Source: Eukaryota sp. GEM-RC1 (Eukaryota). From it: a stretch of DNA of 64,000 nt. A program made the translations under genes and the position numbers. The notes under the pieces were generated by a model that did not search any database, was not told the origin of the DNA, and saw nothing but the letters and a program-made list of their open reading frames with translations. How positions within the stretch are numbered: position 1 is the stretch's first letter; every line of letters starts with the position of its first letter. Below, one piece after another: positions 1 through 64,000 of the stretch. The stretch covers positions 1,426,001-1,490,000 of the forward strand of contig JAUFOQ010000017.1 of NCBI GenBank assembly GCA_040285855.1. The letters run 5' to 3'.

Positions 1-595
1 TACAAACAACTATCTCAAAGTAGCTACGACGGTGTCCTTTTAGAACTCAAGTTCACCAACTCTTGTCAGTCTGTTACTCATTCGCCTCCGTGGTGCAGAA
101 TCATTTCTCCTAAGCTGAGTGGAAGCAGTATCTTCAAAGGATCGGTTTGCTGGGAAGGCTTTCATTCAACAAGTAGGAGTGAAGAATACAATATGGAGAA
201 TTTGTTGATGGAATTTGCATATGTACTGATCCACGACATGAGAGCTTCCTTCAGTGGAAGTGAGAACTGGAGTCTTGAGTCTGCCCGGGAGGGAGAACAA
301 TACATTCTATCAGCACACAGGGATTGGAAACAATCAGCTTTTGTTTGACGTGTTTTAGAAATGTTAATAAACAAACATATATTGAGTTGACCAGAACCAT
401 TAAAAATTAAAAACCATAAACATGTGTAGCAACAAAAGGAACAAATCCTGATGTTTACTTGATATTAGGTCAGTTGTAGAAGTACTCGTACTGGTAGTTG
501 AAAGAGAAAAGAACAAATCCATTGTATTTGTCATCAAACTTTCCAATTTAATGAGATTAAAAATGACAACTCCTTTAAATGATAACGGACACCTA

Positions 596-1404
596 CAGTC
601 TACCCAGGACATAGTGCGTTCATTTTGGTACGCACTATATCCAGAAGCGCACTATATAGAGTAAAATGCTTGTGCACGATGATCATTGTAGATGTGGTCT
701 TTATTGTCTATAAACTAGGTTCTCAGTACGGTTGTCTAGAAGACAAGCAAGGTCACGGTTCTGGAACAGCTGAAGACCGGGAGTAGTGCTCGTGCAATTT
801 TATGAGTGTGGTTTGCAATGAAAGTGTGTACATCCAGATTCCCAATTAATTGACTCAGAAACACTTGGTTCTCTTACAATTCAACATAAGGAAGATAAGA
901 GTGAAGTTGCGAAAAGGTCAGACGGATCACAAAACCTCATAAGCGTAGTTTTCAAGTAACCTACGACAGGGAGTGGTGCGTACAAAGTTCTGAAGCACCT
1001 CAAACACAATAAATGCCCACCATGGGCTGAGGAAGTGGTGATACTCTCAATTCTTCTCAATATCAGCAAATTAGACACCCAGTGCATTGTCAATGGTATC
1101 TGATCCTTCTTTATCAATAGAGAGAGGAGATGTCAAGAGAAAACTGAGATGCTCTCAGTGAAGAATAGAAGTTGTCTCATATAAAAAGTAACGTCCACGG
1201 AGACCACGGAAGCAACTATTGATGTAGTATCATATTGAGAAAGGATAACGCGATGAAGTTTATTGATGGAAGAAGACTATAACAAAAGTGATGGAATGCA
1301 CGACAGAAGAAGATACGATTTACTAACAGAGTTAGGGAAGACACTATAATACTAGGTTAGTGCGCACGGCAGTGAAAAGTGCGCACTATATCCAGGGTAG
1401 ACTG
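596..1404. mobile_element. Non-autonomous Tc1/mariner-pogo-type TIR element (809 bp)
   Basis: 23-bp TIRs CAGTCTACCC(A/T)GGA(C/T)ATAGTGCG (21/23 match). TA on both sides (594-595, 1405-1406). Subterminal CGCACTATAT repeats. No intact ORF inside. Confidence 0.85.
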
Positions 1405-3587
1405 TACAGTTGAAAAACAGCAAATTAAAAAACACAATCTCTACAGAAACACAATAAATTACAATTTCATTAAATAACAAGAATTCTTTAAGAGTTTTTT
1501 TTAACGAATTATTTATTCTAAATGTAATAGACAATAACACTACAGTGTACATACATCTAATAATCAATATCCTCAAAGTCCAGATTGCCTAACTGGAAAT
1601 TTTCACCTACCTTATCTTCATAATGTCTGCCAAGAGATAATAAAGCGCTAGATACAGAAGTGACCATACCTTTAAAGATAGCAAACACAATTCGACTTTT
1701 CCAAAATCTAAGATCAAAAGTCCTAGATGTTTTTTCTTTTACAATCTTCACAAAGATTTCAAGTAATGATGTTGCAGATTCACCTAAAGAACCGTACAGT
1801 GAAAGTACAAAAGGGTACAACAAGTAATTCGAGTGTGAAGCCGAATTCAATAATTTCAATTTAGCACAATATTTTTTCTTTTTTAAATTTTTCACCTATC
1901 AACAGAGGGTCTTTAGCATTAGATTTAGCAAGTTTCTTGTTGGAATCATTACAAACATCGATAGACATAACATCAGCAATAATGAAAGATCCATCGAGAC
2001 CAGGAAATATGACATCACCACGGCTATTTCCAAACGATTTGTCAACATCGGTATCATCAAACAAACCCGCCAGAACTGGTTCTAAAAAGGAAACTATTCC
2101 ATAAGATTTACACATACAATATAATTGATCCCTTACTGAATCATGAACCTTACTTCTAAAAAGAAATATAACGGTTACAATTCAATAAATGTGTAGGTGT
2201 TACAGATTGCCCACATTGGCATTTCAAATTATGTGGAAGGTTATCAGGCCAAATATATGAGCGTAAACGCATGTTTAATGACCAAGAGTTATCATCAAGA
2301 AGAAGACCGTAAACTTGAGGGATTTGAGTAATCAGACATGATGCAGAGCTATTAGAAACATCCGTTAAGAAATTTGCAAAAGCGGGATTTTTTTCCTTGG
2401 CCATGCCAAGTCGAACATTATAATCCAAGCTTTCAAAAATATTTGTAAGTTTCTGTTGTAATTTTTTCAGACAGAACTGAAGATTAGTTAAACGTCTTTC
2501 AGGTATTTCAGACACAGATTCTGGGAAACACTGAGACCAAACGTTAAAAGGTAATTTGATTAACGCTTCGTTTAAGTCAAATAAATATTTACATGAATTG
2601 GGGTTAATAAGTGAAATATCATTAGGAAATCGATTAACAAATTCAAAGATGAAATTTTTTCCACCGCCTAAAAAAAGCAGATTTGCAAAGAATCGATGAT
2701 TTGGTAAAACCAATACCACCAAAATGAGCAGAAGTAAACAAATGACTTCTAAGTAAGGTTGAATCAACTTCTAACAATGAAGCAAAAAAATTAATCCTCA
2801 ACTCGTTAAAAGATCTACAAAAGTTCAGAGCGATTGAAGGAGCAGTAGATGTCAAAAGATGTGTGATTTTTCCGGAGTAGCAAATTTTTAAAATAAAAAA
2901 CTTGATATGTTTTTCAATATCATATGAAGAAATTGTGTTGAGCTCATAGTTGGGAAATACACCACCTCCGAAAAAAAATACAAAAAAATACAAAAAATAC
3001 AAAAATACAAAAAAATACAAAAAATACAATGTTCAATCAAAAACACGACCAACAAAATAAAGTTATTGTATAGATCACAATGAGTTATTTTGTGATGCTC
3101 ATTAATTGCCAACAACACTGTCGTAATCATAAGAAAATTTCAGTGTTATCAATTTTCAGAAATGCGCCAAATGTGTCAAATGCGCACATTTTGCGCATTT
3201 GGCGCATTTTGACGCCTTTTACGCATTTGGGATTTTGTGATCTTGCGCATTTTGACTTTGAGATTTTTTTTGAATTTTTTTGTGCTTCTGTATAAGTCTC
3301 TATATCTCTATATACAATAACAGTGATGTTGATCTCAAAACAGTGTTTTGCAGTACCTCTTTCGTTGGACAAATGTAAAGTTGTATTGTACACAATTCAA
3401 TGAACATTCTTTTGATATCACAATGGAAATTGGTTTAAAATCAGTGAAGTTAGTGTATGGTTGTGGGATTCAACCAAAACTTTTGATCAAAAGTCTGTTT
3501 TACCCATATTTACGAACAATGTAAATCGATACAAAACCATATACGGTTAATATCGTGTAAAATACTGAATGAAATATGGTTTAAAAA

Positions 3588-4682
3588 TGTTAGTGAAGAT
3601 AACGATACCTAGTAGGTATCTTCACCTCTGATGACGTGGCATCTATTCTTAAGGATCTCTAGCAACAATAAACACTTCTTCTTCTTTTCATTTGTATCAA
3701 CGTTGACCTTACGGCAACAATAATTATTGGCCCTCACTGCAGATGTTTTCTACCCGCGTAGTTCTCCCCTCACTTTCTTCCATGAAAGTAGAAGACTTAC
3801 TCCTGTTCCTACAACAATGGAAAATGTACTCTTCCGTCACCTCGAAAAGGACCTTGTTCCGCCAAGGCTCCTCGTTGACCCCTTCTTACTAGAGTCTTTG
3901 ATTCTTACTAAGCCTGGGGTTGATGCCTCTGAAGAGGTTTTCTTGGATCACCTGAGATCCACCACCTCGTTCTCAACGTACGAGGAATTCCACTCTGTGA
4001 TATCTGAGATTAGAGTTGATGTCCGAGAAGGCGATGTCCGTGAACGAATGTCAGGCTACCTGAGGCGTTTTCTTCAGGCGAAAAGCCGGGCTTCCGGACT
4101 GAAGTTGCCTGACTCAGCTTTTATGACACGATTTGCCAAGGGGATCCTTCCCATGGGCTTGCAAAAATCGTTGATAGCTCGGATCCGCGATGAGGTCTTC
4201 CCTGACTTCTCTACCTTAGTAGATACTGCAACGGATGAGTTGCTTGATTGTTCCAGAGTAGCCTCATGGAATAAGTCTACAAGGATTCCTGCCGAAAACA
4301 GCGATCCCTCCCGTCAAGTTGGCACGAAGTCCCGTTCTTCGGATAGATCTCGCAATTTGGCTAATGGTACTTGTTTTAAGTGCCATCAGAATGGCCATTT
4401 AGCTCGCGACTGTCCTTCTAAGGTAAAACACGAAATTCACTTCCTGTCTCATGCAAATGACTCGTATCCAGGTCCCAAGCATTTGTTGAACCCCCTTTCA
4501 GAGTTCAAATAAGTTCTCTGCACAGCTTCAAAAGAAATGGGAAAATGTAGTGTTAGTGAAGATAACGATACCTAGTAGGTATCTTCACCTCTGATGACGT
4601 GGCATCTATTCTTAAGGATCTCTAGCAACAATAAACACTTCTTCTTCTTTTCATTTGTATCAACGTTGACCTTACGGCAACA
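3588..4682 (+). mobile_element. Gag-only miniature LTR retroelement (1095 bp; TRIM/TR-GAG-like)
   Basis: Identical 132-bp LTRs (3588-3719, 4551-4682) with TGTT...AACA ends. Purine-rich tract before the 3' LTR. AAAA TSD. Single internal Gag-like ORF and no pol. Confidence 0.92.
3743..4512 (+). CDS. Gag-like protein with C-terminal CCHC zinc knuckle
   Basis: ORF 3727-4512 ends with CFKCHQNGHLARDC. The probable true start is ATG 3743 (MFSTRVVLPSLSSMKVEDLLLFLQQW), which joins the long frame if one A is restored in the run at ~3845. Confidence 0.8.
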
Positions 4683-5542
4683 AAAACCATTTATGAAGAC
4701 ACCAACGTCCACTGTTTGACCTTAAAGTTGAAACACATTTTCTGTATAGAGTATGTGATCAACAGTAACAGTTGTTTAATGAGATTGGTCAATGAGAAGA
4801 GGATATGCGTTTTCCAGCTCTCAACTCAGCTTAAAGACTTTCAACGAGTTCTGAACACCGTTTTGAACAAGAAAACATTCCGTCGGCCACGGTACAAAGT
4901 GTTGTTTCAAACGATTAGTTCCAGTGACGGACTGGTGGACACAATGACGATAATGAACTGTAGCTTCTGATACAACAGAACCTTTGGAAGGAGGTTGGTA
5001 TACAATTGTAGAGTGATGCCAAATGATGTGGGATTTTGATACATATCGAAAGGGATATGGAATATAAAGAATTACGAGTACATGTATCAGCACGACGAAA
5101 AAGATTTTTATTTATGGGTGTCTCAAGTTCGAAATCAGAATGCGCAGAAATGCGCGCATTTGGCGCATTTTGACGCATTTCATTTCTGGAAAAAGTGCGC
5201 ATTTGACAAATTTTCTTCCATCTCATACAAGGAAACATCCAGTTTGAAGAGGCCGTGCTTACAAGGTAATCAGTAGAGTCTTTTCTTCGGCCACTGAGAG
5301 AGAAAAGTGACGAAGAGTCGTTGCTGTCTGCATTCTGAACTATTTCACCTTCATCAATGTCGTTGAGACATACTACAAAACAGTGAGAGTGTTGATATTT
5401 TACAAAATTTGGAAGAGAGAAATAGGAGTAGGAAGAAATGAGAATTGAACACATAAATATGCGTTTCGGAAACGCATTTTGGAAACGTGGAAACGTTTCT
5501 GAAACGTTTCAGCCAAATTTTGTTACGTTTCTCGTAACACTA

Positions 5543-6324
5543 GTTATATGTGTGCAAAATTTTGTTAGATAGGGTGTGCATAAATTCTGAACACACCTCT
5601 AGCTAGACCAATTCATGCAACACCAACACCAATTCATCCCACACTGCAGTCATGTTGCATCCAACAAGAACTTGTCTTTATTAAACTAAACTACTATAAC
5701 ATCATACTTCCTATTTTCTTACTTGAGGACTTCTGGTTCGTGTGTGACTTGTCTTTCCACAGATGCCGCATTTGTAAGGGGCTCTTCTAGACACATGTCT
5801 AGCATTTATTTGAGTGGATTTTGCAGGTTGCCTCTCAACATATACTAGTGGTTTCCAGTAAGGAAATCTTAAGCTTGGTTTTTGCTGACGCAACAACTCT
5901 CTCATAATCTGGCTGACGGACAAGTCATTGGTGATCTTTCCAAGGCAGTATCAGCATACATATGTTCTTTAACTTGATGAACACAAGGAAATCTATAGTG
6001 ATACTGGTGGTACATCTGCATTCTCCTTGTGGAAGAACTGTTTCTTTCAGCTTCTTATTAATAAACAAGATAACCATGGCCAAACGACTCTTTGGAAACC
6101 AGTTTTATTGACAGTAAAACACAGAGACTTAGCCCACTGTTGAAGTGCATGGACTATTTTTTCAGAAGATGAATACGAACCAAGATGGGTTGGTGAGATG
6201 GTAGCAAAAGATTCATGATTGGAAGACATTACAGAAAAACCAGATGCACACAGATAACAAAAAATGCACATGTATAACAAGTGCACACAGATAACAAAAT
6301 TTTGCACACGTATAACATTACCCC
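5543..6324 (-). mobile_element. Internally deleted Mutator (MULE)-like element
   Basis: Inverted repeat GTTATA(T/C)GTGTGCAAAATTTTGTTA at 5543 and ~6292-6316. Remnants of a FAR1-like N-terminus (ALQQWAKSLCFTV), a SWIM-like C.C...PCVH motif and a C-terminal knuckle YKCGICGKTSH. No TSD found. Confidence 0.65.
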
Positions 6325-6362
6325 ATATCATCCCACATACTTCATCTTTTTTATCCTTCTCA

Positions 6363-8251
6363 CTAGTCAATTTCTACTATATCATCTTCAGTGCGAGCAT
6401 TTGTCTTCCTAGATCTTGACTTTCTCCGAGGTTTTCCAGCTTGTGGAGAAATTGTTGCCAACATGAGTGTGACATCACTTTCTTCCATTAACCCAGTTAG
6501 TCCATCATCCGGGACAGCTTGCTCTTCATTTACCTCTTCATTCTCAGTACTGTTTCCCTCTTCACTTTCTTTGTCGTTTTGGTCATCAAGATCATCATCA
6601 ACAGTTAGATCCAAATCATCAATCACATCAGATATATCCAATTCTGCATCCTGATTGATCAATTCTTCATCCAGATTGATCCGTAACTCACACCATTAGC
6701 GTCTTTACACCTCACTTCTTTGGTCTTAAGCAACCATTCTCTCATCGTTTCACTGGTAAATACCTTTTCTGGCTTCAAAAGTTGAGGAAAATTGTATTGA
6801 ACACTCAATGCCAGATCAAGATTTCGATCTGTAAGTTTGGATCTCTTTTTGCCCGCTTGGTGATCCAACAAACTGAAATTTCGTTCACACATTGAAGCAG
6901 ATCCAGTTTTTGAGTTACTCGTACACCGATATGGTACAAGTTGGGAAATTCTTTAGAACCGTAACCTTCCCACCAATGGTGTGGAGCCATTGTAGCAGAT
7001 TGAATCAAATATACGTGATTGGTTCTGAATTGGCGAAATTCTTTGATCAACAAATCTTTGGCTGATTGAAAATGTCCTTCGAATAAATCGTCAAGAGGTT
7101 GGTAAAGTGCTAAATTTGAAAACAACTCACCATTCTTTTGTCTCAAAGCCGGGTTGAGAATTCTTGCAATCAATATCGCAGAAGTTGAGATGTAGACAAC
7201 TCGAGCTTTTATGTGTTCGTCGAATGAAAATATCCTTGAGTGTAAAAGTTCTTCAGAAAAAACCTCTCTTCGTGCAATTGTGTTCAACTTTTTAGCACAT
7301 TGATTGATTGAATTTCTTACCATAACTCTAGTGCAACATAATGCAAAATGTCCGAAAGCAGCAAAGCCAGCTGGACATCCGTCACTGATACGAAGCAGAC
7401 TGAATATTGGGTCAACAGCTGACAGAAATAGTTGAACATCCATCCAAAAGTGGACAAATACATCTTCACTCTTCACCATTTGCTTAACAAGTTCTAGAAG
7501 CTCTCTGAAATTCGAATCTGTTGTTGACTCCATTTTTTGGATATATGCTTCACTATCCACGACATCAATCATTGACTCCTTATTTTTCAAAATGGTTTCA
7601 AGGGTCATAACTACATAACACAATCTTGTGAGCGGATAAGTTCGAAGTCGAATTCCTCCAGCTTTTAACAACCATTTCGTGATTTGTTTTTTGTTCCGAA
7701 ATACTTTAATCAAAGCCCTTGTACAGCTCAACAACTCTTTCACCCAGTTCTCTGATGCAAAATCATTCAGTAGTAAATTCATCGAATGAGTCAAGCAGTG
7801 TGAATGAAGAATGTGTACTTTATCACTATTTGTTTGTGACTGGAGGAAATAATCGACAGCACTGGCATTCACACTGGCGCCGTCTAGTGATAGCCAATAA
7901 ATGCGGCGTGCCAAATCGATGACACGCGGAGTCTCAAATAATCCATCAAAACCAGAGTCTTCACTATGCTCTTGAACCATTTTCTTTACTTCATCAATTA
8001 CTAATTGAATTATAGAAGCCACATGTTCAGAATTCGGAGTGTTCTCGCCCGTTACGACACTTCCAAGATAAAAACTTCTCCTATTGGAGGTTATAATTAT
8101 ATATATTTATAGTTATATTGTGACGGGGATCTGTACTTGTTGAGTATCCGTCGATGGATATTTCCAGAGAGTGAGTACGAATCGATGGGACAAGACAATT
8201 TGATACTAATTGATCCAAATTGTCTTTGAGTTCTGGTAGATAGTAATCGAC
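6363..8251 (-). pseudogene. hAT-family transposase, 5'-truncated and frameshifted
   Basis: Catalytic-type motifs ISIDG and SLDGASVN, C..H (HCLTH), and the hATC dimerisation signature WW...FPNL...SASMCERNFS...KKRSKL, followed by an acidic tail. Confidence 0.88.
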
Positions 8252-10409
8252 TTGAGCTCTGAACCAATTTTGTCCAAACAATTAGATAATTCTTGAGAAA
8301 TTTTAAGAACATTCCCAAGCCAACATCCTAGAAAACGAAAAGCGCCTTCAACATAATTGATAAATGGAATCTGAACTCCATAAATACATAATTCTTTTGT
8401 AGATCTACCAATTAATAAACATTTGTCTGGGTTCAGAGATAAACCCAATGTTTCATAAATATCAGCCACTTCTACAGCGATCTTTTTAACAATTCAAGGG
8501 GACCAATAATAGAAATATCATCCATATAGCCAACTATCTTAAGGTCTGGGCATTTTTTTAAAATACACAAAAGCGAATCATTGAATAGCCAAACAAAGGA
8601 AAAGAGGACCAAGAGGATCTCCTTGTTTAACACCAGACATAGATTTCAATGAATATGAATCATAAATTAAATCGCTTGGTTTTCGATAAAATAAATAAAA
8701 GTAGGACGTCAACTCAGGAAAGTCTTTTTCAATAGCAGCAAAAACAGATTTACGACTAACTGAATTAAGCGCATTTATGAAATCAAGATTAAAAATGAAA
8801 TTATCATCATGTGAATTGAAAAACAAATCTGATGTTAAGGCAGCAACAGAAGCTCCGTCAATTGTCTTAATTCCAAATTGAAATGGAAACAAAAAGCGAC
8901 CCGCTTTATCGACCACTCGATTAAACACAATTGATGCGAATAAACGAGAAATTGATTCTCCAACTGCAATTGGACGGATTCCATCAGGCTTAATTCCGTT
9001 ACCTGGTTTTACTAAAGCAATAAGTCGAGCAGCAGTCAATTCAATTGGAGGAATGACTTTCAAACAAACCATCTGTTGGAAGTAATTAGCAAGATCTTTA
9101 GAAATTTCTGGAGCTGACTTGCAAGCAGCTACAACAAATCAAATAAAATACCTGAAGGTCCAGCTGCTTTACCTTTAGGAAGTCTAGCAATAGCATTTGC
9201 AACTTCAGTTGGGAAAATAGGATTATCAATCCAGAATTGACAAATTTGAGGTTTAACACACAAAAACTCTTCTTTTGAATGCAATTTGACCATTTTCTGA
9301 ACCGTTTTAGAATTTGGAATAGCCATTGCTGAAGAAAAGATAGACTTAACTCCAGAACCATAACGCCCACGAAGACATAATTTCCGGACCACCTTACTGT
9401 TAGAAAATGATTTAACTTTTTCAGAACTTGATTTCCTCAACATCATTTTGTTCTTTTTAGCAAGAACTTCCAGAACCTCGTGATATTTCACCGGTTCTGG
9501 TTCAGGTTTGACGTAAATGCCTGTAATTCCATAGAAAGAGGAATAGAAGCCGAAGGACTGGATTCAACTGGAATTTTGACTGGACAACGCAAAGAATCGA
9601 TCGTTGTACAGGATTTACAAAAAAGAAGGGGTCTGCCATTAAGCACATCAGTCACAATTTTATGACAAAACGCACAACTAGAAGAATTTTTAGTCGCTGG
9701 TTTTTCTGTGAAGTCACTAACTGAAGCAAGAAGTAATTCAGCGGAATCAAGGTCTTCAGATTTAGGAGTATCAAAGGAGTCAAGATCAAGAGATGATTTG
9801 AGAGAAAAAGAATCAGACTGAAGTTTTAACTGTTCTTCTTGAGCTACTGGACATGTTGTAATATAATGGCCAGACTGGCCACAATTAGAACAACACCTAG
9901 AAGTCTTAATTGGTTTCAATGAAATTTCTTTAACAATTAAATCAGGTTGAACAGAAGGGTCACATGAAGCTTTAAACTTCGAAGAGTGTGAAGCATAAGA
10001 AGAAGAAGAATTAAGACCAACTGATGAATTGAGCACTTTCTCAGCTAAAGGGCTTACAGGAAAAACCGGAATCGTAACTTGATGCAAAGAACGTGTAGAA
10101 GGAGCAGGAGAGTCAGAAAAAACAGCAGACGGCAATTGATCAGAAAGAGAAGGAACATTCAAATTGGAGAAGGACTTTCTCATAACCAATCTATTGGAAA
10201 GTGGAGGATACGGGTTTCGCTGAGACAAAGAAGAAGATAAAGAAGTAACATGAAGAGGAGCAACCAGAGGTCTCGCAGCAGAAAAAGATGATGAAAGAAA
10301 CGAAGCCGACTTACCACTGATACGTTTCACAGGGTCAGGGTTTTTTTGGGAAGATGGCGAGAAGCAGATTTTGGAAGAAAAGTGCCAGAAGGCATGTGGG
10401 AGAAAAAAA

Positions 10410-10454
10410 TTTAAGAGTCATCTGACTTTAAGAGTCATCTGACTTTAAGAGTCA
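10410..10454. repeat. 17-bp tandem/fold-back repeat (TTTAAGAGTCATCTGAC) at the 5' junction of the CRE element
   Basis: About 2.6 copies seen directly. Each unit is the TSD plus an inverted copy of adjacent target sequence. Confidence 0.85.
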
Positions 10455-11737
10455 GGATGTAACATTCTTCTTGGCCTATACTAAGCTGATTGAACACTTC
10501 TTTCCAAAGAGGAAGGTGTAAACGAATACTTTCCAGTTGGACTAGGAGATTCTTTTTCATCGGATTTCAGAGGCACTTCTAGTTCGAGAAGTCGTGAGAC
10601 TTCTGATTGATGACGTGGCAGGCGATGATTGACTGGTATTGTCCACCTTCCCCAATTCTTTTGAATACCACGCAATCAACTCTTGATTCTTCTGATTTTC
10701 TGTTTCTAAAGTTTCAATTTTTGTAGATAATTTTAAAATTTCATCTTTCTGCTCAGAACTTCTAGATCGCTCATTCATCAGATTTTCCTCTAACTCAGTG
10801 ATTCCACTATCTCTACTTCTCACAAGTTGCTCCAACTCTGAAACTCTTCCACGTGCTGCATTTATCTCTGATCGAACTCTCTCAAGACCATCGCTTTATC
10901 CTTGTAATCTAACATTTGCTTCAGTAATGGTTTCTCTAAATATCAGGTTTTCCTTTTCCAAGTGAGTTATCTGCTTTGTCAAGTCTTGCTTCTCTTCTGA
11001 AGAAAAAGACAGGGACTTTTGAGAACCAGAGAGATCGTCTTTAACTTCTTCCAACTAGGATCTAAGAGAACTTAATTGCGATAGAAGACATTCATTACTT
11101 TTGATTTTCTGCTTCCAAAGTTTCAATCTTTGTACATAATTTTAAAATTTAATCTTTCTGCTCAGAACTTCTAGATCGCTCATTCATCAGATTTTCCTCT
11201 AATTCAGTAATTTCACTATCTTTACTCCTCACAATTTGGTCCAACTCTGAAACTCTTCCCCGTGCTACATTTCTCTCTGATCGAACTCTCTCCAGACCAT
11301 CGCTATATCCTTGTAATCCAACATTTACTTCAGTAATGGTTTCTCTAAATATCAGGTTTTCCTTTTCCAAGTGAGTTATCTGCTTTGTCAAGTCTTGCTT
11401 CTCTTCTGAAGAAAAAGACAGTGACTTTTGAGAACCAGAGAGATCGTCTTTAACTTCTTCCAACTAGGATCTAAGAGAAGTTAATTGCGATAGAAGAGAT
11501 TCATTCTCGGTAGTTAACTTGGAGTTTAAAGCTTCTTTTTCAGACAGTTTGGCCTTTAATGATGCAGTTATTGAGCGTAGATCTTCGACACGTGTTTCTA
11601 AATCTAATTGGTGGCGTGATGAAGTGGCAATTTGATCGTTCAATCTTTGGATCGTATCAATACTTTTTTGATTAGAAGAGCTCAGGTGAATTTCCAATTG
11701 AGAGATCTGTCATTGAAGATCAAGAACAAGACTTTCC
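10445..11737 (-). pseudogene. SAS-6-like paralogue B, coiled-coil/C-terminal portion with internal tandem duplication
   Basis: Near-identical to 14105-14535 (inverted) and to part of the 26177-28606 copy. In-frame stops. The ~10710-11095 segment is repeated at ~11100-11500. Confidence 0.8.
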
Positions 11738-11880
11738 AAAGTATTCGTTTAGTCCTACGTCTTTAGAATTATGTCTGAATTCAGCTAAGTATAGGCCAAG
11801 AAGAATGATACGTTCTGATTCGTAGGATATTCTTGGAGTATATTGTGTGTTTTCATGGTTTCAATGTGAGTTGGAAATCA
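11736..11880 (+). pseudogene. 3' end fragment of SAS-6-like paralogue A
   Basis: Matches 18239-18380 (PKYSF.PTSLEL.LNSAKYRPRRM.RSDS stop plus 3' UTR), fused in opposite orientation to the paralogue B fragment. Confidence 0.85.
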
Positions 11881-12080
11881 CTATTTTTTGGCTTTTATTG
11901 GTCTTTATAAAGATTATTTGTGCTTCCTGTTCAAAGGTTAATTCTCTACTTCAGTTCTTGTACTATCAAGAGTAGTTATCAAACCTCTACTTTTAAATAT
12001 ATTTCTATTACATCACTGTCATCAGGTTTCTTCAAGTTCTGTATTCTGAGTTCAGTGTTGACTGATTTACGGTTTTAAAC

Positions 12081-13001
12081 CATACTTGGAAAATACAGAC
12101 ACTCCCTGAAAAAAATACAGAAAATACCAAATTACAGAAAAAACACTTAATACAGAAAAATACAAAATAACTCGACCTAAGATAACTTTCCCAATAGTCA
12201 TGGTGAGAACTTTTTCTGTTTTTTAAAGTAACAATGACAAAAATTATATGGTTTTCACAGCCAAACTAAACATAACAAAACATCAAAAATACCCGAACAA
12301 ATATCAGGAAACCATTATTTAGTTTGCTGTCTTTTTTTGAGCAGCTGCCTTTCCAAAACACTCTTTCAATCATTCCAAAGGTTGAGAATCCCCGAACACA
12401 TCAAGAGAATTGGGTTATTTTTCATCGTCAGACGAGTTTGTGACAACAATATACAATATATTCAGCAAGAAGAACTACTCTACTTGCAATTTATCTTCCA
12501 TAAAACACGGTTGCATATGCTATCTTCATTGTCATCATCACAAACTGCTTCGTTTTCGAGAAGAAGTACATCAACACGAGATCTTTGACCATCATATATG
12601 TGCATACTCATACCTCCATTGGTAGTTAAAAAAAGTTAAACACTAGTGTTACCTGTTTTGAAAAGTTGATGTAAATTAAATTGCGGGTCTAGAGATCTAT
12701 CCAATGTTGCGTGTGAAGGACATTTCGGCCTTTTTGACTCTTAATGGTCCAGATAAGACCAATTGGTGTCTAGTATGTTTCCAAATTACGACCAACACGT
12801 AGATATAGAGAAAATTGAACAGTACATCTTCATCCAAAAATTGTCTTGGTACCATTTTATCCATAAAAATACAGAAAATACAGTATTAATTCAGCATAAC
12901 AAAATTCAAAAAATACAGTATTTATCGAGCCTGGGAAAATGCAAAAAAAGCAAAAAAAGCAAAAATACAAAAAAATACAGTATTTGTATTTTCCAAGTAT
13001 G
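12081..13001. mobile_element. Non-autonomous hAT element (921 bp)
   Basis: Perfect 17-bp TIR CATACTTGGAAAATACA. 8-bp TSD TTTTAAAC/TTTCAAAC. AAAATAC subterminal repeats. Confidence 0.88.
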
Positions 13002-13704
13002 TTTCAAACTACGCTATTCTCCTTAAATGACGTTACTAACATCAATTCTGAAAAACATTGAGAGCGTAATTAAATTTATATCAGCAAACAAAGTTTTAGA
13101 GATGAAAAGAGTTGACTTGTCAATGTCACTAATGTTTCTTGACTTTAAGCTAGTGAATAACTCAGCGCTCACTCCACTATAAGTATCAAGAAGCAATCTT
13201 TACTTTTTCAAGTCAATTAAGTTCAAGTGAATTTAATTTTTGTGTTAAACATTGTATTGAATTACGAATGTGAAAACAATGAGCCTGAAATTGGTTTTCG
13301 TGTATTTCCAATTCTTCTAATGCAGTATACTAACTGAACAATGGTCATTTTTAAAAAATAACCCACTATACAACTATATTACTATACAACTAACTTCTCG
13401 TTCAACTGGGTTGATTTTAGCAAAATTGAGTTTAGTACATTTATAAAAGAATGAGATATTAACAGAGCATTAATTCTGGAAACATTAGTCATACAAACAG
13501 TGTGCAAACTTATGTAAACAGATTTTAAAAGATTTGAACCACCTAGAAACAGCTGAAAAACGGAAAACGGATTTGTATTCCAAAGATGTTGCTAAACTCA
13601 ATCAAATTTTATATTGGTTCCATTTGCTATTTCTATTTTCAATAGTACTGTATTTTTGAAATGACATCTCAGTTTTTAACTCATTTTGGATCTATTTGTA
13701 AGTC

Positions 13705-14545
13705 CAACTATTGGAGTTTAACTTTGCTGATTTTGTTGATCAGATCAACGATCTGCTAATTGCTTGTTGAGGACCGAGATTCTCAACCTTATGTTGAGTT
13801 GGAACTCGGATCGACGTGTCAGCTTTCCTTTATGGGTCGATCTAAAGTTCGCCGTTTTCCTTTACTGTCACTGAATTTGACACGTGGCGAAGGTGCTGTT
13901 TTGGCAGAGTTCCTAGCAGGTAGACTGACTTGTACTACCAAAGATGCTGATGCCAATCAACACCAACTACTGGAACTCCAGCGAGAGTTGAAAAGTAGAA
14001 ACAAACAATACGACTCAATGGTTAACTCTTTCAAACAAGAAATAGACACTCTAAAGTCCAATCATGACACGTCTCTTCAGCAAAATTTTATCCAATTGTT
14101 AGAAAAGGAAAGTCTTGTTCTTGATCTTCAATGACAGATCTCTCAATTGGAAATTCACCTGAACTCTTCTAATCAAAAAAGTATTGATACGATCCAAAGA
14201 TTGAACGATCAAATTGCCACTTCATCACGCCAGCAATTAGATTTAGAAACACGTGTCGAAGATCTACGCTCAGTAACTGCATCATTAAAGGCCAAACTGT
14301 CTGAAAAAGAAGCTTTAAACTCCAAGTTAACTACCGAGAATGAATCTCTTCTATCGCAATTAAGTTCTCTTAGATCCTAGTTGGAAGAAGTTAAAGACGA
14401 TCTCTCTGGTTCTCAAAAGTCACTGTCTTTTTCTTCAGAAGAGAAGCAAGACTTGATAAAGCAGATAACTCACTTGGAAAAGGAAAACCTGTTATTCAGA
14501 GAAACCATTACTGAAGTAAATGTTGGATTACAAGGCTATTCTGAT
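13705..14545 (+). pseudogene. SAS-6-like paralogue B fragment (half of head domain plus coiled coil)
   Basis: LEFNFADFVDQI...LLSLNLTRGEGAVLAEFLAGRL followed by coiled coil. In-frame TGA and TAG are shared with the inverted copy at 11.1-11.7 kb. Confidence 0.82.
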
Positions 14546-14812
14546 TCTAGGGACTCCTTGTTAAACAATTCTAGATTCAAAAGAACCGATATCTGTTGCA
14601 TGTAACGAAATGATGAGAATTACTCTTATCATCCACAAAAACAACTTTGAAAATTAAAATAAATCAAGCTAATAGGAAGAGGTCTTTCTGAACTTAAAGA
14701 GGGTTCGCAGATCTCACGGAAACTAAAAAGAGAAACCCATTTTGATGGAAGTTCCTATGGCAATCAAAGCTTACCATGTAATGACGAACTGACGATCGTT
14801 GATGTGATTATA

Positions 14813-15219
14813 AAGTAAAATATGAAATTGAAGCCCCGGGGGTTGTCCATATAAGCCCCATCTTAAAATCGGCTACTATTACGTGGGGGCTACTATTACG
14901 TGGTGGGGCTTCTCTCTATAAGCCCCTCACCAAATCATGTTCTGAAGTCTCAGTTGTGTCGCATGTAGTGTATTCAATGTCAAAAACAATAAAAACAGTT
15001 ACTCATCAACAACTTAAGAATGAAAGTAAGAGAAACAGTTAATCGTCTTTTTGAATAAATCTTTGAACCGATTAATAAAGATCGATACTTATAAATTATT
15101 TATACCCAGGGGCTACTATTACGTGGTGGGGCCTCTCCGTATAAGCCCCATCCAAAAATCGGCCACTATTGCGTGGGGGCCACTATTACGTGGAGGGGCT
15201 TCAATTTCATATTTTACTT
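14813..15219. mobile_element. pogo/Tc1-mariner-type MITE (407 bp)
   Basis: Perfect 25-bp TIR AAGTAAAATATGAAATTGAAGCCCC with flanking TA. Subterminal GGGGCTACTATTACGTGG repeats. Confidence 0.9.
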
Positions 15220-16146
15220 TAGTTGCCAGGTGTAAATACAGTACATGTTTAGATGCCAATAATGCAGTTTCTCCACTTGTGCTCTAAGAAGAATTTTTCA
15301 AAAAGTAAATACTATGCCCTCTTAACAGCTCTCAAATACACAAAGCTCGTTGTACATCGTCGCAATTATATATTGGAGAAGATATCTTCTAAAGTTTGAC
15401 TTGGTATGGTCCAGATTGCCACTCTGTTTAATAATTCTGAAAACAAAAAAACTCAAAGTAAAAGACATTTGCAGAAGGAAACGTCAGCAATCAGAAGAGA
15501 TCAAAAACACGATAGATGATTGAGAGACAACATGACGTGATGGACAAAGAGCAAGAGGTGGTCAACAGAATCTCCATGAGACTCTGTTGCAGAGAAATGC
15601 TTAAAAGGACGAGGTAAAAGAATATCAGGAAATCCAAACAATACAGTCTTTCTATAGGAGAAACAAAGAATGAAGAATGAGTACACCAACCAACATGGTC
15701 TCAGAAATTAATTAGTTTTCTGTTGTTGGAGGAAAGTTGTGAAGAAGTTCTGGTTGGATCATTTAAGTTGAAGAGAAGAGGAGACATTCAATTGAAGAAC
15801 GAAGGGTTGTCCTCCAAAAGCTGACGTCATCATAGTTGATAAGGAGAGAAAACTGAACAACGCCAAGTTCGAATGTCATCTTTGGCCATGAGACATCTCT
15901 TCATTGCCAAACCAAACTTCATTTCGAAAAGTAACCAGAGAATTCTTCTTCAGAGTTAGATTGGAAGTGTTCAGAAGACCTGAACGCTAGCAAGAATGTA
16001 CCACGTATTGGTCAATAAAGTTCAAGTTATATTGATTTGAGGCCACAAAGTGGTTGTGTTAGAAGACGACGCAAAGGGAACTACATGTACATCATCACCA
16101 CTTGATACAAGAAATGATCCTAAACTCACTAATACTACTAGTAGTA

Positions 16147-16801
16147 CAGTCATCCGTGCCTTGAAATTACAGGAACCTTGAAATTATAGGATCTCTCTAT
16201 CTTCTCAACTACTTTCACTCATGATACTCTCTGTACCTAATAAAACACCAATTCTTCATTGTATTGCTTAGTCCTTCACATGGATCGCACTGATTCGATA
16301 AGTGTCCTTTTCTCGTTGATCTTGTCGTCCGCAAGGGTGTCAATGATGTCCTTTTCGGTGGAATTCATCAACGTAACGTGTAGAGCTGAGTTTGGCATGT
16401 TTCGGACCACGTTCAGCAAGATTTGCGGAAACGAGTACCCAACAATACTACCACAACAACGAAGAAGACGTTTGTGTTGTATAGTTATGTATTTTGGGAT
16501 GTAAGTGGAAGAATCCACCAGTTGAAACGCAGGCAAACGCGAAAACACGATTTATGACACACATAGTAACATCAAACTGACTCTATCAATCATCAGCATA
16601 GCTAGATTGTATTTAGGGAGTTATCAGAACACTAAAGGCTCGAAAACAGGAAATTCCATGTAGACTCATATCAACGTTTCAGAGGATGCACTTAAGTAGT
16701 TCTAGTGGCTGATAGCAGTTATATTAGAGAAAAGTTGTTGATGTTAGAGGTATCGGAAGGGTGTAACATTTTGGGACCTTGAAATTACAGGAACCTGACT
16801 G
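16147..16801. mobile_element. Probable degenerate pogo-like non-autonomous element
   Basis: TA-CAGTCA...TGACTG-TA ends with CCTTGAAATTACAGGA subterminal motifs at both ends. The left TIR is damaged. Confidence 0.5.
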
Positions 16802-16818
16802 TATTCGTCCTCTTTGTC

Positions 16819-18328
16819 ATGACCTTGCCCAAGATTCTGCTGCAATTCACCTTATCTTCTGTGACAATCAAGGCTTCTGCCGATCTTCCCCTTGTAGAAG
16901 GTCCCCTTGTAGTTCGTGTTTTACAACTTCAGCCGTCTCTTCTCCGGATCACAATCACAAGGGATCCACAAGTTGATCCCACTTTCTTCTACTTCTGTGA
17001 TCTTGACAGTCCTTCATTCTCCCTTCTCAAAGACGATCAGCGATTGGAATATGAGTTCGCCGATCTCGTGGACAAGCTCAAATTTCTATTGGCAGATTCT
17101 CAAGACCAACAATCTCCAAGATTTGCGCAGTTGAATTTTGACTCACCTTCTGCGTGTCGGTTTGCTTCTATGTGTAGAACCTCTTTTGTTTCTTACGTTG
17201 AGCTCTCCCTGAACTTAACACGTGGAACTGACTCTGATTTAATCGATTTCTTGGCTGGTAGATTGGCTTTCACCACCAAAGAAGTTGAAAGTTTAAAGAA
17301 TGAACTACTTGAACTGCAACTGGAGCTCAAAAGTAGAAGTAATCGTTTTGATTTAAAGTTGAGCTCATTTAAAGAAGAAATTTCAAGTCTGCAATTAACG
17401 TATGACACTTATCGTCAGCAAAGCTCTAATGAGTTATCAGAAAAGAAAGTCAGTCTCGTGACCTTCAATCACAGGTGTCTCGGTTAGAAACTGAGTTGAG
17501 CACTTCCAATCAAAAAAGCATTTGTATGATCAAATCATTGAATGAGCAACTATCTGATATGTCACGTCATCAATCAGAGTTGCAAACTCATGTTGATCAT
17601 CTACAATCTGATTCACTTTCTTTAACGTCCAAGTTGGCGGACGCAGACGCTTTGAACTGCAAATTAAACAATCAGAATCAAACTCTCCAGTCTCAATTAA
17701 CTTCTGTTAAGTCTAACTTAGAAGAAGCTGAAGCTAATCTGAATAGTTCTCAGGAATCCTTATCTTTTCGATAGAAGAAAACAAAAACTTGAAGAAACAG
17801 ATTTCCACCTTGGAAGATGAAAATGTATTATACAAAGATACAATTAAAGAAGCTAATGTTAGACTCATAGGTTATAGCGATGGACTTAACAGAGTTAGAT
17901 TTGAAAGAGGTGAAGTACGGTCTAGAGTGGCAGAACTTGAAAAGGAAGTTGCTCAAAATGAGATCAAAATCAACGAATTAGGGGATCTCTTGAAGACTCA
18001 ACAAGCGAAAAATTCAGAACAGGAAACCGAAATCTTTACATTACGTTCAAAAGTTCAAAAATTAGAAGATCATGCGCAATCGCAACAACAAGCTATAACT
18101 TGGTATTCGAAAGAACTTGGTAAATTGGATCAACCCAATCAAGGTCAGTCCTCCACGTCACCAATCAGAACTTCTCGAACTAGAAGTGTTTTTGGAGTTC
18201 CTTTGCATTTGGAGGAGAATGAATCTCCAAGTAAGTCCCCAAAGTATTCGTTTAATCCTACATCTTTAGAACTGAGTCTGAATTCAGCTAAGTATAGGCC
18301 AAGAAGAATGGTACGTTCTGATTCGTAG
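16819..18328 (+). CDS. SAS6: SAS-6-like centriole cartwheel protein, paralogue A (full length, two frameshifts at short homopolymers)
   Basis: N-terminal head with SAS-6/PISA-like pattern DP.FFYFCDL....F..LK.DQ.L..EF...  and LSL.L.RG.D..L..FLA, followed by a ~300-aa coiled coil and a Ser/Pro-rich tail. Frameshifts at ~17445 and ~17765. Confidence 0.8.
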
Positions 18329-18912
18329 GATGTTCACGGAGTTTATTGCTTATTTTTATGGTTTCCAATGTGAGTTGGAAAATGTCTTCTATGTATGTTT
18401 AGTTATCAATTTTAATTGTTTCTTTGTGGAGATTTCCCATGTACATTTATAAAAATATGTTCTTTCATTATCCAGACTAGTCAATCCAAGTGTAGTTCTA
18501 CTTTCTCTTTCATCGCTCATTTTTTGGTTTCTATAGTTTCTAAACCCAATGTCTTATAAATAATAGCAACTTTCACTACCTCTGTTTTCAAAAAATCACC
18601 AAGATATAACATGAAAACAACATCTTTGTATTACTAAAGCGAATCATGAATTGCGAAACAAAAAAACTAACAATGAAGATCCCATTGATAGACTGATATA
18701 TTGAACTATAACTTGTATGTTTTTTAATACAGTATTATTTAATAAGAGTTTATATGCAACAATAAATTAATACATACTAATTCAGAAAATGAAAGAAGTT
18801 AAATTCTCCACATCAAGACGAGAATTATGCCTATACAACTTCGAGTAAATGAAACATAAAAACTTGGGAATGCTTCTATAAAGAGCGAACATATTTCGAT
18901 TAATCCATACAG

Positions 18913-19229
18913 CTAATTATTTGAAGGAGTTGAAGATGACACTAATTCTAAAAAATCCTTAACTTTTTCGATAGAAGAAAACAGAAACTTGACGAAACAA
19001 ATTTCCACCTTAGAAGATCAAAATTAATTGTACAAAGATACAATTAAAGAAGCTAATTAGACTCATAGGTTATAGCGATGGCCTTAATAGAGTTAGATTT
19101 GAAAGAGGTGAAGTACGGTCTAGAGCGGCAGAGCTTGAGAAGGAAGTTGCTGATAATGAGATCAAAATCAACGAATTAGGGAATCTGATGATGGTTGAAC
19201 AATCGAAAAATCCAGAACAGGAAACCGAA
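18913..19229 (+). repeat. Left inner inverted repeat (SAS-6 A coiled-coil fragment)
   Basis: Reverse complement of 23335-23653 with both breakpoints shared. By eye about 16 substitutions and a 2-bp indel. Confidence 0.92.
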
Positions 19230-19713
19230 ATCTTCTATATATGTAAATGATCCATTTAAAGTTAGTAAATTTTTATCAATTGATTATCCCAATCTTGAAG
19301 AACTAGAAGCTATAGAAGTAAATCTTTATCATCTTCCTGATAAATTATTTAAATTAATAATAATTAATTGTTCATTTAATAATCTAGCGTATATTCCATA
19401 TTCTTATCAATTAAGGATTCTATCGTGTAAGGGAAATAATTTAACATCAATCAACTATTATGAAAATTTAGAAAAATTAGAATGTGATGGTAATTCATTG
19501 ACATCTATATGTCACTATCCTAAATTGATACACTTGAGTTGTAAATATAATAATATAAGAAATATTGCAAACATGGATAGTTTAAAGAAATTGGAATGTG
19601 ATTTTAATTCCCTATTATATTTAAATGACTACAAAAACTTGGAAGAATTATCATGTAAAGGAAATAAAGTATTAATTCCCGAAATGAAGAAATTAAAACA
19701 AATACGAAAATGA
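19230..19713 (+). CDS. Short-unit leucine-rich repeat protein, 5'-truncated
   Basis: ~20-aa repeats L..L.C..N.L..I (e.g. LEKLECDGNSLTSI). Confidence 0.85.
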
Positions 19714-19728
19714 TTATTAAGTTAATAA

Positions 19729-20760
19729 ATGTTAGTTGCATTCTGTGGTTTAGACTCTACAGGAAAATCAACTGTGGTTTCCCATTTAAATGGTCACAAG
19801 ATTAAACTACCAGATAGGAGAACAGATAGTGGTAAGATAATTGACAAATTCCTTAAAAAAGAAATTCAAATGTCTGAACGTGATGCTCAAATGTTATTTG
19901 CAAAAAACAGAAAAGAAAAGAATGACGAAATTAAGATTGAATTATTAGAACGAGAAATTGTTTTAATGGATAGATGTTGGATTGATGGTGTTGCTTATTC
20001 TCCTCCAGAATCTTTTTACTGGGCATTGAATCAAGCAGAAGGCGAATTAATTCCAGACTTGGTGTTTTATTTCACTGAACAGTATAATCGAGATGATTTT
20101 GGAAAAGAATACTATGACAAAATTAATGTTAGAAAATCATTTGAAAAAATATTTGATTTGATGAATATTGAAGTTATCAGAGTTCCTAGAGCACCTATCA
20201 AGGATGTTGTTTTCACAATTGAAAATCTCATCAATGAACGAAGTAATCAATTATTACAAGAATATGTTCGACTACAAAATATTAAAAGAAAAATCATTGG
20301 AATTGATATGGATGATACTTTATGTGAAACAACAAAACAAATAAGTAAGGATTATCCAGAATTCAAATATGAAACAGATCCAAGTAAATTCCACACTAAT
20401 GGAATAGAAGTATTCTCAACAAAAGGATTCTTTAAAAACTTGGAACCAATTAATAGAATAGTTGATATAACTAAAAAGTTAATTGATGATGAATTTGAAG
20501 TTTATTTCGTAACTGCTGCATATCACAAAATGATTGATTCTGGAATAAGAGAAGAAAAACAAGAATGGCTTGAACAACATTTTCCCGAATTAAATATTCC
20601 TAATCATTTGATTAATATCAATAACAAACAATTGTTAAAATTGGATTTATTAATTGATGATAATGATTGTTATCAATCTAATTACAAGTTTATTAATTCT
20701 AAAGATTTAGAATCATATGAACAAGTAATGAATATTCTATTCGATTGTAGATTTAATTGA
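19729..20760 (+). CDS. Thymidylate kinase fused to NT5C-type 5'(3')-deoxyribonucleotidase (HAD)
   Basis: N-terminal half: P-loop GLDSTGKST, PDR...G..I, MDR...GVAYS. C-terminal half: HAD motif IGIDMDDTL, FF.NL.P, K.EWL..HFP, LLIDD. Intact 343-aa ORF. Confidence 0.9.
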   Translation: MLVAFCGLDSTGKSTVVSHLNGHKIKLPDRRTDSGKIIDKFLKKEIQMSERDAQMLFAKNRKEKNDEIKIELLEREIVLMDRCWIDGVAYSPPESFYWALNQAEGELIPDLVFYFTEQYNRDDFGKEYYDKINVRKSFEKIFDLMNIEVIRVPRAPIKDVVFTIENLINERSNQLLQEYVRLQNIKRKIIGIDMDDTLCETTKQISKDYPEFKYETDPSKFHTNGIEVFSTKGFFKNLEPINRIVDITKKLIDDEFEVYFVTAAYHKMIDSGIREEKQEWLEQHFPELNIPNHLININNKQLLKLDLLIDDNDCYQSNYKFINSKDLESYEQVMNILFDCRFN

Positions 20761-20947
20761 TAAATAATTTTTTTTTTCTTAGGAAATGTCAATCGAGAAT
20801 GCAATAAATAATTTGTGGGATTATTTTCGAAATATAATGACAATACATTTATTTTTACCAGTTTCGAGAATTATATAAATTCAATCAAGTGTAGGAAAAA
20901 ATCTAAACAAGCAGCTATTGATATTTAAAAAAAAATAAAAATCTTTT

Positions 20948-21254
20948 TATCCAATATATATGAAACGAGATCTCCATGTATCTGGAGTTATTACCATGGT
21001 ATTTTTTCCATAATCTGCATTTTTTAAATTATACGTAATGATTGTTTTATTTTGTTTGGTAAAACCATAAAAATCATCAGTGAAAAAATGTGCATTATTT
21101 ATGTACAAGTATTGTAAGAATTTAGGGTTTGAGATATAAATATAGTCGTGGTCAGTTCTTTTGGTTTTGATAAGTATATGATAATGGGATTTGAATAATA
21201 TTTTAGAATTTCGTCAATTATATCATTGTTTCCATGAAGAATGCAAATAGTCAT
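20948..21254 (-). CDS. Small unknown protein, paralogue of 21283-21633 (one homopolymer frameshift)
   Basis: Manual translation MTICILHGNND...IYLSKP(K)RTDHDYIYISNP shares IYL..P.RTDH.YI.I..P and DDF.G with its neighbour. Confidence 0.6.
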
Positions 21255-21282
21255 TTTAATTTGCAAAATAATATGATATACA

Positions 21283-21633
21283 CTATTCTTCTGTTTCCTT
21301 TTCCAATTCTTTAATTATTTTATTGAATTCTTCAAATGTCTTGATTTTGGTTTTCTTTACTCCAAGTTTTAATTTTTCTCCTTTAAACATTTTATGTTTT
21401 ACTTCATTCTCGGTTACAATAACTTTTTTGCAATTTGTCAATCCCTCAAAATCATCATTGCCAAAAATGTAAACTGTATCTGATAACTTTAGAAAGTCAA
21501 TTAAATCTGGAGAAGTAATATGAATATATTGATGATCTGTTCTTGTTGGTGTTTTTAGATAAATTGGCAAAACAGAATCATTGATATATTCAATTCCTTC
21601 AGGAATATTTTCATAAAAGATAAGATAAAGCAT
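21283..21633 (-). CDS. Small unknown protein (~116 aa)
   Basis: Open frame from ATG 21633 (MLYLIFYENIP...) with a tandem paralogue downstream. Confidence 0.7.
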   Translation of the reverse strand: MLYLIFYENIPEGIEYINDSVLPIYLKTPTRTDHQYIHITSPDLIDFLKLSDTVYIFGNDDFEGLTNCKKVIVTENEVKHKMFKGEKLKLGVKKTKIKTFEEFNKIIKELEKETEE

Positions 21634-21682
21634 TTTAATTTCCAAAATACTTATATATATAAAAATGATTTTTCTTTTCGAA

Positions 21683-22973
21683 ATGGAGTGTATTGTATGC
21701 GTCTTAAAATTTACAAAAACTAGGCAAAAATTACTTGTCCTTGTGGAGCTGATATATGTAAAAAATGTGTCAAAGAATTTGAAAAGGAACAAGTGAAATT
21801 AACTTGTATGAGTTGTAAGAATGAATGGACTAATGTTTTTATCAAGGAACATTTTGGTAGTTTATTTTTGAGAAATAGATTAAGACAACAAATTGAACAT
21901 GAATTTGAATTCGAAAAACAACGTTTGCCAGATTTAGTTGAAGAGGCAAAATATAAGTTGGAACAAGAAAACTGCAAAAAGAATTGGATAAAACACACAA
22001 ACTTTCAACTCAATTAGATATTGATTATCATTGTGCAAAGTTTACTATCTTAGATTCTAATACTCCAATTGAAGAGAGAATTAAAGTTTTACAAGGATAT
22101 GATGAATTAAAACAAAAATTTATTAATACTCAAAAAGAACACGAACGTCTTGTTATAAAGTATCGTAGATTACAGCGTGAATATAGAATGATGACAACTG
22201 ATAACGTATCAGAATTTCAACATCCATGTAATGATTGCAATGGTTTTATTGTAGATGGAAAATGTGTAATGTGTGACAAATTATATTGCATGCATTGCTT
22301 GGAAGAAAAACAAAAGGAACATAAATACAATAAAGAAACTTTAGAGACTGTTAGATTGATTAAAAAATCAACTAAACCTTGCCCAAAGTGTAATGTTTTG
22401 ATTCAAAAAATCGATGGATGTAATCAAATGTGGTGTACAAAATGTCATACTACTTTTAATTGGAGTTCATTGGAAATTGTTAGAGGAACCACTCACAATC
22501 CACATTATTTTGAATACTTGAGAAATAATAATGTAGTAATTAGACCTCAACCAAATTGTATGACTATATATGATACTATTGACGCACAATATCGTTTGGA
22601 AGTATATAATGTTCGTGGAAATTATATTGCTGCTAGAACTGCGCCTTATTTAACAATTAATAAATTGGATCGCAATATCACTCATACCATTGGAACAACT
22701 ACAAATAATATAAGAGCTCAAAAGATTAAATACTTGCAAAATAAAATTAGCTTGGACGACTTAAAGGAGTATTATATCAAGAATCGTTTAAAGATAATGA
22801 TGTGGACTGAAATACAAACCTTGTGGGATATTATTAAAGATTTTATCCAAGGACAATTTGCTCAGGAAAGATATCGAGATAGTGTATACATGAATATAAT
22901 TAACGATGCTATTGCATTGTTTAATAAAGATATAGAACTTATTTGCTATAGATTTAATAAAAGAAAGCATTAA
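21683..22973 (+). CDS. RBR (RING-IBR) E3 ubiquitin ligase of giant-virus type, two homopolymer frameshifts
   Basis: MECIVC...ITCPCG..ICKKC...CMSCKNEW, then PCNDCNGF...C..C..YC..C, then TKPCPKC...IQKIDGCNQMWCTKCHTTFNW...HNPHYFEY. Confidence 0.88.
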
Positions 22974-22991
22974 AAGTTACAAATTTTACTA

Positions 22992-23303
22992 TTGGATAAA
23001 AATGAATTATTTTTTTTAAAAAAAATGTTACATTCTTCATCATTAACATCCAACATTTCAGAGTTGATAAAGTTGAAAAAGTATTCAGCTCAAAGACCTA
23101 TTGATAATGATTATGTAGAGAAATTATATAATGAAGCAATGAATTATTTGAAATATGAATCAGGACCATTAATTAGACAATCTATATCTATATGTGAAAT
23201 TGACAATGAATATTTTATCATTGATGGACAACATCGAATAGAATGCTTTAAAAAGTTACTTCAACATGGACATCCTGATTATCAAATAAGTGCTCCGATA
23301 TAA
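22992..23303 (+). CDS. DGQHR-motif (ParB/DndB-like) protein, apparently 3'-truncated
   Basis: QRPID...V..L and IIDGQHR motifs. Confidence 0.75.
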   Translation: MDKNELFFLKKMLHSSSLTSNISELIKLKKYSAQRPIDNDYVEKLYNEAMNYLKYESGPLIRQSISICEIDNEYFIIDGQHRIECFKKLLQHGHPDYQISAPI

Positions 23304-23334
23304 AAATCTATCTTCAAAAATCTAAAAATCAAAA

Positions 23335-23653
23335 TTCGGTTTCCTGTTCTGAATTTTTCGATTGTTCAACCATCAAGAGATCCCCTAATTCGTTGATTTT
23401 GATCTCATTTTCAGCAACTTCCTTTTCAAGTTCTGCCGCTCTAGACCGTACTTCACCTCTTTCAAATCTAACTCTATTAAGGCCATCGCTATAACCTATG
23501 AGTCTAACATTAGCTTCTTTAATTGTATCTTTGTATAATAAATTATGTTTTTCCAAGGTGGAAATATGTTTCGTCAAGTTTCTGTTTTCTTCTATCGAAA
23601 AAGTTAAGGATTTTTTAGAATTAGTGTTATCTTCAACTTCTTCAAATAATTAG
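23335..23653 (-). repeat. Right inner inverted repeat (SAS-6 A coiled-coil fragment)
   Basis: Inverted partner of 18913-19229. Confidence 0.92.
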
Positions 23654-24105
23654 TTAATAAAACAATCTCGATTAATATTGGAAGTACTGCTGAGGATTTT
23701 TGTTATGCCTCTTCAAAATTACATTGTGTCGTGATCAAAGGAACAGCTTTTTCAGACTCTTTGGCACATTCGCATTGCTGTTTCTTTATTAAGAAGTTTT
23801 CCAAAGTATTTGGATCGTATACTGAACAAATTGTATCGTGGTGAAATGAGTTGATGTTGGGCATTTACTATCCTTTAAGTACTGGTATATTAGTATGTGC
23901 GTGTATTTTCTTGATTTGTGTTTATACAATGTATAACTACAATGTATACAAATTGTTAACTTAAAAATCTCGATTAGGTTTTAATATATGTTTGCTATTA
24001 GTGTATTCAAATTTACAACTACTTCCAAATAACTCATTGTTGAGTGTATGAGCAGAGAAAAATAATACTTTTAAACAGCACATAAGTTATAGTTCAATAT
24101 ATCAG

Positions 24106-24253
24106 TCTATGAATGGGATCCTCTTTGTTATCTTTCCTTTTGTTTCGTTATCCATGATTCGCTTTACTGTATTAGAAAAATATATGCAGTCCTTTAAGAG
24201 AGTTTGTTATAAAGATGACGTGTTCATGTTATACCTCGGAGATTTATTGAAAA
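24106..24253 (+). repeat. 148-bp direct repeat, copy 1 (copy 2 at 25763-25910), flanking a CRE insertion
   Basis: Direct alignment shows about 5 mismatches. The homologous site at ~18585-18700 carries a single copy. Confidence 0.9.
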
Positions 24254-25762
24254 AAATTTACAAACCTTTACTTTTTATTGACAATCACACTACAGTGTAC
24301 ATACATCTAATAATCAATATCCTCAAAGTCCAGATTGCCTATCTGGAAATTCTCACCTACCTTATCCTCATAATGTCTGCCGAGAGATAATAAAGCGCTA
24401 GATACAGAAGTCACCATACCTATAAAGATAGCAAACACAATTCGACTTTTCCAAAATCCAAGATCAAAAGTCCTAGATGTTTTTTCTTTTACAATCTTCA
24501 CAACGATTTCAAGTAATGATGTTGCAGATCCACCTAAAGAACCGTACAGTGAAAATACAAAAGGGTACAACAAGTAATTCGAGTGTGAAGCCGAATTCAA
24601 TAATTTCAATTTAGCACAATATTTTTCTTAAGTTTTTCACCAATCAACAGAGGGTTTTCAGCCTTAGATTTAGCAAGTTTCTTGTTGGAGCCATTACAAA
24701 CGTCGATAGACATAACATCAGCAATAATGAAAGAGCCATCGAGACCAGGAAATATGACATCACCTCGGCTATTTCCAAACGATTTGTCAACATCTGTATC
24801 ATCAACCAACCCAGCCAAAACTGGTTCTAAAAAGGAAGTTATTCCATAAGATTTACACATACAATATAATTGATCCCTTACTGAATCATGAACATTACTT
24901 CTAAAAGAAATAAAACGGTTACAATTCAATAGATGTGCAGGTGTTACAGATTGCCCACATTGGCATTTCAAATTATGTGGAAGGTTATCAGGCCAAATAT
25001 ATGACCGTAAACGCATGTTTAATGACCGAGAGTTATCATCAAGAAAAAGACCGTAAACTTGAGGGATTTGAGTAATCAGACATGAAGCAGAGCTATTAGA
25101 AACTTCCGTTAAGAAATTTGCAAAAGCGGGATGTTTTTCCTTGACCAAGCCAAGTCGAACATTATAATCCAAGCTTTCAAAAATATTTGTAAGTTTATGT
25201 TGTAATTTTTTCAGACAGAACTGAAGATTAGTTAAACATCTTTCAGGTATTTCAGACACAGATTCTGGGAAACACTGAGACCAACCGTCAAAAGGTAATT
25301 TGATTAACGCTTCGTTTAAGTCAAATAAATATTTACATGAATTGGGGTTAATAAGTGAAATATCATTAGGAAATCGATTAACAAATTCAAAGATGAAATC
25401 TTTTCCGCCGCCTAAAAAAGCAGATTTGCAAAGAATTGATGATTTGGTAAAACCAATACCACCAAAATGAGCAGCAGTAAACAAATGACTTCTAAGTAAG
25501 GTTGAATCAACTTCTAACAATGAAGCAAAAAATTAATCCTCAACTCGTTAAAAGATCTACAAAAGTTCAGAGCGATTGAAGGAGCAGTAGATCTCAAAAG
25601 ATGTGTGATTTTTCCGGAGTAGCAAATTTTTAAAATAAAAAACTTGTTATGTTTTTCAATATCATATGAAGAAATTGTGTTGAGCTCTGAACCAATTTTG
25701 TCCAAACAATTAGATAATTCTTGAGAAATTTTAGGAACATTCCCAAGCCAACATCCTAGAAA
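24254..25762 (-). mobile_element. 5'-truncated CRE family F1 copy
   Basis: High identity to 1557-2944 plus 8252-8332. Encodes the zinc-finger/RLE C-terminus ending DFEDIDY. Confidence 0.92.
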
Positions 25763-26176
25763 TCTATGAATGGGATCCTCTTTGTTATCCTTTCTTTTGT
25801 TTCGTTATTCATGATTCGCTTTACTGTATTAGAAAAATATATGCAGTCCTTTAAGAGAGTTGGTTATAAAGATGACGTGTTCATGTTATATCTCGGAGAT
25901 TTATTGAAAATCGACGTAAGGAAAGATGCTGTCATTTTTAAACATCGGGTTTGACGCCAAATTCAGACACTATAGAAACCAAATAATGAGTGACGAAAAA
26001 GAATGTAAAACTACACTTGGATTGACTAGTCTGGATAATGAAAGAACATATTTTTATAAATGTACATGGGAAGTCTTCACAAAGAAACATGTAAAATTAA
26101 TAACTAAACATATATAGAAGACATTTTCCAACTGACATTGAAACCATAAAAATAAACAATAAATTCCAGGAACATC

Positions 26177-28606
26177 CTACGAATTAGAACGTACCATTCT
26201 TCTTGGCCTATACTTAGCTGAATTCAGACTTAGTTCTAAAGATGTAGGATTAAACGAATACTTTGGGGACTTACTTGGAGATTCATTCTCCTCCATTCAA
26301 GAAGTTCTGATTGGTGACGTGACGGACTTAGCTTGATTGAGTTGTTCCATTTTACCAAGCTCTTTCGAATACCATGTTATGGTTTGTTGTTGCATTTCAT
26401 TATTTTCTTCTAATTTTTCAATTTTTGAATGCAATGTTAAGATTTCGGTTTCCTGTTCTGAACTTTTCGATTGTTCAACCTTCAGGAGATCCCCTAATTC
26501 GTTAACTTTGGTCTCGTTTTTCTGCAACTTCGTTCTCAAGCTCTGCCGCTTTAGACCGTGCTTCCCCTCTTTCAAATCTAACTCTATTAAGGCCATCTCT
26601 ATAACCTATGAGTCTAACATTAGCTTCTTTAATTGTATCTTTGTACAATAGATTATGTTTTTCCAAGTTGGAAATCTGTTTCGTCAAGTTTTTGATTTCT
26701 TCTATCGAAAAGATAAGGATTCCTGAGAACTATTTAGATTAGCTTCAGCTTCTTCTAACCTAGACTTAACAGAAGTTAATTGAGACTGGAGGGTTTGATT
26801 CTGATTGTTAAATTTGCAGTTCAAAGCTTCTGCTTCTGTCAACTTGGAGGTTAAGGAAAGTGAATCAGATTGAAGATCATCAACACGTGTTTGCAACTCT
26901 GATTGATGACGTGACATATCAGATATTTGATCTTTTAACCTTTGGATCGTGTCGTTGATTCTTTGATTAGAAGAGCTCAGGTGAGTTTCCAATTGAGAGA
27001 TCTGTGATTGAAGATCAAGAACAAGACTTTCCTTTTCTGACAATTGTATAGAACTTTGCTGAAGAGACGTGTCATGATTGGACTTTAGAGTGTCAATTTC
27101 TTGTTTGAAAGAGTTAACCATTGAGTCATATTGTTTGTTTTTAGAGAAATTACCCTAAAACAAAGTTTTTCAAACCTGAGTTCCAAAAAAAAAGTTTCTG
27201 AAAACCCCGAAACATTGTCTTCATCATTTTTGCAAATCACCCTTAATCTTCAGAAAAGTCCCAGCACCATTGTGAAAGATGGATACTTTCAGCAACAGAT
27301 TGGAGCTTAAAGCTGCTTTATGCTGCTTGTGAATCAGAGGATGATCATCATCTCACAAAAACATATATTCCTCACTCTAAACGATGTATGGCCCCTTAAA
27401 GTGTCTTTTCCCTCTAAAGTTGCAGGTTTTGTTCTTCAAGAATATTTTCACACAGAGGGAATCACTTCGCTCGGTAAATTGTGCAAAACAAGCGTTATGA
27501 ATTCAACGTGGGAACGGGCAGATTCAATACAGAATCTTTGAACTCTTATGTGTGTTGAACTCACGTAAAAACACAGTATCTGGGTGCCATTCTTATTGCA
27601 ACATTGACAGGACATAAGAGAAAACGATGTCCCTAAAAAGATGGAGTCAGCTAGTTGTAGTTGGTATATGATGCGTTTTAGTGATATAAAAGACTTTTAT
27701 TTGCCAGAGCATAAGAAAAATAGGGGGCTGCAATCCCATCAACTCCATACTGCTCCCCTCACGATAAGGATGATAGTGTGAGAAAAGAGATGTAGAGGAG
27801 GGGAGATATATGTATAAACCCAATACTTCCCGATCTCTCTCCAATGATAAGACTGAAAGTGAAAGAAGCATGTTGTCAGGTGGTGTGATCTTAATGTGTG
27901 TCTCTCTAGAAGAGGTGGTACAAGATTTGTTGCATGTCGAACTTTATGGCCGATACGTAAACAGTACAAAGTTTGGAGAGGTTTGGAAACTTTGTTTTGG
28001 GGCAATCCTCCAAAAAAAACTTTGTTTTTGGGAAATAAAGGTTTGAGAAACTTTGTTTTTGGAACTCAGGTTTGAGAAACTTTGTTTTTGGGCGAAGTCT
28101 CTTGTTTTTACTTTTCAACTCTCGCTGAAGTTCCAGTAGTTGGTGTTGATTGTCTTCCACTTCTTTTGTAGTACAAATCAGTCTACCTGTCAGGAATTCT
28201 GCCAAAACAGCACCTTCGCCACGTGTCAAATTCAGTGACAGTAGAGGAAAACGGCGAACTTTAGATCGACCCATAAAGGAAAGCTGACACGTCGATCCGA
28301 GCTCCAACTCAACATAAGTTTTAGAATCTTGATCCTCACAAGCAATTAGCAGATCTTTGATCTGATCAACAAAATCAGCAAAGTTAAACTCCAAAAGTTG
28401 GTTTTCCTGAAGGAGGCCAAAAAAGAGTCAAGTTTGCAAAAGCACATAAACATGGGATCAACTTGAGGACCCCGAGTTATGACAAGGCGGATCGAACTGT
28501 CATCTTGTAGAAGGCGGACGATGAGAAGATCGGCAACAGAGGAACCTTCGCCTGAGGTTTTGACCGTACAAGTAGTCAAATTGCGTTCCAGAAGAATATT
28601 GGACAT
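26177..28606 (-). pseudogene. Chimeric SAS-6-like gene (paralogue B head, paralogue A tail) disrupted by a MULE insertion
   Basis: ATG 28606 MSNILLERNL...PQVDPMFMCFC...LEFNFADFVDQI. Sequence switches from B-type to A-type near 26930 and ends YRPRRMVRSNS. Confidence 0.82.
27144..28101. mobile_element. Non-autonomous Mutator-like element (958 bp)
   Basis: Perfect 9-bp TSD TTGTTTTTA (27135-27143, 28102-28110). Imperfect ~60-bp TIRs starting GAGA with AAAACAAAGTTTCTCAAACC sub-repeats. Removing it restores KSKNKQYDSMVNSF. Confidence 0.9.
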
Positions 28607-30360
28607 GGTTGTTAAGAACAAGCTAGAGCGACTATTACAATTCCATCTTCACTCTTTCGTTTGTGACGTTCTTTTCTTCCTGCTTGTGGGCAGATTGTAA
28701 TGGTTGTGTCTACTCTCATTCTTCATCCCTTCCAATTCAAGTGCGTCATTCTTTTAATTACTGAAATACGAAGTGCCAATACATTATTTCACATCTATTT
28801 GATTATTCTATATCATTCTGATAATATATATCAATCATCTGTCTTTAGGAAAAAAAGTCATTTCCTTGAAATGTCATGGTTTCTTCTAGTTGCTGAACGT
28901 TTAGTTCTTGAAAAGTCTTCACTATGTCATGTTCATATCCTTGAAATCACGTGCTTCAATGACATCATGTTGAAGAATCAGAATCTTGGAATTGATACAA
29001 ACTTCATCGACTCAGCTTTCGAAACTCAGCTTCCTACCAAAGGGATTCTTCCTCCAGATGTCTGATGTCGTTCATCTTCAGTTGGATAGGCTCGTTGTGC
29101 TATTGATGCTGATCTACTCCAATAACATGACTCTAAACTCTCCACGTTCAGCCATTCTTTGTGGATTATGAACCTCGAGTTGTTGCTAAGCTCCCAAACT
29201 CCCTTCCCAAAATAGTAATCCTTCTTTATCACGTCATCAATCACCGGGGGGTACCGGGGGTGGTCTTTTATCAGGAATCCTTTCTCACCCAGAGTTTTCC
29301 TTTAAATGTAACTTGTAATGTTGTTGTCCTTTTGGTAAAGACATCACTTCCTCTTTGATTGCTTCTCATCTATGTTACCAATGACTTAGTAGACAACTTT
29401 CTCTTTATTAACAGTGGTTTTCTATTTGATGAGAACTTTAGGAATTCGAAAAGGTTGTTTGGATCTCAAACTAAGAGTAATTGTAGCTTATTTCATTCAA
29501 TTATTCGGAATTTTGCTGTTATCATAGCCTTAGTATTGGGTCACGAAATATTTCAAATTATTCGAGAATTGATTCTGCGTGTTTAAGGTCCAGTATCTTT
29601 GCTTTGAATTCTTGTCATTATTCAACAAATTTAATCTTTTTCTTGGTTGTTTTTTCGGTTTCTACTATCCTTGAATCTCTTGATGAATTAGAAAGCCTTA
29701 CAACAATTGTCCAAGAAACATTTATTGTTAGTCTTGTTTTACAAGTGCAACTATAACCGAAACTCATACGCCAAATTGATTTTTTTGTGATCAGGTTACC
29801 ATTTGTGTACCGAATAGAGACTCTTCATATGCAAGGACTACAAAGGAAAACTTACCTGTATTTGGAAAAGTATCCTTACTGTAATATACTTACAAATGTA
29901 GTTGTATTATAGATGTACTCGTGTCGTGGTTGTCGTGATGACGTGGTATCTTCTATGTAAAAACAGGTCGGTATATTTTTCCATCCCTGAAATAACTAAC
30001 AAGTAAGTGTTCGTGGTTCCATTCGGTGTCTTTTAGAAAGGTTTGTATGAGGAAAGTTCTTTGGGATAGTATGATGTTAACATAGAAATAACATCAAAAT
30101 TTGAAGCCAACATTGACTGACAGTGATGTCGTTATCATTGGAAGATTCTCCATGCAATAATGCGTGTCCTCAACACAAGTTCTAGTGATGAGCTCAAGTT
30201 CTAGTGATGACCTCAAATCTTCATCTATAGAGAAATCCCTAAAAGATAATAATGGAGTATGGTTCAATGTAAATGAGACGCTGTAATGACTTTGAAGGGA
30301 ATACTAGAATACAGTATCTGCTTGATAAAACGGTTTGAATGAGAAAAGTTCGAATCAAAA

Positions 30361-30432
30361 GGCCTCGGCCGGGAATTGAACCCGGGACCTCTCGCACCCT
30401 AAGCGAGAATCATACCCCTAGACTACCGAGGC
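30361..30432 (-). tRNA. tRNA-Pro (AGG)
   Basis: 72-nt cloverleaf with GCCTCGG/CCGAGGC acceptor stem, CTCGC-TT-AGG-GT-GCGAG anticodon arm, GGTTCAATTCC T-loop, followed by a TTTT Pol III terminator. Confidence 0.96.
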
Positions 30433-30459
30433 TTTGCCGAAAACGATGTTTGTTTTCTC

Positions 30460-30690
30460 TCCGATTTTGAGAAAGTGGTTAAAAAAAGAATGAACAAGAA
30501 ATTTGATTTCAAATTTTGGTTGAATCGTATTGTTTTTACAATATTTAAAACAATTCCTATCATGATTTCAAAAGCTCTATTAGCTCTCAGTGTTTTTTAT
30601 GAAGAAAAAGCGGATGTGAGTTTTAATGGCAATGATTGTTGCTTTAATGATATTGAATTCTAGTATTTGTGTTTATTTTAGTGTTTTCAT
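30460..30690 (+). mobile_element. 3'-end fragment of a second CRE family (ends FNDIEF)
   Basis: FDFKFWLNRIVFTIFK is homologous to the F1 C-terminus FDLRFWKSRIVFAIFK. Confidence 0.75.
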
Positions 30691-31152
30691 TCCATAAACT
30701 GTGTTTTCTTTAAAAAAACTTATCACAACTCCCAAAGGGAAGGTTGTGTTGGTTTCTATCAAATTGGAATCAAGAATACCTAAAGTTGTTTCCAGGTTAT
30801 GAAAGTCATTGTTGGAGATTGCAATACATGTATCTATTGCAGAATAAGGGATTGGAACATATATCAATTTTTATCGAATCAGATCATCAGGGATATTTAA
30901 ATATAAATTAGTGTTCCCTGACTTCAAAAAATATGGACTGAAAAACTAGTTTTTCTTAGTAATGGAATTTTTGATAGAAGTACTAACATCAAAGCAACAG
31001 GCAGACAAATCTCCAATTGATTTAAATATAATTGACACCGAGAATAATTTTTGGAAAGGCAAAGGTACATGGAAAACCCAGAGACCAAACACTGAATCAG
31101 AAAAAAAGAAAAAATAACACTGCTAATAGAGCTAACCTAAAACTATCGACCT

Positions 31153-32065
31153 TCACTTAAAATCAGGATAATTCGACTCACTACTTGGTCTAAACGTATA
31201 AAACAGATAATCCTCTGATCTCTGCCCAGTATTGAAACCACCCCGGAAACAATACTCTGGGGGAGGATTTACAGCCACACTCCAACCATGATCTTCAATC
31301 GCATCACAGAAGTTAGAAACACCATCTCTATCCGTTGATAGCACCTCATAAAAAGACTGAGGAGGGAGTAGAAAAGGAAGAGACAGTGTGGATGAGGTCT
31401 GTGACATTCAGATTGGAATAGGTCAGTTCAGATCCTATTAAATTCTCAGCTGGTTGTATGGTACTCAGAAAATCTTGGGAATGAGTCCAATCCAAGATCT
31501 CAGCAGAACACACTTGACTTGCATTGAGATTACCCTTTCGATTAGGGGGAACGTCACCCGAATCGTTAACTAGAGTACTGTCGTTTAGGTCAATGTTGTA
31601 TTGTAAGTTATCAATGACAGAGTCAATGTAATCAGTAAGAATGACTTTCTTGGCGAATCTAGATGCCACAATCCCACAGAGACCAACTCCAGCACCTAAT
31701 TCCAGTACATATTTGTTTTGGAAGATGTGTGAGTTGTGGTATATCCATCGACTGAAAAGAATGGCAGCATCCCAAAGGCCACATCCTAGACCAGCATAAA
31801 GTATAGACGCTTCTCTGATGTAGAATTCATCATCATAAAGTCGATCAGATTTGTGGTAAGACCCAAAGCCAACTGTCTTTCTTCTATATTTCCCTTTTCC
31901 AAAAGCATACTGCTTCCAGTCAATGTCCAGGGGAGGCATTGAAGTGGGGGATAAAGTTGGAGGAGAGACCACAAGACGTTCGTTTGAGACTCAATTTCTC
32001 GTTTTGTTGTCCCTTCTTCAGACAAATTGTTTGTCGATGTAGTGTCAGTGTTTGTAAAAAGACAT
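31153..32065 (-). CDS. METTL21/Methyltransf_16-family protein lysine methyltransferase (frameshifted)
   Basis: G..LWDAAILFS, VLELGAGVGLCG, VILTD, LDW and GSELTY motifs. Confidence 0.88.
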
Positions 32066-32069
32066 CTTA

Positions 32070-33680
32070 AACAATGCTTACTCAGGAACTTCCCCTTATG
32101 AACAAGCCAAACAGGATAAGTACAAGAAACAATTCATGGCTCTAAAACATGTAAAACATGTTGAATACAAATTATGCCCCTTTGCTGTTTCAATTTATGG
32201 ACGTTTAGGAAAAAGTGCATTGAATTTTTCTATACAATTTCGGAAAAATCGTAAAAAATAGGATGAACAAACGTTTTGATCATATGTATGTTGTGGATGA
32301 TTTGTATCGTTTTTATTATTTTTGGAAACAATTGCCCTAATCATCTCCAATGTTTCATTAGCTGTGCGTTCCTTTAATGAGGACAAAGCTGTGGTAAGGT
32401 TTGATAGCGACGAGTGTTGTTTCAATGATGTCAAATTTTAGTTGTTTAGTCTACTACTTCTGGAATAAATTGTTGGACTGCTGGTGGTACATTATCTTCC
32501 TCAAGAAGAGTTTGCCATCTTGGCTTGAATAATGTTATCGAAAATCTTGATGCCGAAGTATGGTTCTCTTTGTTTCCTGTTTCAGTGAGTGAAATCCCAA
32601 GACGTTCTATTTTCTCACTTCCAATGTGTGTACGTATATTACAGAAAAAGTATATTAACTATCACAAAAGCTTCTACTTTACAAATCGTATTAAATTAGG
32701 TAAAATTAATTGTCCCGCTTTTTGTGCCTTTTTAAAGGACATTTCAAGTGCTTCTGCGTCTGCTTTAGTCATTCGCCATCATCAACGCTATAATTTATTT
32801 GAAGGATCAAGAATGGGTAATTAATATGCGATTGAGATTGGGGCTCTGGCCTAATGGCTAACTTCAACAGTCTAAGTGCATCTGTAGTGCTTCAAAGCCT
32901 GCTTCATTTCATCACATTGTTAATTGCTCTAAATGTATTCATATAAGATCTTTTCTACACAACAGTATTCGTGATCAATGTCTTTCTTACTTTCTTTAAT
33001 TAAATAAAACGGATTTCATGGCAAAATTGTATCGTCCGCATTTTCTGATTCTTTCATTCGTGATAAGATGTGGTGATTGAATTGGCCCATGGTTGAATTG
33101 TAAAGAAGTAGTTTTGGATTTCTCCACTGTGGATCCAGGTTATCATACTGCTAGTAACAAAGCATTGGATGATCAATTTTCACCTTTGAATAATGCTGAA
33201 GATAAGAAATGTCTTCGTTATTGTGATTATATTTCTACACTGAATTCACAAAGACATAATACTTTGGTGTTTTAACCATTCGGTATTTCAATTTTTGGGA
33301 ATTGGTTTTCTGCAGCTCAAACGTTTTTGCATTCTTTAAATCAATTGTGCTGAGAATTTGGCAAGAAGTTTAGTATTAGTTTTTGAAGGGATCGTCTTGT
33401 TTCTTTCTAGATTTCGTTCAATGTTTCCAGTATTTCGACGGAATTTTAAAAGAAACTCTTTGGGGTTCAAGACCATGTCATGGAACAGTATTGTTAATTT
33501 TGTTTACGTCTTTACTAGTAGATTTTATGTATCTTTGGGAGAAAATTGATTTTTTACAATTTATTCAATTTTCTACGAACAAAAAGCTGATGTGAGTTTT
33601 AATGGCAATGAATGTTGGTTTAATGATATTGAGTTCTAGTTTCTGTACTTATCTTACTGTTGTTGCTCTATAACAATTTG
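32070..33680 (+). mobile_element. Stack of degenerate CRE-type 3' fragments (at least three pieces)
   Basis: Remnants PFAVSIYGRLGK...FNDVKF, SEIPRRSI...NMRLRLGLWP...CIC...HHIVNC...VLDFSTVD, and a further FNDIEF end. Confidence 0.75.
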
Positions 33681-33729
33681 TGTATAATTATTTTTATCGG
33701 AATACTGCCTTTCAGAAGAAGAAGAAGAA

Positions 33730-34505
33730 GAACACAAATAATACTAAAATTAAATCCAAACGACTTCATCACCCCCCGGTAAAAGATTACGTTTTTCAAC
33801 ATTAGCCTTCACACCAAACTTGTACAATTTCTCAACTAATCGAGAAAAATAGAAAGGCATATTCCGATATATGGAAAACACTATACGGTTTTTCCATTCA
33901 GTCATTCTAAACTTACGCTTCTTTACTTTACACAGGTCTTCGAAATCCTTGAAGAATTGATCACCAGCAGGACTAATCGATCCAAAAAGAGAAACAGCAA
34001 AAGGTTGAAACACAAATTTGGAATATGAGTTTCTATTTAATTCTTCTACTTGAGAGTCATACTTGGAGTGTTTGAGCTTTTCAGCAGCTGTTAACGGATT
34101 AAAAGAAGAATCTAATATCCTACTAATACAAGATTTGTTACAAACATCTACTGTAGTAAAATCCATTAATGATTGACTCGATTTAAGCCACGGAGTATGG
34201 AGATCCCCCTTTTTGATCAGTAAATTCATTTTCTGAAAGATGATTCAAAACTGGTTCAATTTTAGAGTGAAATCCATGTGCTTTAAACATGGAATAACAA
34301 GAATCACGTACACCATCATGAATTACTGCACGGAGATGAATACAATAACGACAATTAATTAGATGACGAAAAACACCATTAGCTCCACAAGAGCAAGTTG
34401 AATAGTTTAATAAATTTGCAGGCCAAATAGCCAAACGCAGACGCATATTGATCGTCCAAGCTTCATCAGATAGATGTAATCCATACACCTTAGGAATTTG
34501 AAAAA
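33730..34505 (-). mobile_element. 5'-truncated CRE family F3 copy (ends GGDEVVWI)
   Basis: NMRLRL.IWP, CSCG...HLINC, HDGVRD and PFAVSLFG motifs. Near-identical to 37981-38721. Confidence 0.85.
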
Positions 34506-34577
34506 TAAATCAAGAAGGATTTGCCTTTCATGTTTATTATTGAGACCACACCCATGACAAAGAAAAGATATTATTTA

Positions 34578-35870
34578 CTCTAATTTACCTAATACTAGCC
34601 CTCGTAAAACCGTTACTAGCCTTCCCTGTCTAGACTTGTATTAGGGAAAGGCTAGTAATTGTTTCTTCATATCAATTACTTGTAAACTATTATTTCTTAT
34701 GATCACGCTGCTAACATACAATTTCAGTGATAGAAAGTACGGTCAATAAAGGGATGTTTCTTTGTCTCATTGGTTTTAGTTCTACACAGTTATCAGTTAC
34801 ACTTCTCGTGTAGTTCCTTCTGTTCAGTTTGCCAAGAATACACGTTTTCAACGACGAATATAATTAAAATTTGAGAGCTGTTGCATTAGACTATATCCAT
34901 GCTCCTCCTCATAAACATAAGAGAGAAAGCTTGCTAACCATGAGTTGAGGAGTCAAACAATACTTTGGAAATGAATGATGACGATCATTGGTATGTTTCT
35001 ATAACTCAGAGCAATGAAGTCTGTTCATCAATTGAGAAAAAAAGAAATCAGTCTCACTACAAGAATATTCTCCCTGATATTTGACTATTTTTTGGGTTGC
35101 GCAACAAAATTAACAAGTACAAAAATAGTTTCTTAATGTATCTTGATTTGATACATCATTAGGTTCGTCTTCCTTGTTGTCAAAGGTGTCGTATGACAGT
35201 ATGTTTGGCATCACAATTTAATTTGTTGACTTCCATCCATTCGTTACACGCCAACTCAAAACAATCCTTACAAAAGTGATGAACAATACAAGAAAGAAAA
35301 CTGTATGGTGCTTCGAAAAGTGCTTCGAGAAAAGAAACCTCGAAGCACTTTTCTTTGAATTGTAGACTTTCTTGAAAAATTCTCACTTATAAGTTAAAAA
35401 ACCAATCTAATAACATATTGTATTAAAGAAATATCGTACATGTATTCATTGAATAAGACTAAATGCTGATAACTAAATAATGATACTAACAATACCAAAA
35501 AAATACCAATATGGGCTTTGTATTAATACAAATACAAATACAAAATACAGCAATCATTACATTGACCAAAATTTCTCTCATTGCAGCAATTAGATTGCCT
35601 TGGGCTTGTCCCTTGGCTCCACTAAAATGGAAACTAAACAGAGAAGATTAGCAACACCTCCGCAAAGGAGGTGCAAAATTGACGCATTGATATACTCCGG
35701 TGGATGTTGAAGAGTGACTAGGAATTCTGGGGTTGGAATCACGTTTGCGAAACGGTTTTAGTGCTTCGAGAAAAGAAACCTCGAAGCACTTTTTGTATAA
35801 ATAGAAGCACTTAAATCTAGAACCACCAAACTACTTCAGAAAGGGGGGGCTAGTATTAGGTTAATTAGAG
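34578..35870. mobile_element. Non-autonomous Tc1/mariner-pogo-type element (1293 bp)
   Basis: 24-bp TIR CTCTAATT(T/A)ACCTAATACTAGCCC with flanking TA. Confidence 0.8.
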
Positions 35871-36038
35871 TAACTACTAGATTTAGAGAAAAAAGATGTA
35901 AAACGATACACGCAAATAAGTGATGAGCTATTAAAACTGTTTTTGATCTTCTTGTAAAGTAATCTACACGTACGATTAATAACTAGTCAAAACAGAGCAT
36001 GTCCCTCTTGACTTTTGATTTAGAAAGAATGACAAAAG

Positions 36039-37785
36039 TTACAACAAATTGTCTAGAACTTTAACTGGGCTAGTTTGATTTGAAGTAGATCCATTTCCAA
36101 CCTGACCATAGCCGTTATTACCCCAAACAAAGAGCTGTTTAGAGGAATTGATGGCAAGAGAGTGGTAATACCCAGCAGCACAAAACTCAACATTGTCTAG
36201 AACTTTAACTGGGCTGGTTTGATTTGAAGTAGATCCATTTCCAACCTGCCCTTCATTGTTCCTACCCCAAACAAAGAGCTGTTTAGAGGAATTGATAGCA
36301 AGAGAGTGGTGATACCCAGCAGCACAAAACTCAACATTGTCTAGAACTTTAACTGGGCTGGTTTGATTTGAAGTAGATCCATTTCCAACCTGACCATTGC
36401 CGTTATGACCCCAAACAAAGAGCTGTTTAGATGAATTGATAGCAAGAGAGTGGTGATACCCAGCAGCACAAAACTCAACATTGTCTAGAACTTTAACTGG
36501 GCTAGTTTGATTTGAAGTAGATCCATTTCCAACCTGACCTTCACTGTTCCTACCCCAAACAAAGAGCTGTTTAGAGGAATTGATAGCAAGAGAGTGGTTA
36601 TACCCAGCAGCACATACACCCAATCTTGGAGCTCCAACTATAGACCCTAGTACCAACTCTGTCATCACTTCCCGATTCACATGATCTCTACTACACGATT
36701 CCTCAATCGTGATGTTGTCTTTATTTCCAAATCTCAACATTGGGACCACCACAGCAAAAACAAAAGCATTCATGACCACGACCAAATCATCTCTTTTTCT
36801 CAAAGGTTTATCAATACAATCTAATAAAAAAATCAGCTGACAACAGTTCATGATTCAAATCTCTCAATGAAGCTTTAACTATTTCCACACTCCAACTCTC
36901 GTCATCCTCCAAAGCAGATACAACCAAGCACTTGCTGAGCCACTCTGACAGGATCTGAGAATAGCAAGAGGAGGGAATCAAAAGGGAGAAGGTTTCTGGT
37001 AACAAACTCATTACTGGTGGAGCATCATCTACTCTGGACATGATCTTAGTGATGGAGGAAGAAGTAGTTTCAGAATTGGGGCAATTATTTAAAACATTAA
37101 AGATTTGCAAGTCATCACGATCCTGTGCTTGAACCAACAAGTGACCAACCCACTCAGATGACGTCATGTTAGCTTTCAACAAGGAAAGAGTATGATTGAG
37201 GAAGGGCTCAACCAGGAAGTATCTAGCACATCGGAAGAACTGATAACAGTTGGAAGAGGTAAGAACCAAGGGATATCCGTAGAGTAGCTTGATAAAGGAA
37301 TGAAAAACATCAGTATCGACAGAGACGCTGGACAGGTCATAAACGGTTTCTTTTTGATCTGAAAAACCTGTAATGAAGCAGTTGTGAAAGTAACTTGATT
37401 GGGTGGCCAAGACAATTCTGTGGACATTTAAAGACAGATCGTTGTAGAGTAGGGTTTGATCGGAAAGCTTCTCAGTTGTGAATAATGTGTTGAGCACATC
37501 GGTTGATGAAAGCGTGAAGTGGAATGGATCGGAAGAGGAAATTGAAGCAAGAGCAAAGTTAGAATAAGTACTTGTGGGTGCTACTGAAACAGTGATCTCC
37601 TGTTCGTCAGAAAACGTGGTCAATGATAGTGATTTACGGTAAGCCTCGTCAGATGAGAAGTAGAGCAACCAACATTCGGAAGATTCATCATAAGAGGCCT
37701 CTGTGGCAGAGAAATGTTCCTCGATTGATGATTTAGCCGTGTCAGGAGACAGGCCTGAAACACTAGCAGCGTAAGTGAAAGTCAT
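36039..37785 (-). CDS. BTB/POZ-domain protein with C-terminal RCC1 repeats (one frameshift in a homopolymer at ~36825)
   Basis: BTB: SD..L......VHRIVLATQSSYF...F..GF. Four RCC1 repeats AAG..HSLAI....LFVWG.N..GQVG.G. Confidence 0.88.
36049..36612 (-). repeat. Four tandem 144-bp (48-aa) RCC1 units
   Basis: Unit starts at 36049, 36193, 36337 and 36481. Near-identical at DNA level. Confidence 0.97.
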
Positions 37786-37909
37786 TCAAATGCTGAAAAA
37801 TCGTGCAATGGAGAACGTTTTTCTACGTTTTACATGTAGCCTATTTACATTACATTATTTGGGTAAAGATTTGAAATTGTACAAAAATGGGTAAATTGTA
37901 GAGAGATGT

Positions 37910-38723
37910 TTATTCGGCACCCAATAAGGTAACCTTTCTACAAACTATGAAATTGTAAAAACAAACAAATAATACTAAGATTAAATCCAAACGACTTCAT
38001 CACCACCCGGTAAAAGATTACGTTTATTTACATGAACCTTCACACCAAACTTGTACAATTTCTCAATTAATCTAGAGAAATAGAAAGGCATATTCCGATA
38101 TATGGAAAACACTATACGGTTTTTCCATTCAGCCATTCTAAACTTACGCTTCTTTTCTTTACACAATTCTTCGAAATCCTTGAAAAATTGATCACCAGCA
38201 GGACTAATAGATCCAAAAAGAGAAACAGCAAAAGGTTGAAACACAAATTTGGAATATGAGTTTCTATTTAATTCTTCTACTTGAGAGTCATACTTGGTGT
38301 GTTTGAGCTTTTCAGCTGCTGTTAATGGATTAAAAGAAGAATCTAATATCCTACTAACACAAGATTTGTTACATACATCTACTGTAGTAAAATCCATTAA
38401 TGCTTGACTCGATTTAAGCCACGGAGTATGTAGATCCCCTCGTTTTTGATCAGTAAATTCATTTTCTGAAAGATGATTCAAAACTGGTTCAACTTTAGAG
38501 TGAAAACCATGTGCTTTAAACATGGAATAACAAGAATCACGTACACCATCATGAATTACTGCACGGAGATGAATAAAATAACGACAATTAATTAAATGAC
38601 GAAAAACACCATTAGCTCCACAAGAGCACGTTGAATAGTTTAATAAATTTGCAGGCCAAATAGCCAAACGAAGACGCATATTGATCATCCAAGCTTCATC
38701 AGATAGATGTAATCCATACACCT
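37910..38723 (-). mobile_element. 5'-truncated CRE family F3 copy with open zinc-finger/RLE frame
   Basis: 246-aa open frame with CSCG..HLINC, KRGD...MDFT and a 3' UTR also seen at ~58760-58815. Confidence 0.87.
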
Positions 38724-38769
38724 TTGTAAATTGTTAGTCCGCTTTACACTTTTTTTTACGTTTTTAATT

Positions 38770-39312
38770 TTTATTGACAACAACACTACAGTGTACATAC
38801 ATCTAATAATCAATATCCTCAAAGTCCAGATTGCCTATCTGGAAATTCTCACCTACCTTGTCCTCATAATGTCTGCCAAGAGATAATAAAGCGCTAGATA
38901 CAGAAGTCACCATACCTTTAAAGATAGCAAACACGATTCGACTTTTCCAAAATCTAAGATCAAAATTCCTAGATGTTTTTCCTTTTACAATCTTCACAAA
39001 GATTTCAAGTAATGATGTTGTAGATTCACCTAAAGAACCGTACAGTGAAAATACAAAAGGGTACAACAAGTAATTTGAGTGTGAAGGAGAATTCAATAAT
39101 TTCAATTTGGCACAATACTTTTCTTTTTTAAATTTTTCACCAATCAACAGGGGGTTTTTAGCATTAGATTTAGCAAGTTTCTTGTTGAAACCATTCCAAA
39201 CGTCGATAGACATAACATCAGCAATAATGAAAGAACCATCGAGAACAGGAAATATGACATCACCTCGGCTATTTCCAAACGATTTCTGCTTTACACTATC
39301 AACCAAACCCAA
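38770..39312 (-). mobile_element. Short 5'-truncated CRE family F1 copy
   Basis: Matches 1535-2070. Ends DFEDIDY. Confidence 0.9.
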
Positions 39313-39329
39313 TCAATGAGTATTCACAT

Positions 39330-39670
39330 GTGTTTACCGTTCGCTGTTTCTGTATTTGGATCAATCACTCTTGCAGGCGAACAAATTGTGAAATACTTTG
39401 AAGAACTCTGTGTATAATGTCTTAATGGAAAACTCTATTGAAAAACTGAAGGGGACAAAAGTACATATCAAAACCGTATTGTGGTTTCCGTTTTTCAGAA
39501 ATACATTTTTCTATTTCTCTCGATTAGTTGAGAAATTGTAGTTTGGTGTGAAGGTTACTGTTGATAAACGTAATCTTTTACCGGATAGGGTTGAAGTCGT
39601 TTGGTTTTAGTCTTAGTATTGTTTGTTTGTTTTTACAATTTCATGTTTTCGTTAGTAGGTTACCTTTTGA
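39330..39670 (+). mobile_element. Degenerate CRE family F3 3' end in opposite orientation
   Basis: PFAVSVFGSI...NRIVVSVF...KRNLLP..VEVVW plus matching 3' UTR. Confidence 0.7.
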
Positions 39671-39917
39671 CCAAATACATGTATAGCTTTTCGACTCAAT
39701 AGACTTTACAATACTAGTAATAGTGATTTTAGAAAAAATACTCTACAAAATAAATGTCTGACAAGAGATGTAGGAAAATACTAAAATTAAAGAACGTGAT
39801 CAAATGCTGACCACACGGAATAGAGATCTAATAAGTGACTGCCCAAATTGTACGTCACAAATATCAAAATAAGAAAAGGCTAAAAGCACTATAAATAAAT
39901 AATCAAAGTCTAGAACA

Positions 39918-40823
39918 TTAATCCTTAAAGAAATAACACTGTGCAAAATAAGACCAAATAGGGAAAGTATACGTGACAGGCAATGCATTAAACGTTCTCG
40001 CCTCAGCTTCCTCCAAAGTCATTGTACCTTGCGCCTTTCTCGCATAGTCAACGAACTGATTGGCAAAGAACTGAGCAACAAGAACAGAAGTTTTACCGTG
40101 AGGAACTGATTGGGTTGGATCATACTCAAACAGAACTTTCTCAGGATGCCATTGAACAGCGAAGAACGGAAGAAGTTTGTGTTCAAAGGTAGAAACGAAA
40201 CGTTTGCCTTGTCGATCTTTATTCTCACTGACTAGAACGTAGTTCTCACTCATCCCCGACTTCTGAAACTCTCTTACTGACACCCCGTAACCATGGTTGT
40301 TGAAGGTAACATTGAGACGTTGGAGATCGCGGAGTAGTTGAGGATCTAAACCAGCTAGGATTCGGGAGGAAAAACCTTGAGGAGAAATGTCTAGAGGGAG
40401 GGCGATGTCGTTACTGTCAAATCGTTCCAGTTCAACACCCTCACAGACAGCCATTTGTTCAAAGCCTAGACAAGTACCGAAAAGAGCAAATGGTCTGTGC
40501 TTGTTGATGGCAATGGCTTCTTGGTAGATTGAGCAAACTACTTCTGGAAGATTACCAAAGTTAAGACCTCCTGGGAGTAGGATTCCATCTAGTTTAGACA
40601 TGAGTTGACGTATTTCAGACATTGGAGAAGAGAACTGGACAGGAACTGTTCTAGCTCCAGCGAAGTCGATCCATTTGACATAGGATGCAGCAATGTAACG
40701 TTCACCATAAGATTCCAATGCTGTGGGAGTTGGATGAGCTAAAATGCCAACAACGGGAAAGGGTTTGCAGAGGCAAAGAGAAAAGAAAGAAAGAAAGATG
40801 ATCAAGGATGATCGTACAGACAT
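39918..40823 (-). CDS. GGH: Gamma-glutamyl hydrolase (peptidase C26) with signal peptide
   Basis: PVVGILA, YIAASYVKW, DGILLPGG, catalytic GTCLGFE, NNH and VQWHPEK motifs. Confidence 0.95.
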   Translation of the reverse strand: MSVRSSLIIFLSFFSLCLCKPFPVVGILAHPTPTALESYGERYIAASYVKWIDFAGARTVPVQFSSPMSEIRQLMSKLDGILLPGGLNFGNLPEVVCSIYQEAIAINKHRPFALFGTCLGFEQMAVCEGVELERFDSNDIALPLDISPQGFSSRILAGLDPQLLRDLQRLNVTFNNHGYGVSVREFQKSGMSENYVLVSENKDRQGKRFVSTFEHKLLPFFAVQWHPEKVLFEYDPTQSVPHGKTSVLVAQFFANQFVDYARKAQGTMTLEEAEARTFNALPVTYTFPIWSYFAQCYFFKD

Positions 40824-41289
40824 TAGAGGTGTTGGTTAAGAAATTTGATTCTGTTCCCAATTACATGCAGACTATTTGCTTTTGGGACACTTATTTCTGA
40901 AGAGCACCTCTATGTGTAGCTTCTCTTTGGAACAAATACTCCCATTGTGATACTTCATTGTTACATAGATGTTTTCCTACTCAATCATTTCCTCAATTGA
41001 TGCTTCTTTCCTCCTTCTATTAAAAGTTTTAAAACACAATTTCATCAATATTGAGATCATGTGAAATATTTAAAAAGGAACAATAGAACACGTCTAACTG
41101 CAGCTCTCAATGCATAAATATATGTGATTAAATGTTTACCCCTTACACAACATAAAAAGCAATCTTGGAAGTATTAAAGTAGCAAAGAATGTCTTTGAAG
41201 TCTGTTCTAAATGATGGCGCGATAGAAACGTCATCTATTGTTGTACATTTTTATGATCAATAAAAATACTCTCGTGGTAGTATGTTGAA

Positions 41290-41885
41290 CTAAGCCTTTT
41301 GCTCTAAAGAGTGTTGAATTAGTATGAGATCCTGGGCAATCTCTCCATCAGTTACAATCTGGTTAAGTGACAGTCCAGACTTCCTTTTCACAGGATTAAT
41401 GGCTTCCTTCCTCTTCTTTCTTAACTGCCTGGGCTCCTCTGCTATCAGTGGACAATGAATGCATACCATACGTTGTAATGTTCGCTATTTCAGAAGATAA
41501 CTGAGAATGTTTGTTTCGGAGTTTCTGTAACAAATCGTTTTGAGCTTCTTCCTTTCCGCTCTTTAATAAGAAGAGATGAAATCAAACCTCAAATTGATCA
41601 TTTAAGCTTTTAACTTCTGCGCTATGTTGGGCAGAGACTACTTGAATCATGTATTGCTTGTGTTGTTCAGCGTTGGCGATTTTTTCATCGCGACGAGCCA
41701 GTAATACTTCGAGTTCTGATTTATAGTCTGGATGTTCCCCTGGTGTTAAGACTATGGAGAGTGAAGAAACCTTTGAGAAGAAGGTCGATTTCAGCATCAA
41801 GATCATCAAGACGTTTTTGAAAGAGTTGCTTTTGATGTTCACCAAATTTGGTGTCAGTATCAGGTACAGAGAGTGGTGATTCCAT
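41290..41885 (-). CDS. Sds3/BRMS1-like Sin3-HDAC complex subunit, 4 exons
   Basis: Removing GT-AG introns 41740-41770, 41561-41587 and 41442-41466 gives one ORF: MESP...KRLDDLDAEIDLLLKGEHPDY...RRDEKI...EIAQDL. Confidence 0.75.
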
Positions 41886-42297
41886 AAGTACTGTATATGT
41901 AGGGAGAGAGTTTGTGAGAAAATTGATTCTTTGAGCTAAATTGAGTCAAACTCAGTTTGCTGACAAAAACTCTTGAGCCAAAACTTTTTTTAACGTGTGA
42001 ACTTCGTTTAGGTGGAATCAGTACAAACAACTTGATGCTTTATTTTGGATGATAAACAAGGAAAAGCCATGAGATCTGAGTTAGAGGTATATCTTAACTC
42101 ACACGAACATCAGAAGAAGAAGAAAAAACAGAATCGTTTCATTAATAAATTAAACACACTTTGAAAGACCAACTCAGAGAAAGAGAGTCCTACAAAAAAT
42201 ATACAAAAAGACAGGACACAACAGAAAACGTGGTGACTACAAAGACTAAACCTATAAGAAGGAAGGATGGTTGCTGTCCGAAGAGAGCAAGTGAAGG

Positions 42298-42657
42298 TTA
42301 TATAGTAAGGACGGGGATGGACATGTTATATCTGAGGCACTTTGCGTACTTAATCTTCGCTAGCCGATGGTTTTGGCAGTTGAAGCATGGAAAACACAGG
42401 GACGCAGCTAAGCAATCAGAACATGGTGTATATACAGCGTTCATTTCAGTTCGCAGTTGTTGTCTAAAGGCATATTGTGTACAAGGAGAAGAACAAAGAC
42501 AGTCACACAGAGTCAGGGGACGATCATCGTGAAGAGAGTGATTCTGAGCAGCAAGGGCACATGGACATAAACACCCTAGAAGCCACCCGTCTCCAGTGAA
42601 ACATCCAAAAAGTTTTTCGGGTAGAGACATTTGTTGTAGATCAAAACTTAATGACAT
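42298..42657 (-). CDS. PLAC8/cornifelin-family cysteine-rich protein
   Basis: LFGCF...CLCPC...R..LR...DCL...CFPC..CQ pattern. Confidence 0.85.
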   Translation of the reverse strand: MSLSFDLQQMSLPEKLFGCFTGDGWLLGCLCPCALAAQNHSLHDDRPLTLCDCLCSSPCTQYAFRQQLRTEMNAVYTPCSDCLAASLCFPCFNCQNHRLAKIKYAKCLRYNMSIPVLTI

Positions 42658-42855
42658 TGTTTCTCAACATATCAATCAAATTTGGTTAGCTATTGTTTTC
42701 GTCACGATGATCTACAAACCAAAAAGGCAGAGAAACATGTATTGTATATTGTACACAAACTGTTCATTGGTAATTTACACACATCTACACACAGTAAAAT
42801 AATTGATACAATAAATAACATCAACAAAAACAGCACAATCATTATACGTGTAGCA

Positions 42856-44388
42856 CTAAAGTCCATAAAAGTGCTGTTCCAATTGTTCTTTCATACTAAT
42901 AACATCTGCATCCAAAGGATTATACTCAAATGCTAGCATAATATACTTAAAAGCCTGCTGAAAATCACCATTTTTTGTGTGTAACAAAGCATAAGCATAG
43001 TAAGGTTCGAAATTCTGTGGTCCCAAAGAACACGCGTGTTTTAAACTACTCCTGGCTTCTTCCAACGACTCCTGCTTCATCTCAATGTAAGAAAGATTAG
43101 TAAGAGCTTCGATATGATTAGGATTAAACGACAATGCTAACTTTAAAGATTGAAACGCAACAGTCATATCACCAACAGCAATGGCAACATGGGAAATGTT
43201 ATACCACACCTCTGACAGTATTTCATCATCAGCATTACCATTCAAAGATCTTAACAGACAGTTCAAAGCTATATCGTACTGACCAGAGTAGAAAGCAGAT
43301 ATACCTAGATTAGACCACAGCTCTGTTGAAAAGACTCCAAAGTCTAATAACCTCTTGTATAACCGCAGAGCAGTTTCAGGTTGGTCGTCGTAGAAGGAGC
43401 CGACAGCTAGGCAAGCTGTTGCTTCTATATTTGAAGGATCTATTTTTAGAATGTTACGGTATATGGGTGTTGATTTGTCTAGATTATTCAGTTGATCATG
43501 AATTCTGGCGATTTGAATTAAACACGGGACTGACTTGGAATACCGTTGAGAAAAAGAATTCAAAAGATTCAGAGCAGTATTTGGTACATCTAATTTTAAA
43601 TAAACCAAAGAAAGGTCCAAAAGGCACGTCATCATTTCCTGTTTTCTTAGAGAAGTCAAGTATCGGGTTTCAGCATCTTTAAATAACCCTAATTGATAGA
43701 AACATCTGCCTAGCTTATAAGACCAAAACCATTCGTCTTTAAAGGCTTTTCTTGTTGAATCTTCAAGAAAAACGTTACACAGTTCTTGCGCACGTCCTGG
43801 TAAATGCTCAACAATCAGTAAGTAATCAACTAAAACCTTGGCTAAAGAAGGATGTGACAAGTACTTTGGATAATTGAGATGTTCTGAGTCAATGAATTTG
43901 CCGGCAGAAAAGACCGAGGCAGTTCCAAGTCGAACTAAACGTCCAGCTTGAGTTACTGGTTTAGAAGTTCCTGGTCTCGAAGTCAAGGCTTGTTTAGCAG
44001 TCATAGTACGAGCAGTAGAGGTAGTAGTGGGACGAGAAGTGCCAGGACGAACAAAGCCAGTAACTGGACGGCCAGTGCCAGTCATAGGACGACTACTACG
44101 TGAAGAGTTGGCCGAGGTGGTGGTAGGACGTGAGAAGGAGGTACCAGGTCGAGGAGCATCTGAAGTAGCGTTAGAGTCAAGTAGAAGGTCGGCAATGCCA
44201 TCGTCATCCATATCCATTGTGTCTAGGTAGTTTTTAGAAACTAATGACTTGCATTTGAGAAACCACGCAGCTTGGTCACGAGGATTGCGTTGGAGGAGGA
44301 GAGAGCAAGAATCGATAGATGAATCGAACTTTTGATGTCTGTAACGAAGCATGCCAAGAAAAAGAGGGTCTACAGCAGAATTTTCCAT
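42856..44388 (-). CDS. BBS8: Bardet-Biedl syndrome 8 / TTC8 (BBSome TPR subunit)
   Basis: P.DQAAWFLK, PRPGTS, RP.T..GRP.TGF.RPGT, GRLVRLGTAS, YDDQPE.ALR.Y.RLL and TPR repeats. Confidence 0.96.
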   Translation of the reverse strand: MENSAVDPLFLGMLRYRHQKFDSSIDSCSLLLQRNPRDQAAWFLKCKSLVSKNYLDTMDMDDDGIADLLLDSNATSDAPRPGTSFSRPTTTSANSSRSSRPMTGTGRPVTGFVRPGTSRPTTTSTARTMTAKQALTSRPGTSKPVTQAGRLVRLGTASVFSAGKFIDSEHLNYPKYLSHPSLAKVLVDYLLIVEHLPGRAQELCNVFLEDSTRKAFKDEWFWSYKLGRCFYQLGLFKDAETRYLTSLRKQEMMTCLLDLSLVYLKLDVPNTALNLLNSFSQRYSKSVPCLIQIARIHDQLNNLDKSTPIYRNILKIDPSNIEATACLAVGSFYDDQPETALRLYKRLLDFGVFSTELWSNLGISAFYSGQYDIALNCLLRSLNGNADDEILSEVWYNISHVAIAVGDMTVAFQSLKLALSFNPNHIEALTNLSYIEMKQESLEEARSSLKHACSLGPQNFEPYYAYALLHTKNGDFQQAFKYIMLAFEYNPLDADVISMKEQLEQHFYGL

Positions 44389-44461
44389 TAGATGTAGGTG
44401 AAAAGAGAAGGAAGGAGAGACAACAGTTAGAGTAGAGAAGACCTATCAAATGATCTGAAAG

Positions 44462-45349
44462 TTGAGCAGACTCCCTTCTATAGTAGACTACTTTATGGCT
44501 GATACATTACCTCTCAACCCCACGGGTCAAACTCTTCTAAATACTCATGGTCACCAACACCTGTTGAATTGTTCTTTGTCTGAAATATGTACTCCATCTC
44601 TTCCTACCACTTTTTCTGATTCACTTTCTCTTCTTAGTACTTCTATTGTGGTAGAACTACTTAATTTTCCTGTAAATGCTTCCGAGTCTAAAGAAGATGC
44701 TCGAAATGTGTCTTCGTCTCTCGTTAAACCAACTGCCGTTCTTAGATGTACTATCACTGATGGATTTTCCAATTTCCTTGCTATGAATATCATTGAAATT
44801 CCTGGATTTCATCTGAATCTCTTACCTGGCACAAAACTATTAGTCAAAAAACCACAATTTATTAACAAAGTTCTCATTCTGGATTCTTCCACAACAGTTC
44901 TAGGTGGCCGTGTCCCTCATTTTGTTGAGAAATACGCAGGAATCTCAAGAGAAGAACGTTTCCGTCAAATGAAGTACTTACAGTCCACCACTGACTCCAA
45001 AAGACCTCTGTTTGAGCCCATACCAACAATGACTTCGAGGCCAACTAAAGTTCCAGCTAAGACTCCTGTGAAAGCTAAGGAGGTAGCTCGAAATAGAGGG
45101 AATCAAGATGCTCAAAAAGATAGACCAAAGACAGCTCCTAACAGGCCTAAGACAGCATCAAAGCCACAGCATAAACATAAGAGTAGGGGTGGTAACAGGG
45201 GTCGACAAGAGGTTCATCAACAAGCAAAGGAGGTGCAGGGAACTTCTTCTCCTTCCACTACAACTACAACCACTTCCGTTGGACCTAACTCCAATACTCA
45301 GTCCAAACCTCCGGTGCGAAAGTTTCAACGAAAGAAAGTAGCTGATTGA
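44462..45349 (+). CDS. RMI1/TDRD3-like N-terminal OB-fold protein with basic disordered tail
   Basis: LR..ITDG.....A......P.....LPGTKLL...L.L......VLGG.V motif. First ATG at 44495. Confidence 0.8.
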   Translation: MSRLPSIVDYFMADTLPLNPTGQTLLNTHGHQHLLNCSLSEICTPSLPTTFSDSLSLLSTSIVVELLNFPVNASESKEDARNVSSSLVKPTAVLRCTITDGFSNFLAMNIIEIPGFHLNLLPGTKLLVKKPQFINKVLILDSSTTVLGGRVPHFVEKYAGISREERFRQMKYLQSTTDSKRPLFEPIPTMTSRPTKVPAKTPVKAKEVARNRGNQDAQKDRPKTAPNRPKTASKPQHKHKSRGGNRGRQEVHQQAKEVQGTSSPSTTTTTTSVGPNSNTQSKPPVRKFQRKKVAD

Positions 45350-46469
45350 TTACTGTTCAAGTAATAGTTATTAGAGAGGATCTCGTCTTTTGAAGGAGAC
45401 TTTTTGGTTTGTTGTTGTTTGTGTATTTAGTTGATAGTGTAACTTTAGTCTAGGTGTTGTTTGTGTTTAGAAGTTGAGATAATTTATGTATACATCATGC
45501 AAACTACCATTTCACTGTAATCTTGGGCTTAAATAGAAACTATGAACGTCACAACACACTACAACACTCTGGATAAGGTCTTCCGTTGGTTCAAGTTGAC
45601 AGAGAATAGTACAAAGGAAGGCAGTCAACGTAGTTGAAACGAAACACGGGTGAGGGTTCTTCTTGGTGACGAGCCTTCTTAAACCGGTATGAGTCATTAG
45701 TCCTGCGCTTCAGATTGGGATAAATATCTTGAGGCATTGGAGTTGAAGAAGTGCAGGTAAAATTGTGGTCTGCGCACTTTTCTCCAATTTTCGTCCTGGA
45801 CATTTGTTTCTCCACGGAGTTCTGTAATTCATGCATTGTAAGCAGGTTATTGAAAGGCATGAATTTCTCTCAAAAGCTACTGTGAACAACACTCTACTCT
45901 GTGGTCTTTCATTGTTATTGACTTTTCTCCTAGTCATCAAGGAACTATCCCGTCATAAACTGTCTGACAGTCTAACCCATCTTTTACAATGTGTTTGATC
46001 TTTTGATGAAGTGAACTTTTCAAAAGTATAGTGAACTATATCAAAAATATTGAAGGAATGTGATCCAACTGCAAAATCCAGATGGATTTGAACATTCCGA
46101 TGAGGGTGTACAAGTGAGACCATGGGTAAATACACCACATATAAAATTGTTCATTTTAAGATGAGATGTTGTGTTCTCATTCCTTCTTTTAATTTCCTGT
46201 GCAGCTACATCTTCTCCTATGAACTATAAATCTGGATCATATATTTTAGCATCGTCTCTTTTAACATAGCAAAAGTAGACAAGGTTTCTATTCCAGGTAG
46301 TCTCTAATAGTTTCATTAAATCACTGTCCTTAAATTCAAAAACTGTCTTTATAAAAATGCCTTTTGCAATTATCTACAGTACAAGAGTCAACCTTGAGGA
46401 TCATAGCCACGGTGGATTGCCATAAAAGATATCACATCTACTAGTAAGACTGTTGACACAAAACAGAAG

Positions 46470-47380
46470 ATTAGTCTAACATCTCTCAGATATCTCAGAC
46501 AAAAATTCTAGGAAACATTGAGACCAAACATCAAAAGGTAATTTGATTAACGCTCCTTTCGTTTAAGTCAAATAAATATTTACACGAACTGGGGTTAATA
46601 GGTGAGATCTCATTGGGAAATCGATTAACAAATTCAAAAATGAATTTTTTCTGCCCAGAAAAAAAGCAGATTTGCAAAGAATTGACGATTTGGTAAAACC
46701 AAAAATGAACCAAAATGAACAGCAGTAGACAAATGACTTCTTAGTAACGTTGAATCAACTTCTAACAATGAAGCAAAAAATTAACCCTCATCTCGTTAAA
46801 AGATCTACAAAAGTTCAGAGCGATCGAAGGAGCAGTAGATCTCCAAAGATGTGTGATTTTTCCGGAGTAACAAATTTTTAAAATAAAAAAACTTAATTTG
46901 TTTTTCAATATCATATGAAGGAAAGTGTGTTGAGTTCTGAACTAATTTTTTCCAAACATTTAGATAATTCTTGAGAAATTTTAGGAACATTCCCAAGCCA
47001 ACATCCTAGAAAGCGAAAAGCTTCTTCAACATAATTGATAAATGGAATCTGAACTCCATTAATGAATAATTCTTGTGTAGATCTACCAATTAATCAACAT
47101 TTGTCTGGGTTCAGTCATAAACCTAACGTTCCATAAATATCAGTAACTTCCACAGCGACCTTTTTGACAATTCAAGGGGATTAATAACATAAATATCATA
47201 CATATAGCCAACTATCTTAAGGTCTGGGCACCCTTTTTAAAATACACAAAAGCGAATCATGAATAGACAAACAAAAAGAATGAGGACCAAGAGGATCTCC
47301 TTGATTAACCACAGACATAGATTTCAATGAATATGAATCAAAAATTAAATCGCTTGGCTTTCCATTAAAGAAAGGTAGTT
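46470..47380 (-). mobile_element. Degenerate internal fragment of CRE family F1 (RT to post-RT)
   Basis: Aligns with 8252-8690 and 2480-2944. QGDPLGP retained. Confidence 0.85.
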
Positions 47381-47678
47381 GAACTGAGCATAAATAATAT
47401 TGATCGTGCAATTAGAATTACTCTTATTAAACAGGAAATTCTTATTAATCTGTCAATCAATTGGTTCCACAAATACATTGACCGGAGACAGCATTGATAC
47501 GAATGCAAATAACTGAACTAAACTCTACCCAACACCTGCAAAGCAACACAATGCGGAAATATTCAACATAGATTCATCAACACCCTTCTTCCCTAGGTCT
47601 TCAGTTGAATATTTAGCAGCTTCAAAAGACACATCATTACACTGGAATTAATTTTTGTGTGTGTCATTTTTTGACTTA

Positions 47679-48131
47679 ATGACTCCTATTGTTTCGGCTG
47701 ATGCTTGGCGTGTTCTTGTCACAGAAATTGTCAATGAATTTGGTGAGGACTGCTTCAATCTTGGATTCGATATCGGCCTTAAGATCGCTGAGTTCCTTTC
47801 CTATAAGTTTCCCTTCCACCTTGATGAGCTGTCTCTCAAACTAAAGATGGTTTCAACAGAACTATGGTCTCGCATCTTCATCAATGAACCCCTTACTCAA
47901 CTACCATCTCCTGCACCTTCATGTGTTATTTGGGAATCAGCAGAACTTCATTGGCTAAAACCTCTGCCTTGTGACTCTCATGAACCTCTTCCTGCTGCTA
48001 TTAATACTGCACATTTCTTTGCAGGTATACTACAAGGAGGTCTGAAAGCCTTTGGGGTGGAAGCTACGGTTTCTGCTAATCTGGATAAAATTCCTGTGTG
48101 CAAGTTTGTGTGTGTTTTGGACGCAATGTAA
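47679..48131 (+). CDS. TRAPPC6: TRAPP complex subunit Trs33/TRAPPC6 (Bet3 family)
   Basis: GF.IG..IAE, ELW..IF and F.AGILQGGL..FGV...VSA....P.CKF motifs. Confidence 0.8.
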   Translation: MTPIVSADAWRVLVTEIVNEFGEDCFNLGFDIGLKIAEFLSYKFPFHLDELSLKLKMVSTELWSRIFINEPLTQLPSPAPSCVIWESAELHWLKPLPCDSHEPLPAAINTAHFFAGILQGGLKAFGVEATVSANLDKIPVCKFVCVLDAM

Positions 48132-48359
48132 TCAAATTGTTGCTTGTTGTGTATTTGCCTTTTGATCAACACTTTAGTTGTTTCTGTACATTGATTTTCC
48201 TTCTAGTTGTTTATATGTAGTTCTGTATTTTTTAAAAACTGTCCATTTCAATTTGAATGGTTAAAGATACAAAATGGATGTAATAAATGAAAACAATTAA
48301 ACTACACATGGACATGCAATTGAGCAAAAATAAGAAGAAAGATTGAGCTAATCACATGT

Positions 48360-48746
48360 TTAAGTTGGAGTGATGGTGAGTTCTAGACTGGGAGATTGGC
48401 TTATTTGGGTCATCATTAGACAGAAAGCTTGGAGATCGTTGAATGATTCAATCATATCAAGAACGTCCTCAGTTACAAGATCTTCACGACCCTTTAGAAG
48501 AGAAGCAAATTCTGTCAGGGAAAAATCCGGGACTCGAGTGGTCATCATAGACTCTAATAGACTCTCTCCTAACTCATGGTACTGTTGGAACAGATCCATT
48601 GCTTCAATGGGAAGATCAGATTGAGAGAAAAGATGTAGATGTCCGGTTTGAAAATCAGTCAATGGCTGTGAGAAGCTTTCATCAAGAATGCAATCTTGTA
48701 GAGCATCAATGTACTGTAGGAATCGGTTGTCTTTTGAGGATGACAT
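48360..48746 (-). CDS. ARL2BP: ARL2-binding protein (BART domain)
   Basis: L.D.I.DE.F...F..Y..L.E..LE......RVP.F....F...L....D.V..DV.DM...F.D..AF..M pattern. Confidence 0.82.
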   Translation of the reverse strand: MSSSKDNRFLQYIDALQDCILDESFSQPLTDFQTGHLHLFSQSDLPIEAMDLFQQYHELGESLLESMMTTRVPDFSLTEFASLLKGREDLVTEDVLDMIESFNDLQAFCLMMTQISQSPSLELTITPT

Positions 48747-48830
48747 GTTGTCTAGGAAAATAAATCAAGGCAATTTACGTGAATTGTTGTCTTCTCAAAA
48801 AATAACAGAAGACTCTTCAGTCTAGTAATT

Positions 48831-49397
48831 ATGCCACCAAATGTTGTTCTCCCGATATCTCCTGATCAACTACCTCTAATTTTTAGCACTGTTTCGGTGA
48901 TAATCACAACGTTACTTCTGATAAAACAACTTTTCTTCTCCAATACTAAACAATTGCACAGTGAGGAGATTCGATGTAAGAAGCTATTTCTTTGTACTGG
49001 TGATTTGTATAGCGACAAAATACAACATGCATCTCCACGTCTCGGAATTTATACTCAAGACGGCCGTCCTCAAATTGTGCTGCTACACGACAATGTCAAA
49101 CCTGCTTTATCTCTTGAAATCAACAGCGATGGTAACCCCAACATCTCTATGTTTGATAGGCAGGGTGGCATTAGAACTAGTTGTTGTCTTGATGAGGATA
49201 ACATTTTCTCCATAACATATATAGACTCTACCAATGATATTCCCTTCCACATTCAAGCATCTGATCAAGGTGCTTCTATTAACTTAGCTGGAGATACTTC
49301 TTCAATCACCATCGCTTTGGGAAAGAATGAGACGGAGTTACCACCAATTATAAGTATTCAGAAGGGCGAGTCAATCACAACGTTTACTCCTGAGTGA
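48831..49397 (+). CDS. Unknown single-pass membrane protein with beta-hairpin-like repeats
   Basis: Clean 188-aa ATG ORF with an N-terminal hydrophobic segment and repeated DG.P.I...D. Confidence 0.7.
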   Translation: MPPNVVLPISPDQLPLIFSTVSVIITTLLLIKQLFFSNTKQLHSEEIRCKKLFLCTGDLYSDKIQHASPRLGIYTQDGRPQIVLLHDNVKPALSLEINSDGNPNISMFDRQGGIRTSCCLDEDNIFSITYIDSTNDIPFHIQASDQGASINLAGDTSSITIALGKNETELPPIISIQKGESITTFTPE

Positions 49398-49926
49398 TTT
49401 TCCTTTTAGTGGAAAAAAGTAATGACTTATTTTGTGATTTTTGTAGTTTAATCAGGTTGAAATCAGCTTGAGGGACGGGAAAATGTTTACTTAATTATGT
49501 TGTTTATTGTTTTCGCCCAAAATAAACACAGTACATACATGTGTATTGTTTTTGAAATAAATCGATATTTGATATAATGTATTGTGTCGTTTACAGTTAC
49601 TTTTTCTCAAAAGTTACCGACCAGTTCAGTGAGATTCTTGATTAATCTTGAAGCACTAATTTTGTACAACTACATGTATTTCTATGCAATATTCAGATTA
49701 TTCAGCTGAAACAATCAACAGCTGTTTACAAGCAAGGTTTACATGTAGTTTTCTTTCGTAATGAGAAAATGAGATGATGACAACCAAAGAATTTTAAGGT
49801 ATCACGCGGCATTTTTCTTCGGTTCTTGTAAGTTGTACATGATCAACAAGAGTGTCTTTAGACAAATAATTTGATTGGAATTAAAACATCAATTTCCTCT
49901 ACTCCCCTTATCATACCTACTCCACT

Positions 49927-52130
49927 ATGAAAAACAACTCCAAGGGTCGAGTGTTTTCTGTGAAGAAGACTTCTTCCGTAAAAAAAGTTGAGGCCAAAGA
50001 CGCCAGAAGAAATAGAGCTGCTCAACTTCGGAAGCAGTCTCGTTTAGACCACATTACCCAAATGAGACACGGTTCATTGCCTCCACGTGTTGTAGCCATT
50101 ATATCCTTATCTTCTTCCATAGATACCCAATCTGTTGCTGATGATGTTCTTTCTCATTGTTCTGATATTCAGAGCCCTGGCATCGGTCATAAATCTGCTC
50201 TTTTCACTGACAAAAACAACGTCTCACAGTCTTACCCTGCAGTGATTCTATTGACAACATTCTTCACAACGCTTTAGTTGCTGACCTCCTTCTAGTCTGT
50301 GTCTCTGCCCATGGCATTGATCCCTCTGCTTCTTCTCTCATCAACCAACTCAAATACCAGGGGCTACCCACCCCCATCGTAACCCTCCATGATCTAGAAG
50401 CTTTCAATAGAAAGTCAATGCTACAACAAAAGAAATTCATTTCCACTCAACTTGAACAACTCTTTTGTCCTGCTGTACGTATCGTAACTCTCTCCCAGGA
50501 TCCCAAAGCAATGTCCAATGTTGTTAGATTCCTGCGGGATACCAAAGTGACTCAGTTCAATTGGAGACAGAATCGTTCTTATCTTTTGTGTGATTCAATG
50601 TCACGTGATGAGAGCAATCATTTAGTTTTGACCGGTTACGTTAGAGGAGCTCCATTATGTGCGGATCAGTTATTTTCGATTGTAGAAGGAGGCGATTACG
50701 TGATTGAATCAATCAAAACTGAAGTGGATCCACTTTTGATGAAGTTTAGTGAATGTGATGAAATGTCTGTTGAAATCTCAAGAAATCCCACCAAATGCGA
50801 CTCTTTGACTTTTGTTCGACCAGTTGATTGGACCGCAGGTGAACAGTCGTTGATTACTGAAGAAGAGCTCAACTCTGCTCCTACTACCATTGTCAAGGCC
50901 CCAAAAGGGTATAGTAGTTATCAAGCTTGTTGGATTAATGCAGATCACTCAGATGACGAGAGTGATCAAAGTGATTGTGATGATGACGTTGACGGTTTGA
51001 TTGAACTCGGATTACAGGCAGGTGATGACGTACCTGAACTCACTCAACATGTGGAGACTATGTGTGACCAATCAATTGACAATGATGATGACGTTTTCTC
51101 TGGTGATGATCAACCAGAAGAGGAAGTTATGTTTAAACCAAGAAGAGATGACGAGTTAGAGTTCCCTGAGGAGGTTGACACGGACCCTTCGATATCAGCT
51201 GAGATAGAATTTAAAAATTTCAGAGGTCTACAGTCGTTGCGAACCTCTCCGTGGGATCCTAAGGAGAATTTACCTAAGAATTACTCTCGAATATTTGCTG
51301 TCAATGATTACAAAGTTTTATCAAAGAAGTTGTCCAAGTTAAATCGTATCAATACAGAAGACAATATTGATATTGGCAGCTATGTTTCTGTCAAACTAGT
51401 CAATGTACCTCAAAACCTCGAGGAAAACTATTCAGCTCTTGGCCGTTGTCCTATTGGAGTTAACTTACTTAAAAACGAAGGGAAAATGACAATGGTTCAC
51501 TTATTAGTTAGAGTTGAAGGAGAAAAGGATGAAGTATTATTTAGTTCTTCTACTGAGATTGCCTTGAGATTTGGTTTTAGAAAGATGATTATTCATCCTT
51601 TATTTAGTGAGAAAATGGCTGGCTGTTCAAAATTAAAATATTCCAAAAAGATTTATGGTGGTAGGTCCTATGTTATGTCATTTTATGGACCTTTACTATT
51701 TAATCCATTGCCGTTTCTTGTCTATCATCAATCAAATTTCATTGGAAGCGGGTCTATTTATTCATGTGATCCGGATTTAATTATTCTTCAAAAAATTATT
51801 CTGACTGGATATCCAGTTAAAATTCACAAAAGTACAGCGACTGTGCGTTATATGTTCTTTAACAGAAGTGACATTATGTATTTTGCACCTGTAGGTTTGT
51901 GGACCAAGAATGGCTTATCTGGATCAATTCTAGGACCTGTTGGTACTCATGGAATTATGAAATGTCGTTTCTCAGGCATTATTAAAAATTCTGATACTGT
52001 TTGTATGTCTCTATTCAAACGTGTTTTTCCCACGTTTAATTCTCAAGTTGTTAGTTGTGTCGCTGAACCACTTAATATGGAGGCAGATGTGGTTGAAGAA
52101 GATTATCATCCATATGAACGTGTGGTTTGA
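49927..52130 (+). CDS. TSR1: Pre-rRNA processing protein TSR1 (one frameshift in an A run at ~50214)
   Basis: RRNRA.QLRK, WR..RSYL, GYVRG, S.YQA.W, FRGL.S.RTSPWDPKENLP..Y.RIF, GTHG.MKC.F and L.KRVFP motifs. Confidence 0.95.
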
Positions 52131-52830
52131 TCTAAGTTATTTTAGTTTATTTTTAGTCGTTTTTATTCTTTATAATTTTGAAATATTAAATTAAATTTCA
52201 GTATGGTGTTTTTGATTGATCATCTCATGATAAACCAATCTGAGAAAGAAGAAGACTTAAACTTCAATTTTAAAAATTGTATCTAAGTGAGTTAGGACAG
52301 ACATATTCACGGAAATTACTAGATGTGTTCAATTTGGGCCAGGATCAACATTAAATTTTGTCCAGTTATTTAAGGTGATTGAGTGGTGCGATTAATCATG
52401 ATGTCGTAACAATTCTTGATTAGTTGATATGGGGGATTAATCAATGAATAGAGAACCACTTCTATTTCCTAAATTGGAGAAGCAATCAATGCTTCGACAT
52501 CATCTCCACAATTAAACTAACAAATCATGGACGCAACAATGAGCGGTATACGACAATGCATTTCAAATATTAAAAGCAGGTTTACATCAAACAATTTGTT
52601 AAACGTATACCATATTCAAGTCAATAAACAGATTCACCTCAGTAGAATTGGGATACAATTCTGCGCTTGTTGTTCCTTATTACCAGAAGCTTCTTTTGAG
52701 TGTGGTGTATCGCGCTTTTAATACATTTCGCCTGAGTCTGCCTTTCTTACTAATATCATAAACAAAGGACCAATGAATTGAATTTAATTGCTGGAGAGAT
52801 AATTGAGAAATTTAATTTTACTTTTTTCCA

Positions 52831-55800
52831 ATGAGTGATACTATTGATGAAAGCCTGTATTCTCGCTCTCTCTATGTTCTTGGACACGAAGCTTTGAAGA
52901 GAATGTCAGAAACAGCTGTTTTAGTTTCTGGCATGTCCGGTGTTGGCGCAGAAGTCGCCAAGAACTTGATTCTCAGTGGCATGAAAGCTGTCACTATTCA
53001 TGATACGCAGAACGTGCAACCTCGAGATCTCGGTTCCAATTTCTACCTCACTGAAGACCACGTTGGATCCAACCGTGCTCTAGCTTGCTTCCCTCGCTTT
53101 AGAAGCCTCAATACATACGTGGAAGTCAATGCCATCACATGTACTCTCACGGAAGAGATTCTATCTCAGTTTTCTGTTGTAGTTCTCACTGACGTTGCTG
53201 AATCAGATCTCCTCAACATCTCCACCTTCTGTCACAATGCCGGCATCAAGTTCGTCCTTGCTGACTCCCGAGGTGTCACTGCCCGTCTCTTCTGTGACTT
53301 TGGTCCCTCCCACACCGTCCTAGACCCTGATGGTGAGCCTACCAACACCTTCGTCATCTCCAACATTGAGAAGGGTGACTCCTTCACCACCTTCTACCTA
53401 GCTGATGATCACGCTGAAAAGATCTCCTGGTCATCAGGTTCCACTGTCAAGCTCAATGGTCTCGTTGGCTTCCCCGAACTCAACGATGTTTCTGTTGAGA
53501 CTGAAGTCCTCTCTCCTTACACTTTCCGCGTCAACATTCCCACCATCAACAATCCTGCTGAGTTTAAAACTGGGTACGTCACGCCATCAAAGGAATCATC
53601 CACGATGGTATTTGAGCCCTATTCAATCCAAGCAAAGAAACCTGCCCTTAATGGCTATCTTGGCTCTACAATCGAACCTGAAGTCACCCACGTGATGTAT
53701 CTTGCCTTAGATCAATTCTATCAAATGCACTCACGACTTCCTAGGATTGACAGTCCAAGTGATCCTTCTGATGTCCTTTTAATGATGGACAACATTGTCA
53801 AATTAACTGGGCTTTCGATTTCTCTTGACAAGATTCGTGATAAGCTCATTAGATTGATTAGAATCTCTGCGTGCGTACTTTCTCCTATCAGTGCAATCAT
53901 TGGAGGTATTGCAGCTCAAGAAGTCCTCAAGGCTTGCTCTGGAAAGTTTTCTCCCTTCCACCAGTTCTTTTACTATGATGCTTATGAAGTGTTACCTAAC
54001 GAAGACGTAGCTATTGAAGAACGTATGCCAATGCTCTCCAGATATGATGATCAGATTGTGATATTTGGTAGAGAACTTCAAAAACTCTTCCAAACTAAGT
54101 CTCTCTTTGTTGTTGGTGCTGGAGCCATTGGCTGTGAGGTACTTAAATCTGTTGCTCTAATGGGAGTTTCTTGTTCTAACAACGCTAAGACTGTGGTTAC
54201 TGACATGGACATTATTGAAAAGAGTAACCTGAATAGGCAGTTCTTGTTTACCTATGACGATATTCACAAACCAAAATCAGAAGTTGCCGCCAAAGCAGTC
54301 AAAACAATGAATAGAGATCTCTCAATCACTGCTACTCAGATTGCAGTCGGACCTGAAACTGAAGAAGTTTATAACGACGAGTTCTTTTCAACTGTTGACG
54401 TGATCATCAATGCCCTTGATAATATTGAAGCTAGAATGTTCATGGACTCCAAGGCTGTGTATTACTGTAAACCTCTAGTTGAAAGTGGAACTCTAGGTAC
54501 TAAAGGTAATGTACAGGTAGTTATTCCTCACCTTACCAAGAGTTATGGTGAATCTCAAGATCCACCTGAGAAGTCTGTTCCAATGTGTACCATTAAGAAC
54601 TTCCCTTATCAAATTGAGCATACAATCGAGTGGGCACGACAGTATTTTGAAGAGACTTTTACAAATGCAGTTACGGATGCTGCAAGATATTTGAAAAATC
54701 CTGAATTTTTAAATACTTTGAAAAGGACGGTCCCAGTCAATCACTACCCACACTCAAGAACATCCACTACTATCTAAAAGAGATCGTACCTTCCTCTTTT
54801 GAAGATTGTATCAAATGGTCTCGATTGAAGTTCGAAGAGCTCTTCAATCACCAAATCAAGCAACTCCTGTACATGTTCCCAGCAGACATGATTACTGATG
54901 CAGGAACCCCTTTCTGGTCTGGATCAAAAGAGCTCCCAGACCGATTGATTTTGACCCTACTGATAAGGATCACGTTAACTTCGTCTTTTACGGAGCTAAA
55001 CTCTTGGCAGAAGTCTATGGAATTCAACCCATCATGGACCCTAACTTTGTCATTTCCAACGCTCTCGCTGTCCATGTGCCTGAGTTTGTCCCTTCTTCTA
55101 ATGTTCAAATTGACACTGATGAGAAGGTGGAGGAGAAGCCATCAATCTCTCAAGAAGGCCCATCAGTCGATGAGTTGATCTCTTCTATTCCCAATCACCA
55201 ATCACTTACCAATATCTCTATTTCCCCAGTTGATTTGGATAAAGATAAGGATGAACTCGGTCATATGGACTTAATCACGGCTTGCTCAAACCTTCGGGCT
55301 ACTAATTATTACATTCCCACCGCTGACAAGCATCGTACTAGAGGAATTGCTGGCAAGATTGTCCCTGCAATGGTTACCACCACTGCTTTAGTTGTGGGAA
55401 TGGTCTCAATTGAGTTGTTGAAGTTGTTACAAGAAAAGAACGATATCGAAGCTTATTGTGATTCTTTCTTGAACTTAGCTTTGCCTTTCATTGCAAGATC
55501 TTCTCCTGAAACAGCTCCAACAACTGATATGATGGGAAAGAAGTTTACTGTCTGGGATAAGCTTTACTTTGATTGTGGCGACGTCACTCTTGGAGAATTC
55601 ATTGACCTCTTCCAAAAGACTTACAAGTTGTCTGTGTGTATGTTGACCATTGGAAAGTACATGGTTTTCTCCGAATGGCCTTCTAATAAAGCTCTTCAAG
55701 AAAGAAGACTTCAAACTCCATTGTCTAAAGTAGTTGAGGAATTCCAGAAGAAGCCTCTGCCCCCAGGTACAATGTTTGTTAATTTAGTAGTACTTGCTTT

Positions 55801-55858
55801 TGATGAAGTCTCTGGTGATGACGTGGAATGTCCACCTGTACAGATCAAAATAAGATAA
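52831..55858 (+). CDS. UBA1: Ubiquitin-activating enzyme E1 (two frameshifts in A runs at ~54722 and ~54928)
   Basis: [45 protein letters not shown], catalytic PMCT.KNFP and [13 protein letters not shown] motifs. Confidence 0.97.
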
Positions 55859-56306
55859 GTGAGTTACGTATGGTTGTGAATAAACAGATTTGTGATTAAA
55901 TACTTTTTTTTCAAATATTTCGTTTCAAAAGTCAAATGATCTGGATATCATCAAAATTGAGAACATTTTGCCTTGATATCAGTCAAAATATTCAACGATA
56001 CACATTCTTTCGACGAACACACGTGATGATTCTCCATTTCTTTCTTGGATACGTTGTATTGATCAAAAACTGATTCTTCTCAGTAAGTGCATTTCCTGCT
56101 GTTCAACGAAATGTAATGAACTGTCAATCACTGCTATTTGTGGGGGGATAAATTACACTCAAACTAAATGATGTTCAACCGATTGGGTTTACAATGTATC
56201 ATTTTTCAAGTTCAAAATTTCTAATCTTAAATTATTGAAATTTGGAGAAAAAGAAGAGTTGTATCTCATCACATATACACAAAAAAAACAATACACTGAA
56301 ACCAAT

Positions 56307-58317
56307 CTAACAATGACTAGGAAGTTCGAATTTAGAATCATCAGCAGAGATAACTGAGTGCTCTTTCATATAGGAACATTCCATTTCTTTAGTCAAGTAA
56401 TTTTCTTCACAGAGTTCCAATACAAATCCATCCTCTGTGATACAACTACTAATATCCTCACCAGCGTAATTAAAATACTCATACCTGTTACAGGCGACTC
56501 CTCCAATCACGTCATAACCTGCGAATACGTTTACTTCTGAAGGCATAACTAAATGACGAAGAAATCCAATAAGATCCCAATCGAAATGCTCAGTACATGT
56601 TGACTCATCAAAGCGGTATCGTCTTATAAGATTCACCAGATCTTGTTTGTCAGCAACTTCCCTCCACAGAAGACCTAAATCAAGGTTGAAATGAACATTC
56701 TCAAAGGTTTCTCCTTCCCTTTCCAAAGTAGCAGCAAAGTAAAGTTCTTGAGATGGTAACTCAGGAATTTCACAGTGTTGTGGTGGAGTAAATGCAGGAT
56801 CATCAGCAGTGATAATTGAGTGGTCTGTGAGATACGAACATTCAACTTCCCCAGTATTCCAATCTTCTTCACAGAATTCCAAAACAAATCCATCCTCTGT
56901 GATACAGTTGGTGATCTCATCTCCCCAATTATATTCGTAAATATAACGTTTACATGATAATTCTCCAATCACGTCATCATCTACAAAATGGAAACCACGA
57001 GAAGGCACAATCAAATGGTTAATGAAATCAGCAAGATCCCCATCGATACTCTTAGAACATGTTGTACCAGCCAATGAGTAGAGATCAACACCTGTCAACA
57101 AATTTTCTTCACCAGCATCTTCCCACCACAAAACAGATGAATTCAGATAGAAATAAGCGTCGTTGATGGTTTCGTTCCTTCTTTCCAGAGTAGCAACAAA
57201 GTAAAGTTCTTGATGTGATGACTCAGGAATCTCGCAGTATTCTGGTGGAGTAAATGAAGGATCATCAGCAGAAATTTCTTGATGATCAGAAAATTGCAAA
57301 CAGAAATCTAAAGCTTGCATGCATTGTTCAAAAACGAATCCATCGTGGATGCACAGATCAACAGTGAAGTCTTCTGAATAGTCAGTCCTGAAAATTGTAC
57401 AAGTCTGACCTAGAACTTCCTTAGTTTCATGAGTGTTATTGGTGAAGACATTGATCTTCATACTTGGTAGAATTTGCAATATTTCATCATCCGCATCATC
57501 AACAGTACATTGTTCATATTCAAATTCATACATATGATCTCTTGTAAACAGAACATAGCTGTCACCATCGTACAATGTCATTTTGAGATTTAACAGGTCA
57601 ACATTAGTGTCGTAGACAAACAACTTGGCATTGAATGCAGTCTTTTGGATTGAAGAACAATGGTGTTCTAGAGAAAATCTGGCATCACTGGAAGAAAGTT
57701 CTTCGTGATCGGTAAATACATGACAGTTTTCAGTCAAATCCAGTCCACCATCACAGGCAATGGCAATGAAACCATCATACAAGCAAACGTAGAGGTCTTC
57801 AGCAGGATCAACATTGTAGAGGTCGCACTTACTACCTTGGTAATCAAGCTGACCAACTTGCTCATGAACATCAGGATCAACCTTCATTTTGTTAACAGAT
57901 TCAAAGCCAATTTCTTCAAGGAACTCTGGATTTTCACGGGCACATACATCATTGACAATGTAGAGATCTGGTCCTTCGGAGAAGAACGCCATTCTAAAGG
58001 AGGAATCATCTTCAGAAATTTGAGCATCGAGCATCCAGACATTGGAGTCAAAATTGGCAATTATGGTCATAGTAGAATATCCATCGTCATCGTCCTTGAT
58101 AGAAGTCATTTTGAAAGGCGTTTTCTGGAAAACATCTGTTTCACCACGCTGACGAACTACTATTACAACCACAATCAGCAAAACAACGAGCGCTACAGCA
58201 ATAGCACCAGCTACCAGCAGTTTCGTCTTCTTCTGAGATTGGTATTGAGGGGGGAGGAACAGGGAGAGGACAGCTGGTCCCAGAATGCATGGGGTTGGCC
58301 GTTTCGTAGGTTGACAT
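56307..58317 (-). CDS. Type II membrane protein with four tandem ependymin-related (EPDR-like) domains
   Basis: N-terminal TM segment LLVAGAIAVALVVLLIVVVIVV. Four ~140-160-aa acidic Cys-containing units ending D..F(T/S/E)(P/L)..C. Start ATG 58317 requires one frameshift in a C run. Confidence 0.6.
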
Positions 58318-58913
58318 TGCTAAACTAGAAGCAATAATATAAAACTCATGTTAAAGAACATGTAAGAGCTCAAATTGAATCATCGAAGACCATAATTATC
58401 TGTTTTGATTGGAGCCATTGAGCTTCAATGTTGACTTTTAGCTATATGGATATTGCACACGTGTCACCTTCAACATGTGCTAGAACGTCTACTGTCAGGA
58501 TCATTCTACACTAAGAGTTTCGGTCTAATCTGAGGTACATTATCTCACGGCTGTAGAATTAAATAGCTATTAATATACATGGTTTTTTAACTTCCTTTGG
58601 TAAACTGTGTTCTGAGTACAGTAAAGTTTTCAATGAAAATTTCTGGTTGAGTAGGTTAACGTTTGCGTTGTTTCGCTCAATGCATAGAAAGTGGAATTCA
58701 ATTTTAGGTAAGTTGTTTGGTGATGGACAGAAAGATCATAGTTTAGATACTTTAGGTAGGTTTTTTTTACAATTTCATAGTTTTGTAGGAAGGTTACCTT
58801 ACTGGGTGCCGAATACAGTTTTCTTCTTTAGTTAGTGTCTGTTAGTTTTTAACTTCTGCAAATGCATTTATTTCACTGATTGATCATAAACCCCGTTGTT
58901 TAATAAACTACTA

Positions 58914-59479
58914 CACTGGTTTGTCTAATTAGTCTCACTGAGACTAATTTGCAAGGAGGTTATCATCATCAATTTTAGAATTAGTCTCACTGAGACTATT
59001 TATCTGATGAGACTAATTCAAAAGGTGAGACTAATTTGAAAACTACTTTACCAGTGCTTATTACGATTCATTACGAAAAACTATTGAATCATTGATAATA
59101 TGATTCCCATAAAAACACTCAGAATATTTTCCACTATGTTCTTCAAAAACAAGGTGCATTTGAGTGATGGTTAATAGTTGAAAGAGAGTCCACGTCTAAC
59201 TACTGCTTATCTTGTCCGTAATACCATCAGAATCCCAAATATCTCCGTCAGAGGTACTAACAGCAGGTCCTGAGGTCGAGCGAAGCCTGCTTAAACGCAA
59301 CCAAACGCTGTAACGATCGATCAGGAAGAGACATGAGAGTAGTCCTTAAAGATAGGACGTAGAAAACGGAAAAAATAAGAGAAATATATACAAAGTTTAT
59401 TTGGATTATAGTCTCACTGACAAAATTCAAAGGTCAATTTTAGAATTAGTCTCACTGAGACTAATTAGACAAACCAGTG
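58914..59479. mobile_element. Tc1/mariner-type MITE (566 bp)
   Basis: Perfect 24-bp TIR CACTGGTTTGTCTAATTAGTCTCA with flanking TA. Palindromic AATTAGTCTCACTGAGACTAATT sub-repeats. Confidence 0.9.
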
Positions 59480-59676
59480 TAGTAGACTACTATGTTAATT
59501 TCGAGAATATCGATAGGTCATGCTCTCAATCATTGTTTTTTTAAAAAGTGATGGTTTTGTTCTGTCCTATCTCGTGGACTGATATAATCTTTGGATTGTT
59601 GAAACAATACTTTGTGAAGTCTTTGGAAATGTCTTGAATATACAGTAGAATTACTGAAGTCGGTCAACATTCTTGA

Positions 59677-60587
59677 TATAGATGGGAGCCGGCTCAAAAT
59701 TTGCTCACGGCTAAGCCGCAGGCATTAGCCAGCCGGCTGCGGCTTACAACACATTTTAGCCAGCTCAAGTCGGCTAAAGCCGGCTCAGCCGCATCGCGTA
59801 TTTAGGCTAACTTCTTAAAAGTTTTATTGACTTGTTGGTTGATATATCAATAAAATGATTCAGAACCATTGTTAATGACAACTACACCGAGTATCAAAAC
59901 GACACAATGCTGATACCATTGATCAGTACATTCCAGTTTTCACAGATTTTACATGTCACATATTTTTGTGATTATCACTTATATACTTGACGGTTAGTTA
60001 TTGCTTGAATCTGTAAAACAATCGAAACACCGCTATGGAATTGGCTGTCTGCCTAAAATATGACAACAGTACGATAGTACTTTTGAGAAGGAGCTTAATT
60101 AGTCCTAAAGAAACAAAGTCGTTGGAGGAAGAGCTCTGACGGACTCCAGGTTTTTTACTGTGTCGGAACACAAGTATAGCCGTTTATTTGGAAGCAAAAG
60201 ATGTAATAGACATTTAAAGTGTCAGAAATAGACACTGCGACAATGTACATAAGGCACTGAATATACTATCAGTGCCCAAGAAAAACAGTAGGGCAATTAT
60301 TCGACACATATCAACTATATTCACCAATTCTACTGTTGCGCGAACGTTGATAAACATTAGTAGCCGTAAACTGTTCTGTAAAGCGCTGTAAATGATATCT
60401 TCGATTTCTAAATTCATTATTCGTTCTTTATTAGCTATGTTTTCTGAGAACCTAAAATATTCGGCTTGAGCCGGCTAAAAATATATTTAGCCAGCCGGCC
60501 TGCAGCTGAAAATTTTTCTACTCTGGACCAGTCGGCTGGTTCGGCTAGCCGGCTCAGCCGGCTAAATTGAGCCGGCTCCCATCTCTA
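59677..60587. mobile_element. Non-autonomous hAT element (911 bp)
   Basis: 21-bp TIR TA(T/G)AGATGGGAGCCGGCTCAA. Perfect 8-bp TSD ATTCTTGA. AGCCGGCT subterminal repeats. Confidence 0.93.
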
Positions 60588-61502
60588 ATTCTTGATGAGT
60601 TCAGGTCCATTTGCATATAACTGAGCAGTCAGCTGAACCATTTGAATGCACTAGTACAAATAGATGTTCTGACTCTAATATAATAATACATAGACTCAAC
60701 GTAACATGGAATGACATTGGCACCAGCAATATCAAATCTAATGCTATTACAAAATGTATACAGTCAACCTTGGATATAGAGTCATTGTATAAAGTCGACA
60801 CTATATCCAATTTTACTCTATTTGCAGTTCTTACCTTGTCTGTATATGTAGTTAAAAGGACAAGAAACTTATTTCACAGTTTCCTGTATTTTATGTATGA
60901 TTCATGTGATTGTATTCGACCAACAAACGGTGTTACACATTTAGACGTATATATTAAAGCTAAAACTGATGTTCCAATAATCAATACACTCATTGTCCAA
61001 ATTGACTATTTAGAAATTCTATCCTCATAAAGCCTGCCAAGCGATAATAGACTATCAGTAATCCAAGTCATTTTATACCTTTAACAACTGTAATCATAAT
61101 TCTACTTTCCAAAAATCTAATCTACTCTGATTCAGACTAATTAATGACTGCGAAAGTTAGCCTGAATCAGAGTAATTATGCATATTCATAGTTAGACTGA
61201 ACAAATATCCCAAACAAAAAAAATTATATTGATCACCAATGAAATTCAGAAACAGGACTGATCCGCCACGGAAATACCTTTTCAAAAGTGATTAGTGACC
61301 GAATTGTCTTTCAAACAGGTGTCAATAAGGAATGACACGGGCTGTATATGGCAATTCAACCAAAGTGTCTAGGAAGAAAAAGTGAAAGAAAGGACTGTGG
61401 TCAAACAATAATTAGTCTGGCTCAGACTAATAACTGACTCAGACTAATTGTTGTGGAGTAACATAAAAAAATTGTCAGAAAAAATCTCATCTTAACTCTT
61501 GA

Positions 61503-62105
61503 ATGGTAAAGTTCAGCTTTTGTGGTGGGAACGATGCTCCTGACTGGCTTCTTGCTGAGATCTCTCTTCTTTCACAACTTTCTTCTGTTAGAGTAAAACT
61601 TCTTGCTGTACAGGTCATCAACGAACTTCTTGGAAGTCAAATTGATGTATGGCTTACTTCAACATATCTTTCATCCTAGTATTCAAAAATCCCTACTCTA
61701 GTGGGGAAGTTCAACTTCTCTGAATCAGATATCCGTGCTTCTCTTGCTGCTCTATCCTTCATTCTACAATCAGCTGCTCAATTTAATGTCTCTCATGATG
61801 TTCTTCTCCGTGAGCTACAACAACTAGGTCTTCCCATAGAAACTTGTGGATCACTGTCAAGATCCTTCAGAGACAAGGGTGATCTAATAAAGGCCAGGAT
61901 AGCTGAACATTCCCTTCGTCTACCCCAACTTTCATCGTCAAGATTCAGGGTCGATTCGGTTTACCCTAGTGGTACTGACATAACGTTATCGTTATCACAG
62001 AATTCTATTGATAATTGTACTTTCAAATTAACCACAGAAACAGCAAACGTGTTGCTGCATGAGCTACGAAAAGCTAAGAGAATGATGGAAACGTCTAGCC
62101 TTTAA
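61503..62105 (+). CDS. COMMD4: COMM domain-containing protein 4, 2 exons
   Basis: F.FCG..D.PDW.LAEIS.L...SSV, then after intron 61647-61679 L.FIL.SAA...V....[10 protein letters not shown]. Confidence 0.93.
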
Positions 62106-62140
62106 GTTTATTCATATTGTAAATCAATTTATTGCCTGAA

Positions 62141-62646
62141 TTACTGTAATTTTTTCACCTCAGATACAAAAGTCTGTACAAATACCTGTAAGTGCCCAGC
62201 AAGTTGATCTTCTTCTTTAGTGTCAAGTTCAGCTTTTGGGCTTGCAGTAGGGGATCCGGCACGATTCAATAGAAATTCTAGTTCTCTCGCAAGTTGTTGA
62301 TAGTTTTCTCCGTGTTCGCCCATATAGTCCGAGTTACCAATACCAATGATTGAATGAACAACTCTTGGTAGGGAACCGGTACTGCTGACGTCACGAAGCG
62401 TTTCAAAGAATTGCTTGCCGTTTTTCTGAGATCAGTAGCTTAGAAAGTACGTACCGGAACTTCTTTGTAGGAAGGGATGATGAAGAGGACTTTAGCTCGA
62501 TTGGTGTTCAATGATTCGATGTCCAAGTCGTTGAGTGTGGATACTGATACGGTAGCATCGTGTTGCTTTTCCAGCAGAGATCTGACCTTCTCAACAACTT
62601 CTTCTGTGTGGTGATGAGAACTTGTGTAGGCGATTTTGATCTGCAT
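62141..62646 (-). CDS. Stand-alone flavodoxin-like protein, 2 exons
   Basis: Splicing intron 62426-62454 joins MQIKIAYTS...LFIIPSY..VP to KNGKQFF..L...IIGIGNSDY...NY...ARELE. Confidence 0.7.
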
Positions 62647-63099
62647 GAAGTTGAGAAATGTCGTTAAAGATTGTCTTAGACAATAATTTACAGGAGACAA
62701 GTCACACCTGTCGACATCTCAAGTTACCTCTCATATATAGTTACGCACACCTAAGCAGGCAGTGGTAAGTAGAGAACATACATGTACCAGCAGACAGAAA
62801 CATGAATTCTTAAAGTAATCCAACTTGACAAATTAAATTAATGATAAACTCCTAAACAAACTCTGATGAGTTTCATCTTAAAACTCCCATCAGGAATAGC
62901 TCCTGAACGTTCAAGTGTTACTTTCAATACACTCAAAACTGTTTCAGGTAACAGTTCATCTAATGTTACAGATGTCCTTTTTTTCAGTTGTATTGTTATG
63001 TCCGAACTGAAGAGTTGTCTTTTTCTCGTTTATTTGGTCCATTGAACCTCGTCTAATAGAAAATTCGTTCCATTGCTGTCGGTGAAGCAATCTATCGTC

Positions 63100-64000
63100 T
63101 GTTGACTTCTGATGTCGTGGGAAGAATTTTGAACGAAGTTAAGGAGTTATTTCCCTTTGTGAACTACTCATCATTAGGTTTTCGATTACTGGGTTGGTAT
63201 CTTGGTTCACATGACAACATTGTCACAGACGTAAATTTATCGTAGGATTCAATGCAGCATGAATTAGACCAAATACAGGAATTAGGTAAGATGTTCGGTG
63301 ATTGACAGAAGGATCATACTTTAGATACTCCAGTTAGTGTCGGTTAGTTATTATTTTTTGCAAAAGCATTTATTTCCCTGATTGATCATAAACAACGTTT
63401 TTATTAATTACGGAATTACAATTAGAACAACATCTCAAATTCTTCTAGTTCATGCTAAACATTTGTTATTCAGGAAAAGTTACTCATCTGCTTCGCTCTC
63501 TACCCCCTGTACTTACCTATAACTGTTGTAGAAGCTTTAACAAAATTCGTACTGACTTTCGTTAATTTTTGTTATCAGTGGATCCTGCTGCTTTGAACAA
63601 TCACATCTTCTCAGATCATCATCTTGGTGGTATGGGTTTCACTTCGTCTCAATGGTGGACCAAATCTGCTTTTATTGGTGGCGGTATGAACTTTGTCTTT
63701 GAGTTCTGTAGACGTTATCCAAGTCAAGAAAATCTCCTTGTTTCTACTAGTACTTTTTTCTTGTAATATTTGAGATCAGAATTGTCTCTATTTTGACCTG
63801 ACCTCTGGCAAACTTTCTTCAGCTGATATTTGTGAAATACCAAAACGATGTGCTACGTTAAAAGTTTGTCTTATGAAACTGCAAAAACACCTTTTAAAAC
63901 ATTTTGAATGTCTGGTTTTTAAAATTCGACTTGAATCGGTCAAAGAAAAAGATCCAGCATTCGCAAAATTTTTAATCGATTTGAAGGACAGTTCTTCGGG
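63100..64000 (+). mobile_element. Degenerate CRE-type retrotransposon of a further family, running off the window end
   Basis: FRLLG.YLG, ICYSGKVTHLLRS, GGMGFT...KSAFIGGG.NF.FEF homologous to F1. Confidence 0.82.

What the first reader, a model, noticed from the sequence alone, without database searches (positions are those of the whole stretch)
10445..28606. Local amplification of SAS-6: at least eight copies or fragments of two paralogues in 18 kb
SAS-6 is normally single- or low-copy and dosage-sensitive. Here paralogue A (16819 full length; 11736, 18913, 23335 fragments) and paralogue B (10445, 11100, 13705, 28606) occur in both orientations. The heads are strongly diverged from each other. 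The locus behaves like a recombining multigene family or mobile unit rather than a housekeeping gene.
Basis: partly seen in the sequence, partly recalled or inferred. Interest (0 to 1): 0.7.

Follow-up and report, generated by a model that had tools for sequence, protein, structure and literature searches.

The report
SAS-6 wreckage mirrored around viral DNA
A single-celled flagellate carries eight pieces of the centriole gene SAS-6 within 18 kb; seven are broken, one is likely the working gene, and the pile likely arose by a mirror-image duplication centred on giant-virus-like DNA, so it is mostly genomic debris rather than an expanded gene family.

Summary
Eight SAS-6-derived segments lie at the stated places on both strands, and the family call is confirmed (Pfam above cut-off, AlphaFold pLDDT 91, Foldseek to Bld12p). 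Two old paralogues, A and B, diverged under purifying selection (dN/dS about 0.3) within this Skoliomonas-like metamonad lineage.

The reading as an expanded working family does not hold. Only A (16819-18328) is full length and stop-free. Its two 1-bp deletions in base runs look like assembly errors, since five such breaks occur in 11 host genes of the window. The other seven are fragments, or carry stops or an insertion. The 28606 copy is a B/A chimera split by a 958-bp transposon-like insert.

The copies form a decayed palindrome: left arm on +, right arm on -, around a 4.1-kb, 26%-GC giant-virus-like cassette. Both arms end within about 5 bp of the same SAS-6 position. Most likely history: tandem B-A pair, a break with viral DNA captured, inverted duplication, B/A crossover, then decay.

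No genome or reads were available, so the integrity of A and the genome-wide copy number remain open. Interest is modest.

The parts
16819..18328 (+). Copy A: full-length SAS-6 (about 503 codons; head, coiled coil, tail), two 1-bp deletions in base runs near 17444 and 17765, no in-frame stop; likely the working gene
   Evidence: Pfam SAS-6_N 39.4 bits; model pLDDT 90.8; Foldseek 3q0x E 4e-11; collinear with P0004, 499 aa; 0 stops in 494 codons
27144..28101 (.). 958-bp non-coding insert in copy C with about 60-nt inverted ends and a 9-bp target-site duplication (Mutator-like by recalled hallmark)
   Evidence: Inverted arms 27143-27203 and 28042-28102, 87%; the same 9-mer on both sides; four ORFs inside without a meaningful Pfam hit
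26178..28606 (-). Copy C: pseudogene chimera, B-type head and first coil, A-type from about 26925 on; frame breaks, a deletion of about 30 nt with a stop, and the insert
13704..14540 (+). B1: paralogue-B fragment (half head plus coil), 2 stops, 1 frame break
11098..11737 (-). B2: paralogue-B coil fragment, 3 stops (2 shared with B1); 98% identical to B1
10445..11096 (-). B3: paralogue-B coil and tail fragment, in tandem with B2 (408-bp overlap, 94%), 3 stops
11736..11877 (+). E: A-type tail and 3' flank, joined in opposite orientation to the start of B2
18913..19237 (+). D: A-type coil fragment, inner end of the left arm; 1 stop, 2-bp deletion
23333..23653 (-). D': inverted partner of D (94.7%), inner end of the right arm; ends about 5 bp from the point where D ends
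19238..23332 (.). Giant-virus-like cassette at the centre of the palindrome (GC 0.262 against 0.369 for the rest): LRR gene without a start, thymidylate kinase-NT5C fusion, two unknown ORFs, RING-IBR gene in two frames, short GmrSD/DndB-like ORF
   Evidence: 76 of 80 candidate viral stretches encode RING-IBR relatives, many from GVMAG contigs; kinase fusion has one relative, P0002, 50%
18329..18912 (+). Non-coding left-arm stretch (3' flank of A, decayed reverse-transcriptase piece, spacer), homologous to the right arm
   Evidence: 85-93% over the 3' flank, 81% over the RT piece, weak gapped match over the spacer
24254..25762 (-). Non-LTR retroelement piece in the right arm, between two copies of a 148-bp stretch
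   Evidence: 24106-24253 and 25763-25910, 96.6%; 95.8% to 1527-2945

Best explanation
The stretch holds seven broken SAS-6 pieces and one full-length copy (A) that is likely the organism's working SAS-6 gene, arranged as a decayed palindrome that likely formed by an inverted duplication around captured giant-virus-like DNA. Steps: (1) SAS-6 duplicated long ago into paralogues A and B, both kept under purifying selection (shown); B probably lay upstream of A in tandem (inferred from B1 before A). (2) A partial copy D arose behind A (shown). (3) A break inside D was probably repaired by joining two sister copies of the broken end through a 4.1-kb piece of viral DNA, which mirrored the B-A-D block (mirror shown, mechanism inferred). 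(4) In the right arm a crossover between the B and A copies made chimera C (chimera shown, route inferred). (5) Transposon insertions, further inverted and tandem copies (B2, B3, E), patchy gene conversion and stops wrecked all but A (lesions shown, conversion inferred). A would build the ninefold cartwheel as usual, by coiled-coil dimers and head-to-head contacts (from established knowledge, not tested here).
For: Family. A and B are sisters, 97/95 support, apart from the two named Skoliomonas-type SAS-6 proteins; dN/dS 0.24-0.36. A has 0 stops in 494 codons, while B1, B2, B3, C and D have 2, 3, 3, 1 and 1. The chance of zero stops under 3-5% neutral drift is 0.12-0.04. A keeps Phe at the head-to-head contact site and is collinear with P0004. 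Its two breaks are of the kind seen 5 times in 11 host genes (14,783 bases; 0.34 per kb; P of 2 or more in A 0.09), including UBA1, whose pieces continue one PDB homologue across a break. Mirror: homology between the arms runs from the coil of A through its 3' flank to D, and D and D' end about 5 bp apart. Chimera. Mismatches between A and C are unevenly spread (P 0.009). No intact second copy.
Against: The second break in A is shared by pseudogene C, while D and D' have the full run, so it may be a real inherited deletion. Polarised with B, the A branch has 24 replacement and 6 silent changes against 16 and 7 on the C branch, so A looks no more constrained than C (the outgroup is saturated at silent sites). 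Close copies show more silent change than neutral decay predicts (25 of 63, 0.40 against 0.245, P 0.006), so several copies were under selection for a time. B2, B3 and E do not fit the mirror. The spacer between the RT piece and D aligns only weakly. The protein searches are weak for fragments: one search did not return the window's own B3, B2 or D' ORFs, and one search missed P0004.
Confidence: 0.6

Rival explanations
1. A is dead too. The whole cluster is a pseudogene graveyard and the working SAS-6 lies elsewhere, unassembled or without a gene model.
For: One break is shared with pseudogene C. The A branch shows 24 replacement and 6 silent changes. The DNA upstream of A matches neither the upstream of C nor a recognisable neighbour gene. 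The NCBI model P0024 covers only the 3' half of A.
Against: No stop in 494 codons. Same error type in host genes. No other SAS-6 of this lineage. The organism has flagellar genes (a TTC8/BBS8-like ORF, label recalled) and needs SAS-6.
Confidence: 0.2
2. A working, recombining multigene family or mobile SAS-6 unit: several copies are expressed, or shuffled into an expressed site.
For: Two selected paralogues, a clean B/A crossover and patchy identity, excess silent change among close copies.
Against: Seven of eight pieces are broken; B1 and B2 share two stops, and B3 shares one of them. Each named relative shows one SAS-6 representative, each with a 90% cluster of one member. 0 of 76 giant-virus loci carry SAS-6.
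Confidence: 0.08
3. D and D' are the terminal inverted repeats of a virus-derived element that picked up SAS-6 DNA and inserted as a unit.
For: D and D' are 94.7% alike, share 13 of 19 informative sites against A and C, and bracket the cassette exactly.
Against: Arm homology goes on outside D and D' (score 108 against 77.6 +/- 6.2, 0 of 300 shuffles). No target-site duplication adjoins the ends. The cassette has no integrase, capsid or polymerase hit, and its end genes look cut.
Confidence: 0.07
4. The copies are assembly duplications.
For: The assembly has uncorrected 1-bp errors. No reads could be checked.
Against: The closest pairs differ by substitutions, not indels (B1-B2: 9 substitutions and 0 gaps in 434 columns; B2-B3: 23 and 0 in 408). 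Pair identities run from 60 to 98%. One copy holds an insert with a target-site duplication.
Confidence: 0.05

Closest known systems
Canonical SAS-6/Bld12p (Pfam PF16531; PDB 3q0x, 2y3w); orthologues P0004 (Eukaryota sp. TZLM1-RC, 499 aa) and P0006 (TZLM3-RCL, 535 aa)
   Same: Head fold, long coiled coil, tail, length about 500 aa; hydrophobic residue at the head-to-head site (A Phe, B Val, P0004 and P0006 Tyr).
   Different: Here duplicated within the lineage and surrounded by seven broken pieces; A is 44% identical to P0004 in the head and 28% in the coil.
Multi-copy SAS-6 in ciliates (two genes in Tetrahymena, four in Paramecium; passages of PMC4113102)
   Same: More than one SAS-6 paralogue in one protist genome, so two paralogues alone are not new.
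   Different: Those are counted as genes there; here paralogue B survives only as broken pieces, clustered and recombined with A.
Inverted duplications with a central spacer (fold-back and breakage-fusion-bridge; abstract of PMC3907307)
   Same: Mirror-image arms around a single-copy spacer.
   Different: There the spacer is the host's own DNA at the fold-back loop; here it is foreign, virus-like DNA, and the arms are old (about 70-99% alike) and riddled with insertions.
Endogenous large-DNA-virus genes in metamonad genomes (egovirus homologues and polintons in Parabasalia; passages of 10.1101/2024.03.23.586382)
   Same: Virus-type genes inside a metamonad genome.
   Different: A 4-kb hallmark-free fragment in a free-living lineage that the paper's main text does not mention; virus group not determined.

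Membership tests
SAS-6 (canonical) | SAS-6_N head domain | tested here: met
   A: 39.4 bits against cut-off 25; PDB sequence hits 2y3w, 6zz8, 3q0x. C head piece 23.4 bits, below cut-off.
SAS-6 (canonical) | SAS-6/XRCC4-type head fold followed by a long helix | tested here: met
   Model pLDDT 90.8 from a 15-row alignment; Foldseek top hit 3q0x_A, E 4.4e-11, TM 0.70. The B head was not folded.
SAS-6 (canonical) | Long coiled coil and tail (unlike head-only SAS6L) | tested here: met
   About 500 aa when read through with X, collinear with P0004.
SAS-6 (canonical) | Hydrophobic loop residue for head-to-head contact (Phe131 in zebrafish, PMC4113102) | tested here: met
   Phe in A in the column of the NxF motif; Val in B.
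SAS-6 (canonical) | Intact, expressed reading frame | tested here: inconclusive
   Two 1-bp breaks, no stops; no reads available.
SAS-6 (canonical) | Ring assembly and basal-body location | not testable with these tools
   Needs bench work.
Functional multigene family | Several intact copies | tested here: not met
   1 of 8 segments is full length and stop-free.
Functional multigene family | Recombination between copies | tested here: met
   Chimera C and uneven arm identity.
Mobile unit carrying SAS-6 | Element ends with target-site duplication, or dispersed copies | tested here: inconclusive
   No such ends at the D and D' junctions; no dispersed copies, but those searches miss fragments and the genome was not available.
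Inverted duplication with spacer | Continuous mirrored arms ending at one point | tested here: met
   the spacer part of the arms aligns weakly.
Endogenous nucleocytovirus fragment | Virus-type genes, compact and compositionally distinct | tested here: met
   GC 0.262, GC3 0.15-0.20 against 0.32-0.41 in three host genes; RING-IBR relatives in 76 viral loci.
Endogenous nucleocytovirus fragment | Hallmark genes (capsid, DNA polymerase B, packaging ATPase) | tested here: not met
   None among the seven cassette ORFs scanned; the cassette is called virus-like only.

The most novel reading that the evidence does not exclude
Integration of giant-virus DNA broke and mirrored the host's SAS-6 locus, and the resulting array still works as a recombination reservoir that feeds sequence into the one expressed SAS-6, which would explain its many replacement changes.
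Probability: 0.1. Interest if true: 0.7.

Novelty: new member of a known kind. Interest (0 to 1): 0.3.

Why it matters
As most likely read, it matters little for centriole biology: one ordinary SAS-6 amid debris. It is a well-preserved record of how a duplicate of an essential gene is lost. Two long-selected paralogues were mirrored, recombined and reduced to one. It is also a possible case of viral DNA captured at a chromosome break, and evidence that a large DNA virus infects this free-living metamonad lineage, since a named relative holds a 50%-identical kinase fusion. Practically, the database entries for copy A split this SAS-6 into a 222-aa and a 257-aa piece, so surveys could wrongly score it as headless or missing.

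Tried and rejected
No whole genome is held, so there is no genome-wide count. No sequencing run was listed, so read depth and expression are untested; this is no evidence either way. SAS-6 relatives in viral contigs: 0 of 11 candidates. In metagenome contigs: 0 of 189. Kinase fusion in viral contigs: 0 of 24. The search for longer proteins found 0 of 2,984 candidates but also missed P0004. The single-sequence fold was poor (pLDDT 47.8) and was replaced by the alignment-based model. A head-dimer prediction was never run, so there is no verdict on binding. Stop-codon recoding was rejected: B stops face Ser, Asn, Glu, Tyr and Lys in A, and long host ORFs are open under the standard code. A real 29-nt intron at the second break of A, as in model P0024, is judged unlikely: the same stretch is 30 in-frame bases in B, and the read-through aligns to P0004 without a gap there; it is not excluded. 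The upstream regions of A and C are unrelated (86 of 200 shuffles score as high). The outer flanks of D and D' do not resemble SAS-6. Earlier scan notes held nothing relevant.
Full report
Setting. The window is an intron-poor eukaryote sequence, rich in transposon debris between about 1 and 40 kb and gene-dense after it. The closest named proteins come from Eukaryota sp. TZLM1-RC and TZLM3-RCL. These strain labels resemble those of the Skoliomonas-type metamonads of 10.1101/2023.05.03.539051, whose assemblies used Nanopore reads with Illumina correction (seen: passages; section 5); the link between labels and genus is my inference.

Observation. The A head passes the Pfam SAS-6_N cut-off (39.4 against 25 bits) and hits zebrafish and Chlamydomonas SAS-6 in the PDB. 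It folds at pLDDT 90.8 from a 15-row alignment, with Bld12p 3q0x as top structural match (E 4.4e-11, TM 0.70). The ESM Atlas agrees (score 0.93, SAS-6_N).

Two real paralogues. A and B-type pieces are 41-53% identical in protein, with dS 0.9-1.9 and dN/dS 0.24-0.36 over five overlapping comparisons (Nei-Gojobori counts, codons at gaps and breaks left out). In a 13-row tree A and a B composite are sisters (97/95), apart from P0004 and P0006 (P0014 and P0020 of alignment A2 were left out). The duplication is therefore old but specific to this lineage. The loop residue that drives head-to-head contact (Phe131 in zebrafish; passages of PMC4113102) is Phe in A, Val in B and Tyr in the two relatives. 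Two or four SAS-6 genes are already known in Tetrahymena and Paramecium (same passages; the primary papers were seen only as citations).

Only A could be a gene. A spans about 503 codons, collinear with the 499-aa P0004, and has no stop in 494 codons scored. It has two 1-bp deletions in short base runs. I counted five such breaks in 11 long host genes (14,783 bases): METTL-like, BTB/RCC1-like, TSR1-like and two in UBA1 (gene labels other than the methyltransferase and UBA1 are recalled). PDB homologues run on across the second UBA1 break. At that rate two breaks in A have P 0.09. All other segments are wrecked. B1, B2 and B3 carry 2, 3 and 3 stops, partly shared. D has a stop and a 2-bp deletion. 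D' and E are short fragments. C has frame breaks, a deletion of about 30 nt with a stop, and a 958-bp insert with inverted ends and a 9-bp target duplication.

Results against a working A. Its second break is shared with C, while D and D' have the full run. Polarised with B, the A branch has 24 replacement and 6 silent changes against 16 and 7 for C, with 22 unpolarised. The NCBI model P0024 covers only the 3' half and skips that break as a 29-nt intron. I put the chance that A is intact at about 0.7.

Is there another SAS-6? Among 1.84 billion representatives, 15 passed E 0.001. The four strong ones were A's own head, a B1 piece, P0004 and P0006, each with a 90% cluster of one member (10 of the 15 hits looked up in part, 9 plus P0002). 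An intact B should have appeared, being under 50% identical to P0004 over most of its length, unless hidden in a cluster. No protein of 390-2000 aa matched the A head (0 of 2,984 candidates), but that search also missed P0004. A coil-and-tail profile found only P0024 among 7,995 scored candidates of 39-326 aa; it did not return the window's own fragments, so it says little about fragments elsewhere. An intact second copy is unlikely but not excluded.

Architecture. B1, A and D lie on +, D' and C on -, around 19238-23332. The arms are homologous from the coil of A through its 3' flank (85-93%), a decayed reverse-transcriptase piece (81%), a weakly aligned spacer and D/D' (94.7%), once a retroelement piece in the right arm is set aside. 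The spacer match beats 300 of 300 shuffles. D and D' stop about 5 bp apart in SAS-6 coordinates, where the cassette begins. The cassette has GC 0.262 against 0.369 and tightly packed ORFs. Its RING-IBR gene has relatives in 76 of 80 candidate viral stretches, many from giant-virus MAGs. Its kinase-NT5C fusion has one relative, P0002, on a different contig from P0004. No hallmark viral gene is present, and 0 of the 76 loci carry SAS-6 or any other cassette gene apart from the RING piece (18 of 76). Copy C follows B at 166 of 189 diagnostic sites before about 26925 and A at 209 of 259 after. This is the product expected of a crossover in a tandem B-A pair. B2, B3 and E form a separate tandem and inverted knot next to a retroelement.

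Mechanism. Shown: paralogy, the mirror, the chimera, the insertions and the stops. Inferred: a break in D, joined to its sister end through viral DNA, mirrored the B-A-D block. A fold-back with the cassette as loop (abstract of PMC3907307) is possible, but it would need priming within 5 bp of the D junction. For a while several full copies were probably under selection: silent changes among close pairs are 25 of 63, against 0.245 expected (P 0.006, four pooled pairs, simple null). Uneven identity between the arms (P 0.009) suggests gene conversion. Decay then left A.

Artefact check. The closest copies differ by substitutions with almost no gaps, identities span 60-98%, and one copy holds an insert with a target duplication. 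That is not the pattern of assembly duplication, although single junctions remain unverified.

Literature. I found no description of this locus. None of the 25 papers listed of 308 held both Skoliomonas and SAS-6. No paper held Skoliomonas, endogenous and virus together. Listings showed nothing on it. Passages of 10.1101/2024.03.23.586382 describe virus-type genes in Parabasalia only.

Verdict. Observation confirmed, interpretation partly supported. This is an ordinary SAS-6, probably single and working, inside a decayed palindrome centred on virus-like DNA. New member of a known kind; interest 0.3. The boldest reading not excluded, a virus-triggered recombination reservoir feeding the expressed gene, has probability 0.1.

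Noticed in passing
window 19729-20760: Intact thymidylate kinase fused to an NT5C-type 5'-deoxyribonucleotidase; the only relative found is P0002 in a named relative (50%), pointing to a shared, unsampled large DNA virus of this lineage.
   Followed up: partly
window 8200-10430, 1516-3032, 24254-25762, 33734-34500, 37965-39312, 46458-47373: Decayed non-LTR retroelement family (zinc knuckle and reverse transcriptase). The 5' end of one copy abuts the end of B3 with a 17-bp unit repeated about three times.
   Followed up: partly
window 6363-8106: hAT-like transposase remnant (weak DUF659 match, below cut-off).
   Followed up: no
window 12070-13010: A second stretch with inverted ends, seen by eye, between B2/E and B1; probably another non-autonomous DNA transposon.
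   Followed up: no
window 3588-4686: Gag-like ORF with a CCHC motif (3724-4512, -) between two 136-bp direct repeats (99%), like a minimal LTR element.
   Followed up: no
window 31390, 36830, 50210, 54720, 54925: 1-bp deletions in base runs break host genes, UBA1 twice; gene models from this assembly will be split or given false introns.
   Followed up: yes
window 61540-62105: COMMD-like gene (label recalled) with an apparent 33-nt GT-AG intron, showing that short introns occur here.
   Followed up: no
window 14811-15221: GC-rich short repeats in direct and inverted order between B1 and A; nature unknown.
   Followed up: no

Follow-up and report, generated by a model that had tools for sequence, protein, structure and literature searches.

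In the 64-kb stretch of DNA analysed here (the window), a compact AT-rich block of genes, hereafter the core, lies between two inverted fragments of the centriole gene SAS-6 (Table 1). As assembled, the core is 4.1 kb long and belongs to a 1.84-Mb contig that also bears the host genes TSR1 and UBA1. It holds seven genes in an intron-less packing, with 95% coding sequence and intergenic gaps of 15-51 nt. Its GC content is 26.1% versus 36.9% for the remainder of the window, with local change-points at 19228 and 23337, and GC3 is 0.17-0.24 in core genes versus 0.29-0.44 across 10 host genes. The AT-rich core reported in a first-pass annotation of this DNA is thus confirmed. No second copy of the core was found within the window. 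No hallmark gene (capsid, PolB, packaging ATPase, RNA polymerase) was found among the core ORFs and 27 other window ORFs scanned, and no integrase, transposase or protein-primed polymerase was detected in the core, which is still compatible with a non-autonomous derivative. The junctions show no special fold (z 0.37 and -0.09), and no target-site duplication can be read at the ends of the SAS-6 fragments. A 9-mer present on both sides, which overlaps a short palindrome, was rejected as a 9-bp target-site duplication, as it lies 8 and ~13 nt off the fragment ends.

Table 1. Features of the locus, in window coordinates
Feature	Position	Strand	Remarks
SAS-6 piece G	10446..11097	-	coiled coil plus tail of type 2, with in-frame stops; in tandem with F
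SAS-6 piece F	11098..11737	-	type 2, stops; inverted partner of E
SAS-6 piece H	11736..11877	+	type 1 tail and 3' flank; meets F at inversion junction
SAS-6 piece E	13704..14539	+	type 2, with stops; coiled coil and part of the head
SAS-6 copy A	16819..18328	+	full length; free of in-frame stops; two frameshifts of one base, at homopolymer runs
SAS-6 3' flank	18329..18545	+	mirrored at 25962-26176, 196/215 bases
Decayed non-LTR retrotransposon piece 1, left arm	18580..18740	-	RT-domain motifs; 85% to mirror
Decayed non-LTR retrotransposon piece 2, left arm	18747..18912	-	C-terminal end; 70% to mirror
Inner SAS-6 fragment B	18913..19234	+	coiled coil only, with a stop and a 2-nt deletion
AT-rich giant-virus-like core	19235..23334	.	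26% GC, 95% coding, 15-51 nt between genes
LRR protein	19247..19713	+	one frameshift near start
dTMP kinase-NT5C (5'-deoxyribonucleotidase) fusion	19729..20760	+	343 aa, intact
Small ORF, candidate	20786..20928	+	one frameshift
Gene of no assigned family	20947..21254	-	paralogue of 21283..21633 gene; one frameshift
116-aa gene of no assigned family	21283..21633	-	without relatives found
Giant-virus-type RBR (RING-IBR-RING) E3 ligase, predicted	21683..22973	+	full length, two frameshifts
DGQHR/ParB-like gene	23025..23334	+	stop at 23301; truncated by right junction
Inner SAS-6 fragment C	23335..23653	-	coiled coil only
Decayed retrotransposon piece 2, right arm	23654..24059	+	extends past its left mirror on either side
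Decayed retrotransposon piece 1, right arm	24060..24253	+	85% to left mirror
Younger 5'-truncated non-LTR retrotransposon, right arm only	24254..25762	-	96% identical to copy at 1527-2945
148-bp direct duplicate of 24106-24253	25763..25910	+	143/148 bases; flanks 24254..25762 insertion
SAS-6 copy D, 3' part	26177..27143	-	type 2 to type 1 switch near 26950
Insertion splitting copy D, ~960 bp	27144..28101	.	51-bp inverted ends
SAS-6 copy D, 5' part	28102..28606	-	type 2 head, frameshifted

SAS-6 copies and the mirrored arms

SAS-6 is present as eight pieces spread over 18 kb of the window, four of which (10446-14539) the first-pass annotation had not covered. The head of copy A matches Pfam SAS-6_N (PF16531; 39.5 bits against a cut-off of 25, E 7.5e-10), and the copy also matches PDB SAS-6 chains. 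Copy A is collinear from end to end with a 499-aa protein of Eukaryota sp. TZLM1-RC, and a tblastn search with P0124 aligned residues 2-498 on it, including the long coiled coil and the tail. Copy A is probably the live host SAS-6 gene. The head of copy D gives a partial Pfam match under the cut-off (22.5 bits). Copy D is a chimera of two paralogues; in 75-nt windows it is 81-99% like E up to A-position ~17520 and then 79-100% like A. Pieces F and E form a second inverted SAS-6 pair (425/433 bases identical, 98%), in whose interior transposon remnants and no virus-like genes were detected. Dating of the SAS-6 pieces by codon-wise rates is precluded by noise.

As the first-pass annotation stated, the left arm is mirrored on the other strand, and the homology could be traced out to ~17530 and ~26950. 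Each arm is host DNA, made up of the SAS-6 3' half with its flank and of two pieces of decayed retrotransposon. Identity is patchy, with private insertions on one side: 83-90% in the coiled coil, 98% in the tail, 91% in the 3' flank, 85% in retrotransposon piece 1, 70% in piece 2 and 95% in the inner fragments. Two later insertions are both confined to the right arm. What had been taken for a diverged spacer is itself mirror-homologous and is the 3' end of a decayed non-LTR retrotransposon (110/158 bases identical, a score reached by 0/500 shuffles under each of three scoring schemes). Site-specific targeting of SAS-6 by the retrotransposon was rejected, as copies at 38762 and 46458 lie away from SAS-6.

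The inner fragments B and C, which carry no SAS-6 head domain, are identical at 301 of 317 aligned bases (95%; 18913-19229 versus 23335-23653). They had been described as starting and ending at identical points. Their inner ends indeed coincide within 5 nt, but B follows the intact SAS-6 up to 5 nt further, to 19234, and the common outer end adjoins different points of the retrotransposon remnants, the left side being ~100 nt shorter. Two independent cuts in a 1.5-kb gene would give such coinciding inner ends with a chance of ~0.7%; therefore, the symmetry indicates one centre. The first ~55 nt of B and C represent a third SAS-6 sequence type (96% mutual identity, 64-68% to A, D and F). Assignment of this segment to a retrotransposon was rejected, since SAS-6 is its best reading. 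The pair is not clock-like, with 10 private changes in B and none in C (P 0.002). This skew points to gene conversion or to polishing with multi-mapped reads.

Poxviruses and asfarviruses have linear genomes with terminal inverted repeats, and the first-pass annotation proposed, as one of two alternatives, that a virus had captured SAS-6 into such repeats. This does not fit the arms, which continue into host flank, decayed retrotransposons and a chimeric host gene, are headless beside the core and are 70-98% alike by segment; neither near-identical arms nor viral arms ending at a molecule end or a scar were found. Egoviruses have 55-bp terminal inverted repeats (10.1101/2024.03.23.586382). The likeness to such linear nucleocytovirus genomes lies in inverted arms around viral genes, whereas the arms here are internal to a 1.84-Mb contig and contain a host gene and retrotransposon remnants. 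Searches of viral sequences for SAS-6 gave nothing: 0/61 motif-matched stretches of viral contigs in a weak search, and 0/11 viral records in a search without a positive control. One B/C motif had 0 exact matches in metagenome contigs, and another had 0 in viral contigs. A virus using or capturing SAS-6 is unlikely.

SAS-6 could also have served as a dock or terminus, if a virus or a derived element cut or recombined at a SAS-6 site, or carried the 317-bp piece as terminal repeats, and B-core-C were a deleted derivative. The coinciding inner ends are consistent with this, as are the ~55-nt 5' segment that is common to B and C and not seen in the other copies aligned, and their 95% likeness versus 70% for the remnants just outside. 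However, the mirror extends outward through host retrotransposon remnants, the same site is uncut in A and D, and the fragment ends lack any visible target-site duplication; an integrase, transposase, polymerase or capsid gene was not detected either. SAS-6 was not found in the viral sequences searched, and the kinase-nucleotidase fusion of the core forms a cluster of one member on one contig. Homologous docking through a circle leaves direct repeats, and those observed are inverted. We regard a dock as very unlikely. We give equally little credence to its boldest form, in which a giant virus of anaerobic flagellates would use one fixed SAS-6 coiled-coil site for integration or as its ends, repeated cutting would have amplified and shuffled the host centriole gene, and B-core-C would be a deleted remnant. 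Of the earlier proposal that SAS-6 repeats trap viral DNA, a weak form stands, namely that an inverted repeat which happens to consist of SAS-6 sequence probably broke centrally and acquired foreign DNA there; none of the findings marks SAS-6 as a specific dock.

Genes of the core

LRR, dTMP kinase, NT5C, RBR and DGQHR-type genes are present in the core as first annotated, the DGQHR match being under the curated cut-off. The outer genes had been regarded as cut off. This is clear only for the right gene (DGQHR, 92 aa here versus 339 aa in viral locus L029); the LRR gene on the left has its own ATG at 19247, its A-rich context being that of the other core genes, and is probably complete.

Among the core genes, only RBR gives a strong viral signal. 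Its relatives were confirmed in 76/80 motif-matched viral stretches, and its best metagenomic match reached 139 bits versus 37.7 bits for the best solved cellular RBR. It has the same architecture as the RBR of L029, a locus that also has DGQHR and LRR genes. In an RBR tree (FastTree, 118 rows, 416 columns, without labelled cellular outgroup) the window protein forms an unsupported long branch, and no viral order is assignable to it. Viral affinity of the DGQHR and LRR genes consists of weak matches; DGQHR relatives were found in 0/21 viral stretches and 0/42 longer candidates. The 116-aa gene had no usable Atlas match, 0/68 viral stretches and nothing significant in Pfam or PDB, and its predicted structure has a mean pLDDT of 35.6.

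The dTMP kinase-NT5C fusion has one full-length homologue, in a related protist (50% identity). Among proteins in the length range searched, the fusion occurs in two genomes only, the present one and that of Eukaryota sp. TZLM1-RC. A single query with the fusion found 0/24 viral-contig stretches. An alignment query found 4/224, in the kinase part only, and a repeat search found 4/162, on the same four contigs. Metagenome contigs gave 0/169 stretches, prokaryote genomes 1/183 (kinase part) and viral records 1/11. NT5C has weak matches in nine Lak phages. Solved cellular dTMP kinases match the kinase with up to 84 bits, versus 49-58 bits for the four viral ones retrieved.

These results bear on whether the core is a non-viral island of host or horizontally acquired genes around a lineage-specific fusion. 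The identity of the fusion to its sole full-length homologue is similar to that of the SAS-6 orthologue (42%), the kinase is best matched by cellular enzymes, the core frames are intact as if under selection, and the LRR, DGQHR and paralogous pair of genes have no strong viral match. On the other hand, the RBR is of viral type, and the relative's fusion protein has an AT-coded residue bias equal to that of the core (FYMINK 0.40 versus 0.23 for the relative's SAS-6). Furthermore, gaps of 15-51 nt and a junction-cut gene are unlike a settled host locus. We consider such an island quite improbable. Support for a giant-virus origin of the core comes mostly from its RBR gene, its base composition and the way its genes are packed, although the better scores of cellular dTMP kinases and the unplaced long branch of the RBR speak against a viral core.

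Age of the core

The core has five frameshifts, each a single base short. They are probably consensus errors, because three of five splits in host genes (e.g., UBA1, TSR1) belong to the same one-base-short class, and their use as proof of decay was rejected for the same reason. In 3,693 nt of open core frames, with open stretches defined by us between frameshifts, there is no nonsense change, where half the B/C divergence would predict 4.0-6.2 (P 0.002-0.018). P becomes 0.015-0.09 if the DGQHR stop is counted as one; with the divergence set at its lower bound, the expectation falls to 2.3-3.6 stops (P 0.03-0.10). Because no internal nonsense change is seen where ~4-6 are expected, the core is probably younger than the arms, although this dating is soft.

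Mirror and core would be of the same age if the chromosome broke in B and was replicated, and the sister ends were joined via viral DNA, with the arms diverging later by patchy conversion with other SAS-6 copies. Such a single event accounts directly for the symmetric inner ends, without a long-lived palindrome; the chimeric copy D fits dicentric rescue, and the B/C differences are not clock-like. Nevertheless, the core lacks the nonsense changes expected from the 10 private changes of B in 317 nt, and the non-coding mirror pieces, at 70-85%, are far older than the intact core. We regard a single event as unlikely.

Proposed capture at a palindrome centre

We lean towards the reading that the core is a young, divergent Nucleocytoviricota-like genome fragment, inserted by host break repair at the centre of an older host inverted duplication, with SAS-6 as a bystander. 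The palindrome part of this reading is based on arms of host DNA, inner ends at most 5 nt apart, as for a common foldback breakpoint, and an outer end at paralogue homology, where copy D switches (near 26950). A one-off host inversion, the case that the first-pass annotation set against its own idea, is likeliest for the layout. A break inside a partial SAS-6 duplicate would have produced the mirror by fold-back or sister-chromatid fusion, and the far end would have been rescued via recombination with a type-2 SAS-6 paralogue, giving the chimeric D. A later break at the hairpin-prone centre, or loss of its loop, may have let linear DNA of an infecting virus be ligated in as filler, with the DGQHR gene cut. 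The 4-kb spacer would now stabilise the repeat, and the core would be non-mobile and incapable of virus production. Two points argue against the palindrome: a near-perfect one is too short-lived for 5% divergence, unless a spacer was later cleanly removed, and the 70-98% patchwork requires unseen conversion events.

A misassembly would mean that a co-cultured virus or another low-GC contig had been spliced into a repeat-rich host contig. The region is repeat-rich, the uncorrected one-base errors reflect imperfect polishing, and C has no private variants. However, the arms differ by 2-30% and have private insertions, so a read fold-back artefact does not account for them, the core occurs only once in the window, and two chimeric joins would be needed at the same SAS-6 position. 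We regard this as most improbable.

Relation to known systems

The locus bears on how giant-virus DNA without an integrase gets into protist chromosomes. The proposed route is capture in the middle of an inverted repeat of the host; in the assembly both junctions are placed within a few bases, and the insert is apparently young. The locus would then be a trace of a giant-virus lineage of deep divergence, in a flagellate that is a relative of Eukaryota sp. TZLM1-RC, with the dTMP kinase-NT5C fusion as the marker of that lineage. Viruses are not mentioned in the main text of the genome paper on the TZLM1-RC group.

Partial giant-virus insertions in Acanthamoeba share several traits with the core: they are pieces of a larger virus, lack mobility genes, shift abruptly in GC and lie among host mobile elements in a rearranged region (PMC12210455). 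The borders of those insertions show no obvious match to inverted repeats, whereas the present insert occupies the middle of an inverted duplication of host DNA, shows no apparent decay and is in a metamonad-type flagellate. Nucleocytoviricota-type genes in a host chromosome also recall the giant endogenous or latent viruses of Chlamydomonas (punuivirus), Euglena and Ectocarpus, but such elements dwarf the 4.1 kb of accessory genes here (617 kb in Chlamydomonas), and some of them reactivate. In yeast, inverted duplications terminate at dispersed repeats and gene-family members (PMC10622511), much as the far end of the present mirror would be fixed by such recombination in the chimeric copy D. 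The passages cited from that report describe no central foreign filler, and the 4.1-kb spacer here requires an extra capture step. A precedent for foreign DNA entering a palindrome centre is the human Xq27.1 palindrome (PMC9233990), where break repair places unrelated DNA near the centre of an inverted repeat that forms hairpins. In that case the inserted DNA is of chromosomal origin and recurs across families, whereas the insert here is virus-like and seen once, between arms that are diverged and kilobases long.

SAS-6 copies and their host setting

The window is eukaryotic DNA on a 1.84-Mb contig. Its last third carries intron-poor TSR1, UBA1, TRAPP, BART, RMI1 and other genes, and transposon remnants crowd its initial 40 kb. 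Among named organisms, Eukaryota sp. TZLM1-RC and TZLM3-RCL supply the closest relatives of its proteins; we take both to be Skoliomonas metamonads.

The ORF at 16819 encodes a SAS-6 head that scores above the Pfam cut-off, and it also matches SAS-6 chains of known structure. This copy (A) has no in-frame stop and two one-base frameshifts. Eight SAS-6 pieces (A to H) lie in 10446-28606. A, H, the 3' part of D and most of B and C are type 1, whereas E, F, G and the 5' part of D are type 2; the two types are ~55-73% alike, and stops are present in E, F and G. In 75-nt windows, D matches E at 81-99% as far as A-position ~17520 and A at 79-100% beyond it. Thus, D is a chimera of types 2 and 1. Another pair of inverted copies, F and E (425/433 bases identical), encloses transposon remnants.

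At least three sequence types occur among the eight pieces. The heads of types 2 and 1 share ~45% identity and differ in the loop preceding the last head strand, where the dimerisation phenylalanine of SAS-6 is located. Fifteen SAS-6 proteins (10/15 looked up) were found among 50%-identity representatives, including one each from TZLM1-RC and TZLM3-RCL; such a library hides close paralogues, so that one protein per relative is no copy number. The papers listed for SAS-6 paralogues in metamonads, in a search with most subscription papers outside it, were not on point by title.

Positions of features in the window
Feature	Position	Description
Non-LTR retrotransposon	1516-10445	Probably a single full-length element, split by the nested block with an 8-bp duplication
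Nested 5.3-kb block	2946-8251	LTR-flanked gag (3588-4686) and hAT-like transposase (6805-7980)
SAS-6 pieces E, F, G, H	10446-14539	
~950-bp element	about 12073-13009	Inverted ends; hAT-like remnants
SAS-6 copy A	16819-18328	Collinear with residues 2-498 of a 499-aa TZLM1-RC protein
SAS-6 fragment B	18913-19234	
AT-rich core	19235-23334	
P0002	19729-20760	Fused dTMP kinase and 5'(3')-deoxyribonucleotidase
Two tandem paralogous genes	20947-21633	32% identity; common motif TxRTDHxYIxI
SAS-6 fragment C	23335-23653	
148-bp direct duplication	24106-24253, 25763-25910	143/148 bases; around a 5'-truncated non-LTR retrotransposon
SAS-6 copy D	26177-28606	
~950-bp element	27144-28101	Inverted ends
tRNA-Pro(AGG)	30361-30432 (-)	
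BTB and RCC1-repeat gene	36039-37785	Near-identical 144-bp tandem units
TSR1 and UBA1	49927-55858	Interrupted by one-base frameshifts in homopolymer runs
Acidic 600-aa protein	56307-58109	Cysteines; internal ~155-aa repeat; no Pfam match

Inverted arms around the core

The first-pass annotation correctly spotted inverted SAS-6 arms around the core, and this layout is a real structure. Compared arm to arm, the coiled-coil segments are 90, 88 and 83% identical, the tail 98% and the 3' flank 91%; a decayed RT piece reaches 85% and a second retrotransposon piece 70%, whereas the inner fragments B and C match at 95%. The second piece, previously described as a diverged spacer, is itself collinear in mirror orientation: 0/500 dinucleotide shuffles aligned as well under each of three scoring schemes, and, when translated, it corresponds to the C terminus of the non-LTR elements found in the window itself. 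Because this stretch is also mirrored retrotransposon sequence, both arms consist of host chromosome over their full length. A viral terminal repeat was rejected, since the arms are host DNA and 70-98% alike. Two insertions are private to the right arm: a young retrotransposon, flanked by a 148-bp duplication that is unusually long for a target-site duplication, if it is one at all, and a ~960-bp insertion with inverted ends. Misassembly is unlikely because these insertions and mutational differences set the arms apart.

Measured on intact SAS-6, the inner ends of B and C are at most 5 nt apart, and two independent cuts would give such close ends with a chance of ~0.7%. The ends had been called identical; they nearly coincide but differ by up to 5 nt. 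At their 5' ends, B and C have in common a segment of ~55 nt that belongs to a third SAS-6 sequence type. Past this segment, the relationship among copies A to D is star-like: A has 9 private changes, B has 8, C has 0 and D has 14. This private segment, and the fact that B and C are more alike than their flanks, would fit a SAS-6-specific dock or terminus for a virus. However, the same site is uncut in A and D, the core fusion gene is seemingly single-copy, and several searches of viral data for SAS-6, all weak, found none. A dock or terminus is thus unlikely, as is the virus-SAS-6 link that was the annotation's most exciting reading, since the arms are host DNA. No such link was found in the literature by titles and the starts of abstracts, most subscription papers lying outside the search.

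Genes of the core

The core has a GC content of 26.1% vs 36.9% elsewhere, with local change-points at 19228 and 23337, and GC3 of its genes is 0.17-0.24 vs 0.29-0.44 for ten host genes. Seven genes cover 95% of it, with intergenic gaps of 15-51 nt. Its RBR protein matched 76/80 motif-selected stretches of viral contigs, many in giant-virus bins, and 863/1585 candidates in a protein collection. Among the best 120 of these 863 matches there is a protein of an iridovirus and none from a named eukaryote, and looking up ten clusters brought in a Bathycoccus virus as well. Bit scores were 37.7 for the best solved cellular RBR vs 139 for the best metagenomic hit. In the RBR tree, the window protein is a long branch without placement. 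In a viral comparison locus (L029), an RBR with matching architecture lies close to an LRR gene and a 339-aa DGQHR gene, which indicates that the 92-aa DGQHR of the window is cut. The earlier claim that both outer core genes are cut off therefore holds for DGQHR, but LRR probably has a start codon of its own, an ATG 12 nt in from the junction.

The two activities of P0002 have predicted opposite actions on dTMP. Among 1935 candidates of 188-601 residues, its one homologue was P9112_013379 of TZLM1-RC (50% identity), which is equally rich in AT-coded residues and lies on a separate contig from the SAS-6 of TZLM1-RC (4.04 vs 6.91 Mb). The fusion is a possible marker of a virus lineage infecting these flagellates. 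In contrast, the cellular kinase score of 84 bits vs 49-58 for the four viral ones retrieved counts against a viral origin of the core, although those four had been chosen by motif. No report of this fusion in giant viruses was found in a search that left most subscription papers outside. A thymidylate kinase on a Nanoarchaeota MAG contig matches the core kinase (32% across 89 aa), and this contig is possibly binned viral or eukaryotic DNA. Relatives of the tandem paralogues were looked for and none were found. The core behaves neither as a large latent viral element nor as an autonomous transposon, and no hallmark or mobility genes were detected in it.

Age of the core and origin of the palindrome

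All five core frameshifts (5/5) and both in copy A (2/2) lack one base; among the host gene splits, 3/5 (UBA1 twice, TSR1) lack one and the other 2/5 carry one extra. Because copy A and host genes share this class, the core frameshifts are probably consensus errors, and apparent pseudogenes in this assembly call for caution. Published assemblies of the group used Illumina-polished Nanopore reads (group genome paper), which may not be the method for this window. The open frames of the core (3,693 nt) hold 0 stops vs 4.0-6.2 expected for decay over half the B/C divergence (P 0.002-0.018), or 2.3-3.6 expected if the lower limit of the divergence interval is used; P is 0.015-0.09 with the DGQHR stop included. 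The core is apparently young, although this dating is suggestive only, because the stretches were set by the analyst, a small ORF was excluded and B and C lack clock-like change.

Most likely, an old foldback or sister fusion mirrored the SAS-6 region, and its far end would have been closed through recombination with a type-2 SAS-6 paralogue. Repeats and gene families close the far end of inverted duplications in yeast, according to PMC10622511. Later, the hairpin-prone centre probably captured a linear fragment of viral DNA in repair; a human palindrome at Xq27.1 is described in PMC9233990 as taking up chromosomal DNA. The sequence itself shows the symmetric inner ends, the host composition of both arms and the chimeric D, whereas we infer in which order the steps took place and how repair proceeded. 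The main rival is a single event in which sister ends were joined via viral filler.

The core resembles partial giant-virus insertions of Acanthamoeba (PMC12210455) in being partial and immobile, but differs in lying at a palindrome centre and in its apparent youth. The words 'virus', 'viral' and 'NCLDV' are absent from the main text of the group genome paper, and the genus is not named in the egovirus preprint (10.1101/2024.03.23.586382), the supplements of both lying outside the search.

The two ~950-bp elements lie within or between SAS-6 pieces, and the 5' end of the retrotransposon at the start of the window meets the end of piece G via an 18-bp tandem repeat.

Follow-up and report, generated by a model that had tools for sequence, protein, structure and literature searches.

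A compact AT-rich gene block between inverted SAS-6 arms as a probable giant-virus fragment in a presumed Skoliomonas-type chromosome

How a short, AT-rich gene cluster came to lie on a eukaryotic contig was examined in a window of 64,000 nucleotides (the whole stretch of DNA that was analysed); the surrounding 1.84-Mb contig carries the eukaryotic genes SAS-6, TSR1, UBA1 and a TPR gene which we take to be BBS8. A preliminary description had read the cluster as an endogenous Nucleocytoviricota-like fragment of tightly packed, intronless ORFs with a sharp drop in GC relative to the host. The block was delimited at 19235-23334 (4.1 kb), where six closely packed genes give a coding density of 92%, as the description of tight packing had it. 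The drop in GC was likewise confirmed, with 0.261 (26%) in the block compared to 0.369 in the rest of the window and a lowest value of 0.336 (33.6%) among 510 other 4.1-kb windows, the step being softened by AT-rich retrotransposon remnants (27-31% GC) directly beyond the arms that flank the block. The features are as follows.

16783-18740, plus strand: host SAS-6 paralogue a plus 3' flank (PF16531, E 8.5e-10), forming the left side of a larger and older inverted pair
18741-18912, minus strand: degenerate 3' terminus of a CRE-like non-LTR retrotransposon, truncated at the left arm
18913-19234, plus strand: left inverted arm, a SAS-6 coiled-coil coding fragment with one stop and a 2-bp deletion
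19247-19713, plus strand: leucine-rich-repeat (LRR) gene (Pfam LRR_4, E 3.9e-7; open frame 19192-19713)
19729-20760, plus strand: thymidylate kinase (eukaryote/giant-virus type) fused to an NT5C-type 5'(3')-deoxyribonucleotidase, 343 amino acids, intact (PF02223, PF06941)
20947-21254, minus strand: orphan gene A, with a frame switch near 21200, a paralogue of orphan gene B
21283-21633, minus strand: orphan gene B, an open frame of 116 amino acids
21683-22973, plus strand: RBR/Ariadne-like ubiquitin ligase gene of giant-virus type (863 relatives; 76 viral loci)
23002-23334, plus strand: N-terminal third of a ParB/DGQHR-HNH family gene (ORF6), cut at the right junction (open frame 22974-23303)
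23335-23653, minus strand: right inverted arm, the same SAS-6 fragment, its frame still open (23329-23649)
23654-23935, plus strand: degenerate 3' terminus of a CRE-like element, matching the left remnant in inverted orientation
24060-27154, minus strand: host SAS-6 paralogue b plus 3' flank, split by a CRE-like fragment

In seven insert frames GC3 lay between 0.16 and 0.24, in 15 host frames between 0.27 and 0.44. A leave-one-out codon score placed all seven insert frames on one side and all 15 host frames on the other, with two of five transposon frames near zero. The start context T-A(3-5)-TG was found at all six block genes and at none of seven host starts. A scan of GC and codon usage had been proposed beforehand as a means of refuting a viral origin; as both differ from the host, that reading was not refuted. 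The block ORFs are indeed uninterrupted, but the absence of introns is no mark of the block, because the six host ORFs that were looked up are also single uninterrupted proteins in the NCBI record. Four insert ORFs were absent from the protein collection by exact look-up. The 186-bp gap between the convergent genes forms hairpins no more stable than those of shuffled sequences, and Rfam gave nothing within the block and one tRNA in the window, at 30361.

The motifs MECIVC, TKPCPKC and HNPHYFE, previously noted as a giant-virus layout, are all found in the RBR gene, and 76 viral contigs encode relatives (37 of these loci bearing GVMAG names), which bears out that recognition. Capsid, polB, VLTF3 or viral RNA polymerase genes adjoin the relative on some of these contigs, and VLTF3, capsid, polB, RNA polymerase or poly(A) polymerase adjoins the RBR or kinase match at five of six loci checked. 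The RBR protein scored 112-139 bits against mostly unnamed metagenomic and viral proteins, while human ARIH2 reached only 37.7 bits; the best matches are thus not of the bacterial or host-eukaryotic kind that had been named in advance as contrary to a viral origin. As in the giant-virus RBR/Ariadne-like family (Iridovirus CN01 UPA43835.1, Cherax quadricarinatus iridovirus 088L and GVMAG loci), an N-terminal RING-like Cys cluster is followed by an IBR-like cluster and a KPCPKC...GCxQMWC...HNPHYF RING2 block. The RING2 cysteines and zinc ligands agree with all 120 listed relatives (of 863), and GCNQMWC aligns to GCNHMQC of ARIH2, the Cys of GCN being, we presume, the catalytic one. Unlike that family, the window copy is at most ~35% identical over long stretches, lies on a long unplaced branch of the tree, so that no virus family can be named, and has a Tyr codon (22326-22328) in a column that is Cys in 120 of the 120 relatives listed. 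Judged from the sequence, an invariant Cys, a predicted zinc ligand, appears to have been lost, leaving the IBR-like zinc site not intact. The frame switches at the A runs 21726-21730 and 21968-21971.

ORF6 matched positions 35-113 of a 334-position profile of 22 relatives (E 1.4e-17), a family collected with patterns partly derived from the window's own gene; the HNH part is missing, the gene having been severed at the right junction after one third of its length. This family occurs beside giant-virus-type genes: the best relative adjoins topoisomerase II and a poly(A) polymerase regulatory subunit, and one viral locus, L029, through which the relatives were found, carries RBR, ParB-HNH and LRR genes within 20 kb. 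No longer relatives of ORF6 were recovered by word search, pattern scans of the viral contigs gave no match for ORF6 or the LRR gene, and the structure model of ORF6 had a pLDDT of 43.5. The RBR and ParB-HNH genes belong to families found in giant-virus contigs, and the LRR and thymidylate kinase genes are compatible with such an origin. The LRR gene had its best match among viral-locus ORFs to L068 (E 5e-15). Its ATG (19247, context TAAATG) is in a different frame from 19192-19713, so a one-base slip within 19250-19275 is proposed; truncation at the 5' end was considered and dropped, as this ATG stands in the block-typical context 12 bp inside the junction.

Orphans A and B are 41% identical over 46 amino acids (E 2.5e-7). 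Orphan A had no convincing family match in Pfam, PHROGs, NCBIfam or the viral-locus ORFs, an assignment to ADDB_N/AddB being rejected as a weak match far under the cut-off, while no relatives of orphan B (model pLDDT 39.1) were found in viral contigs, the ESM Atlas or locus ORFs. The two orphans and the NT5C half give no information on nucleocytovirus kinship, and most top protein matches of the block genes are unnamed.

The earlier remark that no capsid or polB hallmark gene is visible was upheld: seven hallmark-type viral-locus proteins (A32 not among them) gave no tblastn match under E 0.05, and no capsid, polB, VLTF3, RNA polymerase or topoisomerase match was found in the 64-kb window, so that the viral call rests on accessory families. 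A complete or reactivatable giant endogenous viral element would carry capsid, polB, VLTF3, RNA polymerase, D5-type helicase and A32 hallmark genes; the same seven-protein search of the window found no hallmark of this kind. When 3,408 viral-locus ORFs were compared with the window, all matches fell within 19-23.3 kb except one (ThiF to UBA1). Polintons and Polinton-like viruses are 14-40 kb long and encode a protein-primed polB, an integrase and a double-jelly-roll capsid; this class was rejected, as the unit here measures 4.7 kb and its six genes match no such families (Pfam, PHROGs, NCBIfam). The preliminary reading as a Nucleocytoviricota-like fragment is supported by codon use and GC and by the RBR and ParB-HNH families, and we consider that the block is probably a recent, non-autonomous, AT-rich Nucleocytoviricota fragment from an unsampled lineage, patched into a Skoliomonas-type chromosome while a break between two inverted SAS-6 pieces was being repaired.

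The break is suggested by the block's borders, which are known from the assembled contig. The 320-bp inverted arms are 94% alike and both are fragments of the host centriole gene SAS-6 whose ends coincide on the two sides; they have the form of terminal inverted repeats, yet are SAS-6 coding fragments. The left arm is 88-89% identical to SAS-6 copies at 17744-18036 and 26439-26732, and the older inverted pair (17364-18630 and 25865-27113) is 83.6% alike. Sixteen substitutions separate the arms, each of which is ~10% off both neighbouring copies; the arms share nine sites absent from both flanking paralogues (other groupings 3 and 3), private changes number at least nine in the left arm and at most one in the right, and six sites are shared with the paralogues. 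The history of the arms is not simple, and dating by their divergence was rejected, as the changes are lopsided and partly common to the paralogues. The retrotransposon remnants beyond them belong presumably, from their motifs, to the CRE family; the left one was recognised by its weak similarity, in tblastn and DNA alignment, to the elements at 33753-34244 and 37984-38733, and the right one aligns to it with a score of 123 (maximum 107 in 300 shuffles). A further CRE-like fragment (24254-25762) lies in SAS-6 paralogue b between 148-bp direct repeats.

These arms could instead delimit a non-autonomous mobile cassette, in which they would serve as terminal inverted repeats while the 4.7-kb unit with its viral cargo would be copied to other sites of the genome by a host transposase. 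Their common end points and nine shared sites would suit this, as would a 91% identical kinase on another contig, a hAT-like frame at 6808-8106 (under the Pfam cut-off) and a 16-17-bp direct repeat 7-8 bp outside each arm (P ~0.0002-0.026 depending on the null and window size). However, the direct repeat was rejected as a target-site duplication because it is offset and retrotransposon remnant homology, in opposite orientations, runs through both copies; the arms are pieces of coding sequence from a gene whose copies lie 1-3 kb off, and a cargo gene is severed at the junction. No target-site duplication abutting the arm ends and no integrase was found, nor any further copy with the same arm ends within the 64-kb window, and we regard a mobile cassette as distinctly unlikely.

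For a viral fragment captured at a SAS-6 break, viral DNA may have reached the nucleus in the course of an infection or following phagocytosis. The inverted SAS-6/retrotransposon cluster could form a fragile palindrome or, alternatively, repair synthesis could have copied a SAS-6 paralogue onto both break ends; end-joining would then have captured a random 4.1-kb viral piece, presumably unable to replicate or package itself. In the virus, the kinase and nucleotidase may have controlled the dTMP/dNMP pool, the RBR protein may have manipulated host ubiquitin and the ParB-HNH protein may have cleaved DNA.

The kinase-nucleotidase fusion (PF02223, E 1.6e-15; PF06941, E 2.3e-12) had a single full-length relative among 1.84 billion representatives, a protein of Eukaryota sp. 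TZLM1-RC (P0122; P9112_013379, KAL0226055.1; 53%). A partial relative in GEM-RC1 (P0146; GEMRC1_001214, KAL0252002.1), encoded on a different contig (3.98 Mb) from the block, is 91% identical over 97 amino acids, its gene model ending at 99. P0122 is of the block's AT-type in amino-acid make-up (FYMINK 0.40, compared to 0.39 for the window copy and 0.23-0.29 for the host). By sequence, the kinase alone appears ambiguous as to origin, a Plasmodium kinase scoring 70.7 bits and the best viral-contig kinase 64.7 bits; in the tree it groups with low-GC GVMAG kinases (92/88, unstarred), partners that are compositionally biased and were retrieved with patterns from the query. The NT5C half had no close relative in any collection scanned (viral contigs, prokaryote genomes, phages), NT5C was present in none of 10 longer or two-stretch kinase matches scanned, a pattern scan of metagenomes for the fusion gave nothing, and no literature report of such a fusion elsewhere was found.

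An old viral transfer, in which the fusion entered a Skoliomonas ancestor once and is expressed for nucleotide salvage while the other genes hitch-hike, would agree with the intact, annotated gene, its retained P-loop and HAD motifs and the full-length TZLM1-RC relative. It is nevertheless improbable, given a GC3 of 0.18 (host 0.27-0.44), the viral-type start context, the GEM-RC1 sibling model that ends early and the lack of any TZLM1-RC RBR relative among the best 120 matches of 185-592 amino acids. The divergent TZLM1-RC fusion is likely a separate integration by a related virus.

Recent integration had also been proposed, from frames that are open apart from homopolymer frameshifts. The unameliorated codons and the absence of in-frame stops from 3,624 coding bases of the block (simulated probability 0.17 at 1% and 0.03 at 2% neutral change) speak for it; the frameshifts are uninformative, since UBA1, an essential host gene, and the neighbouring SAS-6 copy are split by homopolymer slips of the same kind. 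They are likely sequencing slips, and were rejected as a sign of decay. The block nevertheless appears to have begun decaying, to judge by the zinc-ligand Cys missing from the ligase.

Open, unameliorated frames, a repeat-rich site and long-read-type slips might also be expected of an assembly chimera, DNA of a live culture virus having been joined to a host contig through the SAS-6 repeats. This is very improbable: the arms are only 320 bp long, and a mis-join would not create their divergence from each other and from their neighbours. The contig itself measures 1.84 Mb, a Cys present in all 120 relatives listed is gone from the ligase, and two other multi-megabase eukaryote contigs carry siblings.

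That the block genes are of bacterial, phage or host-eukaryotic origin is largely refuted and extremely improbable: NT5C and DGQHR domains are widespread among bacteria and phages, the kinase is of eukaryotic type and the LRR gene is uninformative, but neither the RBR family nor the full ParB-HNH layout was found in phages (where three block genes had no match), the sole full-length ParB-HNH match in 185,579 prokaryote genomes was a 2.4-kb MAG contig, sigma-70 promoters were not in excess (34 compared to 35.4 expected) and codon use differs from the host.

Skoliomonads are free-living anaerobes of soda lakes. The host is likely of the Skoliomonas type, as indicated by the two labelled siblings and a GC match rather than by host genes, the published genome GC of 35.8-36.9% (PMC11316075) agreeing with that of the window host; the donor is likely an undescribed giant virus infecting such anaerobic flagellates. 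The earlier suggestion of an undescribed virus of this protist lineage gains support from fusion siblings in two Skoliomonas-labelled genomes. No virus of skoliomonads or of other free-living metamonads was found described in the literature, and "virus" or "viral" occurs nowhere in the main text of the genome paper (PMC11316075). That such a lineage, AT-rich and bearing the fusion, has integrated repeatedly in skoliomonads of different species, with the 4.7-kb unit moving as a cassette with SAS-6-derived terminal inverted repeats, is an unlikely extension.

Small giant-virus fossils are common in protist genomes, so the class is not new; the contribution of this block is its likely host link, from a donor far from every sampled virus. 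As PMC12210455 describes them, the degraded giant-virus islands of Acanthamoeba castellanii are similar: they are small, lie among repeats, combine viral-type genes with orphans, show few introns and shifts in GC, and have no full hallmark set or mobility genes; their borders are described there as lacking terminal inverted repeats and their donors are named (Medusavirus, Pandoravirus), whereas the block has host-gene-derived inverted arms, an unplaced donor and likely a metamonad host. Euglena, Chlamydomonas and Ectocarpus harbour giant endogenous viral elements (PMC12455990, 10.1101/2024.09.03.611062, PMC13236599), which are likewise Nucleocytoviricota DNA in protist chromosomes but are described as large and some as reactivatable, unlike a 4.1-kb block with no core gene and no virion capacity. 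Egoviruses (bioRxiv 10.1101/2024.03.23.586382) were also linked to Metamonada, namely Parabasalia, on the evidence of viral genes carried by host genomes; that work deals with core genes and with gut parabasalids and ciliates, and its main text names neither Skoliomonas nor Barthelona.

Three features go beyond the preliminary description, namely the SAS-6 arms in inverted orientation, the truncation of the ParB-HNH gene and the kinase-nucleotidase fusion. Being found only in these genomes among the 1.84 billion representatives, the fusion is a ready marker with which larger inserts or free virus could be retrieved from Skoliomonas cultures or soda-lake metagenomes, and the inverted host-gene arms provide an instance in which capture of viral DNA at a palindrome could be tested.

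The AT-rich stretch at 19235-23334 is a real feature of the window. Its GC content is 0.261 compared to 0.369 in the remaining window, and the minimum among 510 other 4.1-kb windows was 0.336, which bears out the sharp GC drop relative to host genes claimed in the preliminary description; the tight packing of six ORFs claimed there also holds, as six genes cover 92% of the block. A scan of codon usage and GC set the insert apart from the host: fifteen host frames had a GC3 of 0.27-0.44 and the seven insert frames one of 0.16-0.24, and the two sets did not overlap in a leave-one-out codon score (which was near zero for two of five transposon frames). A T-A(3-5)-TG context was observed at the candidate start of all six block genes and at none of seven host starts. 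The absence of introns, put forward earlier as a mark of the block, is no marker in this window, as all six host ORFs looked up are also single uninterrupted proteins on record.

Genes of the AT-rich block (window coordinates)
19247-19713, LRR gene (PF12799)
19729-20760, fusion of thymidylate kinase and NT5C nucleotidase, 343 aa
minus strand, two paralogous orphans (genes 3 and 4)
21683-22973, RBR/Ariadne-like ligase gene
from 23002, ParB/DGQHR gene

The block is bounded by inverted arms (18913-19234 and 23335-23653; 94% alike), both of which come from one and the same stretch of SAS-6 coiled-coil coding sequence; their outer ends coincide and their inner ends agree to within about 5 bp. The arms are 88-91% alike to the two neighbouring SAS-6 copies and share nine sites against both, which makes a third SAS-6 paralogue their probable template. 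The arms are flanked by two decayed retrotransposon 3' ends that face away from the block, and these in turn by an older inverted SAS-6 pair (84%), which puts the block in the middle of a nested palindrome. Outside the arms there is also a direct repeat of 16-17 bp that resembled a target-site duplication; it was rejected as one, as both copies are inside the retrotransposon remnants. A mobile cassette between the arms is unlikely, and no integrase or transposase was found within the block by domain and family scans. Most likely the block was captured by accident: a palindromic, repeat-rich cluster would have suffered a break, which repair would have filled with a viral DNA fragment picked up at random; this fragment would end inside its last gene, and the arms would be either a pre-existing inner palindrome or products of repair synthesis.

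Sixteen substitutions were found between the arms, of which at least nine occur in the left arm alone and six are shared with a paralogue; being lopsided and partly shared, they provide no clock, and dating from arm divergence was rejected. No in-frame stop was found in 3,624 coding bases of the block, while simulated random change (400 runs each) left no stop in 17% of runs at 1% per site, 3% at 2% and 0.5% at 2.5%. Given the lack of stops and the unameliorated codons, neutral change since integration was likely below 2%. An old domesticated transfer is improbable.

Frame slips at A/T runs do not mark decay, as the essential host gene UBA1 is split in the same manner as the block genes. This ubiquitin-activating enzyme gene (52816-55855) is spread over three frames, and its breaks at A/T runs point to long-read errors left uncorrected, which may have damaged many gene models of this assembly; published Skoliomonas assemblies are described as Nanopore-based in the available part of their report (10.1101/2023.05.03.539051). 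That a block set between SAS-6-derived arms is an assembly chimera is very unlikely.

The RBR ligase has 863 relatives, the best 120 of which score 112-139 bits and are mostly unnamed, compared to 37.7 bits for human ARIH2. RBR relatives are encoded by 76 viral contigs, 37 of them named GVMAG, which we take to mean giant-virus MAG. At six RBR and kinase loci (54 of 84 long ORFs scanned), the scanned ORFs included VLTF3 at L002, capsid and polB at L004, RNA polymerase or poly(A) polymerase at L068, L077 and L078, and, at L001, nothing but ribonucleotide reductase. In a tree of 103 rows the window gene was a long branch within no supported group; it has Tyr at a column occupied by Cys in all of the best 120 of 863 relatives, which may be either early decay or residual base error. 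The top match of the LRR gene among 2,976 ORFs of the fetched viral loci was in L068, and no relatives of the two orphans were found among viral contigs, the ESM Atlas or viral-locus ORFs. Hallmark genes were earlier said not to be visible, and indeed seven hallmark-type proteins from viral loci had no match in the window under E 0.05. When 3,408 locus ORFs were compared with the window, every match except one fell within 19-23.3 kb, and a cellular origin of the genes is extremely unlikely.

An ESM Atlas search with the ParB/DGQHR gene returned ParB-like clusters at 0.95. Viral locus L029 encodes, next to an RBR gene, a relative of 339 aa that carries an HNH domain at its C-terminus; on this contig two RBR-like genes, the ParB/DGQHR-HNH gene and an LRR gene lie within 12 kb (8253-19818), the same gene mix as that of the block. 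A profile from 22 ParB-HNH proteins, gathered using patterns partly derived from the window sequence, matched the window frame (E 1.4e-17) at positions 35-113 of 334; two thirds of the gene, nuclease included, are therefore missing at the junction. Among the neighbour ORFs scanned (29 of 49), topoisomerase II, poly(A) polymerase regulatory subunit, DUF5906 and FNIP repeats were found near the best relatives. No full-length model for the family was present in the Pfam scans made, and no full-length match was found in phages and plasmids; in prokaryote genomes the only one was in a 2.4-kb contig of a Gammaproteobacteria MAG (L128, 521-1399), a giant-virus-type member on what is likely a misbinned viral contig. 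A weak family member, L126, is bacterial.

The kinase-nucleotidase fusion was searched against 1.84 billion representatives and only two proteins exceeded 77 bits: P0122 (329 aa, 53%, both domains), which is P9112_013379 of Eukaryota sp. TZLM1-RC, and P0146 (99 aa, 91%), which is GEMRC1_001214 of Eukaryota sp. GEM-RC1. These are on contigs of 4.04 Mb and 3.98 Mb respectively, compared to 1.84 Mb for the window's contig, and all three are therefore separate loci. The amino-acid make-up of P0122 is of the same AT type as that of the window copy, which fits, weakly, a second unameliorated viral gene. The kinases grouped with low-GC GVMAG kinases (support 96 in a quick tree, 92/88 under a mixture model with 32 selected rows) in trees where this grouping is composition biased, and a Plasmodium kinase scored as well as viral-contig kinases in phmmer; the kinase alone thus proves nothing. 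A literature search for the fusion in giant viruses found no paper.

The host is likely a Skoliomonas, as the strain names TZLM1-RC and GEM-RC1 are tied to these haloalkaliphilic anaerobic metamonads in the accessible portions of the literature, the window GC (36.2%) is like the 35.8-36.9% given for Skoliomonas genomes in the available text of PMC11316075, and the host genes of the window are those of a flagellated eukaryote. A link between nucleocytoviruses and Metamonada has been proposed for egoviruses with gut parabasalids, in a report whose available text names neither Skoliomonas nor Barthelona (10.1101/2024.03.23.586382). Literature searches found no viruses reported from skoliomonads or free-living fornicates; the supplements of the papers cited here may list these genomes.

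Small giant-virus-type fragments are an already known class, to which the block adds one more member. The small viral islands of Acanthamoeba, as described in the available sections of PMC12210455, are comparable to the block in how they work and are likewise hallmark-free but without terminal inverted repeats, unlike the block with its inverted arms; the block is neither a complete endogenous giant virus nor a Polinton. It is of value for a likely new host group, an unplaced donor, a unique kinase-nucleotidase fusion that can serve as a marker, and inverted arms of host origin.

The region 10446-28621 holds at least five SAS-6-like copies or fragments, which lie in both orientations and are 65-98% alike pairwise; this local expansion is unusual, as the centriole gene SAS-6 normally occurs in a single copy. 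A CRE-like retrotransposon fragment at 24106-25910 is flanked by direct repeats of 148 bp (97%), far beyond the usual length of a target-site duplication, and further CRE-like fragments are at 1516-2945, 38762-39406 and 46453-47373. A 1.1-kb unit (3588-4686) carries a lone zinc-knuckle frame (3724-4509) between direct repeats of 136 bp that are 99% alike, and resembles either a young LTR element with gag only or a deletion derivative. A 433-aa open frame at 6808-8106 has a weak match to DUF659, a domain presumably typical of hAT-like transposases.
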